Source: Flavobacteriales bacterium
GTDB taxonomy: Bacteria; Bacteroidota; Bacteroidia; Flavobacteriales_D; Crocinitomicaceae
Assembly: GCA_947491305.1 (NCBI GenBank)
Contig: CANLIL010000001.1
Span: 30,814-94,813, forward strand
Length of the DNA: 64,000 nt
Direction of reading: 5' to 3'
A program made the translations under genes and the position numbers. Under the pieces are notes generated by a model. The model worked only from the letters and a program-made list of their open reading frames with translations, did no database searches and was not told where the DNA came from. This document shows, in pieces, positions 1 through 64,000 of the stretch (position 1 is its first letter; each line of letters opens with the position of its first letter).

Positions 1-147
1 AAACACAATTTCAGTAACACTATTGTCTTCGCTAATTATGGTTAATTCATAGTCAAAAAAAACAGATCGCCAAAAAGAAAGCATGTATTCCATGGAACGA
101 ACGCTTTGTCCTCCATTATTATGAAATTTTAGATAAACGGGAATCAT
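1..147 (-). CDS. hypothetical protein, N-terminal fragment (gene runs off left edge)
   Basis: ATG at 147-145 (minus) opens MIPVYLKFHNNGGQSVRSMEYMLSFWRSVFFDYELTIISEDNSVTEIVF with no stop up to position 1. It lies 10 nt downstream of the preceding same-strand gene. Confidence 0.35.
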   Translation of the reverse strand, partial: MIPVYLKFHNNGGQSVRSMEYMLSFWRSVFFDYELTIISEDNSVTEIVF

Positions 148-157
148 GCTTTAATTT

Positions 158-1525
158 TTAGTTTGTGATTTTTTTGTCTTTTTCTTGTTTGATTAAGTCT
201 TGTTGAGAAGGCGTATAATTATACATTATCGCATATAAGAAAGTTTGGGTTTTAACAAGTGTTCTAACATTATCCAACCATCCTTTGTCCTCACCCCAAA
301 ACTTATCAGGAAAAGCATAAGAAGTCGCAATAGAGCGTTTAATTGGGTTAATATGAGAAATGTTGTCAAACATTCTTTTATTTATGTCGTCACAGCTCCA
401 CTCTTTATTGTTGATTGAGTTATTGAAGTCATAATATTCTTTTTTCCAGAATATCTTACCTCTAAAACCAACACAATCAGGTTTACCCTCAATAGCGGCC
501 AAGATTATAGAAATGTATCTTTCGTGAACTGTATCGTCGTCGTCAATGAAAACAACGTATTCACCGCAAGAACTCTTCAAAAGACTGTTTCTCTTTTTTC
601 CAATAGGAATTTTAGCATCGTCTATTTCGTACAAAATTTCTACATCCTCAAATAAATTGTCTTCTTTGATTTGTTTGTTTAATGAGTTCAAAAGGCTTTT
701 AAATTGTTCTTCTCTCTCGAAAATAGAACAAATCAAAATAGAAAGTTTTTTTTCAGGTATTTTGTTTTGCTGTAAATCTTGCTTTTTTGGATTAGCAAAG
801 CTGTCAATATAGTCTAAAAGTATTCTTGCATGATCGTCTCTTTCACCTTTTTTGGATTCATATAAACTAACTAATTCAGGATTTATTTTAGCTTCATTCT
901 CTTTATAAACATCGTCAATACCTCTTGAATTTTCAGTAGCAGGGTGATAGTGGATAACTTCAACATCGTTCAAGTAAACGAATCTATTAATTGATTTAGA
1001 AACTTCATCAAGCCACGTATCAGCATACCAATAGCCAAAATAAGGAGGCGTGAAAAAACCAACTAATTCAACCCATTTTCTATGAACAAAACCATGAACA
1101 CCAATGCTTCCGTTTTGGTAGCCATCTCTTGTGGCTACATAGGCAATATTATCTGGTATTGCTTTAAACGTTTCTAATACACGAACATCCCAATCTTTTG
1201 TTAAAAACTCAACATCGTCACCGCATAGCATAACGTATGTTCCTGTAGATTTTTCAAATGCGTGATTCCACATATCACTGAACAATACCTTTTCTTCAGT
1301 AGTACACCATAAAATAGTAATGTTTTCGTGTGTGTTTGATTTTGCATCCCAAAGGTGCTCAATGGTTTTTTGATCATCGTTATCAACATAAAAAACAACT
1401 TCTAAGCCACCACTAGATAATAGCGAATCAGAGGTAGTTGCTTGTAAAGATTGTAAAACACGAGATATATTTTCGGTTCTGTTTTTAGTTGGAATAAGGA
1501 TGCTAATAAGTGCTTTATTTTCCAT
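158..1525 (-). CDS. two-domain family-2-like (GT-A) glycosyltransferase
   Basis: Two tandem GT2-like modules. The first reads 'ISILIPTKNRTENISRVLQSL..VVFYVDNDD..MLCGDDVEF'. The second reads 'LSILICSIFEREEQFKSLLNSLNKQI..YVVFIDDDDTV'. Each has a Rossmann-like start plus DxD-type acidic motifs. Confidence 0.7.
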   Translation of the reverse strand: MENKALISILIPTKNRTENISRVLQSLQATTSDSLLSSGGLEVVFYVDNDDQKTIEHLWDAKSNTHENITILWCTTEEKVLFSDMWNHAFEKSTGTYVMLCGDDVEFLTKDWDVRVLETFKAIPDNIAYVATRDGYQNGSIGVHGFVHRKWVELVGFFTPPYFGYWYADTWLDEVSKSINRFVYLNDVEVIHYHPATENSRGIDDVYKENEAKINPELVSLYESKKGERDDHARILLDYIDSFANPKKQDLQQNKIPEKKLSILICSIFEREEQFKSLLNSLNKQIKEDNLFEDVEILYEIDDAKIPIGKKRNSLLKSSCGEYVVFIDDDDTVHERYISIILAAIEGKPDCVGFRGKIFWKKEYYDFNNSINNKEWSCDDINKRMFDNISHINPIKRSIATSYAFPDKFWGEDKGWLDNVRTLVKTQTFLYAIMYNYTPSQQDLIKQEKDKKITN

Positions 1526-1583
1526 TTTTTTTTAGTTTTTTCGGTTTTATAAAATGTTATTAGTGGTTTATAATAGTTTTTAT

Positions 1584-1591
1584 CAAATATA
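1584..1591 (-). promoter_or_regulatory. candidate Bacteroidota -7 box (TATATTTG on minus strand)
   Basis: Forward caaatata is TAnnTTTG on the minus strand, 59 nt upstream of the ATG at 1525. Confidence 0.3.
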
Positions 1592-1626
1592 GTTGTTTTT
1601 AAAATACGCAATAAAAAAATTTTTTT

Positions 1627-2262
1627 TTATATTAAAACTGCATTCATAACCTCTAAACATAGTTCGTGTGGAATAATACTTCGGTCGTAACTCCCCTTTT
1701 TTCCTTGAGTTCCTGTTCGTGAACCTCTCGGCGCTCGTTCATGGTGACAATCAGGATTTCCATTTTTACAAGCAGGTCTTGGAGTCCAATTTTCATTATT
1801 AGTCCAAATATCAGTCGGCTTGGCTCTATTATCACCGTAAGCGCAGTACCAAACTGTATGCCGTTTAAACCTTTGCATAAATGGCATTTTTCGCAACATA
1901 CCTCTAGGGTTTTCGATATAAAATAAGAAGTTTGGATTTAGCTTTAACCATTCATCAATCATTGATATAAAATGTTGGTTTACTCGGTCGCATTTAATGG
2001 CATATTCTGATAATGGCTCAATTCCTTTTCTATGAACACTTATTGCTGCCATTGAATACGTTGCACAGTCAGGAGAAAACCACCCCCAATCAGGTATAAA
2101 TGGTACATCTTTGATAGTCATAAATTCAACATCACCAACATAATCAATGTTTTCAAATGGTTTCCAATCAATACTAAAAACTTTCATTCCTAAACTTTCG
2201 GCAACTTTTCCAATGGATCTACTACCAGCGAAAAATTCTACCCCACTCTTTGTTTTTTTCAT
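1627..2262 (-). CDS. short DNA cytosine-C5 methyltransferase-like protein with deviant catalytic motif
   Basis: Motif I-like 'VEFFAGSRSIG', Cys motif 'FSPDCATYS' (canonical P-C-Q replaced by D-C-A), motif VI-like 'ENPRG', and C-terminal 'YGDNRAKPTDIWTN' / 'HERAPRGSRTGTQG'. Confidence 0.55.
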   Translation of the reverse strand: MKKTKSGVEFFAGSRSIGKVAESLGMKVFSIDWKPFENIDYVGDVEFMTIKDVPFIPDWGWFSPDCATYSMAAISVHRKGIEPLSEYAIKCDRVNQHFISMIDEWLKLNPNFLFYIENPRGMLRKMPFMQRFKRHTVWYCAYGDNRAKPTDIWTNNENWTPRPACKNGNPDCHHERAPRGSRTGTQGKKGSYDRSIIPHELCLEVMNAVLI

Positions 2263-2266
2263 AATT

Positions 2267-3073
2267 TTAATAAGTATAATAAATAGTCTTAATCTCTGGA
2301 AAATCTACTCTTGAAGTACAATTCTCTCGAAGATAGCATTTTTGACATTTTTCATAAGAAGGTTTCGCAACAAATCCTTTTTTTAATTCTTGTTCAAAGA
2401 ATTGTATTGCTAAAAACATTTGCTTTTCAAGTTTTGGATAGGCTTCATTATCCACCTCAATTTTGAAAATCTTATATTCATTTTCCTTTTTGCTACTGAA
2501 AACAAAGAAATAAAAATCAATTTCTTCACCAAACATTTTAAGCCAAAGAAATTTATAGGTAATTGCCTGAATAAGAATTTTATCTTTTGTTTCCAATGAA
2601 TCCTCAGACCAACCTGTTTCGCTCCATTTATCATTCAATAAAGCAGAATACTTTAAGTCGATAATTGCTTTTTTATTTGTTTCTTGATGTAGTGCGAGAA
2701 TATCCAAAATACCACCCAAATCCATACCTGAAACACCATTCAAACCTTCGTATTTCAGCTTTGTTCCGGTTTCAATTATTGAAAAACCATAATGCTTCAT
2801 TACTTTGTTGAAGTTTTCTTTCTGTGTATGAACTTTGGCATAGTCAGCTAAATACTCTCCGCTTTTTTTTGCCTTGGCTTGTGGAATAGAACCGTCTCTT
2901 GGTATTTGCCCGGTACAAATAAACTCAAAGTAATTACCTAAGTCCATTGGGTCTGTAGAAGGGAACTGAATTAAATCAACCCATTTAGCTTTTAAAACTA
3001 AACCGCACTCCAAACCATTTCTATAATCGTGTAGTGACTTGGCTAACGACTGAGACATTGTTATGTTAGGCAT
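2267..3073 (-). CDS. Cas4/RecB-like PD-(D/E)XK nuclease with C-terminal Cys cluster
   Basis: 'GGILDILAL..AIIDLKYS' (D..D-x-K), 'QAITYKF' (QxxxY) and 'CQKCYLRENC' (CX2CX5C), plus an upstream Cys, as in Fe-S Cas4/AddB-type nucleases. Confidence 0.6.
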   Translation of the reverse strand: MPNITMSQSLAKSLHDYRNGLECGLVLKAKWVDLIQFPSTDPMDLGNYFEFICTGQIPRDGSIPQAKAKKSGEYLADYAKVHTQKENFNKVMKHYGFSIIETGTKLKYEGLNGVSGMDLGGILDILALHQETNKKAIIDLKYSALLNDKWSETGWSEDSLETKDKILIQAITYKFLWLKMFGEEIDFYFFVFSSKKENEYKIFKIEVDNEAYPKLEKQMFLAIQFFEQELKKGFVAKPSYEKCQKCYLRENCTSRVDFPEIKTIYYTY

Positions 3074-3074
3074 G

Positions 3075-3362
3075 CTAATCTTGTTTTAATGAATAAAAAT
3101 GCTCTGGCTTACCATACAAGCCAGTAATCATTTTGTCTGATTTAAACAATGCGTTTTTAGAGCAAAGATTTGTTATTGCACGTCTAATTGACGTTAATGG
3201 AACCGATTTATTTGGGAAAAGCCCCCAAACTTGTGATGCTGTTAACGCTCGGTTTTCAGACTTAAAGATGCACTCAATTATAACTTCTTGATTTGCATTT
3301 TTATCAATAGCATCCAATAGCTGTTGATTTCTTAGGTTATTCGTGTTGTAGTAGTCTTGCAT
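3075..3362 (-). CDS. small protein, possible winged-helix DNA-binding protein
   Basis: 95 aa. 'LTASQVWGLFP..PLTSIRRAITNLCSKNALFK..GLYGKPEHFY' has helix-turn-helix plus wing-like spacing. The call is weak. Confidence 0.35.
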   Translation of the reverse strand: MQDYYNTNNLRNQQLLDAIDKNANQEVIIECIFKSENRALTASQVWGLFPNKSVPLTSIRRAITNLCSKNALFKSDKMITGLYGKPEHFYSLKQD

Positions 3363-3387
3363 GGTGGTTCATTTTAAAGGTTAACAA

Positions 3388-3936
3388 TTATATTTTTGGT
3401 TTTTTAAAAAACTTTTTTTTGGATTTAATAATCAATAATTTTACATACATTTCTTCTTTGGAAGGGTTGCTTTTTTCTTTCAAGTCGTTTAAGTAGGATA
3501 GTGAAATGAAAATATTGTTTTTCTCCAAATTTTTCTGAACGTCTTTAAATACATCAATTGTAGAAACGCTTTTATTCACGTTTGATGGATAAGTCACAGC
3601 AAAGTCTATTAATTGATAGTTCAATGGTTTGAATGAGTGTTTTTCTTTTAATGCAAGAATTATTTCTGCTTCGTTATTTATTTCTTCTTTGCTTATACTA
3701 CACTCAGTCTTGGTGCTAAAATGCGTATTTATTTTTTGGTATATTAACTCAACCTCCAGACAAGCATTATCAAGTTCTTGACGAATTTTATTGAACTGAT
3801 ATTCTTTGCTTTTAAGATCATTTTTAATCTCTTTAATGTCTGACTTATGTGACATAGACTTGACATATAAATAAGCAATAACAATTAATATTACTACAAA
3901 AGCTATGTCGTGTAGAAGAATTATATTTTCTCTCAT
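3388..3936 (-). CDS. N-terminally membrane-anchored coiled-coil protein, unknown function
   Basis: TM segment 'IAFVVILIVIAYLYV' followed by a K/E-rich helical region. ATGA overlap with the upstream ORF. Confidence 0.5.
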   Translation of the reverse strand: MRENIILLHDIAFVVILIVIAYLYVKSMSHKSDIKEIKNDLKSKEYQFNKIRQELDNACLEVELIYQKINTHFSTKTECSISKEEINNEAEIILALKEKHSFKPLNYQLIDFAVTYPSNVNKSVSTIDVFKDVQKNLEKNNIFISLSYLNDLKEKSNPSKEEMYVKLLIIKSKKKFFKKPKI

Positions 3937-4154
3937 TTTGTAAAGTGATTTTTTAGTGATTGTACCTTATTGTCTAATTCGTTAAAAAGAATATTAACAT
4001 CTTCGTCGGTATAAGAATAGTGTTCTTTATTCGATATTTTAGAAAGCTTACTGAAACTAACATCTACATTAAGTAGTCTATTTGCTTTTATACGTAAAAA
4101 TCTTTCTCTTTTTTCCTTGTTTTTATCCTTTTTATTCTTCATAAAAAATAGCAA
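3933..4154 (-). CDS. hypothetical protein
   Basis: 73-aa ORF with a 4-nt overlap with the next gene and a candidate -7 box 18 nt upstream. Confidence 0.45.
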   Translation of the reverse strand: MLFFMKNKKDKNKEKRERFLRIKANRLLNVDVSFSKLSKISNKEHYSYTDEDVNILFNELDNKVQSLKNHFTK

Positions 4155-4171
4155 ATTTGAAATAATGCGAA

Positions 4172-4179
4172 CAAACCTA
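4172..4179 (-). promoter_or_regulatory. candidate -7 box TAGGTTTG (minus strand)
   Basis: Forward caaaccta is TAnnTTTG on the minus strand, 18 nt upstream of the ATG at 4154. Confidence 0.35.
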
Positions 4180-4236
4180 CAAAAAAAAATCTTTTTTTTG
4201 ATTTAAAACTAAATATTTTTTACTAACAATTTAAAA

Positions 4237-4908
4237 TTAATCTATTTTAACTGATTTAACAAGTCCGCCTTTATAGAAAGAATACTCTATTTCAGGCAAC
4301 AAATAATGTGTTCTTAGTGTAGAAGCGCCGTGACCAATTTTTTCAGAAACTTTTCTTAGTAAGCCGTTAAAAATTTTAGGTCTCAACTTAGCGTCAGAAA
4401 CTTTTCCAATCTTACTTAGTTCTAAAACCATCATTCTATTTGCATTGTAACCACGAATATCTTTACTCTTTACGCCGTAATTGGATAAATAACGATTAAC
4501 ACGATCTGGCTTTATTCTAAAACCTTCTTTTGTTGTGAAAATAAATAGGTTGTTTCGCTTTTTGAGTTGTTTTAAAATTGTACTAGAAATTTCATCTGAA
4601 AAGCTTTTTTCGTGCCTCACTCCGCTTTTGCCAACATAATTAAGTTGAATCGTATTTCCTTCAATTTTAATGTGTTTGTTCTTGAATTGCGTTACTCCAA
4701 AGTGACCATTCGTGGCGCTTTCTTCATTACCAACTCGCTCGTGCGTAATTATCATTATTCGAATAACCAAAGCAGTCAATTGTTCTTTTTCGTCGCAGGA
4801 AAATAAGTCTGCTCTAATTTTTCTTTTTAAAGCGGACATTTTATTTCTTAAGTTGTAAATAGCTTCTTCTTTTTTTCCCCATCGGTTTATTAAATCGCTT
4901 TGTATCAT
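4237..4908 (-). CDS. minimal type IB DNA topoisomerase (catalytic domain only)
   Basis: 'ERVGNEE' (Arg), 'GVTQFKNKHIKIEGNTIQLNYVGKSGVRH' (Lys), 'SKDIRGYNAN' (Arg) and 'GHGASTLRTHYLLP' (His, then Tyr 9 residues later). Order and spacing match the poxvirus/bacterial TopIB R-K-R-H-Y pentad. Confidence 0.7.
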   Translation of the reverse strand: MIQSDLINRWGKKEEAIYNLRNKMSALKRKIRADLFSCDEKEQLTALVIRIMIITHERVGNEESATNGHFGVTQFKNKHIKIEGNTIQLNYVGKSGVRHEKSFSDEISSTILKQLKKRNNLFIFTTKEGFRIKPDRVNRYLSNYGVKSKDIRGYNANRMMVLELSKIGKVSDAKLRPKIFNGLLRKVSEKIGHGASTLRTHYLLPEIEYSFYKGGLVKSVKID

Positions 4909-4924
4909 TTTATTAGTTTTAAAA

Positions 4925-4932
4925 CAAAAGTA
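4925..4932 (-). promoter_or_regulatory. candidate -7 box TACTTTTG (minus strand)
   Basis: 17 nt upstream of the ATG at 4908. It sits back-to-back with the plus-strand box at 4934-4941. Confidence 0.4.
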
Positions 4933-4933
4933 G

Positions 4934-4941
4934 TATTTTTG
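4934..4941 (+). promoter_or_regulatory. candidate -7 box TATTTTTG (plus strand)
   Basis: TAnnTTTG lying 15 nt upstream of the ATG at 4956. Confidence 0.4.
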
Positions 4942-4955
4942 TCAAAAAAAATTAC

Positions 4956-5660
4956 ATGAATAACATCACTATTGAATCGACCGACCAATTAGTTTATGGC
5001 AATATCTCCAGAGAATACTTACCATTTTTAAAAACTGAAAACGAATTTACTGAGCTTAAAAAACATTTTATTGATTATCAGTTCCCGGACGTAGAAGAAA
5101 CATCTATGGAAATAAACAAAATAATCGACAGCCAAAAACGAGCAATCGAAAACCCAAGTTGGGAAAATTACAAGAAATTCATAATGGCTTGTGACACCAA
5201 CTTTAATCAGTATTTTGCAAAAGAATTAGCAAGGCTTGGCTTTGAAATGCCTTTAGATAAAGTTGTAGAAATTCAAAATGATTTAGGCGCTTTGATTGTA
5301 CAGCTAAAAATGCACTACCAAAGACCAAGACCGTTTTTGTTTTCATACTATACGCAACAAGACCTTAAACCATTTTCATCCGCAACGGCTCAAACACCAT
5401 CTTATCCTTCTGGACATAGCACGCATGCGTATTTCACCGCACACTTTTTAGGCTTTTTATTTCCGATAGCAAAAGACGATCTACTAAAAATAGCACAAAG
5501 AATTAGTCAATCGAGAGAAGTGATGGGTTTACACTATAATTCAGACTTAGAGTTTGGTAAAATGATTGGAACGGCATTAACGAAACACCCAAAGATTATT
5601 CAAAAATATTTTGTGATTCCGGAAAACGTTGTTGAAGAGAATAACGAACAACCAAAATGA
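4956..5660 (+). CDS. PAP2-superfamily (class A acid phosphatase / haloperoxidase-like) phosphatase
   Basis: All three signature blocks are intact: 'KMHYQRPRP' (KX6RP), 'YPSGHS' (PSGH) and 'SREVMGLHYNSD' (SRX5HX3D). There is no obvious signal peptide or TM segment. It is the only plus-strand gene in a 49-kb minus-strand run. Confidence 0.8.
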   Translation: MNNITIESTDQLVYGNISREYLPFLKTENEFTELKKHFIDYQFPDVEETSMEINKIIDSQKRAIENPSWENYKKFIMACDTNFNQYFAKELARLGFEMPLDKVVEIQNDLGALIVQLKMHYQRPRPFLFSYYTQQDLKPFSSATAQTPSYPSGHSTHAYFTAHFLGFLFPIAKDDLLKIAQRISQSREVMGLHYNSDLEFGKMIGTALTKHPKIIQKYFVIPENVVEENNEQPK

Positions 5661-5673
5661 AACAATAATCCTG

Positions 5674-6336
5674 CTATTTAGAAGGTTTAATAACTACAAA
5701 AACACCTCCATAACTTTTAGAGTCTTTGGATTTGTCAATTTTTCCTGAACTTAAAGGATAGCTTGTTTGTGAAACTGAATTGCTAACATTCCCTCCTACA
5801 CCAACAGCTTTGTTTTTTTCTATCTCCACAATAATATCGCAATGTGAAGCATAAGCAGATTGTGTGTCGTAAGTTACGCCAGCTTGGCGTGGATAGCATA
5901 CTAAATCACCAACTTCAACTTTTGTTTCGTTTGGTTTATAGCCCTTAAAACCACTAAGGTTTTGTTTTTTGTTTTTAATTGAATCTCTGATATAAACAGA
6001 ATGACTCGCATTGAATTTGAAATCATCAAAACCAGATTCCCGCATAACATAACTAATGAATGCAGCCGACCATGGTGTATTAATGTACCAACTATCGTTG
6101 TTGTTGATTTTAGCTCCTTTTTTCCAATAATCGCGAAGTCGTTGAATAGTATCTGAGTTACCTTCTTTTATTGATCCTTTGCCCCAGCTATCAAATTCGA
6201 GTTTAGCTAATTTAGCAGCGTTCTGGATTTTATTTTTACTATTTCCTCGCCTCAGTGTATAGAATGTTAATCCTACCACTAAAACGATTGCTACAACTGA
6301 CACACCAATTACTATATATTTTGTATTTTGACGCAT
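5674..6336 (-). CDS. membrane-anchored DUF2272-like putative cell-wall hydrolase
   Basis: N-terminal TM 'YIVIGVSVVAIVLVVGLTFY'. 'PWSAAFISYVM', 'GDLVCYPR', 'SHCDIIVEI' and 'GGNVSNSV' resemble DUF2272. Confidence 0.45.
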   Translation of the reverse strand: MRQNTKYIVIGVSVVAIVLVVGLTFYTLRRGNSKNKIQNAAKLAKLEFDSWGKGSIKEGNSDTIQRLRDYWKKGAKINNNDSWYINTPWSAAFISYVMRESGFDDFKFNASHSVYIRDSIKNKKQNLSGFKGYKPNETKVEVGDLVCYPRQAGVTYDTQSAYASHCDIIVEIEKNKAVGVGGNVSNSVSQTSYPLSSGKIDKSKDSKSYGGVFVVIKPSK

Positions 6337-6383
6337 TTTGAAAGAATAATAATTGAGGTTTAGTATTATTGGAAAACATAATG

Positions 6384-6506
6384 TTAATACGTGTCTGTGT
6401 AACGCGGCAAAGTTATTGTAATTCCTTTGTTGTTGATTCTCATATAGCTGTAAACGGCAATTAAGCCAAATACTACTCCTGCTGTGATTAAAACTTTATT
6501 ATTCAT
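6384..6506 (-). CDS. small single-pass membrane protein (40 aa; ORF trimmed to internal Met)
   Basis: MNNKVLITAGVVFGLIAVYSYM.. begins 6 nt after the stop of the upstream gene. The longer 60-aa version would overlap that gene. Confidence 0.4.
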   Translation of the reverse strand: MNNKVLITAGVVFGLIAVYSYMRINNKGITITLPRYTDTY

Positions 6507-6511
6507 TTTTT

Positions 6512-7183
6512 TTAATTTAAAAAGTAAATACTTGAAAGACCCAAAGTTAAGCCAATAAGCGCCCAAAAACTATTTTTTTGATATATTTTTTTTTTGTTTT
6601 CTACAACAATGTTATCCATGCTCTGAACTGTTAAATACTTATTTGAGTTTTTAACCTGAACAATAGGAACGGCTTTTTTCCACCATTTAGTTTTTTGACT
6701 ACCTATTGTTACACTCATGTCATTAGGAATAATCAAAGTGTCAATTTTAATTCCATCTAACAAAACTAAACCTCCGATTTCATATAGCGAATCTTTCTTA
6801 TGGAAGCGCTTAGGAACATTAATAGTGCCTTTCGGATATATTGTATCACTTTTGTAAATAGTGTCTCTGTAGCTTACAAAAATTGTGTCAAAAACAAACT
6901 TAGTTTCAATCTTTACTTTAGATTTTATTGATTTCCATTTTTCACCATCTAATCGAGCTTCTTTAAGTGCCGTTTTTAGATCAACAATGTTTTGATTTTG
7001 AATTGCAACAACTTCATTTTTTTCATTCAGGAAAGTTTTGTATTCTCCTTTTTGTCGCTCGAGTTTAGTTATTTCTTTCTGAGCTTTAGAAAGTTGTAAC
7101 GACTGATTCCAATAACACAAAACCGTCAAGAGTAAAAGGATAGCCGTTACAACTAAAACACGTACATAGATTTTGTTTCTCAT
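6512..7183 (-). CDS. bitopic membrane protein with coiled coil (lysis-cassette neighbour)
   Basis: N-terminal TM 'VRVLVVTAILLLLTVLCYW', a coiled coil ('LQLSKAQKEITKLERQKGEY') and a C-terminal TM 'FWALIGLTLGLSSIYFL'. It lies immediately downstream of the endolysin. Confidence 0.5.
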   Translation of the reverse strand: MRNKIYVRVLVVTAILLLLTVLCYWNQSLQLSKAQKEITKLERQKGEYKTFLNEKNEVVAIQNQNIVDLKTALKEARLDGEKWKSIKSKVKIETKFVFDTIFVSYRDTIYKSDTIYPKGTINVPKRFHKKDSLYEIGGLVLLDGIKIDTLIIPNDMSVTIGSQKTKWWKKAVPIVQVKNSNKYLTVQSMDNIVVENKKKIYQKNSFWALIGLTLGLSSIYFLN

Positions 7184-7196
7184 GGTTCTGTTTGTA

Positions 7197-7967
7197 TTAT
7201 TTGGTAATTTCTTTAATCCACTGATCTACTTTGTATGAAGGGCACGCTTTGTTTGAAAACTCATAGTGTCCGTGGTGAGTAGCAGCAGGAAGTTTGTCTT
7301 TAAACGCTTTGTAAATCAATTCTTGCGTTAGTCTTTGTTCTGGTGTTCGGTTGTCAAAAGATTTGATGTTTTTATCAATTCCACCAATATATGAAATATT
7401 AATAGAATCATAATTATGACCTGCTACTCCATTTGAAGGTAGGTTAAAGTCAACGGCATAAGTCCATTCCCCTTGTGGATTGATTATAATATGATAACCG
7501 GGTCTTGACCAACCTTTTGACTTTAAATGAAAATCAATTATTTGTTTTGTTGTTGCCGTTTGGTGCGAAGCTGTACAGTGCCAGATTATCTTTCTAATTT
7601 TTCTTTTGAAATCAAATCCATTAATCAATTTCACTAACTCCAAAGCTGAGGGAGAAGTTGGATACTTACCGTCAATTTTCGGGAACTTAGAAAAGTCAAT
7701 AACATCTTCATCTTCGAAATCTTCATCTTTACCACCTGTTGTTGCCGGGTTAATCATTACGATTTTACTCGATAACTTATCCCAAGTTCTTGATCCAACA
7801 ATACCATCGTCCAATAAACCATTTGCTCGTTGAAAAGCAATAACAGCCTTTTGAGTTACTTCACCAAAATTTTCAGTGATAGTAGGGTGAGTAAAAAAGC
7901 CTTTTTCTTTTAAAAGCTTTTGAAGTTCGGAAACATTTTTCCCTTTACTGCCTAATTTTAAAATCAT
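7197..7967 (-). CDS. endolysin: PG_binding_1-like domain plus N-acetylmuramoyl-L-alanine amidase (Amidase_2/PGRP)
   Basis: 'GSKGKNVSELQKLLKEKGF..DGIVGSRTWDKL' is a peptidoglycan-binding repeat. 'IIWHCTAS', 'GYHIII', 'SINISYIGG' and 'HYEFSNKACPS' are amidase_2 blocks. Confidence 0.8.
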   Translation of the reverse strand: MILKLGSKGKNVSELQKLLKEKGFFTHPTITENFGEVTQKAVIAFQRANGLLDDGIVGSRTWDKLSSKIVMINPATTGGKDEDFEDEDVIDFSKFPKIDGKYPTSPSALELVKLINGFDFKRKIRKIIWHCTASHQTATTKQIIDFHLKSKGWSRPGYHIIINPQGEWTYAVDFNLPSNGVAGHNYDSINISYIGGIDKNIKSFDNRTPEQRLTQELIYKAFKDKLPAATHHGHYEFSNKACPSYKVDQWIKEITK

Positions 7968-8101
7968 TTTTGTGAGTTTACTAAAACCTTAAAGTTAATT
8001 ATTGCCGTTAAGCCAAAAGTAATGATACCAACTATTACAAATATGGTATCAAGCTTTTCCTTGGTTGTTTTTTCTTTGAATTTTCTTTCTTGAACTATCA
8101 T
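7964..8101 (-). CDS. 45-aa single-pass membrane protein (holin-like candidate), below the ORF-track cutoff
   Basis: Hand translation gives MIVQERKFKEKTTKEKLDTIFVIVGIITFGLTAIINFKVLVNSQK. There are ATGA overlaps at both ends, with the GH19 gene upstream and the amidase gene downstream. Confidence 0.5.
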   Translation of the reverse strand: MIVQERKFKEKTTKEKLDTIFVIVGIITFGLTAIINFKVLVNSQK

Positions 8102-8853
8102 TTTACTGTTTTTTTGATTAAAAAATAAGCTCCTACTGACAAAGATACAACAAACGCACTAAACACCAATATCTTAACTAAATTATTGTTTGTTCCGTTT
8201 GATGGTTTAGCTTTTAATTTGGTTAAAATATTTTTCCACAATGCAAAATTCTTATTGATTTCAGATAAGCTTTTTGTTCCACCATTAACTGAAATTCTAG
8301 CAAGCCTTAAATCACCATCCCTAACAATATCAAAGGTTGATCTGCTTGTGCCATTTTTAGCATATTTACCGCCACGCTTTTTATTCATAAAGGTAGTGGC
8401 AATGTTAAACGAGTTTATTGGAACTAAGGCTAAATTAGCATTATTGATTAGGTTTATACCTAGCTTATCTCCGTAGTATTTATAATTGCTTTTACCAGTT
8501 AATTGAATAAGCCCACGACCGAAATAAGGTAATCCATTTTTATCAGTTCCTAAATTATAATAATTCGCTTTTCCGTTTGTGCTTCGGTAATAATCAAGCG
8601 CCCTTTGGCAAGGTTTACCAACATACGCTTTTCCTGTACTATTGCATAAATAGTCTGCCTCCCATCTTTGAAGCGAATAATCGCTTTCGGATTTAGCAGT
8701 AGCAAGCAAGTAAGCCAAATCAGAAATAGAATTAATTCCATCAGATTTTTGAGCGTAACGAAGCACCTGCTTAAGACTATCAGTGAATTGAGTAGATGCA
8801 CCGCTTTTTTTGTACAACTCAACTGCTTTATTTATATCAAAGTCTAATCCCAT
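8098..8853 (-). CDS. GH19 (chitinase-like) peptidoglycan hydrolase with C-terminal membrane anchor
   Basis: 'ATAKSESDYS' and 'GRGLIQLTGKSNYKYYG' match the GH19 lysozyme catalytic blocks. C-terminal TM 'ILVFSAFVVSLSVGAYFLI'. Confidence 0.7.
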   Translation of the reverse strand: MGLDFDINKAVELYKKSGASTQFTDSLKQVLRYAQKSDGINSISDLAYLLATAKSESDYSLQRWEADYLCNSTGKAYVGKPCQRALDYYRSTNGKANYYNLGTDKNGLPYFGRGLIQLTGKSNYKYYGDKLGINLINNANLALVPINSFNIATTFMNKKRGGKYAKNGTSRSTFDIVRDGDLRLARISVNGGTKSLSEINKNFALWKNILTKLKAKPSNGTNNNLVKILVFSAFVVSLSVGAYFLIKKTVK

Positions 8854-9806
8854 TTTCGTAAAATATAAATTAGTCCGGCAATAATACCTGATACAATTAG
8901 TGTAGGGTAAAGATTAAGTTTATTGTTTTTTGTAGGGTTGCTAAAGTTAGAATACTTATTTTCTAACACAATCCTTTTTTTAAGTTCTTCTTTTTCAATT
9001 TCATAGTTTTCAAGTTCTTTGTTACCCTCTAGTTCATTTTGAAGTTTTGAAATCATTATTGGATAAATCACAAATTTAATTGAAGTGTTTGCCTTGGCTA
9101 TAAATTGTAATCCAACATTTCCGTCAATCATATAATCATCGAAAAACTCAAGTGTAGAAGAAATATTTTGATATGGATCAATAGTTGGAACAAATGGGAA
9201 TTTTGTAACGTTACCATTAACATCTTTTTCAGTTCGTGTAAATGCTTCCAATAATTGATTTACATTACTGCTGTATATTTGAGTTTTACCAACAACGAAA
9301 GGCTCTGCTGTACTTTGTTGTAATATTTGAGAATAAGTTACTCCGGGAATAGAAGACGTTGGCTGAACCTCTCTTTTTGTATTGAAATTGTCAAAAAAAC
9401 TAGGGATTACTACCGTCCATTCTCCAATTCCACCAATAGGTAAAGCAGTATCTTTAAAAAGTTTCAATATTATATTCGGCGGATGTGAACTAGTTAGTAA
9501 TTCCCAAGCATCTACACCATTCCACACGATTAAATCTAAAGCAGTTGCGCCGTTTATTTTGAAGGATTTTTTTCCATTGATTTCAGCTAAAAACACTAGG
9601 TTATTTATGAAAGTATTTCCTACATACCATAAGATACCATCTAATAAAGTATTGTTGAGTTCTTGTAGTTGAGCGTTTGCATCAAATATTGTAACTAATT
9701 TGTCCTGTGGTGAATTATTTGAAACATTTATAATATAAGGGTTACTCAAATCCTTTTTTGAAGGATTAAGACCATTAATTTCATCTGATGTATCAAAATA
9801 ATTCAT
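8844..9806 (-). CDS. virion protein, paralog of the capsid candidate, with C-terminal membrane anchor
   Basis: About 95 aa align by eye at roughly 45% identity with the 26088..26816 product: 'AEPFVVGKTQIYSSNVNQLLEAFTRTEKDVNGNVTKFPFVPTIDPYQ..KFVIYP' versus 'QKPFVVGLTYLQSGSANQVLETLTLIAKDVNGNVNQKTLVPTVDPYQ..KIYFYP'. C-terminal TM 'LIVSGIIAGLIYIL'. Confidence 0.55.
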   Translation of the reverse strand: MNYFDTSDEINGLNPSKKDLSNPYIINVSNNSPQDKLVTIFDANAQLQELNNTLLDGILWYVGNTFINNLVFLAEINGKKSFKINGATALDLIVWNGVDAWELLTSSHPPNIILKLFKDTALPIGGIGEWTVVIPSFFDNFNTKREVQPTSSIPGVTYSQILQQSTAEPFVVGKTQIYSSNVNQLLEAFTRTEKDVNGNVTKFPFVPTIDPYQNISSTLEFFDDYMIDGNVGLQFIAKANTSIKFVIYPIMISKLQNELEGNKELENYEIEKEELKKRIVLENKYSNFSNPTKNNKLNLYPTLIVSGIIAGLIYILRKWD

Positions 9807-9813
9807 TCATTTT

Positions 9814-10152
9814 TTAATTAGCAAACTTTTTGTTTTGGGAGCGAGAATTGTATGTCTCTGCACAAAACTTAATCATTTTGGCAAGTTCTTTTTTCTGGTT
9901 TTCATCTTTAAGAGCAAGAAGGTTTTCTTCGTTTTCTTTAATTGATTGCAAAACATCTTCATCAGACATATTTTCAACATCCTTTTTAAAACTTAAATAC
10001 AATCCGTCAGAATCCTTTTCTGTTTGTTTTTTTAGGTATAATTTAAGCAAATCATCGTATTCAGTTTGCTGAATAGACAACTGCTTTCTTCGCCAAAGGT
10101 GATATATAATCCCAATAGCGCCTAATACTACAAAAGGGTTCTGTAAATACAT
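9814..10152 (-). CDS. N-terminally anchored membrane protein, unknown function
   Basis: TM 'PFVVLGAIGIIYHLW' followed by an acidic helical tail. Confidence 0.5.
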   Translation of the reverse strand: MYLQNPFVVLGAIGIIYHLWRRKQLSIQQTEYDDLLKLYLKKQTEKDSDGLYLSFKKDVENMSDEDVLQSIKENEENLLALKDENQKKELAKMIKFCAETYNSRSQNKKFAN

Positions 10153-10153
10153 A

Positions 10154-10477
10154 TTATTCTGCTTTTGTTGACGAGTCTGTTTTCTTTTTTCTTGCTGAAT
10201 AAATGCTATTTGGCTTCAAAACACTTTCCAATCTGGAAACTTCTTCGCGCAACTCAACATTTTCACTAATTAGTAAATCAACTTTGTTTTCAAGTTTTTG
10301 AATTTGAATCTTTAAATCTTGAATTATAGTCATATACAAAGTACTTAACTTGTTGTCAGCACTTTCGTCCTTTCTAGCCTTAATATCAATCTTTTTTTTC
10401 CAGATTACCCAGATTTCTTTTACACCGAAAGCCCCTATTAAAGCCACCAATAAAGTTATAATCGTCTCGTTACTCAT
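10154..10477 (-). CDS. N-terminally anchored coiled-coil membrane protein
   Basis: TM 'IITLLVALIGAFGV' followed by the heptad region 'LKIQIQKLENKVDLLISENVELREEVSRLE'. Confidence 0.5.
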   Translation of the reverse strand: MSNETIITLLVALIGAFGVKEIWVIWKKKIDIKARKDESADNKLSTLYMTIIQDLKIQIQKLENKVDLLISENVELREEVSRLESVLKPNSIYSARKKKTDSSTKAE

Positions 10478-10481
10478 ATTT

Positions 10482-10781
10482 TTAAATGTTTTTAATTTCT
10501 AATACTAAAGAATCAATCAATGCTTTATTCAACTCATCGTAAGGCACTTTAAAATAATCATTTGGATTACCATTTACCCAATCAGAAAAATCATTATTGT
10601 AAATAGCAATTCTAATATAATCTTGTTGTGAATTATTTTCTAATGGCTTTTTTGAATATATATCATTAATAACCGCATTTAAAGATAATAACTCATCAGA
10701 ATTAACAATCTTAGAATCTGTATCAGTTATCAATTGAGTCTGACCATAGCCAAAAATCAATAGTGTGTTGTAGTTTTCCAT
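10482..10781 (-). CDS. hypothetical protein
   Basis: 99-aa ORF tightly packed in the fibre operon. Confidence 0.5.
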   Translation of the reverse strand: MENYNTLLIFGYGQTQLITDTDSKIVNSDELLSLNAVINDIYSKKPLENNSQQDYIRIAIYNNDFSDWVNGNPNDYFKVPYDELNKALIDSLVLEIKNI

Positions 10782-10782
10782 A

Positions 10783-12078
10783 TTATGCGTAAATTACTTC
10801 CGTTGTTTCTATATTAGCTACCCATTGAATGTTAGTAGCACCTGCTCCTTGAATTTGTATTCTTAAGCCTCCATTACTAGTATCTGCCGCAAGTGTTGGA
10901 GTTCCCCAAGCTGGCGTATTTTGAACTAATGTAACATTACCTATTAACAAAGTTGTTGCCGCAGCATTAGCACCTCTTACAAGTAATCCATCAATATCCC
11001 AAGCAGATACATTTGTTGACCCCGATTGTTTTGCTATAATTGTTCCTTTAAATCTATAACCACTATTGTTGCTAAGAGTAATTTGATTTGTTGTGGACGC
11101 TCCAGTTCCCTCTATTGTAAATGTAGTTAATGTTGCATCAGTAGTTCTTTGTCTAAATATAAATGTAGATTTTTGAGCATCTCCAGTAGTTGCATTTGCA
11201 AAAACATTTCTATTTCTAACGCTATTTGCATTTCCACCAACACCAAATACAACTGAGCCATAAGAATTTGCAACTGAACTTGTACCTCCTGCAAGTGAAT
11301 AACTACCACTTGCAACATTACCATTACCTCCAACAACTGAAGAACCTTCTCCACTTGCGGTGTTGCTTATACCCCCTAAATTACAAGCATAACTAGTTGA
11401 TGAAGAATTACCAAATCCACCTAATGTTGAAGCTGCATAAGCTGTTGCAGTACAAGAAGACCCACCAGCTACTGTTGTTCTTGAAGCACTTGCAACATTA
11501 CTAGTTCCATCTCCTACAGTTGAATAGTCTGATGATGCAGTATTTGACAAACCTCCACCTACTCTTGATTGTGTACCCGATGCTGTGTTATCTTGACCGC
11601 CACCAATTGAAGCATCAGTATTTTGTGCTCTATTTCTATAACCTCCCGATATAACACTATTATTTCCACTTGCTACATCTGAATTTGACAATCTTGACAA
11701 TTGTAAATCAACTGCACCTGTACCTCTTTTATTTCCACCCGAAACTAAACCATCAGGAATGTCTGCTATGATAGCACCATTACCTTTTGGAATGATTGCA
11801 AAATCTGCATTTGTTTCACTACTTACTGCGGTTAAAGAATCAACGGGGGTAGTTGCGTTAGGAGATGAAGTATTTTGAGCCTCTGCGAAATAAGTTAATC
11901 CGCTTTGTGTAAAAATTTCCAAAATAGTGCCACTACTATTTTTATAATGTACTAACTTATCTGCCTTATCATAAAAATAAGTTGAGTTAGATACACTACT
12001 CCAATCTGCCGAAGTATCAGTAACTACTGAATAGTTAATTGCTCCTGCCATTGTTGTGGTTACTGATGTTACTGCCAT
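10783..12078 (-). CDS. fibre/spike protein with YadA-head-like Gly/Ser/Asn repeats
   Basis: Repeats such as 'SIGGGQDNTASGTQSRVGGGLSNTASSDYSTVGDGTSNVASASRTTVAGGSS'. The N-terminal ~60 aa are homologous to the N-terminus of the 806-aa fibre ('TDTSADW..YF.DK...LV.(Y/F)K..SG'). Confidence 0.65.
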   Translation of the reverse strand: MAVTSVTTTMAGAINYSVVTDTSADWSSVSNSTYFYDKADKLVHYKNSSGTILEIFTQSGLTYFAEAQNTSSPNATTPVDSLTAVSSETNADFAIIPKGNGAIIADIPDGLVSGGNKRGTGAVDLQLSRLSNSDVASGNNSVISGGYRNRAQNTDASIGGGQDNTASGTQSRVGGGLSNTASSDYSTVGDGTSNVASASRTTVAGGSSCTATAYAASTLGGFGNSSSTSYACNLGGISNTASGEGSSVVGGNGNVASGSYSLAGGTSSVANSYGSVVFGVGGNANSVRNRNVFANATTGDAQKSTFIFRQRTTDATLTTFTIEGTGASTTNQITLSNNSGYRFKGTIIAKQSGSTNVSAWDIDGLLVRGANAAATTLLIGNVTLVQNTPAWGTPTLAADTSNGGLRIQIQGAGATNIQWVANIETTEVIYA

Positions 12079-12257
12079 TAGTTCTTAGATTTAATCATTG
12101 TTACAAAAGCATCCCAAGTAGCTTTATCTGAATCTGATAAGTCAGAATAAATTATTATTATTTGTTTTTCTGGCATAATTCCAGTACCATATTGTGCTAA
12201 TGCTCTTACTTCATCTGATGTTGTTTCTTGAACAACTATTTGTTGTAAATTTTCCAT
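12078..12257 (-). CDS. 59-aa hypothetical protein (just below the ORF-track cutoff)
   Basis: Hand translation gives MENLQQIVVQETTSDEVRALAQYGTGIMPEKQIIIIYSDLSDSDKATWDAFVTMIKSKN. Its stop overlaps the next ATG (TAATG), and it fills an otherwise 185-nt gap between the fibre genes. Confidence 0.45.
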   Translation of the reverse strand: MENLQQIVVQETTSDEVRALAQYGTGIMPEKQIIIIYSDLSDSDKATWDAFVTMIKSKN

Positions 12258-12263
12258 AATTTA

Positions 12264-14684
12264 TTATATTAATATATTTCCTTGATTATCTTGTGTATTA
12301 ATTACTGTTTGTGTAACATTTGCATTTACGGGTGTAGTACTTCCTGCATAAATATTACCAGCATATTTTAAAGTTAAAGCAACTGTTCCATTAATACAGT
12401 TAGCTGTTCCTGCTGTTGTTCTTAAAGTACAATTAACAATAGAATATCCTGACTGTCTTACAATTACAGCATGTCCTGATGCAGAATTAAATCCAGACCA
12501 AAATGTGCAATTAGATGCAAAAAGAGGTGTACCTGATGCAACATTAACATTTAATGCAGCCGAAACTGAAGAATACGCTGTACAATTTATTGCATTGTTT
12601 GAACCATCTCCACCATTTGTAAATTGCATACCATAATTTGCATAACTCACACCATTACAATTTTGAAGTGAACCATTATTGACACCAAAACCAATATTGG
12701 CAGATGATATTCCAATACAACCTTCAATACTATTTCCGTATGTATTTGTTAAAAATCCTATATTTGCTGTTGAATACCCAACACATTTAGTACTAACAGC
12801 ATTTAAGTAATCTTGAAAACCAACAGATGTAGTAGAATATCCTACACAATTTATAGCAGTTGCTTGATTAAAGAAACCATAACAAAAATTATCTCCGCCA
12901 AACACATTTCCTACTGAATTTTCTACAAGTCCACCAATATTATAAATACCATTACCTGCAGAATTAGCTATACCTACACAATTAAAACATCTTCCCCCAG
13001 CAAGATAAATTGCAGACCCATAACCATTACTGTTAGTAACTGCTTTTGAATTTGTTAATGTACCTAATGCAATATAAATTGCTGTTTTACCATTAGCAGC
13101 TGAATCAGTATAAACATTTGCTCCGTTTAATTCTACATTAGCATTATTAAGTATTACAACATTAGAATTTGAACCATAGAAAGTTGAGCTAATAACATTT
13201 ATTTTAGAAGCTCCTGTTAAAATTAATGTTGAATTATTTGAAAAACTAGACGTAGCTCCTCCTATTCTTTTTAAAGTTATTCCGATAATATCACAAATAA
13301 CAGCTACTCCATTATCAATTAAACAAGAATTTGTTCCACTATTATTTAATGTGTAGGTATGTCCATTGCCATTAATGTTTACTCCATTTTTTAAATTGAC
13401 TGTAACAGTACTTGTTTCTGTAACATCAGCAAACATTTCAATAGTTTGCCCTGCGTTTGCAGATGCCATTGCTAATGTTAATGTAGCATAAAAAGTATAT
13501 ACTCCACTTGAATTTGAAATTCCCCATACTCCTACCGAAGATACTGCGGTTAATGTTCCAGCACTTAAAGTTAATCCCGTTCCTATTGTTATTTCTTCAA
13601 CTGCTCCATTACTTGCGGTTGTTCTTCCTAACAATCGGCTTGTTGCCATTGTAAGACCCGAACTCGTTATTGCTCCTGTACTTACTTTTCCATTAAATGT
13701 ACCCCAATCCGTTGATGATAATTTACCCGTATTGGTTGCTGATGCAACGGGCAAATTAAATGTATGAATATCAACTGAACTACTAATACCGAAATCAGTT
13801 CCGCTTGTTCCCGTTTGAAAATACTGAACTTGGTCGGTTAATCCGTTTAATGCAGTTAATCCAAATGAAAATGTGGTTGTAACTTGAGATATTGTAGTAC
13901 CTTGCGTGTAGAATGTTATCGTTCTACCACCCGTAGTAACATAAAATCTAATAGCAAGTCTATCAGTTGCTAATAAACTTGTTTGCGGTACACCTAATTG
14001 ACTATAATAAACGTCAACACCATTTGCTTTTGTAATAAATTCGGGATTTGCTGAATTATCTGCTATTGAAGTAAATGTAGTACCATTCCATTTTAATAAT
14101 TCAACATAAAAAGATGGATTACCCGTTCCATTATTTGAATCAAAATATGTTCCAAATACCCAATTTCCTGCGGGTATTTCAAGTAAATTTGGGTCTAACG
14201 CATCAGTAATAAATTGCGTTAATAGTCCATCAACTCCAATAGTTTGAAAAGTTACTTGACTTCCGATTACCGCAGTCTTACTCATTTCGTAGTATGTACT
14301 ACCTCCGAAAGTTCCTTGATTCGTTCCTCCGTTAAAATAATATACTACCGAAGATCCACCTCCCGTTGAATGAGGAAAATCGGCTAAAGTACCATCCCCT
14401 CTAATATATTGAGATGCAACACCATTAGCTGTTACATCTAAAGAGCCACTTTGAGTAATTGGAGAATTTGCAACACTAAAAGCAGTAGGCATTGTTAACC
14501 CTACGCTTGTATAAATACTTCCAACATTACCACTTGCATCTTTGAAATAAACTAATTCCGTTTCTTTATCAAAAAAATATGTTTCATTATCTACATCTCC
14601 CCAATCCGCAGATGTATCAGTTGTTGCAGTATATTGTATTCCTGCACTTGCAGTATATCCTAAATCTAAAATTATATAAGCCAT
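12264..14684 (-). CDS. large fibre/spike protein with right-handed beta-helix-like C-terminal half
   Basis: Shared N-terminal adaptor with the 431-aa fibre. Periodic 'NC(V/I)G.S..(S/A)(V/I)GF' repeats ('NCVGYSTTSVGF','KCVGYSTANIGF','GCIGISSANIGF','NCNGVSYANYGM'). The segment 'GVYTFYATLTLAMASANAGQTIEMFADVTETSTVTVNLKNGVNINGNGHTYTL' is homologous to the 467-aa protein. Confidence 0.65.
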   Translation of the reverse strand: MAYIILDLGYTASAGIQYTATTDTSADWGDVDNETYFFDKETELVYFKDASGNVGSIYTSVGLTMPTAFSVANSPITQSGSLDVTANGVASQYIRGDGTLADFPHSTGGGSSVVYYFNGGTNQGTFGGSTYYEMSKTAVIGSQVTFQTIGVDGLLTQFITDALDPNLLEIPAGNWVFGTYFDSNNGTGNPSFYVELLKWNGTTFTSIADNSANPEFITKANGVDVYYSQLGVPQTSLLATDRLAIRFYVTTGGRTITFYTQGTTISQVTTTFSFGLTALNGLTDQVQYFQTGTSGTDFGISSSVDIHTFNLPVASATNTGKLSSTDWGTFNGKVSTGAITSSGLTMATSRLLGRTTASNGAVEEITIGTGLTLSAGTLTAVSSVGVWGISNSSGVYTFYATLTLAMASANAGQTIEMFADVTETSTVTVNLKNGVNINGNGHTYTLNNSGTNSCLIDNGVAVICDIIGITLKRIGGATSSFSNNSTLILTGASKINVISSTFYGSNSNVVILNNANVELNGANVYTDSAANGKTAIYIALGTLTNSKAVTNSNGYGSAIYLAGGRCFNCVGIANSAGNGIYNIGGLVENSVGNVFGGDNFCYGFFNQATAINCVGYSTTSVGFQDYLNAVSTKCVGYSTANIGFLTNTYGNSIEGCIGISSANIGFGVNNGSLQNCNGVSYANYGMQFTNGGDGSNNAINCTAYSSVSAALNVNVASGTPLFASNCTFWSGFNSASGHAVIVRQSGYSIVNCTLRTTAGTANCINGTVALTLKYAGNIYAGSTTPVNANVTQTVINTQDNQGNILI

Positions 14685-14686
14685 AT

Positions 14687-16090
14687 TTATCCAATTAAAA
14701 TGTTTCCGTATAAATCGGGAGTAATTGTTTGAGAATTAGTCAAATTACTTGTATCAATCATTATAGAAGTACCAATTCCGACATTTGAAGATAAAAATGC
14801 AGTATTAGAAGATGAGCCTTGAATACAATAACCATCAGTTGATTCCATAGTTATTGTGTTATTAGCAATAATGCTATTATCTGAATCAATTAAAATTCCA
14901 ATTGCACTTGACCCACTAAAACCATTATAAATCGTGCAATTAGAAATAATAGTTTCGCCTAATAGATATATTGTATAAGCAGGAGTTGGTACTACCCCCG
15001 TTGTTGTTTCAAAATGACAATTAGAAATAACGCTATTGTCAACATATAAGGCAGGAGTATTGGATGCTATAACCGAAGTATTGGATGCTCTACAAGGATT
15101 TGTTTCACTAACATCAGTAATTATTGATAATGCTTGTCCTCCACCATAAATTGTGCAATTATTAACAATTGATTCAGATGTTGCGTAAACACCTATTGTA
15201 ATTGCATAAACACTACAATTATTTAATTGTGAGCCATTTATATTAGCACCATTAGTACCTCTAATAGTGCAATTATCATAACTGCCTCCATTAGTAGTGG
15301 TTGCATATACATCTTCAACCGATGGATTCCAAACAATGCAATTTTGTAATATACCACCAGAAATAATTGTTTCGGAATAGAAAATAGAATTTTGAAAATT
15401 AACATTACTTGAATCTATCGCATATCCTAATGTTTGATTACCGCCAAGCCATATACCTCCATATACTCTTTGAACCGATTTTCCATCAGTTGTCATTATT
15501 GCGGTTTCGCTTGATATAACAAATGAATTATCAAATGTTAACTCAAAATCATAACCATTCAAAAATCTAAATACAAGACCATCTGTATCGTCTGTTTGAA
15601 CTCCTTTATTTCTATATAATGCGCCATTTATAAACTTTACCCTAACATTATCTAATGGACTTTCAAACATATTAGTGCCATCTGCAACATCTAAAGTATA
15701 TGAATATCCATTCAAATCAAATGTTACTAAATCTTTTAATACTAAAGAAACCGAAGTTGATTCAACTATGTTAGCAAAAAAAGTAATGGTTTGTCCTGCG
15801 GTTACATCTGATATAGCATCAGAAACACTATTGTAAAATGTGTACCATCCAGTACCATCTTCAATTCCAACAACATCGGTAGATAATCCTATTTCAACTT
15901 CTTCTCCACTTATACTATCAGCAATAGAAATTCCTTTAGCCTCTAATAAAGTTTTAAATTCTAAATCTTGTAATAGTTTTTGATAAAATACACCAACACC
16001 CGTACCTATGTTAGATGCGGTTGTTACTGCATTTGAGCTTCCTCCCGGGCTACCACCAAATTGTGCGAAAAATTTACTGTCTCCACTCAT
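14687..16090 (-). CDS. beta-helix spike protein (possible depolymerase-type receptor-binding protein)
   Basis: 'GWYTFYNSVSDAISDVTAGQTITFFANIVESTSVSLVLKDLVTFDLNGYSYTL' is followed by 'NC(T/S/I)' periodic repeats. The C-terminal 'LYGNILIG' resembles 'NQGNILI' of the 806-aa fibre. Confidence 0.6.
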   Translation of the reverse strand: MSGDSKFFAQFGGSPGGSSNAVTTASNIGTGVGVFYQKLLQDLEFKTLLEAKGISIADSISGEEVEIGLSTDVVGIEDGTGWYTFYNSVSDAISDVTAGQTITFFANIVESTSVSLVLKDLVTFDLNGYSYTLDVADGTNMFESPLDNVRVKFINGALYRNKGVQTDDTDGLVFRFLNGYDFELTFDNSFVISSETAIMTTDGKSVQRVYGGIWLGGNQTLGYAIDSSNVNFQNSIFYSETIISGGILQNCIVWNPSVEDVYATTTNGGSYDNCTIRGTNGANINGSQLNNCSVYAITIGVYATSESIVNNCTIYGGGQALSIITDVSETNPCRASNTSVIASNTPALYVDNSVISNCHFETTTGVVPTPAYTIYLLGETIISNCTIYNGFSGSSAIGILIDSDNSIIANNTITMESTDGYCIQGSSSNTAFLSSNVGIGTSIMIDTSNLTNSQTITPDLYGNILIG

Positions 16091-16100
16091 ATCTCTAAAA

Positions 16101-16361
16101 TTACTGGGTGATTAATTCAAAAATACCAGTACTTACGGGTTCTATTGTAATTGGGGGTAGCACATTTCCTGCTGAAGATGTAATTGAAACGGATTGACCT
16201 TTACTTAGAGTAATTCCTGAACCAACTTCTGTAATGTAAATACTAATTTCTTCGGTATCTTCAATACTTCTATTTAAGACTGATATACTATTTTTGTTGA
16301 TAAGCTCAACGCTTTCGTCAACAAATTCTCTCATTAAAAGTTGCTCTAATATATACGGCAT
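16101..16361 (-). CDS. hypothetical protein
   Basis: 86-aa ORF in the structural operon. Confidence 0.5.
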   Translation of the reverse strand: MPYILEQLLMREFVDESVELINKNSISVLNRSIEDTEEISIYITEVGSGITLSKGQSVSITSSAGNVLPPITIEPVSTGIFELITQ

Positions 16362-16372
16362 TTTTTCAAATT

Positions 16373-16774
16373 TTAAAGGTCTTCACCAAATAAGTACTCA
16401 AATGTAATTTGACCCTTGTTGGTATTACCATCAAAAACGGTCATAATTACTTTTTCAAGTTCGTTGTTGGAGTAGATGTACACGGAAATATTATTCCATT
16501 CTGCTTTTTTTTCACGCAAAAGCCTTTTTAGACTATTACGAATAAAAGGAGTTGCCATCAATTCTCTTCCCAACAAGTCGAACTTAACATTTAGGATCTC
16601 ATTAAAAGTTACTCTCTTAAGAGGTTTCCAATTCACAAGAACGTCATAAACAGGGTCGCAATTTTCATTTTCAGCCCTGATAGCTAACTGACAATCTTTG
16701 TTTTCAACTTTGTTTTCTTTTGCATATCGCTCGATAGCGTTACGCATGATTTTTACGGTTTGTTCTACTAGCAT
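16373..16774 (-). CDS. hypothetical protein
   Basis: 133-aa ORF in the structural operon. Confidence 0.5.
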   Translation of the reverse strand: MLVEQTVKIMRNAIERYAKENKVENKDCQLAIRAENENCDPVYDVLVNWKPLKRVTFNEILNVKFDLLGRELMATPFIRNSLKRLLREKKAEWNNISVYIYSNNELEKVIMTVFDGNTNKGQITFEYLFGEDL

Positions 16775-16797
16775 AAAATATATTTTAAGCTACAAAA

Positions 16798-17295
16798 TTA
16801 ACCTAAAATGTATTTAAATGAATAACTTAAATCCAAAGGAACTCTAAAAAATAAAATTCCGCTTTTAACAACAAGGTTTCCATCTAATGTCAATAATGAA
16901 TTTTTACCGCCTAACAATAGATCAATACCAGTAGAAACCCAATTAATATCTTTCAATAAAATATCAATATCGAACGTGATATATGACTTTCCGTTTCTTT
17001 CAAGTGTTTGATTAATATTTGAATTGGAGATTACACCTACTTTATTGGAACGATTCAATAAAATGTCAAAGTTATATGATGCCAAAACAAACTGTAATTT
17101 ACTTGGATTATCAATTTCAACTGTTGCTCTAAGTTTAAGAATCTCTTTTGTTTTAGAGATAGTTTGAACACTTTTAACACTATAAGTGAAATTGTATAAA
17201 ATTTCAGATTGGTTTTTATAGTATCTTACAGTAGCTATTGCCCCTGCTGTAGCAGCAAGAGCAATACCTCCAAAAATCAAATATTTTTTTAACAT
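16798..17295 (-). CDS. N-terminally anchored protein, possible LEA_2/WHy-like beta-sandwich
   Basis: TM or signal 'IFGGIALAATAGAIA'. 'LRATVEIDNPSKLQFVLASYNFDILLNRSNKVGVISNS..GKSYITFDIDI' resembles the LEA-14/NDR1-type pattern (tentative). Confidence 0.35.
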   Translation of the reverse strand: MLKKYLIFGGIALAATAGAIATVRYYKNQSEILYNFTYSVKSVQTISKTKEILKLRATVEIDNPSKLQFVLASYNFDILLNRSNKVGVISNSNINQTLERNGKSYITFDIDILLKDINWVSTGIDLLLGGKNSLLTLDGNLVVKSGILFFRVPLDLSYSFKYILG

Positions 17296-17320
17296 CTTAT
17301 TTATTTTAGTTGTTAATAAA

Positions 17321-18100
17321 TTATTTTGTGTAGTATTTTCTGTACGCCAAGAAACCTAGTGTAAGAACAGCAAGCCCAATACCAGTCCACAACATGTAGT
17401 TTGGTTTTTCTGAACCCTCGTTTGTGTCAGATCCAACTGTAGGTGTAACCATAGTTGAAGTTGATTCATCAACAGCATCAACAGCATCAGTAACCGGACT
17501 TTCTGGTAATGCACCAGCATTTAGATTTTTAGTTTCACCTTGTGTTTGACTAGCAATATAAGCGTCTTTAGCACCCTTACTTGCAAATTTCATACTAGCT
17601 AATTTTTTAAATAACCCAGTTGGTGCTTTTGGTAATTTAACATTACCTATTTCACCTAAACCCGGTTGTGCTTGTTGAGATAGATTTTGATTAACTGCTT
17701 GTGAGTCCGCTAAAGATTCTTGTTCTAATTGTTTTTTTCTAGCTTCTTCCCATAATCTTTTAGCTCTAGCTCCAGCATTTAATTTATTCGCTTTTTTAGC
17801 AGAAATCAAATCTTTTTTAAGCCTATCAACTTCGTTGTTTTTTCTCTTTTGGATTTCCAATAAAATTGTAGCCCTAGACTTTACTTTAGCCACTCCCGGT
17901 AAAGCACCAGAATTACGCAAATCTTGTTCGATTTGAGCCATTCTTGCTTCTTCCGCGTTAGTAAGTTCTTTTAGTCGCTTACCTGCTTTTATAGCAGCAA
18001 CACCTGCACCAATAAACCCATCAAACTCATTTTCGTCTGAACCACTGAACTCTAAAAAAGTATTTTCTCCTTCAAAGTTGTAAAATTTTTCGTTTTTCAT
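17321..18100 (-). CDS. tail-anchored membrane protein with N-terminal acidic-aromatic motif
   Basis: N-terminal 'FEGENTFLEFSGSDENEFDGFIG', a central helical K/R/E/A-rich region, and C-terminal TM 'WTGIGLAVLTLGFLAY'. Confidence 0.55.
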   Translation of the reverse strand: MKNEKFYNFEGENTFLEFSGSDENEFDGFIGAGVAAIKAGKRLKELTNAEEARMAQIEQDLRNSGALPGVAKVKSRATILLEIQKRKNNEVDRLKKDLISAKKANKLNAGARAKRLWEEARKKQLEQESLADSQAVNQNLSQQAQPGLGEIGNVKLPKAPTGLFKKLASMKFASKGAKDAYIASQTQGETKNLNAGALPESPVTDAVDAVDESTSTMVTPTVGSDTNEGSEKPNYMLWTGIGLAVLTLGFLAYRKYYTK

Positions 18101-18117
18101 TTTTGTATATGTTAAGT

Positions 18118-18657
18118 TTACTTTTTAGCAAATTTTTTGTAAGCAATAAAACCTATTGCTAGGACTGCAATTCCAACACCTCCCCAGATAGCATAAGGTT
18201 TCCAATTGAAAGCACCATCAACTGTATCTGTATCTGCTCCTTTAGTTGAAACACCACTAGTATCTTCTCCTCCACTAGTTGAACTAGTTGAAGTACTTCC
18301 TGTTGCTCCATCGCCTCCACCTGCACCAATTCCAGCTTTATCTCGAAATTCTTGCACTCTGTCTTTTACTTTTTCGATAGCATCCATGATACCGCCACCA
18401 CCAACTTTTTCTTTAGCTTGTTGACGCGCATCTTTACGAGAAACACCTTGAGCCATCAATTCTTTTTTAATTGCTCGTTTTTCTTTGGCTTTTTTACCAA
18501 TAAACTCATCAAATTCGCCCTCGTCTTCTGTACCAGAGAAACCAAGGTAATTTGATGTTTGTTCGTCAGTATCGTTGTCCCCATCGAAACCCACATAACC
18601 TGAACCTGCACTACCGCAACCACAAGCATTACTAAATTGTTCTTTTACTGAAATCAT
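18118..18657 (-). CDS. tail-anchored membrane protein with N-terminal acidic-aromatic motif (paralog of the 19490..20515 product)
   Basis: 'YVGFDGDNDTDEQTSNYLGFSGTEDEGEFDEFIGKKAKEKRAIKKELMAQGVSRKDARQQAKEKVGGGG', with C-terminal TM 'IWGGVGIAVLAIGFIAY'. Confidence 0.55.
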   Translation of the reverse strand: MISVKEQFSNACGCGSAGSGYVGFDGDNDTDEQTSNYLGFSGTEDEGEFDEFIGKKAKEKRAIKKELMAQGVSRKDARQQAKEKVGGGGIMDAIEKVKDRVQEFRDKAGIGAGGGDGATGSTSTSSTSGGEDTSGVSTKGADTDTVDGAFNWKPYAIWGGVGIAVLAIGFIAYKKFAKK

Positions 18658-18685
18658 TTTTTTTTAATTTAAACGTTACTACTAT

Positions 18686-18790
18686 TTATTCTTGACCTTT
18701 TTTCCATGCTCTTGACACTAGCCAAACTGTTCCAAATAATACAGCAATTCCTACTGCAATATTAATCAAATTAGTTTTATTATTTTCCAT
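18686..18790 (-). CDS. 34-aa single-pass membrane peptide (below the ORF-track cutoff)
   Basis: Hand translation gives MENNKTNLINIAVGIAVLFGTVWLVSRAWKKGQE, in the gap between two same-strand genes. Confidence 0.35.
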   Translation of the reverse strand: MENNKTNLINIAVGIAVLFGTVWLVSRAWKKGQE

Positions 18791-18819
18791 TTGTTTGATT
18801 TTTAACTAAATAAATGTTC

Positions 18820-19485
18820 TTATTTCGCTTTTAACATTAAGTAAGCAGCTCCAAGTATCACAGAACCAATGATTAAAGGTTTAAAAAATGCGTGTGAAGT
18901 TGGTGTACTTTTTGGTTTTGTATAAATAGGAATTTCTTGTTCTTTTGTTGCTTGTTCGTCGCTTGTTTCATCACCACCACCGCCACCACCGACAAATCGA
19001 GGGGTAGGGGATGTTGCGTTATTCAAAGCACCGCCAAGTAAACCGCTTCCAATCAAAATACCCTCAGTGAATGTAGGAGTAGAAGAAGAAGTTGTAGTTG
19101 TTCCTGTTGATGTTGGAGTCGGTGTTGGAGTCGGTGTTGGAGTCGGTGTTGTGCTTCCTGTTACCACACCATTTCCATATTTACCCTCTGTTTGGGAACT
19201 AATAGTTGAACCTGATGAAGGGCTTGCAACAATAACATTTCCAACAGGTAAAACAGGCGTGCTAATAATAGGCGTTGGATTTCCACCGGTAGTTACAATT
19301 CCTGTTGCCATTCCTGCATTTAAAGCTGAAGCAGGAGGGGTTGGAGGGGTTGGTGATGGAGGAACAATTATATTTAAACCATCTGTTTTAAGTTTACCGT
19401 CTACGCTAATAGCGTTATTGTACCTTTGTCTTTTGATGCTTATAAATTCATCAAACTCACCGTCAAAATCTAATTTCCTTCTCAT
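18820..19485 (-). CDS. tail-anchored membrane protein, Pro/Thr-rich, with N-terminal acidic-aromatic motif
   Basis: 'LDFDGEFDEFISIKRQR', the '(TP)n' linker 'TPTPTPTPTPTPTS', a 'GGGGGD' tract, and C-terminal TM 'LIIGSVILGAAYLML'. Confidence 0.55.
   Translation of the reverse strand: MRRKLDFDGEFDEFISIKRQRYNNAISVDGKLKTDGLNIIVPPSPTPPTPPASALNAGMATGIVTTGGNPTPIISTPVLPVGNVIVASPSSGSTISSQTEGKYGNGVVTGSTTPTPTPTPTPTPTSTGTTTTSSSTPTFTEGILIGSGLLGGALNNATSPTPRFVGGGGGGDETSDEQATKEQEIPIYTKPKSTPTSHAFFKPLIIGSVILGAAYLMLKAK
19111..19150. repeat. 12-nt tandem repeat (about 3.3 copies of tgttggagtcgg) encoding the (Thr-Pro)n linker
   Basis: Read directly from the sequence: tgttggagtcgg tgttggagtcgg tgttggagtcgg tgtt. 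Confidence 0.8.
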
Positions 19486-19489
19486 TTTG

Positions 19490-20515
19490 TTACTTTTTTC
19501 TTGTTATAAAATATGCACCTATACCTAGTAAAAGAGCAATAGGAACACCAATCATTAAAATTTTTCTAATGTTTCTTGTATCTGATTGCGATTCTGTTTT
19601 TTCAAACAATTCAATAGAAGCTTTCTTTTCTTCTGCTGTAAGGTCAGGATTATTCAAGATTGCTTTTTTAGGATCTCCCTCAGCTTGAAGTCTTTTTTCT
19701 GCCGCTTCAATTTGAGCTTTTTGATTAGCTGTTAATGTTGCTAATTCTTTGTCTGCCATTCTTTCGGCTGCTTCAATTTCTGCTTTTTTACCTTTGTTAA
19801 TTTGGGCGTTATTTATGGTTGATCCCATAACACCAACGGCAGTTCCAGCTAAGCCTATTAGTGCAACTGTAGTTGTCGGCTCAAAATTGTTGAAGTCGCT
19901 ATAAATAGTTCCTTCTTTACCCAAAAAACCTGTAAATGAACTTGTTTTTGCTTCTTCTGCAGCTTTCAATTTACAGTTTTTACCACAGAAAAAAGGTTTT
20001 TTGTTTTCAGCCTTTTCAGCAGCTTTTATAAGCTCATCATAATCACCACCTAAATTATTTTCCCATTTAGACTTTAATGCTTTTTTACCATCAGGCTGAC
20101 CTTTATCAATAGCCATTATTTTAGTGGCAAATCCCTTAAAGTTTAATAATAACAAAGATAAAAACGCACCGCGTACAGGGGCAAAAGCAACCTTAAGAAT
20201 GCCTTTACCTATTTTACCACGACCAACTTGTTCCAAGGCTTGTTTACGTGCTTCTTTGTTAGATAAACCAGTTTTTTTGAGTTCTTTTTTTACTTTTCTT
20301 CGCTCCTTGGCTTTTTTACCAACAAACTCACTGAACTCATTATCTGAATCAATATCAAAAACAGAAGCTATTTTAATTTCAGGTTCTATGTTTTCTTCTT
20401 CTTCTTCTTCATCTATTTCGTCAGATACATTTCCAAAGAAAATAGCACTATTCTCAAAACCTAAATCTCTATTTAGATCGAGTAATTCTTTTTCGTTTTC
20501 AAATTCTTGTTCCAT
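19490..20515 (-). CDS. tail-anchored membrane protein with acidic-aromatic motif
   Basis: 'FDIDSDNEFSEFVGKKAKERRKVKKELKKTGLSNKEARKQALEQVGRGK' parallels the 18118..18657 product. C-terminal TM 'ILMIGVPIALLLGIGAYFI'. Confidence 0.55.
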   Translation of the reverse strand: MEQEFENEKELLDLNRDLGFENSAIFFGNVSDEIDEEEEEENIEPEIKIASVFDIDSDNEFSEFVGKKAKERRKVKKELKKTGLSNKEARKQALEQVGRGKIGKGILKVAFAPVRGAFLSLLLLNFKGFATKIMAIDKGQPDGKKALKSKWENNLGGDYDELIKAAEKAENKKPFFCGKNCKLKAAEEAKTSSFTGFLGKEGTIYSDFNNFEPTTTVALIGLAGTAVGVMGSTINNAQINKGKKAEIEAAERMADKELATLTANQKAQIEAAEKRLQAEGDPKKAILNNPDLTAEEKKASIELFEKTESQSDTRNIRKILMIGVPIALLLGIGAYFITRKK

Positions 20516-20530
20516 TTTTTTTTTTTAGGT

Positions 20531-21028
20531 TTATTTACTCGCTTTTTGTCCTTTAATAAATTCTGCCTCATAAGAAGCTTTACTTGGGGATTTTTTCAAT
20601 GCTTCTGGTAATTGTTTATTATAAAAACCTGCTGCATAAGCCCACTTCAATCGTGCATTATTTCTTGTTATTGAATTTGCACTAGGATAAGAAGCAAAAA
20701 TCAAACGAGCTGCTGCATCCGAATCTCGACCGAATTTACCATCGGCATCAATAGGAAATTTAACATTAACTCCATTTGGCGCTTTTTTTCTCAACCCACT
20801 CCATCCTCTCCATTGAGCGATTTCATTAATAATTACTTGAACAGCTGTTGCCCCTTCGCCTTCGCTACCTTTTTCTACCTTTTCAGAAAGAATATCTCCG
20901 GGTTTGCTTTCGTCGTTTTCTTTTGGCTTGCTTGTTTTCTTGTAATCCTTGAACATAATAAACCCAATACCTCCTGCTAAGGCTACAAATCCTGAAATGA
21001 TTAAAGCTATTTTTTGTCCTGTTGTCAT
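20531..21028 (-). CDS. N-terminally anchored protein with peptidoglycan-binding-like C-terminal domain (paralog A)
   Basis: TM 'IALIISGFVALAGGIGFIMF'. 'GEGATAVQVIINEIAQWRGWSG..KFPIDADGKFGRDSDAAARLIF' fits the PG_binding-like pattern (G..V..(L/I)Q..LN..DG.FG..(S/T)..A). It is a clear paralog of the 21057..21632 product. Confidence 0.5.
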   Translation of the reverse strand: MTTGQKIALIISGFVALAGGIGFIMFKDYKKTSKPKENDESKPGDILSEKVEKGSEGEGATAVQVIINEIAQWRGWSGLRKKAPNGVNVKFPIDADGKFGRDSDAAARLIFASYPSANSITRNNARLKWAYAAGFYNKQLPEALKKSPSKASYEAEFIKGQKASK

Positions 21029-21056
21029 TTGATAAGTTTATTATTGTTCTTACTTG

Positions 21057-21632
21057 TTATTTACTCGCTTTACCCCCTCTAATGAACTCGTTTGTGTAAT
21101 CTGCTCTACGAGAAACATTTTTCAATCCATCAGGGAAAGGTTTTTTATAAAATCCTGCTGCATACGCCCACTTCATACGAGCTTTATGTCTTGTTATGTT
21201 TAAATCTGCTTGATAATTGTCAAAAATCAAACGAGCGGCAGTATCAGAGTTTGTTCCAAAATCACCATCAGTACTAATAGGGAATTTAACAGATTTGCCG
21301 TTTGCCGCTTTTTTGTTTTGACCACTCCATCCTCTCCATCTTGCAATTTCATTGATTATTACTTGTACACCTTTGGCTGCATCACCTTTACTACCTTTCT
21401 TTACAACCTCGTCTGCTATGTCAGAACTTGAAGGTTTTGTAGTTTCTGTTTCTGTTTCTGTTTGAGAATTACTAGATGAATTATTTGAAACTTGTGATAC
21501 CACAGGCAACAAATCCTCTTCAATAATTTCTTCATCTTTTTTGGCACGGTTTCTAAAAACCAAGAATCCAACACCACCAACTAAAGTTACTACTCCAGCA
21601 ACTATTAAAGCTATTTTTTGTCCTTTTGTCAT
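21057..21632 (-). CDS. N-terminally anchored protein with peptidoglycan-binding-like C-terminal domain (paralog B)
   Basis: TM 'IALIVAGVVTLVGGVGFLVF', 'TETETET' linker, 'KGDAAKGVQVIINEIARWRGWSG..KFPISTDGDFGTNSDTAARLIF', and the shared 'ARMKWAYAAGFY'. Confidence 0.5.
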   Translation of the reverse strand: MTKGQKIALIVAGVVTLVGGVGFLVFRNRAKKDEEIIEEDLLPVVSQVSNNSSSNSQTETETETTKPSSSDIADEVVKKGSKGDAAKGVQVIINEIARWRGWSGQNKKAANGKSVKFPISTDGDFGTNSDTAARLIFDNYQADLNITRHKARMKWAYAAGFYKKPFPDGLKNVSRRADYTNEFIRGGKASK

Positions 21633-21648
21633 TTTACTTTTTTTTAGG

Positions 21649-21891
21649 TTATTTTTTAACTCCTGCTAATTCTGTTGGTCTTGTTGAGCTACTAGAAGCT
21701 AAATTCATCCCTGCCTCCACTGCTGTAACAGTTCCAAGTGTTTCAGGAATATAATTCTCAATTTCTTCCTCTAATCTTTTTTCAGCGGCCTTAGCTTTCT
21801 TTTTGTTTCTGTAATAAACAAATGCTCCGAATCCTGCTCCTACTAATACTAATCCGCCTAGCAGTAAAGCTATTTTTGTTCCTGTTTTCAT
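21649..21891 (-). CDS. small N-terminally anchored membrane protein
   Basis: 'MKTGTKIALLLGGLVLVGAGFGAFVYY' is the same anchor type as the two preceding genes. Confidence 0.5.
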   Translation of the reverse strand: MKTGTKIALLLGGLVLVGAGFGAFVYYRNKKKAKAAEKRLEEEIENYIPETLGTVTAVEAGMNLASSSSTRPTELAGVKK

Positions 21892-22157
21892 TTTGTTGGG
21901 TTTAAAATTTCTTTTTGTTTAATTAACTCGTCAATTTCCTTTTGTTTAGGTAGGAAATAAAAATACCTTGGGAGAATCCCTACAGCAATACTACCAGCTA
22001 CTAAATAGCCAACACCTCTTAAAAAACCTCCACCTGTACTTCTTGAATAAAGAACGCCAAGCACTGAACCTAGTACATACACTGCTGAATCTTGTGCAGA
22101 TAGAACTTTCTTCTTTGCTTTTAATTGTTCTACTGATAAATTAGATAAATTCTCCAT
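21888..22157 (-). CDS. small two-TM membrane protein
   Basis: Hydrophobic segments 'AVYVLGSVLGVLY' and 'GVGYLVAGSIAVGIL'. ATGA overlap with the downstream gene. Confidence 0.5.
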   Translation of the reverse strand: MENLSNLSVEQLKAKKKVLSAQDSAVYVLGSVLGVLYSRSTGGGFLRGVGYLVAGSIAVGILPRYFYFLPKQKEIDELIKQKEILNPTK

Positions 22158-22159
22158 TT

Positions 22160-22612
22160 TTAAATTTTAGTAATTATAAATTCAACACGTCTGTTTGTTG
22201 CTCTTCCTTCTTCTGTTGAATTATCTGCTATCGGCTCGGTCATTCCTTTACCTAGTGCCGTAATTCTTTCAGGAGCAACATTTTTAGAAATCAAATACTT
22301 CATAACCTCATTGGCTCTCCCTTCGCTTAGTTTTTGATTTGCACTCGCAGAACCTTTATTATCAGTGTGACCAATAATTTGAATCGAATATTGAGGATTA
22401 TCTGTAAGCGCCACCGCTAATTCATCAAGGAAAGGAAAAGAAACAGGTTTAATGTCTGCTTTACCAAACTCAAACAATAAATTATCGTAAGCGTCCTTAA
22501 TAGTTTCGGTAATAGTTTTCTTTTTAAAAAACTTATAATATAGTAATATAGCTCCTGTAATGGTTACAAGGCTAATACCTGCTACTATTGCTATTTTGGT
22601 TGTTTTATTCAT
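22160..22612 (-). CDS. N-terminally anchored OmpA-C-like peptidoglycan-binding protein
   Basis: TM 'IAIVAGISLVTITGAILLY'. 'IQIIGHTDNKGSASANQKLSEGRANEVMKYLISKNVAPERITALGKGMTEPIADNSTEEGRATNRRVEFII' is a textbook OmpA/MotB C-terminal domain pattern. Confidence 0.8.
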   Translation of the reverse strand: MNKTTKIAIVAGISLVTITGAILLYYKFFKKKTITETIKDAYDNLLFEFGKADIKPVSFPFLDELAVALTDNPQYSIQIIGHTDNKGSASANQKLSEGRANEVMKYLISKNVAPERITALGKGMTEPIADNSTEEGRATNRRVEFIITKI

Positions 22613-23061
22613 TATCTTAAACCTAAATTTTTCATTCTTTTTATTACATTCTTATAACACCAATCAAAATTACACTGCGACTTTTTAGCGTCCTCGTGTT
22701 CAAGTTCTTGAATAAGCGTTCTTCCTTCTTCTTTATAGCCTTTTGTGTTATAATAATTATTCAACTTAATAAGCTTATCATCACTTAAAAGCATAAATAA
22801 ATCACGAACCTCTGGATAAGCGTCGTCAAAAACCCCCCAACCTTGAATCATTGTTCTTAAATAATCGGCATCAGCCTTTGGGTTGTATTTTGCAGCATCA
22901 TCCTCTGTTCCTGAATTTGGTGAAGTAGTAGTCCCACTTTCTTCAAAACCTCTATTCAAAACTTTTTTCTTTGCTGCCGAACGTACAAATAAATAGACAA
23001 CTACTCCTGCTACAATAACAGAAGAACCAATAATCAAAGTATTTCTAATTGCTTTTTCCAT
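22612..23061 (-). CDS. N-terminally anchored protein, possible annexin-like repeat
   Basis: TM 'LIIGSSVIVAGVVVYLFV'. 'GWGVFDDAYPEVRDLFMLLSDDKLIKLNNYYNTKGYKEEGRTLIQELEHE' loosely fits an annexin-type repeat (tentative). Confidence 0.3.
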   Translation of the reverse strand: MEKAIRNTLIIGSSVIVAGVVVYLFVRSAAKKKVLNRGFEESGTTTSPNSGTEDDAAKYNPKADADYLRTMIQGWGVFDDAYPEVRDLFMLLSDDKLIKLNNYYNTKGYKEEGRTLIQELEHEDAKKSQCNFDWCYKNVIKRMKNLGLR

Positions 23062-23063
23062 GA

Positions 23064-23531
23064 TTAAAAGTTTTTCATTTTATCCAATGCTTCGTTTAAA
23101 TCAGACCAGTTATCATTTTCCAAAAAGCTTTCTAAATAAGATTGTAAATCTCTTTGGTACAATTGATAAAATCTGAAAGCAACATAACTAACATTTATTT
23201 TAGTTCCTGCTGATTTTATAGCCCCAACGGCTTCTTCTTCGTCGTCGTTATAAAAACTCTTTGCGTTATAAATATTATATGCCAACTGGTTAGCCTTTGT
23301 TTGACTAATAGTAACCTTTGATTTATTTTCTGAATAAGGCAAAGAAGATAAATATTGTTCTCTTCTAAATTCGTCAATGGCTCTGTCTGCTTCACGATCT
23401 TCTTTAGAATCTGTTAAGCCTACTGCATTGAATATCGGCTTAATAATACCAAAGTAAGCCAATGTAAGCGCAGCAACTCCCACAACACCAATTGCTATCC
23501 ATTTAACTGTTTCACTATTATCGTTTGGCAT
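23064..23531 (-). CDS. N-terminally anchored protein, possible annexin-like repeat
   Basis: TM 'WIAIGVVGVAALTLAYFGII'. 'NDDEEEAVGAIKSAGTKINVSYVAFRFYQLYQRDLQSYLESFL' fits DE..(L/I)(I/V).(I/L)...(S/T)......(I/V)...(F/Y)...Y...L...L (tentative). Confidence 0.3.
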   Translation of the reverse strand: MPNDNSETVKWIAIGVVGVAALTLAYFGIIKPIFNAVGLTDSKEDREADRAIDEFRREQYLSSLPYSENKSKVTISQTKANQLAYNIYNAKSFYNDDEEEAVGAIKSAGTKINVSYVAFRFYQLYQRDLQSYLESFLENDNWSDLNEALDKMKNF

Positions 23532-24297
23532 AGTCGTAGTTTTTAATAAATTTATCTAAGGTTTTGAACCTATTTAGCGTTTCAGGATTAGTTGATGCAC
23601 TTTGAAAAACATTCAGAAAAACGTTGTAAGCGTCGATTCTTGGATAGCCCAAAGCGAGGTATATTCTGAGACCGTTTATGTCTGCCTGAATTTCTGACTC
23701 AGGATTTTTATTTACGTAAAAATGACAAAACTCATGACACAAAATAGCCATTCGCATAGGAATACTCATATCCTTAAAATGGAATTTAGAAACCTCAATC
23801 CTTCCATTATCCTTACTTATTCTAGCAGGTGTAGGAAGCGGATTACCTATTTCATTTCGAATAACATCAAAATAATCAATTCTAAATTGCAGGTCGTCAC
23901 TTTTATATATGTCGCCTTTTTTTGAACAAGATAAAACGCCTGCACGCTCACAAAATTCTTGAGCAAATTTTATAAAACTTTCTGTTTTATCATTGAACCT
24001 AATTTTTTCACGATGTAGTGGTAAAACTTGTGTTTCTAATACTTTAAAAGTAGAGCCATCCTCTCCTTTTCCTTGCATATTATCATTGTTATAAACCAAC
24101 AAAAACCCTAACTCTGGTGCTTGTGGCATTCTAATGTAGAAATCTTGTCTCCCATCAATATTAGTGTATCTCTTAGTGTAAAATGTATGATTTTGATCAG
24201 CATCAGTAAATTTAATCCATAGCTTTTCTGGTTGATTGGTTTCAATCACAACTTTAAGCGTACACGGCTTTCCTCCTAATCGTTTTTCAATCAACAT
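23518..24297 (-). CDS. HExxH zinc metallopeptidase-like protein
   Basis: 'MAILCHEFCHFYVN' (HExxH). No TM segment. It is embedded in the membrane-protein cluster. Confidence 0.5.
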   Translation of the reverse strand: MLIEKRLGGKPCTLKVVIETNQPEKLWIKFTDADQNHTFYTKRYTNIDGRQDFYIRMPQAPELGFLLVYNNDNMQGKGEDGSTFKVLETQVLPLHREKIRFNDKTESFIKFAQEFCERAGVLSCSKKGDIYKSDDLQFRIDYFDVIRNEIGNPLPTPARISKDNGRIEVSKFHFKDMSIPMRMAILCHEFCHFYVNKNPESEIQADINGLRIYLALGYPRIDAYNVFLNVFQSASTNPETLNRFKTLDKFIKNYDYAKR

Positions 24298-24307
24298 ATC
24301 TTTAATT

Positions 24308-24580
24308 TTATTCAGAAACTTCTTCCGGGCTACTGTTTTTAGTAACCAAGTAAATTCCGTAAATTAATATTCCTACTGCAATCACTCCTAAAAAGTTATT
24401 TGTAACAACTTTACTTTTTAAAGATGAAACTTTTTCTTTTAAAATAATTTCTTCTCCAGAAGCATTAAACAATACCTCGTTCTCACCATTTAAAAAGTTA
24501 CCTTTCAATTGTTCTTCATTAAGCCAATCCCTGAAAGATAGCTTAGTACTTGATTGTTTAAAAGCTTGATTAGCTGTCAT
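24308..24580 (-). CDS. small tail-anchored membrane protein
   Basis: C-terminal TM 'FLGVIAVGILIYGIYLV'. Confidence 0.5.
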   Translation of the reverse strand: MTANQAFKQSSTKLSFRDWLNEEQLKGNFLNGENEVLFNASGEEIILKEKVSSLKSKVVTNNFLGVIAVGILIYGIYLVTKNSSPEEVSE

Positions 24581-24585
24581 TTTAA

Positions 24586-24795
24586 TTATTTAAGGTGGGT
24601 AAATAGTAATTTTCCTGCAACAAGTCCGATAAGTCCAGCGATATAAATATTTTGTCTCGATGCAATTCCAATCAATACGCCTACAGCACCACCGATTAAA
24701 GCCCCTTGAATGTCTTGTTCTGCTCTTTTTTTAAGATTTTCTGCAAAACTATAGTGATTCAAGTCTCGAATAAACTGAACATTTTTATCTACCAT
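24586..24795 (-). CDS. small membrane protein (ORF trimmed to internal Met)
   Basis: MVDKNVQFIRDL.. starts 1 nt after the upstream gene's stop. Gly-zipper-like hydrophobic segments 'ALIGGAVGVLIGIA' and 'IAGLIGLVAGKLLF'. Confidence 0.45.
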   Translation of the reverse strand: MVDKNVQFIRDLNHYSFAENLKKRAEQDIQGALIGGAVGVLIGIASRQNIYIAGLIGLVAGKLLFTHLK

Positions 24796-24796
24796 T

Positions 24797-25453
24797 TTAC
24801 TTATTTCTTTTTGCGTAAAAATAAATTCCAGCACCAAGAATACCCACAACAGCAACACCAATTAAGATGTTACGTGTATAGGTACGTCTTCTAGCCTCTT
24901 CTTCTCTTCTTCTAGCCTCTTCCTCTTGTCGTTGCATTTCTTGTTGAAAACCAATCGTGCTTTGATTGAGTATTTGACTAGAAGCATTTCTATTTCCAAT
25001 ACCACTCAGTAAGTTACCAGCAATTCCAAGGATGTCTTCTTTATTATTTCTAAAGAAATCACCTGCCTTAGAACTTGTTGTACCATCAGGATTTTTTGTC
25101 TTACCAAATAAACGTTTTAAGAAACCAATCTTTTCGCCTGAGTCTGCTGATTTTTTCTTTTTATTAAAGAAATTTTGATAAGTTTCTTTGTTTGCAAAAA
25201 TCAAAATACTAAGGTTCTTTAGCAACTCTTTTGATTTCTCGGTGTTTTTACGTAAAACCTGAACAATAGCGTTAGATAACAACTCATTGTCTGCGTCTGT
25301 GGGAAAAGGAATATTACTTTGGCGAAACGCCTCAATAACAGCCTCTTTATCTTCACGGATTAAACTTCCAAGAGCTACGATAACATCATTGCTTTTGCCT
25401 GCGGTATTAGCTGTATTAAAGTTGCTCCAAATATCTGCTTTTTGGTATATCAT
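24797..25453 (-). CDS. tail-anchored membrane protein
   Basis: 'EEEARRREEEARRR' (encoded by a 20-nt tandem duplication at about 24888-24927), then C-terminal TM 'ILIGVAVVGILGAGIYFY'. Confidence 0.5.
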   Translation of the reverse strand: MIYQKADIWSNFNTANTAGKSNDVIVALGSLIREDKEAVIEAFRQSNIPFPTDADNELLSNAIVQVLRKNTEKSKELLKNLSILIFANKETYQNFFNKKKKSADSGEKIGFLKRLFGKTKNPDGTTSSKAGDFFRNNKEDILGIAGNLLSGIGNRNASSQILNQSTIGFQQEMQRQEEEARRREEEARRRTYTRNILIGVAVVGILGAGIYFYAKRNK

Positions 25454-25459
25454 GGCTTA

Positions 25460-31618: not shown

Positions 31619-34600
31619 TTACATTTTACCGAATTGTTGCTCGAAAATTTCTTGGTCTGATACAGAACCTCCTTTATCATACTTTTTTGAATCAAGTTCT
31701 CTAAGTAACGCCAAAACCTCATTGAATCGAGTAAGTTTAGATTCTCTTTCTCTTCTTAAGGCTTTTGCTTCATCTGAATCGTCACCTTCATTGTAAGTGC
31801 TTAAACGGCTACTATTTAAATCTCTTTGAAGCTTGTTAAGTTCTTTTAGTAGATTGGATTCAAGTAAGCTTGCTTTTCTAGCCTCAGTCTTATTCATAAA
31901 ACCTTTTTCCGGGTCTTCTTCTTTAATAATACCTGCTGATAATTTAGCGTGATTTACAGCATCCTCTTCCGAAACAAAAACTATAACTGTATCTTCTTTC
32001 CATCTTGGGGAACTTGAAACTACTTCCCATCTGTCAGTTTGCGTTGTAGAAGGTTGAACTTTGTAAGTAATATTAAGCTTTTCGTCTTTGAAAGTTTGAG
32101 TTTTGGTAGTTGGTGATTGCTCAACATCTTTCTTTTTACCCAAAACTTTCAAGCTAATTTCCAAGGCTTTGATACGCTTTTCAACCATAGCTTTATCTTT
32201 CGAGAAACGAAGCGAAATTTTAAGAGCTTTCAATCGTTTTTCAGTAAAGTCAACTTTGTTTATTGGTTTAGCGGTTTCAATTACCTTTTCCACTTTAGGC
32301 AGAACGTTTGTTCCCAATCCTGCGTAACTTCTATTTTCTGGTAACTGCATTCCACCGCGCTCTTCAATCAATTGTTTGATACCATCAACTTTGATGTAAC
32401 CGTCAACCTCTTTCTTAAGCATTTGGAAAGCTTCATCGCCTGTACCATAGAAATCCTCAATTACACTAATAGGAACGTAACGACCAAACTCACCGTTTTT
32501 AGCGTTATTGTCTTGGTAACGTTTCAATGCGCGTTTGATTGAGTCTTCTTTTGGAATATCCATAAACACAAGGAATACTTTATATCCTAATTTTTTCAAT
32601 CTCTTGATTAAAGGACGGTATTTCTTAACGTTACTCATTGTTCCATCGTACAACAAATCGTGCTTACAAGGTGTGTCGTAGCGATCTAAAAGCATATTCA
32701 CAACGTCTTTAGCTTCTTCATGCGTAGCAGGTGCATTCCATCCCTTATACTCTGGGAGCATTGAACGAACCTCGTCAGCGTCAATTTTCCAAATTTTATC
32801 ACTTTGCAAGTAAGGAGCATTGTTTTTTAAGAAAGTAGATTTACCACTTCCCGGTGCGCCACCCATAATAATTGCAATAGGTTCAATTTGGTCGGTACAC
32901 AAAGCATTTCCAACAAGTTTGTCGATTATTTCTTTGTGAAGTTTTTTTCTTTCTTCCGTGTATTCATAAACAACAGTTCCGTCTTCTGTTTTGATTTCTT
33001 TGCTGTTTAAGTATTTCGTTTGTGGTTGAGATTTAACACACTCGTCCAATAGCATTAATCCTTCTGAATCAATTCTAACAATTCCATTAGGATCAACAGG
33101 AGGGCACATTAAAACTTTTGGCTCAATTACTTTTGGTAAAGTAACATCGTCTAACAAGTAGTTCATTCGAGCGAAGTCCTTCACTAATTCATCAACAGAT
33201 TTTTCTTTGATTTGAAGCTTTTCTCTTTTTTCAAGAACTTCCATTACCTTTCTGTCTTTGGCTTCTTCACTAGTTAAAGAAGTTTGGCGTTTTTCAAGGT
33301 CTTCTATTTCAAATTTAACCTTTCCGATATAATCAGCAACATCCTTTTCTGGAACACGTCTTGGATCTAAGAAATCACGTTTGAAACGATCTGTATTTCT
33401 AACAGACATATTGAAATCGTCAAACCAATAAGGCTTGTAAACGCTACTATACGGGGACTGAATCATATCTTTAGGAACTGAATCATAAGACCCTTGCTTA
33501 ACATATCTTTTATCTTCATCAAGTTTTGTTCTCCAAAATTCTTGAATTGCGGAGATTTGTTCTTTTATAGGTTTATCTACGTATTTTTTTCTTACGTCTT
33601 TCAACAATTCTTTTAAATCGTCTTTTCGATACTCAATAGTTTTAATTTGCTCAATAAATCGCTCTAGTTTTTCAACATCCGCTTTTTTATCCGTAATATC
33701 CTCAGCAATTGTTTCAATATCCTCCATTAATTCCATTTCTGCAATAACGCGAGGGTTTTTAATCAATGAATACTTTAAATCTTTTGGATTAAACTCTTCT
33801 GTTTTAAGGATGTTTGTTTGACCATCAGTATCAAAAATACTATTGATACGAGAAGTTTTTTCTTCTAATTTCTGGAACATAAAAATATCAGCACTGTCAA
33901 TCATTAATGGATTAACAATACGTACATTTTTAAACGCATTTCCTTGGCGGTAAATTCTACCTTCCAATTGTTGAATATCCGTTGGGTTGAATGAAAGGAA
34001 ACAGTTGAATAACGTACTAGAATAAGCTTGCAGGTTGATACCTTCGCGAATAGTAGCACTACCAATTAATACCTTACATCTTTCTTCATCAGAAATTGGT
34101 TCTAATTCGAGTGTTTTTTTATTGAATTTTTTACCAAGGAATAAGTTTTTTACATATTCTTTTGCGTCTTCGTCACTTACACCCTTTTCGATAGGCAATT
34201 TAATTTCAGAACTGATAATTCCAACTTCATGAGGTTTAAAACCTAAATTTTCAATTAAGTATTCACGGATTAAACCAAAGAACTTAACACCTCTTTCGCT
34301 GTAAATAACAACTCCAGACATTGGTGTTTTTGTTTTTTCGTGGTGTTCTTTAATGGATCTTATGCTCTCTACTACAAAAGTAAGTTTTCCAGATGTTTCA
34401 ATAAATTGTTTCGCTGTAGGTCTTAGTAAACCTTGACCACAATCAAATAAATATGGACTGAAAGCAACATTTCTTGAATGGTTTAGAGCTAATAATAAAC
34501 GAACGCCTTTTTTCTCGTTTTCGTCCATTGCTCCTTCGTCGATTTCAACAGATTCCTCCGATTTTATTTCTTCTTCGTCTTCACCACCATTACTAGAGTT

Positions 34601-37177
34601 TGAAGAAGAACAAAGTTCATCTTTAGATATATTGCCCTCAGCATAATCTTTAATCTTTGCCATATACTCGTACTGCAAAGGAGTTAAAGGAATAACAGTA
34701 TTTACTTTTTCATTCTCAGGCAAGTCAATAACAACTCCCTCACTCTTCATTTTAGTGTAAGGAAGTACATATTTATTTGGTCTTTTTACACCAACCGATT
34801 CACCAGTTTTATGATTAATGAATTGTCTTACTAATTGTTGCAATACCAATAGGTTATTAAAACCTAATATTACTTGTTTTCTTTCTGGGTTAAGGGCGGC
34901 ATTAATTACTAATTCATAAGAAACATCAACAAATGTATCGAAGAAATTAGTTAAATTATTAAGTGTCATTTGCTCCAATCGTCTATAACCGACCATTGCC
35001 AACATGGAAAATACTTCCAATGGTGAATTGGTAAATGGAGTAGCGGTTAATAACTGCGTATTTCCTTGGAAATTATTCTGAATATATTGACAAAGCGTGA
35101 AACCTTTTATTGCGGTTGAGCTTGGTTTTCCAGAATTAATCTTATATTGTGAAGTTGCTTTCGTCGCTTTTGCTTTTCCATCGTCTTTTTTAACACTTGT
35201 ACTAGCCTCTGCTTCACCACGAACACTTGTAAATACTTTCTTACAAGCGTGTGCTTCGTCCAAACACATATAATCAAGACCTAAGTCTTCAATGTTGATT
35301 TTCGTGCCTCTAAGCGCCTTTCCTAAAAGTTCTTCTATTTCAGTATTTAACTTCAATGCTTGACGTTCTGCTTCTTTGTCTTTTAATTCAGAAGTATCTT
35401 GCATCAAAATTGATCCAATGCTAGTTTTCATTGAATTTGCTGTATCATCATTAAAACCAAGGTTCAACATACCTTCATAAGTCATAATGGTTACAGAACC
35501 TTCATCAACCAAAAGCGTATTTCCGTTTGTGTCTTGGAAATCTTCAATAACAGAATCATTTAGGTTGTATAGCTTATTGATTTTAATATGTCCAGCAAAC
35601 TTTTTAAACTCTGAAATCCATTGTTTGTAAGTTTGATTTGGAACGATTACTACAGGACGTTTTGACCAACCTAAGTCAATGAAAGCACTTATAGTAAATA
35701 TTGCTGACGGCGTTTTTCCAACCCCAACATCAAATGCTAATAACCCAGAGCCATTACTTAAAGTAAAGGCAACGGCTTCGCGTTTTTCGAAACGAACATC
35801 ACTTGGTTGTCCGTCGATAAATTTATTCATTCTAAATCCTACCGGGATTTTGTTGTAATTGATAGCTACATTGTTATTGAAAGTCATGTTCCATTCCGAC
35901 TCAATGCGAATTTTGTCGTTTTGCAACAACATTTTATCAATGAAAATAGCAAATAAACGATCTCCCTCTTGCTTAGATTTGGATTTCATACGCTCAAAAG
36001 CAGCGTCTTCTTTCTGTTTAATTTTTAAGTTTTCACCTGTATATCTACCATCATAATCTTTTTCAGCAGAAGTTTTTGGTTTCTGTTTAGCGAAAACATA
36101 GTAGTTTATAATATCAGCATAAGAAATACCCTTTTTAAATTGAATAGTTTTATCAGTAACCATCCAATAACAGAAAGCATCGCGTAAATTAAGCTGATCG
36201 TATGTCGTTTTTTTCCAGTCACTGTAGTATTTGGTGTCCAAGAAATCCATTTGACCATAGCGCTTATCCGAAGAAGCAGAAATTTGTTTCCATTTAAACG
36301 TAGCTTCATCAGACAATGTTTTTATATAGAAATTTTTTGCAAAATTAGAGTTAGGCAAAAGCTTAAGGCTGTTTTTGTCGCTACTATTTATAACTAAACG
36401 CTTAGCATATTGCATGTCAAAAACTTTCTTGATTTCTTCAATTTGTCTTTGCAATGCTTTTTCACCGTATTTTTCAACGATGTAATCAGCGTCTTCGCCT
36501 ACATTCTCAACACCATCAACTTTTCTTACTCTTGAATTTTTACGGTAAACGTCTCCGGATAAATATAACCATGCAGGCTCAATTTCTTTTGTAATACCAT
36601 TATAAAAAACTAATCCTTTTTCATACCAGTCTTTTATTTTTTCTTCGTAGTTATTGTTTCCAGACATCAACATAGAAGGAGTAGTTCCTGCTATCTCGAA
36701 CCATTCCATGTTTGTTACAGGCTTAGATATTTGGTTACAATGCCATAAGAACACTTGTAATTCTTCTTTGGAAACTTCTGGGTTTATTTCATTGAAAACC
36801 TCTTGTAGAGACCTTGTTTCAATACCTTCCATGCTTGATTCAGCAGGCTTATTCGATTTCTTAAGTTTTTTGTAGTCGCGATTGATTTTTAATTCAACAT
36901 CAGACTTCGATTTAGAAAGCGCATTTTCGATATTGTCAATTTGCTCAACGTCTTTATCTGTAAGGTCAATTATATCAACGGTTTTAGAAGAAACCAAAGG
37001 GTCGTCATAATTTACTGCTGTAAGATAAGCAATTGCATTGATTCTGTCAAGATCAGCTAATGATCCTTTATACAAAGTAATTGATTTACCAAATTTGCTT
37101 TTACCTTCTTTTTGTTCAGCTAAAATATTGTCTGGGTTTTCTTTAAAATATAACCCGTTTGCAAAAATATTCTTCAT
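31619..37177 (-). CDS. giant polyvalent protein: N-terminal unknown region, SNF2/DEAD-like helicase and zeta-toxin-like P-loop kinase domain
   Basis: Helicase motifs 'FDVGVGKTPSAI' (I), 'MCLDEAHACKK' (II), 'LLTATPFTNSPLEVFSML' (III) and 'QLEGRIYRQGN' (VI). The C-terminal region has 'IIMGGAPGSGKSTFLKN..IDADEVRSMLPEY..LLYDGTMSN..GRYVPISV', which is zeta-toxin/AAA_33-like. Confidence 0.7.
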   Translation of the reverse strand: MKNIFANGLYFKENPDNILAEQKEGKSKFGKSITLYKGSLADLDRINAIAYLTAVNYDDPLVSSKTVDIIDLTDKDVEQIDNIENALSKSKSDVELKINRDYKKLKKSNKPAESSMEGIETRSLQEVFNEINPEVSKEELQVFLWHCNQISKPVTNMEWFEIAGTTPSMLMSGNNNYEEKIKDWYEKGLVFYNGITKEIEPAWLYLSGDVYRKNSRVRKVDGVENVGEDADYIVEKYGEKALQRQIEEIKKVFDMQYAKRLVINSSDKNSLKLLPNSNFAKNFYIKTLSDEATFKWKQISASSDKRYGQMDFLDTKYYSDWKKTTYDQLNLRDAFCYWMVTDKTIQFKKGISYADIINYYVFAKQKPKTSAEKDYDGRYTGENLKIKQKEDAAFERMKSKSKQEGDRLFAIFIDKMLLQNDKIRIESEWNMTFNNNVAINYNKIPVGFRMNKFIDGQPSDVRFEKREAVAFTLSNGSGLLAFDVGVGKTPSAIFTISAFIDLGWSKRPVVIVPNQTYKQWISEFKKFAGHIKINKLYNLNDSVIEDFQDTNGNTLLVDEGSVTIMTYEGMLNLGFNDDTANSMKTSIGSILMQDTSELKDKEAERQALKLNTEIEELLGKALRGTKINIEDLGLDYMCLDEAHACKKVFTSVRGEAEASTSVKKDDGKAKATKATSQYKINSGKPSSTAIKGFTLCQYIQNNFQGNTQLLTATPFTNSPLEVFSMLAMVGYRRLEQMTLNNLTNFFDTFVDVSYELVINAALNPERKQVILGFNNLLVLQQLVRQFINHKTGESVGVKRPNKYVLPYTKMKSEGVVIDLPENEKVNTVIPLTPLQYEYMAKIKDYAEGNISKDELCSSSNSSNGGEDEEEIKSEESVEIDEGAMDENEKKGVRLLLALNHSRNVAFSPYLFDCGQGLLRPTAKQFIETSGKLTFVVESIRSIKEHHEKTKTPMSGVVIYSERGVKFFGLIREYLIENLGFKPHEVGIISSEIKLPIEKGVSDEDAKEYVKNLFLGKKFNKKTLELEPISDEERCKVLIGSATIREGINLQAYSSTLFNCFLSFNPTDIQQLEGRIYRQGNAFKNVRIVNPLMIDSADIFMFQKLEEKTSRINSIFDTDGQTNILKTEEFNPKDLKYSLIKNPRVIAEMELMEDIETIAEDITDKKADVEKLERFIEQIKTIEYRKDDLKELLKDVRKKYVDKPIKEQISAIQEFWRTKLDEDKRYVKQGSYDSVPKDMIQSPYSSVYKPYWFDDFNMSVRNTDRFKRDFLDPRRVPEKDVADYIGKVKFEIEDLEKRQTSLTSEEAKDRKVMEVLEKREKLQIKEKSVDELVKDFARMNYLLDDVTLPKVIEPKVLMCPPVDPNGIVRIDSEGLMLLDECVKSQPQTKYLNSKEIKTEDGTVVYEYTEERKKLHKEIIDKLVGNALCTDQIEPIAIIMGGAPGSGKSTFLKNNAPYLQSDKIWKIDADEVRSMLPEYKGWNAPATHEEAKDVVNMLLDRYDTPCKHDLLYDGTMSNVKKYRPLIKRLKKLGYKVFLVFMDIPKEDSIKRALKRYQDNNAKNGEFGRYVPISVIEDFYGTGDEAFQMLKKEVDGYIKVDGIKQLIEERGGMQLPENRSYAGLGTNVLPKVEKVIETAKPINKVDFTEKRLKALKISLRFSKDKAMVEKRIKALEISLKVLGKKKDVEQSPTTKTQTFKDEKLNITYKVQPSTTQTDRWEVVSSSPRWKEDTVIVFVSEEDAVNHAKLSAGIIKEEDPEKGFMNKTEARKASLLESNLLKELNKLQRDLNSSRLSTYNEGDDSDEAKALRRERESKLTRFNEVLALLRELDSKKYDKGGSVSDQEIFEQQFGKM

Positions 37178-37178
37178 A

Positions 37179-37409
37179 TCAATCTGGAATATAGTTTGGA
37201 TTTAATTCTGTTTCTACTTGAGAAATAGCTGTTGATATAGAGATACCTTCGTTTGCGACGAAAGAAACTATTCTATCTACAATTTTTATTTTGTCGTTTG
37301 TGTTTTCCAACAAAGGGCACAAATACGGCGTGTCGGTTGGGTTGCAAAAAGAAAGCTCAATATCAATAGCTTCTTTTAATTTGATTACTTTTTCCTGAAT
37401 TGAATCCAT
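37179..37409 (-). CDS. hypothetical protein
   Basis: 76-aa ORF ending 2 nt before the giant gene starts. Confidence 0.45.
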   Translation of the reverse strand: MDSIQEKVIKLKEAIDIELSFCNPTDTPYLCPLLENTNDKIKIVDRIVSFVANEGISISTAISQVETELNPNYIPD

Positions 37410-37572
37410 TACTTTAAGTTTAAGTTGCTAAATTACTGAAAAATTAGTACTTGTAAATATAATTTTTTTTACAGTTGTTAAAAAATAATCACAAAAAAAA
37501 ATCGACTAACCTAAGCTAACCGATTTTCGAGAGAGAGAAACTGTTTCTAGTTTTCGATAATTACATTTTAAT

Positions 37573-37812
37573 TTAAGCTCTTATTTTTTCTAAGACATAG
37601 TTTATGTCTAAACCAAATTCAGCTAAATTAACAGGTTTTGAACATAATCCTCCGTTTGAGCCTTCGAAGATGAAGGTTGCTTTTGTTGGATCTTGGTTGT
37701 CGTATTCAATTTTTGTCATAGTGTCAACCTTGACATTAATTTCTTTGAGCTCTATTGGTTCTGCAATAAAACCACCTTTTCTTTCAGCGATTACGGATGT
37801 TGTTACTTTCAT
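37573..37812 (-). CDS. hypothetical protein
   Basis: 79-aa ORF. Confidence 0.45.
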   Translation of the reverse strand: MKVTTSVIAERKGGFIAEPIELKEINVKVDTMTKIEYDNQDPTKATFIFEGSNGGLCSKPVNLAEFGLDINYVLEKIRA

Positions 37813-37833
37813 TTTTTTTATTGGTTTTTAAAT

Positions 37834-38208
37834 TTAGTTTTCTTTTTGAATTTCTTCAAGGATTTTACCTAAGTCAATACCCCTTTTTTTAAACCCTTCT
37901 ATTTCTGTTGGTGTAATAATGAAACTACCCGGAATAGCACCAATAAGAACAAAGTTTTCTTCAAATAGTTGGTATTGATTAAGGAAGTTTTCTTGGTTCA
38001 TAATAACAACTTGTCCGTCTTCTTCTGAAATAAAATCTGTTATGTCAATTTCATAACTGCTTTCTTCAGTCTGTTTAATGAATAGTTTATTATCTTTTAA
38101 AAAAACTTCATTGTTCAAAAATTCTTTTATTTTTTCAAAGTTTTCGCCTGTCCATTGAATTGCTTTAATACGCTCAGGATTTTTAAGGTAGGATGATGAT
38201 TCGTTCAT
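37834..38208 (-). CDS. hypothetical protein
   Basis: 124-aa acidic ORF. Confidence 0.5.
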   Translation of the reverse strand: MNESSSYLKNPERIKAIQWTGENFEKIKEFLNNEVFLKDNKLFIKQTEESSYEIDITDFISEEDGQVVIMNQENFLNQYQLFEENFVLIGAIPGSFIITPTEIEGFKKRGIDLGKILEEIQKEN

Positions 38209-38251
38209 GTTATTTTTTTTATTGGTTATTTAAAGTTGTTGTTTGAGTTTT

Positions 38252-39652
38252 TTAAGTATTAAATTTTTTCCACATCGGATAAAAATAGCTTCTAACTTGA
38301 CCTTGCAAGTAATCCATTACATCCTCAGCTTCATCGTCAACTAACTCCTCGTACATTTCTCTTTTGTAATCAGCGTCATTTTCCTTTCCGTAATGCTTAG
38401 CAACGGCGGTTAAAAGCAAATCACTGTCTTCGTCTGTTAGTTTACTAAGGAATAACTTATTTCTTTGACCATTGTTAGTTGCTTCTGTTTTAGACTCAGG
38501 CGTTTCGGTAGTTTTGATTTCAGCTACATTCTCAATAAACCTATCCTCTTCTTTTTCTCCACCGTTTTTCTTTAAAACAATAATATCACTCGTAACACCA
38601 GTGCGCTCAAATGTTGTATCAGGCAAGCGATAAGCTTCTAATAATTTACAATTATCATTTAAGTATTCTTTTACAGGCGTAACATCGCCATCTAAGAACA
38701 TCATACCACCATTTCTAACCTCCGCACCAATTATCATCACCATTAATCCACCCGGCTTCAATAAGTCCATTCCACGACGCAAGAAATACTCAACATAGTT
38801 GCGAGCATCGGTAAAATCCTTTTCTCCAAAGCCTAACAAATAACGTGCTGCATTCGGATCAAGCGCATCAAAACTTCCATAAGGACAGTTACCAATTACT
38901 ATATCAAATTTTTCAAGCTTGTCAACTTTGCCTCTAATTGTATTGTTTTTATTGATAAATACAGTTTCAAAAGGCGTTAATTTTACATCACAGAAAGGGT
39001 ATAAAATTTTAGTGATAATTGCGCTATATTCGTTTATTTCGTAAGCAACACATCTAGCCTCTGGATTAGCATAAGCAAGAAACTCACCTGTTCCAACAGA
39101 CGGCTCTAAAACAGAATGCTCCCCTTTATATCCATGCTTGTAAGCCAAAGCCCACATTTTTTCAATTACTTTTTTAGGAGTAAAGAACTCGAATAAAGAA
39201 CCAATTGAAAGCTCACCGTATTTACCCAAACCACCATAACCAGTATAGTTTTTGATAAACATTTTTTCTTCCAAGCTATATTCTCTCGAATCAACATTAG
39301 TAAAAGAACCAACGTTGTCTTTAATCCACTTTTCAATTCCCTTATTTAGTTCGTATGGATTGTTGTAATCGTCGATGTTTAAACTGATTTTAGTATTAGT
39401 TTCGGATGCAACACCACCACCATCTGCAAACTTACCTCTTCTTTGCATATCCAAAGCAATTGCAACAGCTTGTTTCTGAGGGTAACCTTCATTGACCAAT
39501 ACAGAAATCTTTTCGCTTACCATAGCTTTGTCATTTTCTGAAATTTCGCCACCTCTAGCTAAAATATTTGGAACATTTGGGTTATTTGCTCCCATCGTTT
39601 GAACTAATTTTGCGTTCATATCGTACAATTTATTTACTTTATCTACTTCCAT
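38252..39652 (-). CDS. N6-adenine DNA methyltransferase-like protein (polyvalent-module associated)
   Basis: Motif I 'VLEPSVGTGEFLAY' and motif IV 'VIGNCPYGSF' (NPPY variant). The N-terminal 'PQKQAVAIALDMQRRGKFADGGGV' ends in the same poly-Gly junction seen in the neighbouring giant proteins. Confidence 0.65.
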   Translation of the reverse strand: MEVDKVNKLYDMNAKLVQTMGANNPNVPNILARGGEISENDKAMVSEKISVLVNEGYPQKQAVAIALDMQRRGKFADGGGVASETNTKISLNIDDYNNPYELNKGIEKWIKDNVGSFTNVDSREYSLEEKMFIKNYTGYGGLGKYGELSIGSLFEFFTPKKVIEKMWALAYKHGYKGEHSVLEPSVGTGEFLAYANPEARCVAYEINEYSAIITKILYPFCDVKLTPFETVFINKNNTIRGKVDKLEKFDIVIGNCPYGSFDALDPNAARYLLGFGEKDFTDARNYVEYFLRRGMDLLKPGGLMVMIIGAEVRNGGMMFLDGDVTPVKEYLNDNCKLLEAYRLPDTTFERTGVTSDIIVLKKNGGEKEEDRFIENVAEIKTTETPESKTEATNNGQRNKLFLSKLTDEDSDLLLTAVAKHYGKENDADYKREMYEELVDDEAEDVMDYLQGQVRSYFYPMWKKFNT

Positions 39653-39653
39653 T

Positions 39654-39839
39654 TCATTTATACTTAAAGGTTGACATTATTGGTTCGCATCTGCTAATTT
39701 GCCATTCTTCTTTTAGCGCATTTTTCAACTGCATTTTCATATACTGAGCCATTTCTGTTTTTGTCATGTTCTCACTTGACATCTGAAACTCTACAGTAAT
39801 TGTTCCAGTTATTTTTTTTCTTGTTTTAGATGCTGGCAT
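39654..39839 (-). CDS. hypothetical small basic protein
   Basis: 61-aa ORF with a -7 box 14 nt upstream. Confidence 0.45.
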   Translation of the reverse strand: MPASKTRKKITGTITVEFQMSSENMTKTEMAQYMKMQLKNALKEEWQISRCEPIMSTFKYK

Positions 39840-39852
39840 AACTATTTTTTTT

Positions 39853-39860
39853 CAAATTTA
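39853..39860 (-). promoter_or_regulatory. candidate -7 box TAAATTTG (minus strand)
   Basis: Forward caaattta, upstream of the ATG at 39839. Confidence 0.35.
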
Positions 39861-39888
39861 GTGTAAAAATATTATTAATTTGTCAATC

Positions 39889-42800
39889 TTATTTTTTAAA
39901 CCTACCAAGAATTTTATTGCAATCAATTTCAACTCCATTATTATCCATAGAATTGAGCTCTGAAACGATTTCACATGGAGTTAAATCTTTTCCTTCAAAC
40001 TCAAACTTTTCTGTTTCAGAACTGCTAAATTTATTTACCACCAATTCTCCACCCTCAATCTCTATGTTTTGCCCGGTTGACTTAACTACCAAAGGAATAC
40101 CACCCTCTGAGTGTGGCGGCCCTTCCGCCAAGCCTCCCAACGCAAGAATTTTTTCGGCTGTTTTTTTGATTTTGATACCATCAATAATACTATCGTAATC
40201 AGACATTGAAAGTTCTTTGTCTTTCAGCTTTAATAAGTTTTCAGTTAAAAAATGAATTTGAGCGTCGTTATCAACATCTTCGCGTATATACTCAAACAAG
40301 CGAATTAATAAAGGCACGTTGATTGTTAGTGTGTCCGTTTCATTAACATCAACATGGTTGTTTTCGATATTCACATAAGGCACTCCTTCAAAATTATCAA
40401 CCGACAAATATTTTGATTTATTAATCTCGGAGATCATATAAGGTTTAACTTTTGTTTTAACACCTTTTCCTTTACCTCTATTCCATGAGTCAATTACTGT
40501 TACACAAACAGGATAATAAGGTACTTCTAATTCAATCAAAGCATTTAATCTATGATTTCCCTCTGTTAGCAATAACTTACTTTCATTTCTAATGTAGTTA
40601 AGTATCAAAGGTTCTGTTATACCATTTTCAATAAAGGACTTTTTAATGTTTTCAATATTTTTGGCGCTGTCGTCCAATGAGTATTTTGGATCATTACGTC
40701 GATTAAACTCACTACACTTTACTAAAAAGCTTATTGGAACAAGCAAAATATTAATATCAGACCATCTTTTGTCAAGACTGATAGCTATTTTACCTTTATT
40801 TGAGTTGAGTGTGTGAGAAGATTTAGCAGCAACTCCACCTCCACCAGCTAATTTTTTTTTATTTTTTTCTTGATCAAACAAATTAATGTAGTTTTCAATA
40901 TAAATTCTACCACCATAATACTCAAAGTCAATGTAAAAACCTTTTGAATTTTCTTTTACTTTAATCCAATTAAATCTATAATCATCTCCGAATGTATCAA
41001 TATTTATAAACTTAATTTTTTCATTTGAAAAATCAAACAATGCTTCACTTTCAAAATATCTTTTGTTATAAGATGGGTTATTTGCATAAATTTTTAATTT
41101 AACTATTGGGAAATTATCATTAACCCCACCGCCACCACCAAAAGTTTCGCTTTCTTTTTTCATTTCGTTATTTTTATTAATTGTAATAATTTCATTGTCA
41201 TAAGCACTTTCAACTTCTTTTTTAAAGTCTCTTTTCAAAATGCCATTTATTTTATCCGATTTATCGAAATCAAATTTTTCCATTACATAGAGTAAATCAT
41301 ATTGACCATAAGTTCCGAACCTAAGAAGTTTTACTCTCATGCTCCAATTAGCTTGATCCTTTTCTGATTGAATGTTACTCCAATCGTTGAAAACTTTATT
41401 GAGAGTTTCTCCGCTGCCGAAATTATTAACTACGTGAATGTAATTATCAGGAATACCACCACCATTTTTCATTTTCAGTTCGTTTGAATCTATTTTTGAA
41501 GCTTTACCCCCCATTACAGCGCTGTAAACACGAGCCATAGCCCATTGTTCTTTTGATTTAACAGTTGGTCTCACACTACTTGGATTTGTTTTGAATGCAC
41601 CAATACCTTTATTGTAAATTTGCTGTAACCCTTTCAGCGAAACACGCGTATCTTTTGAAATTTGCTCTAAATTATGAGAAGTGGATGTTGGATAGCCAAA
41701 TTTTTTATTGTATTTATCTTTAAAACTTACAAAACCACCGCCTTCATAACGGATGTCTGGGTTGTTTGTGTCGAAGTTTCCATTGTTTCCTACCGCAGAC
41801 TTTATTTGATTGGGTTTAAAAACAACATAAGTAGTAGCAAATAATTCATCCTTTAAAAAATCTACAGCAGAGCCCAAGTCTTTTACGTTTTTAACAATAA
41901 GACCATCTTTATTATGTTTTTTTGCGATTGAAATAAAATCGTTTATGTGCTTATGTTTTTCTCCAATAGAGTTAAAATTGGTAAATCCTGCATCTACAAT
42001 AAGAGGGTCTTGTAAACTTAAAAAAACAGGCATTATATTAGCGTTTTCTTTAAAAAAAACACCTGATTTAATCTGTTTTGGTGTTGGAGTTAAGTTTTTA
42101 TAAATGTATGTTTCTGCAACTGAAATACTATCAGTAAAAAAAATACCTTCTTTACTAACCCCTCTTCTTTTCGTATCTTCATCATTTGAGAAAACATTAA
42201 AGTCGTGTGTAGTGGCGTGTAAAACTACCAAAGGTTCTCCATTTTCGTCAACCGCTTTACTAACTCCTTCTTCTAATCTTTTTAATGATACCTCGTCAAT
42301 TCCAGAATCATTTATTTTAGTTAATGCAAGTTTCTCCCAGTCGCCGAAAAATTTTTTAAAGAAATCGCCTCTCACAAGTTTGTATTGCTCTGGATTTAGG
42401 TTACTTGGTTTACCGTTGGGTGCAAGTAAAGCAGGAACACCGCCGCCTTCATCAAAACGAATATCAGGATTGCTCGCATCAAACGTTGTGTTTGTGCCGT
42501 CAGTAAGTTTTATTTGGTTAGGTTCAAAAACGACTATTTCATTAAAGTATTGAATTTGATTTTCATGATTTATGTCTGGTTTTTCGTAAATATTAATCCT
42601 ATTTATAACTACTCCATCAAAATCATTTCTTATTAATAATTCTTGAAATCCATAGTCTGAAAAATATTTTGTGATTGCTTTTGAAGGTCTATAATCGTCT
42701 TTGAAAGTATTATTTAAAAAGTCTTTATCTAAATCCGATAAACCTTCAAGTCCTTTATAATTAATTATTGATTGCTCTGATAGTTTTTCCCAATTAAGCT

Positions 42801-43665
42801 CAATAATAAATGGGTTCATTATTTTCAGAAAAACAGGCATTACTATTCGGTTATTTTCTGATTTAAGTGTATAGTACTTTGCTGTTCCAAAAGAAGATGT
42901 AAAATAGAATCCAGCTCCAAAATCGCCAAATCCTGTTTTTGTATTCTGAAATTCTTTATCAAAAATTGTAAATATAGAATTTGTTCCATGGTAGCAAATT
43001 AACGGCTCTCCGTTCTCGTCAACTACTTTAGAAACATTAGATAAATTTTCAATAATATTATTTGTAATATCCAAAATCTTTCTATCTTTGCATAGAGCAT
43101 TCTGATTTGCACGATATGACGGTTTAGCATGTACGGTTTTCAGGATGCTTTCTTTTTCTACAACCCCTGTATCATGTATTATTAAATCACCATCGTTCTC
43201 TTCTTGAACGGTGATTCGATAAATATATTCAACTCCTTCAAAGATGAAGTTAGATATGTAAACCCAAAACTTTTTAATATTTGGTTTTAAGTCTAGTTTA
43301 CGATTAGCTTCTTCTTCTATTTTTATTGCATTTTCTAATATTTCAGGAAGGTAGTCAATAGAAGAAAATAAAACATCAGGTCTAGCATGTCTGCAAATAT
43401 GTTTTAATCCACTTCTGCTTAATTGAATATTGTTCCCGTCCTTATCTATTTTAAATAAACTATGAAGTTTAATATATGATTTCTCATAATCAAAGTTTCT
43501 TTCTTTGTGATTATTCACAATAGTAATTGGCTTATTCAATAAATTTAGAATATTTGCTTTTTCAAAATTTCCAAACCACGCTATAAACTCAGGAGTTCTC
43601 ACCAATTTGTATTGCTCAGGAGTAAGGTTGCTTGGCTTTCCGTTTGGTGCTAATAATTGTGTCAT
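39889..43665 (-). CDS. giant polyvalent protein: two ART-PolyVal-like (ADP-ribosyltransferase-fold) modules, ParB/Srx-like nuclease domain and C-terminal 'GPPHSEGG' module
   Basis: Duplicated leader 'LLAPNGKPSNL(T/N)PEQYKLVR..(F/W)FG(N/D)(F/W)EK'. 'VDENGEPLICYHGTNSIFTIFD..GAGFYFTSSFGTAKYY..MPVFLKIMNPFII' and 'VDENGEPLVVLHATTHDFNVFS..EGIFFTDSISVAETYIY..MPVFLSLQDPLIV'. 'LLLTEGNHRLNAL' is ParB-like. Modules are separated by GGG(G)(V/I) tracts. Confidence 0.6.
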   Translation of the reverse strand: MTQLLAPNGKPSNLTPEQYKLVRTPEFIAWFGNFEKANILNLLNKPITIVNNHKERNFDYEKSYIKLHSLFKIDKDGNNIQLSRSGLKHICRHARPDVLFSSIDYLPEILENAIKIEEEANRKLDLKPNIKKFWVYISNFIFEGVEYIYRITVQEENDGDLIIHDTGVVEKESILKTVHAKPSYRANQNALCKDRKILDITNNIIENLSNVSKVVDENGEPLICYHGTNSIFTIFDKEFQNTKTGFGDFGAGFYFTSSFGTAKYYTLKSENNRIVMPVFLKIMNPFIIELNWEKLSEQSIINYKGLEGLSDLDKDFLNNTFKDDYRPSKAITKYFSDYGFQELLIRNDFDGVVINRINIYEKPDINHENQIQYFNEIVVFEPNQIKLTDGTNTTFDASNPDIRFDEGGGVPALLAPNGKPSNLNPEQYKLVRGDFFKKFFGDWEKLALTKINDSGIDEVSLKRLEEGVSKAVDENGEPLVVLHATTHDFNVFSNDEDTKRRGVSKEGIFFTDSISVAETYIYKNLTPTPKQIKSGVFFKENANIMPVFLSLQDPLIVDAGFTNFNSIGEKHKHINDFISIAKKHNKDGLIVKNVKDLGSAVDFLKDELFATTYVVFKPNQIKSAVGNNGNFDTNNPDIRYEGGGFVSFKDKYNKKFGYPTSTSHNLEQISKDTRVSLKGLQQIYNKGIGAFKTNPSSVRPTVKSKEQWAMARVYSAVMGGKASKIDSNELKMKNGGGIPDNYIHVVNNFGSGETLNKVFNDWSNIQSEKDQANWSMRVKLLRFGTYGQYDLLYVMEKFDFDKSDKINGILKRDFKKEVESAYDNEIITINKNNEMKKESETFGGGGGVNDNFPIVKLKIYANNPSYNKRYFESEALFDFSNEKIKFINIDTFGDDYRFNWIKVKENSKGFYIDFEYYGGRIYIENYINLFDQEKNKKKLAGGGGVAAKSSHTLNSNKGKIAISLDKRWSDINILLVPISFLVKCSEFNRRNDPKYSLDDSAKNIENIKKSFIENGITEPLILNYIRNESKLLLTEGNHRLNALIELEVPYYPVCVTVIDSWNRGKGKGVKTKVKPYMISEINKSKYLSVDNFEGVPYVNIENNHVDVNETDTLTINVPLLIRLFEYIREDVDNDAQIHFLTENLLKLKDKELSMSDYDSIIDGIKIKKTAEKILALGGLAEGPPHSEGGIPLVVKSTGQNIEIEGGELVVNKFSSSETEKFEFEGKDLTPCEIVSELNSMDNNGVEIDCNKILGRFKK

Positions 43666-44258
43666 TAATTTAATTTTTTATCAATTTGTGAACCTATTTT
43701 TGAATAAATAGGGAGATTTGAATGTGGGTCTTTTACTTTACCGATTGCAGGTTCAATTATTTCAACGCCTAAATCTTTGAATATGTCATAATAGGCATTT
43801 ACTTTTGATTCAGTAATGTATTTATTTCCACCCCAACCCCAAGAACCTTTTACTGCAAATAATAATGCGTTAGGGAATTTTTCTTTTACACTACTAACTA
43901 ATCCATCAATATCTTCTTTTGAATTAAATCCACCATTTGTTCCGATATTAATTATAATTGAATTTACATCTTTTGAAACAGGATAATCGTCAACGGCACT
44001 TTTTAACCAAGACAAACTTTTACCACCTTCCCACAAACTTTCTTTACCACCTTTTTCGTTAATTCTTTTGGCTTTTTCCGAGTTCTTGTCTATGAATGGG
44101 GTTTGACTATCACCTATTATATAATTCTTTTCTTTATCAGTACCTCTTTTGCTTGATTTACCACTTTTTCTTCTGTGTCTAACAACTAATACCGTTGTTA
44201 GACCAAGAATAACAACACCAACGATACTGAATAAAATTATTTTTTGAGTTCTATTCAT
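43665..44258 (-). CDS. N-terminally anchored SGNH/GDSL-like hydrolase (divergent)
   Basis: TM 'IILFSIVGVVILGLTTVLVV', with 'YIIGDSQTPF' (block I), 'INIGTNGG' (block III-like) and 'VKDPHS' (block V-like). Confidence 0.45.
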   Translation of the reverse strand: MNRTQKIILFSIVGVVILGLTTVLVVRHRRKSGKSSKRGTDKEKNYIIGDSQTPFIDKNSEKAKRINEKGGKESLWEGGKSLSWLKSAVDDYPVSKDVNSIIINIGTNGGFNSKEDIDGLVSSVKEKFPNALLFAVKGSWGWGGNKYITESKVNAYYDIFKDLGVEIIEPAIGKVKDPHSNLPIYSKIGSQIDKKLN

Positions 44259-44980
44259 TTTACTTTTTTAATTGTTTCATAAACTTTTTCTGCAACTATT
44301 TTGTGCCCGGCAACAGTTGGATGAATACCATCAGTGGTTTTACTTTGAAGGTCGTAGGGATTAATGAAGTTTACCCCCTTTATTTGATTAGGAAGTAAGC
44401 GCTGTAGTTCCTTTCTTTTTTGAACGTATGGAATCCATTGTTCTTTTTTAGTCAACAAGTTTGCAGGGCGGCCAACAGGCATAATGTTTATGTCACCAAA
44501 CTTACCTTGAATCTTATAACCTAGATTAATAAATACATCAGCACCATTGTTTTTAGCGAGATCGACCATTTCCTGAATGTTCTTAATTGTAGTTGATAAT
44601 GGAATACTCGCGTTCGATGTGTCGTTACCACCTCCATGAATAATAACACGGTCGTATTTCTTTGATTTAAGTTTAGCAGGAAGGTTTTTCTTCATCCAAT
44701 CGGTTGTTTTACCACCCAAGGCAAGAACGTCGATTGAAACACCTTTATTCGATAATTTTTCTCGAAGGATGTTTGGATAAGTGTAGGTAATTTTTCCACC
44801 ACTTGAATTAACAACGGCTACTTGACTATCACCAACAAAAAGTATTTTTTTAGGATTCTTGTTTTTTATCCGGGCAGAATTTAATCGCTTGTGTAAAAAA
44901 TAAAACAAGGAAAACAATCCAATAGCAGAGGCAACACCAATGGCGCTATAAACTATAATTTGCTTTGTATTTTTGTTCAC
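44255..44980 (-). CDS. N-terminally anchored SGNH/GDSL esterase
   Basis: TM 'IIVYSAIGVASAIGLFSLFYFL', with 'ILFVGDSQVAV' (I), 'ALGGKTTDW' (II), 'IIHGGGNDTS' (III) and 'TDGIHPTVAGH' (V). Confidence 0.7.
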   Translation of the reverse strand: MNKNTKQIIVYSAIGVASAIGLFSLFYFLHKRLNSARIKNKNPKKILFVGDSQVAVVNSSGGKITYTYPNILREKLSNKGVSIDVLALGGKTTDWMKKNLPAKLKSKKYDRVIIHGGGNDTSNASIPLSTTIKNIQEMVDLAKNNGADVFINLGYKIQGKFGDINIMPVGRPANLLTKKEQWIPYVQKRKELQRLLPNQIKGVNFINPYDLQSKTTDGIHPTVAGHKIVAEKVYETIKKVK

Positions 44981-45000
44981 CCTTAAATCTGTTTTTCAAC

Positions 45001-45008
45001 AAATTTAT
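45001..45008 (-). promoter_or_regulatory. candidate -7 box TAAATTTG (minus strand)
   Basis: Forward caaattta, 21 nt upstream of the ATG at 44980. Confidence 0.35.
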
Positions 45009-45044
45009 GATTTTCTTTTTAGATTGCAGTAATCAATAAGAAAA

Positions 45045-45269
45045 CTAGATGGTCTTTCTTTTGAGATTGAAGTAAACAACAGGTAAAACCAAATAGTCTC
45101 CTTCCAGATTAAATTGCATACTTCCATCAATAGCAACCTTAACTTCTTTGAAATACCTCAATACAGCCTCCATGTCTTCATAGTAGCCACAAAGAACCAA
45201 AGAGTCATCGCCCATAACCTTGAACACTCCAAGAGTTTTAACATTGCTTACAGGTTGAGTAATTGACAT
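45045..45269 (-). CDS. hypothetical protein
   Basis: 74-aa ORF. Confidence 0.45.
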   Translation of the reverse strand: MSITQPVSNVKTLGVFKVMGDDSLVLCGYYEDMEAVLRYFKEVKVAIDGSMQFNLEGDYLVLPVVYFNLKRKTI

Positions 45270-45271
45270 TG

Positions 45272-46045
45272 TTAGAATATTTTTTTGATTTGATTTTTAT
45301 TTGATATTTCTGTTTCACTCGATTTTACCCAAACTCTAAAGTGAAAATCATAACCCATATCCTTAAGAGCCTTGTTAACTTTATGCGCATCTTTTAAATC
45401 AACATATATCGCGTCAACGTTAAATTTAAAAAAGTTATCTAATTGACAAACAGCTAAATATATGTTGTTATTTAAAGTAATCCTTACATTGTCATAAACC
45501 TTTTTAAGAATGGTATTATCGCATATAATTTCATGCGGTACTCCTTTGTTGTAGTGTACAATCTTTTTACGTCGCGCCAAGAATGAAAAACACAAGCGTT
45601 TATACATTTTAGCGCTTGGGTCATTGTAATACCTTTGAAACATTTTTTCATCAATATAGCCTATAATCTTTGATGTTTGCCAGTAAGCTGATTTTATATC
45701 AAACTCATATACAAAATCACCAATAGGGTGTTGTTGCCAATACTCGTGATTAAAACGAACAGTTCTATCAGATAAAGGATTTACTTTCAATTCATTAATA
45801 CCAATTACTTCACGTAAATTTTTAAATAGATTTTTATTGAATAAACTTAAAAAAACACGGAAAGCTTTTGGATTAAAACCTTCTTTGGATTGCAATATTG
45901 CAGAAGAAGCTTTGCAAATAGTTTTTTTATTGAATGAGATTGTTTTGGTGCTGCCAATATGCTTTTCGGTAAACGTTCTATTCTTACGAACAAAGCGCTC
46001 AACTGTCTTTCTAAATTCTTGGTCGGTTAATTTTGTGGTTCGCAT
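45272..46045 (-). CDS. hypothetical protein
   Basis: 257-aa ORF. See the rejected polymerase idea. Confidence 0.5.
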   Translation of the reverse strand: MRTTKLTDQEFRKTVERFVRKNRTFTEKHIGSTKTISFNKKTICKASSAILQSKEGFNPKAFRVFLSLFNKNLFKNLREVIGINELKVNPLSDRTVRFNHEYWQQHPIGDFVYEFDIKSAYWQTSKIIGYIDEKMFQRYYNDPSAKMYKRLCFSFLARRKKIVHYNKGVPHEIICDNTILKKVYDNVRITLNNNIYLAVCQLDNFFKFNVDAIYVDLKDAHKVNKALKDMGYDFHFRVWVKSSETEISNKNQIKKIF

Positions 46046-46049
46046 TGGT

Positions 46050-46931
46050 TTAGTCTATTTCATCAATTTGTTTATTTATTTTATCCAATCTTTCAAAGGC
46101 TTCGTTTAATCTAGTAAGACCAACCATACCTATTTTACTATATGTTTCAATTTCTTTGAGGATTCCGTCTTTCTTTTTTTCCAATCGTTCAAGCTTTCCT
46201 GTTTTTTCAATCTCAGTAATTTGTGCTTGTTCTACAATATTGGGAATATTAGTTTCTGTGATTTGTTGTTCTGTTGGTTCTGTTGGTTCTGGCTTTTCTT
46301 TTTTAATAAAGGCTACTTCTTGGATTTCCTGCGTTGGATCAAAGCCGAAATCCGCTTCTTCTTCATTAAAGTTGACCGAAACAATTTTAAAAACCCATTC
46401 ATTTTCATTTTCGTTGTATTCAGGAACAACAACCACATACGGCATACTTGGGTCGTCTGAGTTGTCAAGTTCTAATCCGTTGCAGTGTGCCGTGAAGTTT
46501 TTAAAGAAGGAGTCATAATCGGCATATTCACCGCCTTGAATATTTTCGAAACCTTCTGGACTAATTGAACTTACGAAAATAGCTTCATTAGAACTTTCTT
46601 CAATCCATAGTGGATATTGTGTTGCTGCTACATAATACTCTACCTTTTCTAGTAACTCAGTTTTAACGTAGGGCTGTTCTTTTTTTAGTTTTTTCTTTTC
46701 CCTTGGTGGTTCTTTCGTGGCATTTATAACCTTGTCTCTACCAATCTTATTAATTGGAACTTCTTTGAGTAACGGATATATTTGAGAGGCATCTTTCCTG
46801 AGCTCACTTATTGTTACTTTAATTTTGTTCTTTGCGTACTCCCTTCGGACTAAGCCCAAAATCTTCCAATACTTTTTTAGAGCATTAGCTGATTTTTTCT
46901 TACCCTTTTTGGACTTACCCATAATAAACAA
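46050..46931 (-). CDS. hypothetical protein (basic N-terminus, acidic C-terminal half)
   Basis: 293-aa ORF. The start may be the Met at 46922 (MGKSKKGKKK). Confidence 0.5.
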   Translation of the reverse strand: MFIMGKSKKGKKKSANALKKYWKILGLVRREYAKNKIKVTISELRKDASQIYPLLKEVPINKIGRDKVINATKEPPREKKKLKKEQPYVKTELLEKVEYYVAATQYPLWIEESSNEAIFVSSISPEGFENIQGGEYADYDSFFKNFTAHCNGLELDNSDDPSMPYVVVVPEYNENENEWVFKIVSVNFNEEEADFGFDPTQEIQEVAFIKKEKPEPTEPTEQQITETNIPNIVEQAQITEIEKTGKLERLEKKKDGILKEIETYSKIGMVGLTRLNEAFERLDKINKQIDEID

Positions 46932-47099
46932 AAGCTTTAAATAACACTATGTAAGTGCTTGAAAATCAATAAAAAAACATAAACGTATGCAAGAAACAAG
47001 CCTATAAATTTAATTATAAACAACCTATAATTAAAAATAAAATCAAGCTATTTTGTGAACAATTGAATATTTACAACAAGCTATTGGTCTTATTGCAAA

Positions 47100-47381
47100 C
47101 TATTCTGCGATGGATTTTTTCATTTCTGGTTTCATTTCCGTTTCGATAAAATACTCATCTTCCACTAAATCATTTATAGTAACGTTGAGAGCATAAGCTA
47201 TCTTTAGAAGTGTGTGTACAGAAACGTTTATAAGCTTTCCTGATGTCATTTTTGAAATTCTATCCATACCTACAGGTGTAATGAATAATTCATCGGTAAT
47301 ATCATGGAGTACTTGATGTGTTATGCCTTTTTCGTGCATAATTTCGCGCATTTTTGTTTGGCTAATTTTTATTAGGTTCAT
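47100..47381 (-). CDS. XRE/Cro-C1-type HTH transcriptional regulator
   Basis: 'MREIMHEKGITHQVLHDITD..ISKMTSGKLINVSVHTLLKIAYALNVTINDLV' has the typical HTH_3 layout with a short insertion. Confidence 0.6.
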   Translation of the reverse strand: MNLIKISQTKMREIMHEKGITHQVLHDITDELFITPVGMDRISKMTSGKLINVSVHTLLKIAYALNVTINDLVEDEYFIETEMKPEMKKSIAE

Positions 47382-47388
47382 TGTGTAT

Positions 47389-48006
47389 TTATTTGTTGAA
47401 AATAGTTTCGTAATTTATTCCAGATTTTTCCAAAACTTGTTCGATTGTAACAAAATTATTGGAGTGGCTATCTACAGTATTATTGTAAACAAAAGCTTCC
47501 TTGGGAAGAGCTATTTCGCGCAGAACAAATCTAATTCCTATATCAGTTATTGTAAAATAATTTCTCTTGTAAACAATCTTATCTTTTCTTGTAGGCATTG
47601 GTGCGATAGCATCCCAATACTTTAAAAGCGTAAAATCATTCAATAGCTTTTTAGTATCAAGACCCTCAACGTCTTTAAAGATTTCGTCTAGGTTATAATA
47701 ATCAAGTTCTTCAATTGATTTATTCTGGGATCGAGATAAGATGTAATCATACATGATTATTAGTGCGATGCACATGTTAGATCTCAGTTGTCTTTTGTAT
47801 AGTTTTACTCGTTGGCCGCAGCAAGCACAAACAGCGCCTTTTCCTTTTTTTGATTCTTCTACTAGTCTTATAGCTTCATCCGTAGTACTTAAACCCGGAA
47901 CACCTTTTAATTGGTTTAATCCCAATAATTTAAAGTTGTCTGAGTTTTTCGTAAGGTTTTCGTTGATTGATTTTAGTTGCTCTTGATTAACGGTTGTGTG
48001 TTCCAT
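47389..48006 (-). CDS. hypothetical protein with CxCC motif
   Basis: 205-aa ORF containing 'GAVCACCGQRVKLYKRQL'. Confidence 0.5.
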   Translation of the reverse strand: MEHTTVNQEQLKSINENLTKNSDNFKLLGLNQLKGVPGLSTTDEAIRLVEESKKGKGAVCACCGQRVKLYKRQLRSNMCIALIIMYDYILSRSQNKSIEELDYYNLDEIFKDVEGLDTKKLLNDFTLLKYWDAIAPMPTRKDKIVYKRNYFTITDIGIRFVLREIALPKEAFVYNNTVDSHSNNFVTIEQVLEKSGINYETIFNK

Positions 48007-48287
48007 GTTTTAATTTCGGTTAATTATTTTGCCAAAGATATATATTTTTATCAATACTAATACGCCATTCTTGTTTTTTCCAAAAGATTTTTTGAAACGT
48101 GGGTATAGAGCTCAGTATTACCTGCAAGGCTACGATAGTGATGCTATTGAACATCTGTGGGAGAAAATTTAAAAAGTTTTTCCACCTGTGCCAAAGTTTT
48201 ATTTGGTCGGATAGAAACATTTACTTCTTTCTGCCATACACACTCAAAGTCGCTTGGTGCATTGTACTCACTTACAAATACTGTATT

Positions 48288-48866
48288 TTATTTTGATACT
48301 TTCCTACACCATTGCCAAAATTTATCGTGATTAAACTTGTCTTTAGTATCATATTGTTTTGTGCCTTGATACGGAATATCACAATAAACAATACTTCCTT
48401 TTGGTATTTGTAGTTGGTCGTAGTTACAATTATGAAAATCAATATCTTTTATGGCTTCTACTTGCTTTAAAGTGTTCCTTATTTGTTCAGCAACATAATC
48501 CCTATTTTTATGTTTTCCAGAATATCCACCGCCATAAAATCTGCCATTAAAAGAACCCATAAAACCAATCCAACCTATTGTAAAATCGTCAAAGTTGTGA
48601 TTTTTTATTTCGTTGTATTGATTTCTTGCTTGGTCATAAAGTTCTTTTGGTATTTCCATAATTAACCCTCTACCTTGTTGCAATCCTTTCCATAAGGCGA
48701 TTAGATATTTATTGCTATCTGATGCAATTCGTTTTCCTTGAACTTTGTCTATAATATTGCAACCGCCTACAAATGGCTCTACATAGTATTGTTCTTCTGT
48801 TCGGTCTTTTAAGATAATTGGTAATAAATCTTTAGCAAACCTCGCCTTACTTCCCATATATTTCAT
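48288..48866 (-). CDS. Dam-like (D12-class) N6-adenine DNA methyltransferase, truncated by an in-frame TAA
   Basis: 'MKYMGSKARFAKDLLPII', 'EPFVGGCNI' (motif I) and 'YCDIPYQG' (DPPY). Homology continues past the stop in the same frame (see finding). Confidence 0.65.
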   Translation of the reverse strand: MKYMGSKARFAKDLLPIILKDRTEEQYYVEPFVGGCNIIDKVQGKRIASDSNKYLIALWKGLQQGRGLIMEIPKELYDQARNQYNEIKNHNFDDFTIGWIGFMGSFNGRFYGGGYSGKHKNRDYVAEQIRNTLKQVEAIKDIDFHNCNYDQLQIPKGSIVYCDIPYQGTKQYDTKDKFNHDKFWQWCRKVSK

Positions 48867-48941
48867 CGCTCAAACTTTTTAAATTTCCTATTCGTTTTCA
48901 AATCAATATTCCAATAGATGAACCGCACCTTCAGGTAACAG

Positions 48942-48974
48942 CATATTGGAAAACATTGAAACGTTTCCAATATG
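48942..48974. promoter_or_regulatory. 11-bp perfect inverted repeat CATATTGGAAA..TTTCCAATATG (11-nt loop) upstream of the Dam-like gene
   Basis: Read directly from the sequence. A third half-site-like copy, TTCCAATA, lies at about 48909-48916. There is no T-tract on either strand, so it is not a canonical terminator. Confidence 0.45.
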
Positions 48975-48981
48975 CGAACCG

Positions 48982-49329
48982 TTATAAATAATGATCAATT
49001 CTCTTAAGAAAGAAATAACTCAAAAGTAAACTTGGCATTACAATAAAGCTTGTGTACATTAAGAAAAACATTTTTTTCTGATTTTTCAGCAAATCGTTAT
49101 ATGAAATAAGAATCTCATAAACTTCGTCCGGAAAAGGAACTATTTCTTGCATTCTGTGAATTTTAACGGCAACCTTTGAAAGTAAAGGAAAGTATTTTTC
49201 AACAAAAAATTTCATTGACCAGATCCAATAAGCACTAAAAACAAGTCCAATTCCTATTCCTGTTAAACCAAAAATCAAGAATAAAAGAACTGTAATAGAA
49301 ATGCAAATTAAATGAATGTGTGTCCTCAT
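48982..49329 (-). CDS. polytopic membrane protein
   Basis: Hydrophobic segments 'LICISITVLLFLIFGLTGIGIGLVFSAYWIW' and 'MFFLMYTSFIVMPSLLLSYFFL'. Confidence 0.5.
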   Translation of the reverse strand: MRTHIHLICISITVLLFLIFGLTGIGIGLVFSAYWIWSMKFFVEKYFPLLSKVAVKIHRMQEIVPFPDEVYEILISYNDLLKNQKKMFFLMYTSFIVMPSLLLSYFFLKRIDHYL

Positions 49330-49368
49330 TAACCTATAATTAATTGGTTTGTTGAAGGCAAAAGTATA

Positions 49369-49386
49369 TATATTTTTAAAAATATA
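49369..49386. promoter_or_regulatory. 18-bp perfect palindrome TATATTTTTAAAAATATA (copy 1)
   Basis: Located in the divergent control region 49330-49468. An identical copy lies at 58548-58565. Confidence 0.5.
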
Positions 49387-49436
49387 AGAAAAAACAAAAA
49401 AAAATATTTATTTTACGTTTTAAAGGTAAAAAATAA

Positions 49437-49444
49437 TATATTTG
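49437..49444 (+). promoter_or_regulatory. candidate -7 box TATATTTG for the plus-strand operon
   Basis: TAnnTTTG lying 25 nt upstream of the ATG at 49469. Confidence 0.45.
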
Positions 49445-49468
49445 CAAAAATAACTAAACCGAATAAAA

Positions 49469-49723
49469 ATGGAAACCACTCCTGTATCTGAAATTATTGA
49501 GCAACACCAAAAGCTTGGATCAAAAGATTTTACTAAATGGATTATTAGAAGTGAAAAATACTTACTTCAAAAGGCTATTTCTTCTAAAACTATTTTATTG
49601 ATTTTCCAAAAACACCAAGAGCTTAATTCTTTTGAATTTACTAAATGGATTATTTGCAAAACCACTGAACTTTTGAAAAGCGAAGAAAGTGATATTGAAA
49701 CTCAATCTAATTATAAATCTTAA
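49469..49723 (+). CDS. hypothetical protein with internal duplication
   Basis: 'EQHQKLGSKDFTKWIIRSEKYLLQKA' and 'FQKHQELNSFEFTKWIICKTTELLKSE' are two copies of one roughly 30-aa unit. Confidence 0.5.
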   Translation: METTPVSEIIEQHQKLGSKDFTKWIIRSEKYLLQKAISSKTILLIFQKHQELNSFEFTKWIICKTTELLKSEESDIETQSNYKS

Positions 49724-49726
49724 CTT

Positions 49727-50134
49727 ATGGAAGAGGTATTTGTAAAAAAAGGTAGAAAATACGTTAGTATTGGCTTAACTTATAACAGCGATTGGCTCAG
49801 AAACGGACTTTGGCTAGTTAACTCTAATCCCGGAAGCAAAAGTATAACATCCTTGTTTTGGCTTGTTGGAGAAACTAAAAATCTCACAAACGTAATCGAC
49901 CAAGCATCATTGATTGAGCATGAACCAGAAATCACTAGATATATTGGTCAGTTAGGAGATATAAACTCTGAGGAATATAAAGAAGCGAAAGCAATGTTTG
50001 GCGGTTACATAAACGGTGAAATACGCGTAACAAATGCTTCAAGAATGGATTTTGTAAACCTTATATTTAGAAAATTATCCATGTTGATTGAAGAAGAAAA
50101 AATAAAGCAAATCGAAATTAGTAAAAACAAATAA
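49727..50134 (+). CDS. hypothetical protein
   Basis: 135-aa ORF. Confidence 0.5.
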   Translation: MEEVFVKKGRKYVSIGLTYNSDWLRNGLWLVNSNPGSKSITSLFWLVGETKNLTNVIDQASLIEHEPEITRYIGQLGDINSEEYKEAKAMFGGYINGEIRVTNASRMDFVNLIFRKLSMLIEEEKIKQIEISKNK

Positions 50135-50145
50135 TTCATAAAAAA

Positions 50146-51741
50146 ATGGAAACACCAGAAAACACAACCAACCAAGAAAGTAAAGCAAAACCTGTAAGCG
50201 CGATTATTTTAAATCCAGAAACAAATGAGGTTACTACTCAGGAAATGATCACAACAGTAATTACAGAAACACTCCCTTCTGAATTTGGTTTAGCTACCAA
50301 CACAGCAGTAAACATGCTAGTCGGTTTAGTTCCAACTTTGGCAGAAAGAAACTTACTGATTGAGGCATATACCGAGGCTATAAAACTTGAAATTACAAAA
50401 GAAAATGTAAAGTATTTTAAAGAGCTTAAAAGTAAAATTGTAAAAAACAGAACTCAAGGACTTAAGCTTTGGCAAGAAAAAGAAAAAAGATTTTACTTGG
50501 ACGGCGGTAGATTTATTCAAAGCATTTATAACAAGGAGGTTTTGATAAATGAACAAATGGAGGAAAAGTTAGAAGCAGCTATTAAGTATGAAGAAAACCT
50601 TGAAAAAGAAAGAATTAACAAGTTAATAGAAGAGCGATCTGAACTTATATCTAATTTCGTTGAAGATCCATTAGTTTATAATTTAGGGCAATTGGATGAA
50701 ATGGCTTTCCAAAATCTAAAAAAAGGATTAGAACTATCTTATCAGGCTAAAATAGATCAAGAAAAAGCCCAAAAAGAAAACGAAGAAAAAGAAAAGCAGG
50801 CATCCATTCTCCGTGAGCAACGAAAAAACGAACTTTTACCATTTTGGCATTTATTACCAGAAGAGCATAGAACTAAAGACTTTGCCGTTTATAATAACGA
50901 TCAGTGGGTTGTTATAATGAACTCGGTTAAAGCTAAAGATGCTCAAGAAAAAGAAAAATTGGAAAAGGCAGAAGCATTGAAGCAAAAGCAAAAAGAAAGA
51001 ATGCAACAAATAAATCCATATTTGGCATTTTTAGCTGATGTTCAGGAAACAATTGAACTTAGTGATGAAGACTTCGCAAATAAGTTAGTTGATTTAGAAG
51101 CTAAAGCGGAGCTAAAAAGAAAAGAAGAACAAGAAAAGGCAAGTTTACAAGCTAAAAGAAAAGAACGTACAGACTCAATTAAACCCTATTTATTCTTTTT
51201 CCAGTGGGATTTAGAAGAATGTTTGTTATTATCAGACGAAGAGTGGAAACCATTATTTGACGAGGCAAAATCATCTTTCGATAATGAGCAAATAAAAATC
51301 AATCAACAAAAAGAAGAACAACGAATTGAAAGCCTAACAGAATTACGCAAAAGTGTTATTGACGCTGATTATTTGACAGAAGAAGAAAAATTACTCAACT
51401 TTGGTAAAATGGGAGAAGTTGAATTTAGTGATTTGGTTACTTTGTTAAACGAAAGAAAATCAACCGAACTTGCTTTAATAGCTGCTGAAAAAGCAAAAAA
51501 AGAACAAGCCGAACAATTACAATCCGAAAGTCAAAAACAACCAGAGAATCAAAATATATCTAACCAATCAGCTACTGTAAAAGTTACCCCAGAAAGTTAC
51601 CTTTCAGACTTTAAAAACATAGTTGAGTCTTGTGAAAGATTAGGTAAAATTGATACTACAGGGTCTAAGTATTCAAAAATTCAACAATTAGCCAATACCT
51701 TTGTGGAACATTCAAAAAACATCTTAAATGAAATTAAGTAA
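50146..51741 (+). CDS. long coiled-coil K/E-rich protein with three internal repeat units
   Basis: The repeat units are 'RKNELLPFWHLLPEEH', 'ERMQQINPYLAFLADVQETIELSDEDF' and 'ERTDSIKPYLFFFQWDLEECLLLSDEEW'. Confidence 0.5.
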   Translation: METPENTTNQESKAKPVSAIILNPETNEVTTQEMITTVITETLPSEFGLATNTAVNMLVGLVPTLAERNLLIEAYTEAIKLEITKENVKYFKELKSKIVKNRTQGLKLWQEKEKRFYLDGGRFIQSIYNKEVLINEQMEEKLEAAIKYEENLEKERINKLIEERSELISNFVEDPLVYNLGQLDEMAFQNLKKGLELSYQAKIDQEKAQKENEEKEKQASILREQRKNELLPFWHLLPEEHRTKDFAVYNNDQWVVIMNSVKAKDAQEKEKLEKAEALKQKQKERMQQINPYLAFLADVQETIELSDEDFANKLVDLEAKAELKRKEEQEKASLQAKRKERTDSIKPYLFFFQWDLEECLLLSDEEWKPLFDEAKSSFDNEQIKINQQKEEQRIESLTELRKSVIDADYLTEEEKLLNFGKMGEVEFSDLVTLLNERKSTELALIAAEKAKKEQAEQLQSESQKQPENQNISNQSATVKVTPESYLSDFKNIVESCERLGKIDTTGSKYSKIQQLANTFVEHSKNILNEIK

Positions 51742-51973
51742 GTATAAAAGACACTCGTGGTTATTGCATTGTTTGTATTTGTTACTAATTGGTCTTGCTA
51801 GTGTTTATATCTTAGTATCTATTACGTTTAAAGAGTTAAATCCATTGGATTGGGGCAGAGCAGCTAAAGTAGTAGCATTCGTTTTCTCCACACCTATTGT
51901 ATTACCAATTTTTGCAATTATCATTACTATCTTAATCAAAGAAAACAATAAAACCGAAAACCAAAATGACTAG
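51728..51973 (+). CDS. small two-TM membrane protein
   Basis: Hydrophobic segments 'LLHCLYLLLIGLASVYILVSI' and 'VVAFVFSTPIVLPIFAIIITILI'. Confidence 0.5.
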   Translation: MKLSKYKRHSWLLHCLYLLLIGLASVYILVSITFKELNPLDWGRAAKVVAFVFSTPIVLPIFAIIITILIKENNKTENQND

Positions 51974-52298
51974 TGAAAAATATTTAGAAAGAATTGAGTT
52001 TTTCAAACAAAAACAAAAAGAACTTAATGAACTTAAATCAAAATTAAGAGAATCCTACATTCAAGCAAATCGACCTTGTAACATAGGAGACACCGTCAAA
52101 ATTATTTCTTTTGGAGGTAAAGAATATATTGGAGAGGTTGTTTCTTTCTCTTTATTTGATACTGATGTCTTTATAGACTGCATTAAGTCCGGAAATAATA
52201 AAGCATATCAAACTAAACCTCAAAAAAGCGTTGAGGTAATTTCCAAGGCAACAACAATTCAAGAAAATAAACAAGAGGTAGAGGATGTCGAAAATTAA
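51966..52298 (+). CDS. hypothetical protein
   Basis: 110-aa ORF overlapping both neighbours. Confidence 0.5.
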   Translation: MTSEKYLERIEFFKQKQKELNELKSKLRESYIQANRPCNIGDTVKIISFGGKEYIGEVVSFSLFDTDVFIDCIKSGNNKAYQTKPQKSVEVISKATTIQENKQEVEDVEN

Positions 52299-54555
52299 GC
52301 CACTAAAAATTGCAGGTCAATTTTCAGGCGTTGGGGCTTTCGACCATGCTTTTAAGAGACTTAACTTGCCGTATTTGAACGTGTATCAAGCCGAATGGGA
52401 TAAACACGCTAGGCAAACTTATTTACTTAATAACGAAGAGCCTATTTATTACGTAAATGATGTTTATGATACACCCATAGAAGAAATAACCGAAAAATAT
52501 GGGAGTATGGACGTGTTTATGTCGTCCGCACCTTGTTTTACAGGCGAAACACTTGTAAATACCGAAGATGGTTTTAAACAAATAAAAGATATTCAAGTAG
52601 GGGAATTTGTTTTAACGCATGAAAATAGATTTAAAAAAGTTGTAGATTTTGGTTCTAAAGTAGCAGAAACTTTTATTTTAAAAGCTCAGGGTATTATTGA
52701 TACTGAAACAACGTCAAATCATAGATATTATGTTAGAAAAAGGTATAGTGAATGGGAGCGTATCAATGGAAAAACATTTTACACAAGAAAATTTACTAAT
52801 CCTGAATGGGTGGAGGTTAAAGACTTAACCAAAGATCATTTTGTTGGAATAAATATTCCCTCGATCGAATCAAATCCATTTTTAATCAATAAAGAAACTG
52901 CTTATGTGTTGGGTAGATATATTGCTGATGGGTGGTTAAGGCTACAAAAGACAGGTAGTAGCGTTATAATTGCTGTCGGTAAATCTAAAAGGGAATCAAT
53001 TTCTGAAAAAATTAAATTAAAACACACGCTTCATCAAGAGATAAACGGTTGTTCTAAACTGTTTATTTATTCAAATAGTTTGGTTGATTTAATTCAAAAA
53101 ATAGGATTAGGAAGGGGTGCTATAAATAAACGAATACCACAATCTATTATAAATCTCCCTAAAGAAATCCTTAAAGAATTTGTTGCAGGATATATGGATG
53201 GTGATGGACATAAACACAAAGATTGTTTTCGCGCAACTTCGGTAAGTAAAGAATTATTAATGGGTTTACAACTTTGTATAGCTAAGCTATATCGGACAAA
53301 CGCTAACATTAAATTTGTTAAAACGCCTGATAAAACAGAGATACAAGGTAGAATTGTAAATCAAAAAGATTATTATGTTTTAGAGTTTAGAACGGAAATG
53401 CGTAAACAATCAAATGCTATTGTCATAGATGATGTGATTTGGTATCCGATAAAGGAAATAAAAAAGACAAATAAACAACAAAAAGTTTACGACCTTACGG
53501 TTGAATGTGACCATTCTTTTACTGCAAATCAAGCAATTGTTCATAATTGTCAAAGTTTTTCCATGATGGGTAAGAGACAGGGCAAAGACGATGAAAAAGG
53601 GAGAGGTATTTTGTTTTTTCAAAGTTTGGAATTTATACGTATAAACAAACCAAAAACTTTCATTTTTGAGAATGTAGAGGGGCTTATTTCTCATGATAAA
53701 TCCGACAAAAAAAACGTTTATGGAAAAACATTTTCTGAATGGGTAAATTACCTTGGTGGGAAATCCGTTAATGGAGTACCTACTATTTTTCCTTATGAGG
53801 ATTCAGTGGGTTATCATTTGTACTATGAAGTTTTAAATGCAAAAGAACACGGAATACCACAAAACAGAAAGCGAGTGTTCCTTATAGGATTCCGGGATGA
53901 TGAAGATAATAATTTTCAGTTTCCTAAAACCGAACATTTACAAATTAAGCTTAAAGATGTTTTGGAAAAAGATATTCCTGAAAAATATTACTTGAGCGAA
54001 AGAATGATTAAAGGTTTTATAACTCACGCAAAAAGGCAAAAAGAAAATGGTACAGGTTTTGGATTTAAACCTACTTATGGTGATAAATGCGCTTCAGCAG
54101 TAACTACAAAATGTGGAACAAGACCAACTGATGATTATATCATAGACTCTGAAATAAAAGTTGGAACTTGGCGAACACACAAAGATGGTCAAGGATTCAG
54201 AGAAGTGACTGATGGAAATTGCCCTACCATTCCTGCTAGAGCGAGAGAAGACGGAAGCGGCCAACCTGTAATAGTTCAAAAATCAGAAAATTATTCAATT
54301 GATTTGTTTTCGGACGAAGAAGAGTCTATTGATAAAAACGACATACTTTATCTTTTACAAAACGGCTACCGAATAAGAAGACTTACGCCAAGAGAGTGTT
54401 TCAGATTGATGAATTTCGACGATTCATTTATTTGGAATTGCTCTGACAGCCAAGCTTTCAAGCAGGCAGGTAACAGCATTGTAGTTCGAAAACTTGAAAA
54501 GATACTTCGCATCCTATTAAAAAAAACCATTTCAGAAATTTCCAACAATGATTAG
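52285..54555 (+). CDS. DNA cytosine-C5 methyltransferase interrupted by an intein
   Basis: The exteins read 'QFSGVGAFD' (motif I), 'FMSSAP|CQSFSMMGKRQG' (motif IV after splicing), 'ENVEGL' (VI), 'QNRKRVFLIGF' (VIII) and 'RRLTPRECFRLMNF..QAGNSIVV' (IX/X). Confidence 0.85.
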   Translation: MSKIKPLKIAGQFSGVGAFDHAFKRLNLPYLNVYQAEWDKHARQTYLLNNEEPIYYVNDVYDTPIEEITEKYGSMDVFMSSAPCFTGETLVNTEDGFKQIKDIQVGEFVLTHENRFKKVVDFGSKVAETFILKAQGIIDTETTSNHRYYVRKRYSEWERINGKTFYTRKFTNPEWVEVKDLTKDHFVGINIPSIESNPFLINKETAYVLGRYIADGWLRLQKTGSSVIIAVGKSKRESISEKIKLKHTLHQEINGCSKLFIYSNSLVDLIQKIGLGRGAINKRIPQSIINLPKEILKEFVAGYMDGDGHKHKDCFRATSVSKELLMGLQLCIAKLYRTNANIKFVKTPDKTEIQGRIVNQKDYYVLEFRTEMRKQSNAIVIDDVIWYPIKEIKKTNKQQKVYDLTVECDHSFTANQAIVHNCQSFSMMGKRQGKDDEKGRGILFFQSLEFIRINKPKTFIFENVEGLISHDKSDKKNVYGKTFSEWVNYLGGKSVNGVPTIFPYEDSVGYHLYYEVLNAKEHGIPQNRKRVFLIGFRDDEDNNFQFPKTEHLQIKLKDVLEKDIPEKYYLSERMIKGFITHAKRQKENGTGFGFKPTYGDKCASAVTTKCGTRPTDDYIIDSEIKVGTWRTHKDGQGFREVTDGNCPTIPARAREDGSGQPVIVQKSENYSIDLFSDEEESIDKNDILYLLQNGYRIRRLTPRECFRLMNFDDSFIWNCSDSQAFKQAGNSIVVRKLEKILRILLKKTISEISNND
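52534..53547 (+). mobile_element. 338-aa intein with LAGLIDADG homing-endonuclease domain
   Basis: Block A 'CFTGETLVNTEDG', block B 'TSNH', LAGLIDADG motifs 'YVLGRYIADGW' and 'FVAGYMDGDGH', block F 'VYDLTVECDHSFTAN', and block G 'IVHN' followed by the +1 Cys. Confidence 0.85.
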
Positions 54556-54772
54556 AACCTTTACAATGAGCTTTTTTCAAGTTGGATTAGTTGCCGTCAA
54601 TACAAAGCTTATTCAAACTAACAATCTTTTTGGAATATTTTTAACTAGTTGTTTAATATCGCTTGTGTGGACTATGAACGTTAACAAAATGACTGGTGCA
54701 AGCCTAAAACAAAAATTGTCTTATGCGCTTGGTGCAGGAGTTGGATCAATGGTTGCTATTTCTATATTTTAA
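54548..54772 (+). CDS. small polytopic membrane protein
   Basis: Three hydrophobic segments: 'FFQVGLVAVN', 'LFGIFLTSCLISLVWT' and 'ALGAGVGSMVAISIF'. Confidence 0.5.
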   Translation: MIRTFTMSFFQVGLVAVNTKLIQTNNLFGIFLTSCLISLVWTMNVNKMTGASLKQKLSYALGAGVGSMVAISIF

Positions 54773-54783
54773 AATTAAATTTT

Positions 54784-54981
54784 ATGTTAAATATTTTATT
54801 AACCGACGAACATTCTTTACTTACACCTTCAACAAGGATTGGATTCAACGAAACTGAACTTGAAAATTGGTGGACTAAAAAGAAACTTAGATCCGAAAAA
54901 TCAGGCTACTTTAATAAAGAGCTTTATGGATTGATTCAAAAAGTAAAATTATATTGTAACGATGAGACTGAAATTAAATAA
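54784..54981 (+). CDS. hypothetical protein
   Basis: 65-aa ORF. Confidence 0.4.
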   Translation: MLNILLTDEHSLLTPSTRIGFNETELENWWTKKKLRSEKSGYFNKELYGLIQKVKLYCNDETEIK

Positions 54982-55315
54982 CCAACAAATTAAATGTTTG
55001 ATAATATTAATGTCGGCAATAGATTTAGTTCCGTTTTCTACTGGTTATGAAAGAGAGTTGACGCTTCATGTTTTAAAACGCTTCAATAATAAATTAAAAA
55101 TAAGAGCGCTATCTGATAAGAAAATAACCTCTATTGAATTAGAAGAAGAGACTATTTGTGCATTGAATTACGTAATGTCTAATATTGGTGGTTTTGAAAT
55201 GTTTCAACCTCTTATTGCATCAGAACTTAATTTGATTTTCTCTCAGGTTAATAAACACTATGTTGGAAGGTTAAGGTTTCAAGAAAATTTAATACTATTG
55301 AACAATTCACTTTAA
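54962..55315 (+). CDS. hypothetical protein
   Basis: 117-aa ORF. Confidence 0.45.
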   Translation: MRLKLNNQQIKCLIILMSAIDLVPFSTGYERELTLHVLKRFNNKLKIRALSDKKITSIELEEETICALNYVMSNIGGFEMFQPLIASELNLIFSQVNKHYVGRLRFQENLILLNNSL

Positions 55316-55327
55316 AGCACTTTTTAA

Positions 55328-55747
55328 TTGAATCCAAAACTATTTTTTTGTCGTAAATGCAACCAACACAAAGAAGATTCTGAGTTTTGGTTTGATAAGC
55401 GTAGAGGAACTATTAGAACCCCATGTAAGGATTGTTCCAATAGTCAAAAAAGACACGTTAGGGCGCTTAATTATTTACAGAATAAAGTTACAAAGTCTGA
55501 TATTATTAATCACTATGGGGCAAAAGGTCTTTCAGATGAAGCTGTTGAATTTATTTCAGATGCTATTCTTTTAAATAGAACAATCAAATCATTTAACAAA
55601 CCACTGATAAAAAATTTTGATAATTTTGTTGTTCTATTCTGTCCGGCTTGCGGTAACTTCAATAAAATTAATTTGCCTTGTGAAATAGAAAGAATGATTC
55701 AGTTAATGAATAACTACCAAGAACTTCATATAAAACATGAGATTTAA
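55328..55747 (+). CDS. zinc-ribbon protein (TTG start in ORF track)
   Basis: Contains 'CRKCNQ..CKDCSN' and 'CPACGN' Cys pairs. Confidence 0.45.
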   Translation: MNPKLFFCRKCNQHKEDSEFWFDKRRGTIRTPCKDCSNSQKRHVRALNYLQNKVTKSDIINHYGAKGLSDEAVEFISDAILLNRTIKSFNKPLIKNFDNFVVLFCPACGNFNKINLPCEIERMIQLMNNYQELHIKHEI

Positions 55748-56276
55748 TACACTAGAAGGCATTAAAAACAAAAAGTTTAATAACGATTTTGGCATAGCAG
55801 CTTATATTGATAAGTATGTACACTATGAAGGAACTGAACAAATTTCTATTCATATAAAAAGCGGTTATGGAGCAAGCGAAAAAATGACAAATGAAGTTAT
55901 TTCCGAACACGATTTGCAAAGCTTTATTGAAGTATTTAAAAAAGAAAAAGCTAAAAAAATAGATTATTTTGCAACTCAAAAAAAATCTGAGCACGAAAAA
56001 ATAAAACCTATACCAAAGAAAATAATTATAAATAAACCAATTATTCATAAACCAATAGAAAACAACATAAAAATGAACACAGAAACTAAAGAAGAAACAA
56101 ATACAAAAGACACAGAAAATAACCATAAATCACTAAGAAGTATTCTTTTTGAGACTATGGTTGGTGTTAAAAATGGAAATGTAGATGTTCAAAAATCAAA
56201 AGCTATTTCCGCAGTTGCTCAAACGATAATCAATTCGTTTAAAGCAGAAAATGAAGCTAATAAAAAATTGAAATAA
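55737..56276 (+). CDS. hypothetical protein
   Basis: 179-aa ORF. It is the last gene of the plus-strand block. Confidence 0.5.
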   Translation: MRFNTLEGIKNKKFNNDFGIAAYIDKYVHYEGTEQISIHIKSGYGASEKMTNEVISEHDLQSFIEVFKKEKAKKIDYFATQKKSEHEKIKPIPKKIIINKPIIHKPIENNIKMNTETKEETNTKDTENNHKSLRSILFETMVGVKNGNVDVQKSKAISAVAQTIINSFKAENEANKKLK

Positions 56277-56299
56277 TTTTAGTTAGAGTATGTCAGGTC

Positions 56300-56869
56300 T
56301 CAATTCTCATTTAAAACATTATAGATAGCCAAGCAAATATCAATGTCGTATTCAGCATCGTGAAGCTTTTCTTCTTCAACTTCTATTCCAAGGTATTTAG
56401 CTACTGTTTTTTGTTTAAAGTCTTCAAATTCTGTCCTTACGGATCGTAGTTTATAAGAAGCCAAAACCATTACGTCAATTGAATCGCTCCAAAACCAAGA
56501 ACCGAAATAAACGTCTTTGTTTTGAACAAAGAAGGCTCTAAAAAAAGGATTATCAAAAGCAGCAATGTTATAACCTACTAAATGAAATTTATCTTTTTTA
56601 TTAAATTTGTCAACGTATTTCGAGAGCATTTTAATAATAATCGAATACAACTCATTCATTGAAGGATAAGCCATTATTTGCTCCTTAGTTACGTTTCCAA
56701 CTTTAAGTGCTTCTTCATCGAACTGAGCTTTTTCGTTTGGTCTAACTTTGAAGTTAAATTTTTCTTTGATTTCACCATTAATAACAATTGCACCAGATAT
56801 TTGGTGAATCCCATGTTTCCAAAATAGTGTACCTGTAGTTTCAAGGTCATAAACAAATAATTTTTCCAT
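56300..56869 (-). CDS. DEDDh 3'-5' exonuclease (DnaQ/epsilon-like)
   Basis: ExoI 'FVYDLETTG', ExoII 'LVGYNIAAFDNPFF' and ExoIII 'HDAEYDIDI'. Confidence 0.8.
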   Translation of the reverse strand: MEKLFVYDLETTGTLFWKHGIHQISGAIVINGEIKEKFNFKVRPNEKAQFDEEALKVGNVTKEQIMAYPSMNELYSIIIKMLSKYVDKFNKKDKFHLVGYNIAAFDNPFFRAFFVQNKDVYFGSWFWSDSIDVMVLASYKLRSVRTEFEDFKQKTVAKYLGIEVEEEKLHDAEYDIDICLAIYNVLNEN

Positions 56870-56889
56870 TTTTTTTTACTTTTTGCTAT

Positions 56890-58095
56890 TTAGATTAATT
56901 TTAGTTGTTTAATGGTTTGGCTTAATTCTTCTGACGAACTAAGTAATTTACCTGAAACATCAGGTGTTTTCGGAATTTTGAGTATTTCTATGAAGCTTGT
57001 TTTTGGCGAAAAATCTGAAGTAACTAATGTTTCCGGGATTAATAGTTTATGTTTTGCTCTAGTAATTGCGACATAAAGAAGGTTTATCTCTTCATTTATT
57101 TTCACAATATCAACCGGACGTTTCTTTTTGTCTTTCTCTTTTACTTTTCCGTCCAAAGCATCCTTATGCTCGTTTACCTTATCCTCGGTGATAAAGTCTT
57201 GGATAAGCTCTACTGTATCATATTCTTGACCTTTAGCTTTGTGTACTGTACTGAAAACAACATCTGCATTTTTACGCTCTTGATCCGTTAAGTGCATAGA
57301 CTTAAGGTCGCTCATGATTGAAAAAATGTCATTTCCATAATCATTAACAATATCGCGCATCATTGATAACTGAATATCGTCGGTTGCTTTTATGTATTCG
57401 TCGAGTTCATCCATGCCAAACATTTTTTTGATAACAGGGTCTTTTATTTTTTGAGGTTTTCCAACACTCAAATAGTAAATATCGTATAAAGAAGCGCCGT
57501 CTTCTGCATAGGTGTAGGAATTAATGTTTCCTTCGAAATAAATGCTTTTATTTGGCTCTCTTTTTATGAATGCAATTGCTTTATAGAGTAAACCAATATT
57601 TGTTCTTCCAATGATAGCGTATGACCTTTGTTGAGTAGAATTTCCTTTGCCTTGGATTTCTATTTTTGTTTCAGGAGGAATAATTTTAAGCTTCATTTTA
57701 TATCCAAGAATAACATTCGCTAAATCAGCAATGTCTTGATGGAAACGAAAGCTTGTTGAGAGTGTAAAGTTTTTGAAGTTGGCTTTTTCCAATGAGTTAA
57801 TTGCATATCTCCAACTGTAAATTTGTTGGTGCGTGTCTCCTACAATTACTTTAGATGCAGCTTGTTTCATAAAAATGTCCAATATGCAAGAACTAGCATC
57901 CTGACCTTCATCGAAAAGGATATATTCATAATCTAGCTTTGGATTCGATAGTTGGTATTTTTTTAAATAGAAGTCGTGTGAACATTCAATTTTGCAACTA
58001 TTCATTTTTTTTAAGAACTCCCTTGTTTGTTTCTCGATAACAGAAAGGTGTTGAGCCACAAAAATTCTTTTCTTTTCGTCCGTGAATGAACTCAA
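56890..58095 (-). CDS. UvrD/PcrA-like SF1 helicase, C-terminal part (motifs II-VI); TTG start is probably artefactual
   Basis: 'ILFDEGQDAS' (II), 'VGDTHQQIYSWRYA' (III), 'STVHKAKGQEYDTV' (V) and 'LLYVAITRAKHKLLI' (VI). Confidence 0.75.
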   Translation of the reverse strand: MSSFTDEKKRIFVAQHLSVIEKQTREFLKKMNSCKIECSHDFYLKKYQLSNPKLDYEYILFDEGQDASSCILDIFMKQAASKVIVGDTHQQIYSWRYAINSLEKANFKNFTLSTSFRFHQDIADLANVILGYKMKLKIIPPETKIEIQGKGNSTQQRSYAIIGRTNIGLLYKAIAFIKREPNKSIYFEGNINSYTYAEDGASLYDIYYLSVGKPQKIKDPVIKKMFGMDELDEYIKATDDIQLSMMRDIVNDYGNDIFSIMSDLKSMHLTDQERKNADVVFSTVHKAKGQEYDTVELIQDFITEDKVNEHKDALDGKVKEKDKKKRPVDIVKINEEINLLYVAITRAKHKLLIPETLVTSDFSPKTSFIEILKIPKTPDVSGKLLSSSEELSQTIKQLKLI

Positions 58096-58100
58096 ATAAT

Positions 58101-58517
58101 CTATTTCCAGAACTGTTTTTTTTCTGAGTTACAGAACATAGCAACATACTTTAACACATGGTTGGCTAAAACATACTCAATATGTCGTTGACCGTTTACT
58201 TTCAGTTCAAGCATTCCAACTAATTCTTGTGTTTTATAGCTCGATAACTTGACTTTGTACATCGTTCCTTTCACAATTTCTTTAAACGCTAAGGAATGCG
58301 CTGTTTCGACCACAACGTTATTAATGCCATGAGCTTTAAATTTTTCAATGGCTTCATTTTTTACTGATTTATTGAATACCAAGTAAAGTATTTTTGAATG
58401 CACTGGTCGAGCTTTAACGTACTCAATAATAGTAGTTGTTTTTCCTGCTCCTGCAAATGCGTTTACTTTAATGTTTCCACTCGAATAAACGATTAATTCT
58501 TGTTCTTTTGTTAGCAT
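58101..58517 (-). CDS. UvrD/PcrA-like SF1 helicase, N-terminal part (Walker A)
   Basis: 'AFAGAGKTTTIIEY' (motif I) and 'ETAHSLAFK' (Ia-like). The ORF ends 12 nt after an A8 run, and the -1 frame continues into the next ORF. Confidence 0.75.
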   Translation of the reverse strand: MLTKEQELIVYSSGNIKVNAFAGAGKTTTIIEYVKARPVHSKILYLVFNKSVKNEAIEKFKAHGINNVVVETAHSLAFKEIVKGTMYKVKLSSYKTQELVGMLELKVNGQRHIEYVLANHVLKYVAMFCNSEKKQFWK

Positions 58518-58537
58518 AGTGGTTCAATTGAATATAA

Positions 58538-58545
58538 CAAATGTA
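58538..58545 (-). promoter_or_regulatory. candidate -7 box TACATTTG (minus strand)
   Basis: Forward caaatgta, 21 nt upstream of the ATG at 58517. Confidence 0.4.
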
Positions 58546-58547
58546 AT

Positions 58548-58565
58548 TATATTTTTAAAAATATA
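58548..58565. promoter_or_regulatory. 18-bp perfect palindrome TATATTTTTAAAAATATA (copy 2)
   Basis: Identical to 49369-49386. It abuts the helicase -7 box. Confidence 0.5.
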
Positions 58566-58580
58566 AATAAAAAAACACTT

Positions 58581-59000
58581 TTAATTATTCCACATTTCTG
58601 AATTTAAGTAGGTTTCTGGATTCTTTTTAGTAACACCTGTTTGTGCTAAATATTTATCGTATGAACTAATGAAAGCGATTGCTTTTGCTTTTTCGTTATT
58701 ATCCATTACTTTCCAAATAAGCTCAGAGCGCGAACGCTTTGATAACTTATGGTTGTATTTATCGTAAAAACTATCAAAATTAATGTCTTCCTTAAATTTT
58801 TCGATTTTAAGGGTTTTGAAGTTTTGTTTTTTCCATACAGCAATTTTGGATTCTGTAGTTGGAAAATTATTAAAAAAAAGCTTGTATTCTTGTTGATCAA
58901 ATGTTCCGGGCTGAAAGTCACATTTAACCAAAGCTCCCTCTTCGTTGTATTCCAAAACACAAGACGCTTTGTGTTTGGTGAATTGCATCAGGTATTTCAT
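58581..59000 (-). CDS. hypothetical protein
   Basis: 139-aa ORF. Confidence 0.5.
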   Translation of the reverse strand: MKYLMQFTKHKASCVLEYNEEGALVKCDFQPGTFDQQEYKLFFNNFPTTESKIAVWKKQNFKTLKIEKFKEDINFDSFYDKYNHKLSKRSRSELIWKVMDNNEKAKAIAFISSYDKYLAQTGVTKKNPETYLNSEMWNN

Positions 59001-59079
59001 TTATTTTGATTTTTGGTGGTTACAAACTATTTGTTAGGGCGTGAAGCCTTTTCAAAATATATAGATTAGGCACAATGAA

Positions 59080-59574
59080 TTATTTTACTTCAATCCAATT
59101 GCTGCTATTAATATCTTCCCAAGTAAGATTGTAAGGTTGAAACTTTTTGAGTCCATTATCGTTGTGAAACAAAACTAAAAAACTTGAATTGGAGTGGTTT
59201 TGGTCATGGCTGTCTGCAATTAATAGTTCCAAATAGCAATCTTTTAATGATTTATGCCAATCAAGGCACTTAATACGTCTTCCCATTTCAAGTTCTGCTT
59301 TTGCTTCCCAGAAAGTAAGTCTTTTCATACATTTCGATTTGCCAAACTTATTTTCAACAATAAGCCAAGCATCTATATGGTGAAAGCCTGCATCTTGTAA
59401 AAGTTCAACCATCATATCTGTTTCGGTATCGTAATTTTCACGAATGGTATCAATAACACCAACTAATTTAGCTAGGTTTTTTTGATCTTGTTTTTCCATC
59501 AGTTCTTGCTCCAATGGTTTAATGTGCTTGTTCATTTTAATTTCAAGCTTGTGGTTTGCTGTTTTTTGTTTCAT
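59080..59574 (-). CDS. hypothetical protein
   Basis: 164-aa ORF. Confidence 0.5.
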   Translation of the reverse strand: MKQKTANHKLEIKMNKHIKPLEQELMEKQDQKNLAKLVGVIDTIRENYDTETDMMVELLQDAGFHHIDAWLIVENKFGKSKCMKRLTFWEAKAELEMGRRIKCLDWHKSLKDCYLELLIADSHDQNHSNSSFLVLFHNDNGLKKFQPYNLTWEDINSSNWIEVK

Positions 59575-59609
59575 ACTATTTGTTTTTAAGGATTATGCAA
59601 TTGTTTTGG

Positions 59610-59891
59610 TTACAAATTAATTATTAAAACATATCTGAGCCAAAATAATCCAACTGAATCTTTAACGAATGCTATAGTTGGAAAAATTATAAATGCCTCA
59701 TTTTTATTGGTTGCTTCAAATATGGTATTTGAATTGTTTTTGTTTTTTGTTTCGCTAAGAACTTCTATTAATCTAGCTGCACTTAGTTTTTCTTTTGTTA
59801 TTTCTACTGTTTTCCATCTAAAAAGACCAACCCTTTCTTGGATGATAAAAAAACTATTATGTTTTATAAACTTTGTTCTAAAGTGTTTCAT
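59610..59891 (-). CDS. hypothetical protein
   Basis: 93-aa ORF with a 14-nt overlap with the upstream gene. Confidence 0.45.
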   Translation of the reverse strand: MKHFRTKFIKHNSFFIIQERVGLFRWKTVEITKEKLSAARLIEVLSETKNKNNSNTIFEATNKNEAFIIFPTIAFVKDSVGLFWLRYVLIINL

Positions 59892-60420
59892 CTTTAGCAG
59901 GAAGGTATTGATTATTCAAAATTAGAATTGCTTTTTCTGCGTCTTTAGCGGTTAGTCCTTTGTGCGGTTTGGTATTTACAAAGTTATTTCTATGTTCATA
60001 AAGCATGTCTGTATCGTCGTCAATTATAACATATTGATAATCTTTTCCAAGCTTTTTTCTATTGTAGTTTTTGCCGTTATCTGAATGAATATTTGCGTCA
60101 ATCCATTGTTTTATTTCCACGCCTCTAGGAATAGATAAATGAATTTTCTTTGTTCGGTCAAGGTACTGATAAGCACGAATCGTAATTCCTATAATTAAAT
60201 CCCAAAACCAAAAGCCTTCTTCTTTCATAAATTGGCGCGTAGTTTCCAAATCCCATTTTCTCCATGAAGAACTTAAGACTATTTTGCACCCGGTAGCATC
60301 AATAATTTTTCTTAACTGAACTTGACGAGCATTTACTAAAGCCCATTGTCCACCAACAACACTTTCGTTTGTTGCGATAACTCCATCAATATCCAGAAAC
60401 ATTATTTTTTCCATTTTCAA
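59878..60420 (-). CDS. HAD-superfamily phosphatase-like protein
   Basis: 'IMFLDIDGVIA' (DxDG motif I), 'IVLSSSWR' (motif II) and 'VIIDDDTDM' (motif IV). Confidence 0.6.
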   Translation of the reverse strand: MKMEKIMFLDIDGVIATNESVVGGQWALVNARQVQLRKIIDATGCKIVLSSSWRKWDLETTRQFMKEEGFWFWDLIIGITIRAYQYLDRTKKIHLSIPRGVEIKQWIDANIHSDNGKNYNRKKLGKDYQYVIIDDDTDMLYEHRNNFVNTKPHKGLTAKDAEKAILILNNQYLPAKDETL

Positions 60421-60423
60421 TTT

Positions 60424-60657
60424 TTAATAAACAACAACCTCAAACGTAAATCCCGGTTCCGTTGTTGAAGTATAAAACTTAGCACTGTAGCCTTGTTTTT
60501 TACATTCGCTCTTAATGTTTTCGAAAAACTTTTCACCACCATTATCTGTAAGCGGCCTAACTACTTTGCATGTTGACAATCGAATCGTTTTGAATGGTGG
60601 TTCGGTTATCGTTTCGTCGTAGCGAGAAATTATACAGTTTATTTTTAGAGATTCCAT
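60424..60657 (-). CDS. hypothetical protein (trimmed to internal Met MESLKINC)
   Basis: The trimmed start lies 5 nt after the upstream stop. The longer version overlaps 60662..61216 by 77 nt. Confidence 0.45.
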   Translation of the reverse strand: MESLKINCIISRYDETITEPPFKTIRLSTCKVVRPLTDNGGEKFFENIKSECKKQGYSAKFYTSTTEPGFTFEVVVY

Positions 60658-60661
60658 GTTA

Positions 60662-61216
60662 TTAATATTCAGGATGCGTCCAACAAATAATTTGACCCTC
60701 AAAGTTTTTACCTTTGAACCATTCTTGGAAATCAACAAGGCTTAAACCGTCATTGTTTGCTAATTTCGTTGCCAGAGAATACCTAAGTCTGCCGTCAATT
60801 ACAGGTTTTGATTTTTCTTCTGAATCCAATTCCAAAACATACGTTTTACAAATTGTAAAATCATGGTAGAAAATGATCTGAGGTGAACTATAAGGTTTTT
60901 TAGACCAAACCCTAGGACTTAGTTCATCACCTACTTTGAAATGAAATCCTGCGCGGCAAGTATGGCGCTTATTCCTTTCGTCAGGCGGAATAATACTTTT
61001 ATAAACCAATGAGGATTTAAAATCGGAGAGGTCTTTTTCGGTAAGTTTACCTAACTTAAGGTTCTTTTCGTTTAGCTCCAAAAGAAGTTCCATGTAACCT
61101 TCGCTTTGATAATCAACTCCTGCATTGATTAATATTTTTTCTACAAAATAAGTTGGTAGTCCAACTCTTATGTGTTTAGCCGGGAATACACGACTAAAGG
61201 TTCTTACTTTGCTCAT
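60662..61216 (-). CDS. hypothetical protein
   Basis: 184-aa ORF. Confidence 0.5.
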   Translation of the reverse strand: MSKVRTFSRVFPAKHIRVGLPTYFVEKILINAGVDYQSEGYMELLLELNEKNLKLGKLTEKDLSDFKSSLVYKSIIPPDERNKRHTCRAGFHFKVGDELSPRVWSKKPYSSPQIIFYHDFTICKTYVLELDSEEKSKPVIDGRLRYSLATKLANNDGLSLVDFQEWFKGKNFEGQIICWTHPEY

Positions 61217-61668
61217 GGTTTTTGTATTAATTCAATAAATCCGTATTGGACAAGTTGCTCAATCGCATCTTGTTTAAAGTATTTCTTAAAGTCGGATGTC
61301 GTAACCGTATCTCCCTTACAAAACCAGAGGCAAGGTCTGAGCAATTTGTAATGTTTTTCTTTAGATTCTTTGATTAAACCGAATATTGGATTATTAACAA
61401 CCAATTCTCCATTCTGTAATAATTCATCTAATTGATTTAAAGTGATTTCAACTTGATCGTGCTGACCTACTCCAATGAACCAATCTTCAGTAGTAGGATC
61501 ATACATTAAACAATAATTTGTATCAATAGAAATTAATTTTTTGTTTCCTTCATAAATTTTTTGACTATGTTTTGACAAAATATCAATAGCTTGATTCCGT
61601 TTATTGCCTTCAAGTATTACGAAAACTGAGGAGATTTTTTGTTTGTTTATTTTTATTGCTATGCTCAT
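61213..61668 (-). CDS. hypothetical protein
   Basis: 151-aa ORF with an ATGA overlap. Confidence 0.5.
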   Translation of the reverse strand: MSIAIKINKQKISSVFVILEGNKRNQAIDILSKHSQKIYEGNKKLISIDTNYCLMYDPTTEDWFIGVGQHDQVEITLNQLDELLQNGELVVNNPIFGLIKESKEKHYKLLRPCLWFCKGDTVTTSDFKKYFKQDAIEQLVQYGFIELIQKP

Positions 61669-61693
61669 TGTGATTATTAATTAGGTGTTTTTG

Positions 61694-62092
61694 TTAATTA
61701 AGTAAACAGCGCTCATAACAACCAATCTCAGCGTCAATTGCATTAAGTTCAAGTCTCTTATTTTCTCTCATTGCTTCAAGCCTCTTGATTTCAGAATAAA
61801 CAAATTCTTTTGTCATGTAAGTACCTGCGCTTTTAAATAAACTGTTTTTAACATGAACTAAATCAAGCTTTGATGCTATTTCCAAGGCTTGTTCTTTAAA
61901 AATATGTACTTTAAGCCTATAGTTGTTTTTTCCTCTCCCACTAATGTATAAGATGTATTTATCTTCTTTGTCGTTTATCCAAGTAGCAATTGAGAATTTT
62001 TCATTCCATTTTTTACAAATAAAATCTACATTAGCTTTACAAGCCCCTGTTTGATTTAACTCTTCAATATACCGGTTGCGTATTAAATTCAT
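61694..62092 (-). CDS. hypothetical protein
   Basis: 132-aa ORF. Confidence 0.5.
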   Translation of the reverse strand: MNLIRNRYIEELNQTGACKANVDFICKKWNEKFSIATWINDKEDKYILYISGRGKNNYRLKVHIFKEQALEIASKLDLVHVKNSLFKSAGTYMTKEFVYSEIKRLEAMRENKRLELNAIDAEIGCYERCLLN

Positions 62093-62093
62093 G

Positions 62094-62600
62094 TTATTTT
62101 TTGTTTGGCTCGTTATTAGTAAAAAGTTCGTTGTATTTTGTTGGCGTTATTTCTTCGCAGTCGGATGGTGGTGTGAAGTTCCAAGTATCTTCAACTTGAA
62201 AACCAAAGTATTCTTGGTGATTAAAAGCAAAACCTATTGATTTGAAAGGATGTCCGTCAAAATTCACACAAGCATTTGCTTCGCCTTTTTCTACTTTGGG
62301 GCACGCTTTCAATTTTTCGTGGATTAGTTTACCTTCCTTGTTGTTTCTTTTAGGCATAAACTCTTTTCTATAATTACTTCTTTTATAAATTTTTTCGTCT
62401 GGTGCTTTATCTTCAAAAAGAAGAGAGGAAAATCCACCTGTAAAAGTCCAAGGGTCGTCTCTCCAACGAGAAAAACCAATCTCTTCTGATAGCTTTTTTT
62501 GTTCTATTCTAACTTGATTCATTTTTTGTTCAAGCTCTTGAAATTTTACCCCTGTCTCGGAGTCTTTTTTTGTTATGTAACAAATAGTCATTTTACTCAT
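62094..62600 (-). CDS. hypothetical protein
   Basis: 168-aa ORF. Confidence 0.5.
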   Translation of the reverse strand: MSKMTICYITKKDSETGVKFQELEQKMNQVRIEQKKLSEEIGFSRWRDDPWTFTGGFSSLLFEDKAPDEKIYKRSNYRKEFMPKRNNKEGKLIHEKLKACPKVEKGEANACVNFDGHPFKSIGFAFNHQEYFGFQVEDTWNFTPPSDCEEITPTKYNELFTNNEPNKK

Positions 62601-62614
62601 AGTTATTTTGTTTT

Positions 62615-62809
62615 TTAAAAATTTATTTTTCTTTTATTGCTAGTTACTAGTTTAAAAGCGAATACTGCTAACGCAACATCTGCAAAACCGACAATAATAC
62701 TTTTTTTCAATCTCCTTCTTTCAAAGTATTTTACTATTTCCTTCTTTTTAAGCTTTGACTTTAGTTTTCTGATTTGTTCTTTGCTTAGATAGTTACTTTT
62801 TATTTTCAT
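62615..62809 (-). CDS. small tail-anchored membrane protein
   Basis: A basic N-terminus followed by 'IIVGFADVALAVFAFKLV'. Confidence 0.45.
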   Translation of the reverse strand: MKIKSNYLSKEQIRKLKSKLKKKEIVKYFERRRLKKSIIVGFADVALAVFAFKLVTSNKRKINF

Positions 62810-63095
62810 GGAATTTTTCTAGAATAGTTACTTCAAATTTGTGTGAGAAAAAATCTCCTAATCCACCTGCATCGACTTGTAAATCATAATCGAAATCAGG
62901 ATGCGAGAAAAACACTTGTGTGCCGTCGTTTAACTTCACGAAACTAGAAAGACCAAGGTGTTTGATAAACCAATCCATTGACCAATAGTTATCCATGCTT
63001 TCTTCAGAGAAATACTTGTAACAAGTCTCTCCTTTTTCGAAGAAATCTTGTACTGATTCGGGTAAGTTGTTTTGATTACTCATTTGATTCGTCAC
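62793..63095 (-). CDS. hypothetical protein
   Basis: 100-aa ORF. Confidence 0.5.
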   Translation of the reverse strand: MTNQMSNQNNLPESVQDFFEKGETCYKYFSEESMDNYWSMDWFIKHLGLSSFVKLNDGTQVFFSHPDFDYDLQVDAGGLGDFFSHKFEVTILEKFHENKK

Positions 63096-63765
63096 TATAA
63101 ATAGGATTAAGAATTGAATCTGTTTGATGTATAAAAGTTCTTTTAGTAATTTTTTCCATGTACTCTATATCTTCTTTAAGTAAAACACCAGTATTCCTTA
63201 AAATAGCTTGTATGTTTTTAGAAAATCCGAATATTGAAGTTTTTGCATGAATAGCTAGTTGTTCTTGTTCTTTGTATGACTCGTCAAGCTTGTTTTCGTA
63301 ACGCTCAACGTCTGCAACAAGACTTTCATTTTTTGCAAGAAGATTTTCGATTACCAAAGATTGATTCTCTGATTTTTCTTCTAAAGCTTTTATCTGTTTT
63401 TTGAAGTTTTTTTCCGAAGCTTTTTCAATATTTTCCATGCTTACTTTTTTACTATCTTCGTTTATGTAGTCAAATTTCTTGTTTTCTTTTTCAAGTTGCG
63501 GTTGAGTATGTTGTTCTATTGGGAAAGTATGACGATGTTCTCTTCTATTATTGAGCAAATCCCATTCGTATCCTTCTTCAAGATGTTCACATGGAAGAGT
63601 GAAAATAATAATTGATGGTTCTCTTTTTTCATTTAAGACAGTAACCCCATTTTTATGAACTTCAATTATTGGATATAATTCACCTGCTCTAAAATGTTGA
63701 TCCCCTAGTTTAATTCTTTTTGATGTAATAAACCATCCTTTTTTTGCGTTGTGTACTGCTTTCAT
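63076..63765 (-). CDS. hypothetical protein with central coiled coil
   Basis: 229-aa ORF. Confidence 0.5.
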   Translation of the reverse strand: MKAVHNAKKGWFITSKRIKLGDQHFRAGELYPIIEVHKNGVTVLNEKREPSIIIFTLPCEHLEEGYEWDLLNNRREHRHTFPIEQHTQPQLEKENKKFDYINEDSKKVSMENIEKASEKNFKKQIKALEEKSENQSLVIENLLAKNESLVADVERYENKLDESYKEQEQLAIHAKTSIFGFSKNIQAILRNTGVLLKEDIEYMEKITKRTFIHQTDSILNPIYSDESNE

Positions 63766-63918
63766 TTTTTCTTTGATTTAGTTGTTTTTTGGTTATTTAT
63801 GAGTAGTTAAAGCTTTATAAGTTTTTGTTCACAAATCTTTATATTTTTCTCGTTCATTTTATTGGTTTTTAATTAGTTATATTGATAGTTGTATATATGG
63901 TAGTTAGCAAACATAAAA

Positions 63919-64000
63919 TTATTCACGCTTGCCTCGTATTTCAATATCAGCACCAATTAACTGTTCAGGACATTCTGTGTGGTATCCTTGTAGCCTTGCC
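63919..64000 (-). CDS. C-terminal fragment of a gene entering from the right edge
   Basis: The minus-strand frame is open from position 64000 and reads ..ARLQGYHTECPEQLIGADIEIRGKRE*, with the stop at 63921-63919. It is locally GC-richer than the intergenic DNA. Confidence 0.3.
   Translation of the reverse strand, partial: ARLQGYHTECPEQLIGADIEIRGKRE

What the first reader, a model, noticed from the sequence alone, without database searches (positions are those of the whole stretch)
52534..53547. LAGLIDADG intein inserted exactly at the catalytic cysteine of a C5-cytosine methyltransferase
The host protein reads 'FMSSAP' + intein + 'CQSFSMMG', so splicing regenerates the motif IV 'P-C-Q'. The +1 extein nucleophile of the intein is therefore the methyltransferase's catalytic Cys. 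All intein blocks are intact: Cys1, 'TSNH', two LAGLIDADG motifs and the terminal 'HN'. This suggests an active, possibly still mobile element. MTase activity should strictly depend on splicing, giving a built-in post-translational switch.
Basis: seen in the sequence. Interest (0 to 1): 0.7.

Follow-up and report, generated by a model that had tools for sequence, protein, structure and literature searches.

The report
Homing intein splitting a phage DNA methylase

Summary
ORF 52285-54555 (+) encodes a 756-aa C5-cytosine methyltransferase. It is interrupted at 52534-53547 by a 338-aa class-1 intein with a two-motif LAGLIDADG endonuclease. The junction reads FMSSAP|C...VHN|CQSFS, so the +1 splice nucleophile is the motif IV Cys, equivalent to M.HhaI Cys81.

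Closely related, syntenic contigs carry the same gene without the insert (89% and 78% identical). They align without a gap across the junction.

The nearest occupied allele has an 89%-identical intein inside exteins that are only 74-76% identical. Synonymous divergence (dS) is 0.42 in the intein and at least 1.35 in the exteins. The endonuclease domain has dN/dS of 0.11. This points to recent horizontal homing and a nuclease still under selection.

The element is not new. Of the 150 closest 50%-identity clusters, 134 are C5 methylases, and 124 of the 132 with both junctions read P|C...HN|C. The same site is occupied in Lactobacillus phage Nyseid, Asteriusvirus A4, Propionibacterium phage B22 and P1-like phages (152 of 5426 complete E. 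coli genomes). A 2025 preprint lists C-5 methylases as intein hosts.

That methylation depends on splicing is a sound inference. A regulatory "switch" has no evidence. The invariant Pro at -1, which is usually splicing-hostile, is the most interesting feature.

The parts
52285..54555 (+). Precursor gene: C5-cytosine DNA methyltransferase interrupted by an intein (756 aa plus stop)
   Evidence: One continuous ORF. PF00145 E 7.7e-59, PF14890 and PF14528. TIGR00675 scores 217.5 bits. The identical protein is found on 5 metagenome contigs.
52285..52533 (+). N-extein (83 aa). It holds motif I (FSGVGAF, 52321-52341) and ends in SSAP, the Pro of motif IV (Pro at -1).
   Evidence: Aligns with M.HhaI residues 11 onwards. 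The intein-free alleles P0001 and P0002 are continuous across this end.
52534..53547 (+). Intein, 338 aa, class 1, with an embedded LAGLIDADG homing endonuclease
   Evidence: Pfam and NCBIfam matches. The AF2 model has pLDDT mostly above 90 over residues 84-421. Foldseek finds 7qsu at E 1e-18 and PI-SceI at E 2e-18. The segment is absent from L005, L006 and L007, with exact breakpoints.
52534..52557 (+). Block A: Cys1 (52534-52536) in CFTGETLV, the N-terminal splice nucleophile
   Evidence: Position 1 is Cys in 143 of 144 family representatives.
52711..52722 (+). Block B: TSNH (Thr60, His63)
   Evidence: T60 and H63 are invariant in the family alignment.
52909..52935 (+). First LAGLIDADG motif, LGRYIADGW (acidic Asp132)
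   Evidence: G127, R128, Y129, D132 and G133 are invariant. The motif aligns with the TliVMA intein motif.
53182..53211 (+). Second LAGLIDADG motif, VAGYMDGDGH (Asp224)
   Evidence: G219, Y220, D224 and G225 are invariant. PF14528 covers residues 213-279.
53485..53547 (+). Blocks F and G: VYDLTVECDHSF ... AIVHN (His337, Asn338)
   Evidence: TIGR01443 intein_Cterm matches. The penultimate residue is His in 132 of 136 representatives and the last is Asn in 136 of 136.
53548..53550 (+). Cys+1: the first C-extein residue. It is both the splice nucleophile and the catalytic Cys of motif IV (PCQ).
   Evidence: The spliced sequence ssaPCQsfsmmGK aligns with M.HhaI agfPCQafsiqGK. That M.HhaI Cys81 is the catalytic nucleophile is established knowledge. 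Position +1 is Cys in 133 of 136 family members.
53548..54555 (+). C-extein (335 aa plus stop). It holds motifs IV (CQSFS), VI (FENVEGL, 53665-53685), VIII (QNRKRVF, 53860-53880), IX (54376-54417) and X (KQAGNSIVV, 54460-54486), plus a variable target-recognition region.
   Evidence: PF00145 covers residues 422-742. Three M.HhaI alignment stretches. Motif coordinates.

Best explanation
This is a genuine class-1 intein of 338 aa. It has a HINT splicing domain that encloses a two-motif LAGLIDADG homing endonuclease. It sits in the C5-cytosine DNA methyltransferase of a low-GC phage-like element, between Pro83 and the catalytic Cys of motif IV.

Inferred mechanism, following standard class-1 chemistry:
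1. The precursor is translated as one 756-aa chain that cannot methylate DNA, because 338 residues separate the P and the C of the PCQ catalytic loop.
2. Cys1 performs an N-S acyl shift at the Pro83-Cys84 bond, helped by block B Thr60 and His63.
3. The thiol of Cys+1, the future methyltransferase nucleophile, attacks the thioester.
4. Asn338 cyclises, helped by His337, and releases the intein.
5. An S-N shift restores ...SSAP-CQSFS... and gives a 418-aa active enzyme.
6. The freed intein acts as a site-specific endonuclease on intein-free alleles. The predicted target spans ...ATGTCGAGTACACCT^TGTCAAAGCTTTTCC.... Repair then copies the intein in during co-infection.

The element belongs to one large, orthologous intein family specific to this methyltransferase site. 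It behaves as a selfish element rather than as a demonstrated regulator.

What is shown: the anatomy, the family membership, the empty alleles, the signature of horizontal movement and the purifying selection. What is inferred: splicing itself, endonuclease activity and its target.
For: Anatomy and models:
- Domain models and sequence anatomy agree.
- The AF2 precursor model has mean pLDDT 82.5, with the intein mostly above 90.
- Foldseek matches the TliVMA intein 7qsu (E 1e-18, TM 0.66 on the target), PI-SceI (E 2e-18) and M.HhaI (E 3e-13).
- The spliced extein matches M.HhaI at E 6e-36, with PCQ aligned to PCQ.

Empty alleles:
- P0001 (417 aa, 89-90% identical) and P0002 (419 aa, 78% identical) lie in syntenic contigs L007, L005 and L006.
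- They align without a gap across the junction.
- The blastn breakpoints are 52536/53547.

Family:
- There are 570 50%-identity clusters at E below 1e-30.
- Of the best 150, 134 hit a C5-MTase HMM.
- Pro is at -1 in 140 of 144. The canonical P|C...HN|C occurs in 124 of 132.
- In a profile search, 113 proteins nearly all carry PF00145 together with intein Pfam domains.
- The same site is occupied in phages Nyseid, A4, B22 and P1-like phages.

Mobility and selection:
- Extein identity is 89% for window versus P0001 (empty) and 91% for P0124 versus P0002 (empty). The cross pairs are 74-78%.
- The two inteins are 89% identical.
- By the Nei-Gojobori method, intein dS is 0.42 and C-extein dS is 1.35. 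The N-extein is saturated.
- dN/dS is 0.138 for the whole intein and 0.107 for the endonuclease domain.

Other checks:
- There is no group I intron or other Rfam match in 51500-55500.
Against: No experiment exists. Splicing and DNA cleavage are inferred.

Pro at -1 blocked or crippled splicing in the natural and engineered inteins tested (PMC6486613 abstract and introduction; PMC13014065, where D-1P gave no splicing). Efficient splicing here therefore cannot be assumed from chemistry alone.

A phage methyltransferase is conditionally dispensable, so a non-splicing insert would not be lethal.

The two genomes compared are mosaic overall, with 0.52-0.97 identity per 200 nt. The higher identity of the intein could therefore partly reflect general recombination rather than homing. 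The dN/dS values rest on a single pair of sequences.
Confidence: 0.88

Rival explanations
1. Regulatory switch. Splicing is conditional, for example on redox state through Cys1 and Cys+1, on temperature, or on DNA or SAM binding. The phage would use it to time or gate methyltransferase activity. On this view the intein is domesticated rather than merely selfish.
For: The precursor must be inactive until spliced, which follows from the position of the insert. Both splice nucleophiles are cysteines, so oxidation could in principle block both splicing and catalysis. The intein is retained across very diverse hosts. Conditional protein splicing is documented for other inteins; this rests on established knowledge and was not tested here.
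Against: Closely related phages manage with the intein-free allele (P0001, P0002), as does reference phage P1, so the intein is not needed for function. The endonuclease domain is under purifying selection and the distribution looks like horizontal homing. That is the pattern of a selfish element. No regulatory feature was found.
Confidence: 0.08
2. Splicing-dead relic. The insert is an intein by descent but no longer splices, for instance because of Pro at -1. It then simply inactivates a dispensable methyltransferase, while the endonuclease persists.
For: Pro at -1 abolished splicing in the inteins tested (PMC6486613, PMC13014065). A methyltransferase is not essential for a phage on non-restricting hosts.
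Against: All catalytic positions are intact and nearly invariant across about 130 diverged clusters. Pro at -1 is the family's native context in 140 of 144 representatives, so it has co-evolved with the intein. dN/dS is 0.06-0.2 in the splicing segments. The exteins keep all MTase motifs and have dN/dS of 0.14, which would not be expected for a gene that has been permanently inactivated.
Confidence: 0.05
3. Not an intein. The insert would be an in-frame intron-encoded or free-standing LAGLIDADG endonuclease, or a bacterial intein-like Hint domain, fused into the gene.
For: LAGLIDADG endonucleases are also encoded by introns and by free-standing genes (established knowledge).
Against: HINT blocks A, B, F and G flank the endonuclease. 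There is no stop codon or frame change. No group I or II intron model matches. The fold matches intein-endonucleases end to end. Removing exactly C1..N338 restores an ungapped alignment with the empty alleles.
Confidence: 0.01

Closest known systems
Inteins at the motif IV P|C site of C5-cytosine methyltransferases. Examples are in Lactobacillus phage Nyseid (AUV59832), Escherichia phage A4 (USL83787), Propionibacterium phage B22 gp50, and Dmt of P1-like phages (OP279344, RCS47). C-5 methylase inteins are listed for actinophages in bioRxiv 10.1101/2025.01.02.630785.
   Same: The insertion point is identical (xxP|CF...VHN|C(Q/T)xxS). Homology runs the full length and includes the endonuclease domain. 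Length is similar, with a median of 345 aa. The blocks and the paired LAGLIDADG motifs are the same.
   Different: Identity to those annotated phage examples is only 27-34% over the tblastn alignments, which span the intein plus adjoining extein. Identity is 36-46% to most metagenomic members. The nearest relative (P0124, from a metagenome) is 89% identical. The host MTase subfamily reads MSS(A/T/V)PCQ instead of GG(S/F)PCQ and comes from a low-GC element that is probably a Bacteroidota phage. I found no paper in the searchable library that states the site is the catalytic Cys.
VMA-type LAGLIDADG inteins: PI-SceI (1vde, 1ef0) and the TliVMA and PhoVMA inteins (7qsu, 7qss, 7qst)
   Same: They share the architecture of a HINT domain plus a two-motif LAGLIDADG endonuclease. 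They are the best matches in both sequence and fold. Block A of the CF..GT type resembles the CFAKGT of PI-SceI (recalled, not tested).
   Different: The host protein and insertion site differ: a V-ATPase catalytic subunit, where -1 is Gly (recalled). Sequence identity is 15-20%. In the present intein, -1 is Pro and +1 is the host enzyme's own catalytic nucleophile.
N6/N4 DNA methylase inteins of mycobacteriophages (DNMT-1 and DNMT-2; Kelley et al. 2016, PMC5050341)
   Same: They are phage DNA-modification enzymes invaded by inteins.
   Different: The enzyme family (PF01555) and chemistry are unrelated. Those enzymes have no catalytic Cys, and the insertion sites are different.

Membership tests
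Class 1 intein (HINT splicing domain) | Cys, Ser or Thr at intein position 1 | tested here: met
   Cys at 52534-52536. Cys occupies this position in 143 of 144 relatives.
Class 1 intein (HINT splicing domain) | Block B TxxH | tested here: met
   TSNH at intein residues 60-63. T60 and H63 are invariant.
Class 1 intein (HINT splicing domain) | C-terminal His-Asn followed by a Cys, Ser or Thr at +1 | tested here: met
   AIVHN|C. TIGR01443 scores 24-28 bits against a cut-off of 15.6.
Class 1 intein (HINT splicing domain) | Hint fold and a model score above the curated threshold | tested here: met
   PF14890 scores 47.2 bits against 35.8. Foldseek finds 7qsu at E 1e-18 and 1ef0 at E 2e-18.
Class 1 intein (HINT splicing domain) | In-frame insertion in a conserved host protein whose intein-less homologs align without a gap | tested here: met
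   P0001 and P0002 with loci L005-L007.
Class 1 intein (HINT splicing domain) | Demonstrated protein splicing | not testable with these tools
   This needs expression followed by SDS-PAGE or mass spectrometry. The only indirect support is conservation and dN/dS of 0.14.
LAGLIDADG homing endonuclease (two-motif, monomeric) | Two LAGLIDADG motifs, each with its terminal acidic residue | tested here: met
   LGRYIADGW and VAGYMDGDGH. D132 and D224 are invariant. PF14528 scores 29.7 bits against 22.5.
LAGLIDADG homing endonuclease (two-motif, monomeric) | Site-specific cleavage of the empty allele | not testable with these tools
   Indirect support only: endonuclease-domain dN/dS of 0.107, and intein presence that does not follow the extein relationships.
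C5-cytosine DNA methyltransferase (PF00145 / TIGR00675) | Motifs I, IV (PCQ), VI (ENV), VIII (QxRxR), IX and X (GNS) in order | tested here: met
   All are present after conceptual splicing. PF00145 has E 7.7e-59 and TIGR00675 scores 217.5 against 100.65. M.HhaI matches at E 6e-36.
C5-MTase motif IV (P|C) intein family | Same insertion point and full-length intein homology to other members | tested here: met
   Family alignment. Of 132 representatives with both junctions, 124 are canonical, and 134 of 150 are C5 MTases.
Group I/II intron with an in-frame endonuclease ORF (considered) | A structured intron RNA flanking the ORF | tested here: not met
   No Rfam match at E of 1 or below in 51500-55500. 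Intein blocks lie at both ends of the insert.

The most novel reading that the evidence does not exclude
This very large natural family always has Pro at -1 and uses the host enzyme's catalytic Cys as the +1 nucleophile. It may have evolved a distinctive way of activating a Pro-Cys scissile bond, which would make it a natural source of Pro(-1)-tolerant inteins. Its two-cysteine chemistry might also make methyltransferase maturation conditional, for example sensitive to redox state. Phage DNA methylation would then be gated after translation.
Probability: 0.12. Interest if true: 0.7.

Novelty: new member of a known kind. Interest (0 to 1): 0.35.

Why it matters
As a single locus it is an ordinary selfish element, though a well-preserved one. 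The family it belongs to has three points of interest.

1. [quoted passage not shown] Here the +1 splice nucleophile is the enzyme's catalytic nucleophile, in hundreds of lineages.
2. The native -1 residue is Pro, which blocked splicing in the inteins tested (PMC6486613, PMC13014065). These inteins could therefore extend the intein toolbox to X-Pro|Cys junctions.
3. Occupied and empty alleles coexist in close relatives. This is true here and in P1-like phages of E. coli. It offers tractable systems to measure homing and any fitness cost of delayed anti-restriction methylation.

Tried and rejected
- Megablast of the gene against GenBank phages found nothing. The element itself is not a sequenced isolate.
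- Eight literature searches looked for an intein at the catalytic Cys of a C5 MTase, or in P1 Dmt. None found an explicit description. The only hit is a listing of C-5 methylase as an intein host in actinophages. Kelley 2016 covers only N6/N4 methylases. The papers on jumbo phages, Pectobacterium CB7, Nodularia, a B. thuringiensis phage and a glacier virome were irrelevant.
- The first word-indexed search with the intein alone found only 3 relatives. The exhaustive HMMER search and the profile search were needed to see the family.
- Rfam found no intron. The promoter and terminator scan was no better than shuffled sequence.
- An HMM scan of all six frames found no second intein in the window.
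- Base composition gives no foreign signature: the intein is 30.5% GC against 32.7% for the window.
- Co-conversion tracts next to the junction were not evident. Identity to L011 is only 0.5-0.8 in the flanking 30-nt bins.
- Antisense ORFs inside the intein (53094-53309 and 53410-53694, minus strand) were treated as chance ORFs in AT-rich DNA. They were not tested further.
Full report
**Observation**

Window 52285-54555 (+) is one uninterrupted 756-codon ORF. It reads ...YGSMDVFMSSAP|CFTGETLV...NQAIVHN|CQSFSMMGKRQG....

The landmarks are as follows:
- Cys1 at 52534-52536.
- TSNH (block B) at 52711-52722.
- LGRYIADGW at 52909-52935.
- VAGYMDGDGH at 53182-53211.
- VYDLTVECDHSF...AIVHN at 53485-53547.
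- Cys+1 at 53548-53550.

**Is it an intein in a C5 methyltransferase?**

Pfam gives these scores:

| Model | Score | Cut-off |
|---|---|---|
| DNA_methylase | E 7.7e-59 | - |
| Intein_splicing | 47.2 bits | 35.8 |
| LAGLIDADG_3 | 29.7 bits | 22.5 |

NCBIfam gives dcm (TIGR00675) at 217.5 bits against 100.65, plus the intein C-terminal model.

The intein alone matches solved intein-endonucleases by sequence, with the TliVMA intein 7qsu at E 1.2e-11.

An AlphaFold2 model of the whole precursor was built from a 145-sequence alignment. Its mean pLDDT is 82.5. The intein residues 84-421 are mostly above 90. The catalytic loop 424-441 and the target-recognition region 591-642 have low confidence.

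Foldseek against the PDB finds these matches:
- the TliVMA intein (E 1e-18, TM 0.66 on the target);
- PI-SceI (E 2e-18);
- separately, M.HhaI (E 3e-13).

The conceptually spliced 418-aa protein matches M.HhaI at E 6e-36. In that alignment ssaPCQsfsmmGK lines up with agfPCQafsiqGK. By established knowledge, that Cys (M.HhaI Cys81) is the nucleophile that attacks C6 of the target cytosine.

Motifs I, VI (ENV), VIII (QNRKR), IX and X (GNS) are all present. No RNA family, and in particular no group I or II intron, matches 51500-55500. No other intein exists in the window.

**Empty alleles**

A search with the spliced extein found intein-free versions of the same gene. P0001 is 417 aa and 89-90% identical. 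P0002 is 419 aa and 78% identical.

Their contigs (L007, L005, L006) are syntenic with the window. The gene order is 531-aa ORF, then about 80 aa, about 110 aa, the MTase, 74 aa, about 63 aa, and 117 aa.

The DNA alignment is ungapped across the junction:
- window: ...ATGTCGTCCGCACCT|TGTCAAAGTTTTTCC...
- empty allele: ...ATGTCGAGTACACCT|TGTCAAAGCTTTTCC...

blastn of the window against L005 breaks at 52536/53547. This fixes the intein boundaries independently of motif reading. It also gives the probable homing site.

**Evidence for mobility and selection**

The closest intein is P0124, 89% identical, on locus L011 from a different metagenome. It sits in an MTase whose exteins are only 74-76% identical to the window's.

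Extein identities form two pairs, each with one occupied and one empty allele:

| Pair | Extein identity |
|---|---|
| window / P0001 (empty) | 89% |
| P0124 / P0002 (empty) | 91% |
| cross pairs | 74-78% |

Nei-Gojobori estimates for window versus L011 are as follows:
- Intein: dS 0.42.
- C-extein: dS 1.35.
- N-extein: saturated (pS 0.83).
- dN/dS: 0.138 for the whole intein, 0.107 for the endonuclease domain and 0.141 for the C-extein.

Identity per 200 nt steps from 0.70 up to 0.86-0.92 and back to 0.74 at the intein borders. However, the two genomes are mosaic overall, ranging from 0.52 to 0.97.

I read this as horizontal homing that is more recent than the divergence of the host alleles, with the endonuclease still under purifying selection. 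The caveats are that it rests on one sequence pair and a mosaic background.

**How common is it?**

tblastn against GenBank phages shows the same insertion point in several annotated phage methyltransferases:
- Lactobacillus phage Nyseid: FGFP|CSPAGT...IIVHN|CQDIS.
- Escherichia phage A4 (Asteriusvirus): GGFP|CFPAGT...VVHN|CQAWS.
- Propionibacterium phage B22 gp50: GGSP|CFVAGT...VVHN|CQDLS.
- Dmt of a P1 isolate and P1-like phages: GGTP|CFTAGH...VVHN|CQAFS.

An exhaustive HMMER search of 1.84 billion cluster representatives with the intein gave 7410 hits at E of 1e-3 or below, and 570 at E of 1e-30 or below. Among the best 150:
- 134 hit a C5-MTase HMM, and most of the rest are short sequences that look like fragments;
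- Pro is at -1 in 140 of 144;
- both junctions are the canonical P|C...HN|C in 124 of 132;
- the median intein length is 345 aa.

A profile search returned 113 proteins. Almost all carry PF00145 together with intein Pfam domains. Some NCBI entries are named only "DNA cytosine methyltransferase" and come from Eubacterium, Ruminococcus, Methanobrevibacter and Beijerinckiaceae MAGs.

The P1-type copy occurs at 99% identity or more in 152 of 5426 complete E. coli genomes, mostly on plasmids. The reference P1 Dmt is intein-free at the same P77-C78.

**Literature**

[quoted passage not shown] Kelley et al. 2016 covers only N6/N4 methylases.

I found no paper in the searchable library that states the site is the catalytic Cys, or that notes the P1 Dmt intein.

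Novikova et al. [quoted passage not shown]

Zhang et al. state that natural and engineered inteins failed with Pro at -1. A 2026 study found no splicing for a D-1P precursor.

**Mechanism**

The best explanation is standard class-1 splicing:
1. An N-S acyl shift at Pro83-Cys84.
2. Trans-thioesterification by Cys+1.
3. Asn338 cyclisation.
4. An S-N shift that regenerates SSAP-CQSFS.

The freed LAGLIDADG endonuclease then homes into empty alleles.

The precursor cannot be an active methyltransferase, because the PCQ loop is split by 338 residues and the catalytic thiol is engaged in splicing. Dependence of activity on splicing is therefore a sound inference.

A regulatory switch is not supported. 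Close relatives and reference P1 function without the intein, and the evolutionary pattern is that of a selfish element.

**Verdict**

The observation and the core interpretation are correct. The element is a new member of a large family that is already sampled but little discussed. The features worth a specialist's attention are the invariant Pro at -1 and the catalytic Cys at +1. Overall interest is modest.

Noticed in passing
L004 (P1 isolate OP279344) 1800-4841, compared with L010 (NC_005856) 6413-8677: Reference phage P1 Dmt (754 aa) is uninterrupted at GTP-CQAFS. A lab P1 isolate, RCS47 and vB_EcoM-Ro157c2YLVW carry a roughly 340-aa LAGLIDADG intein at exactly that site. The same DNA, at 99% identity or more, is in 152 of 5426 complete E. 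coli genomes (148 places on plasmids). It is annotated there as 'Dam family methyltransferase' or 'LAGLIDADG family homing endonuclease'.
   Followed up: partly
Proteins P0127, P0133, P0185 and P0191 (relatives): Some C5 methyltransferases carry a second intein directly after motif VI (...WENV|CF...VHN|CGAFSS), in addition to, or instead of, the motif IV intein. This means two catalytic motifs of the same enzyme family are intein targets.
   Followed up: partly
Window 55316-55327; L005 7429-8319; L011 8143-11420: The region just downstream of the MTase varies between relatives. L005 has an extra 296-aa C5 methyltransferase between the 117-aa and 139-aa ORFs. L011 has an IS1595-type transposase and an N6_Mtase/Eco57I (type IIG-like) gene a few genes further on. 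The window has neither.
   Followed up: partly
Window 31619-43665 (- strand): There are large 'polyvalent protein' genes. 39889-43665 has ART-PolyVal, LPD3 and DUF5824 domains. A DarB-like antirestriction methyltransferase (38252-39652) and helicase (31619-37177) are encoded as separate ORFs, with three small ORFs between them.
   Followed up: partly
Window 10783-16090 (- strand) and 50146-51741 (+): Several large ORFs (805, 466, 430 and 531 aa) have no Pfam or PHROG match. The 805-aa ORF, the only one searched that way, also has no tblastn match in GenBank phages. The element appears to belong to an uncultured, poorly annotated lineage. Its MTase is closest to Flavobacterium and Riemerella-phage enzymes.
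   Followed up: no
Window 50146-56276: The MTase lies in a short block of + strand genes inside an otherwise - strand genome. GC skew and AT skew flip sign over 50-56 kb.
   Followed up: no
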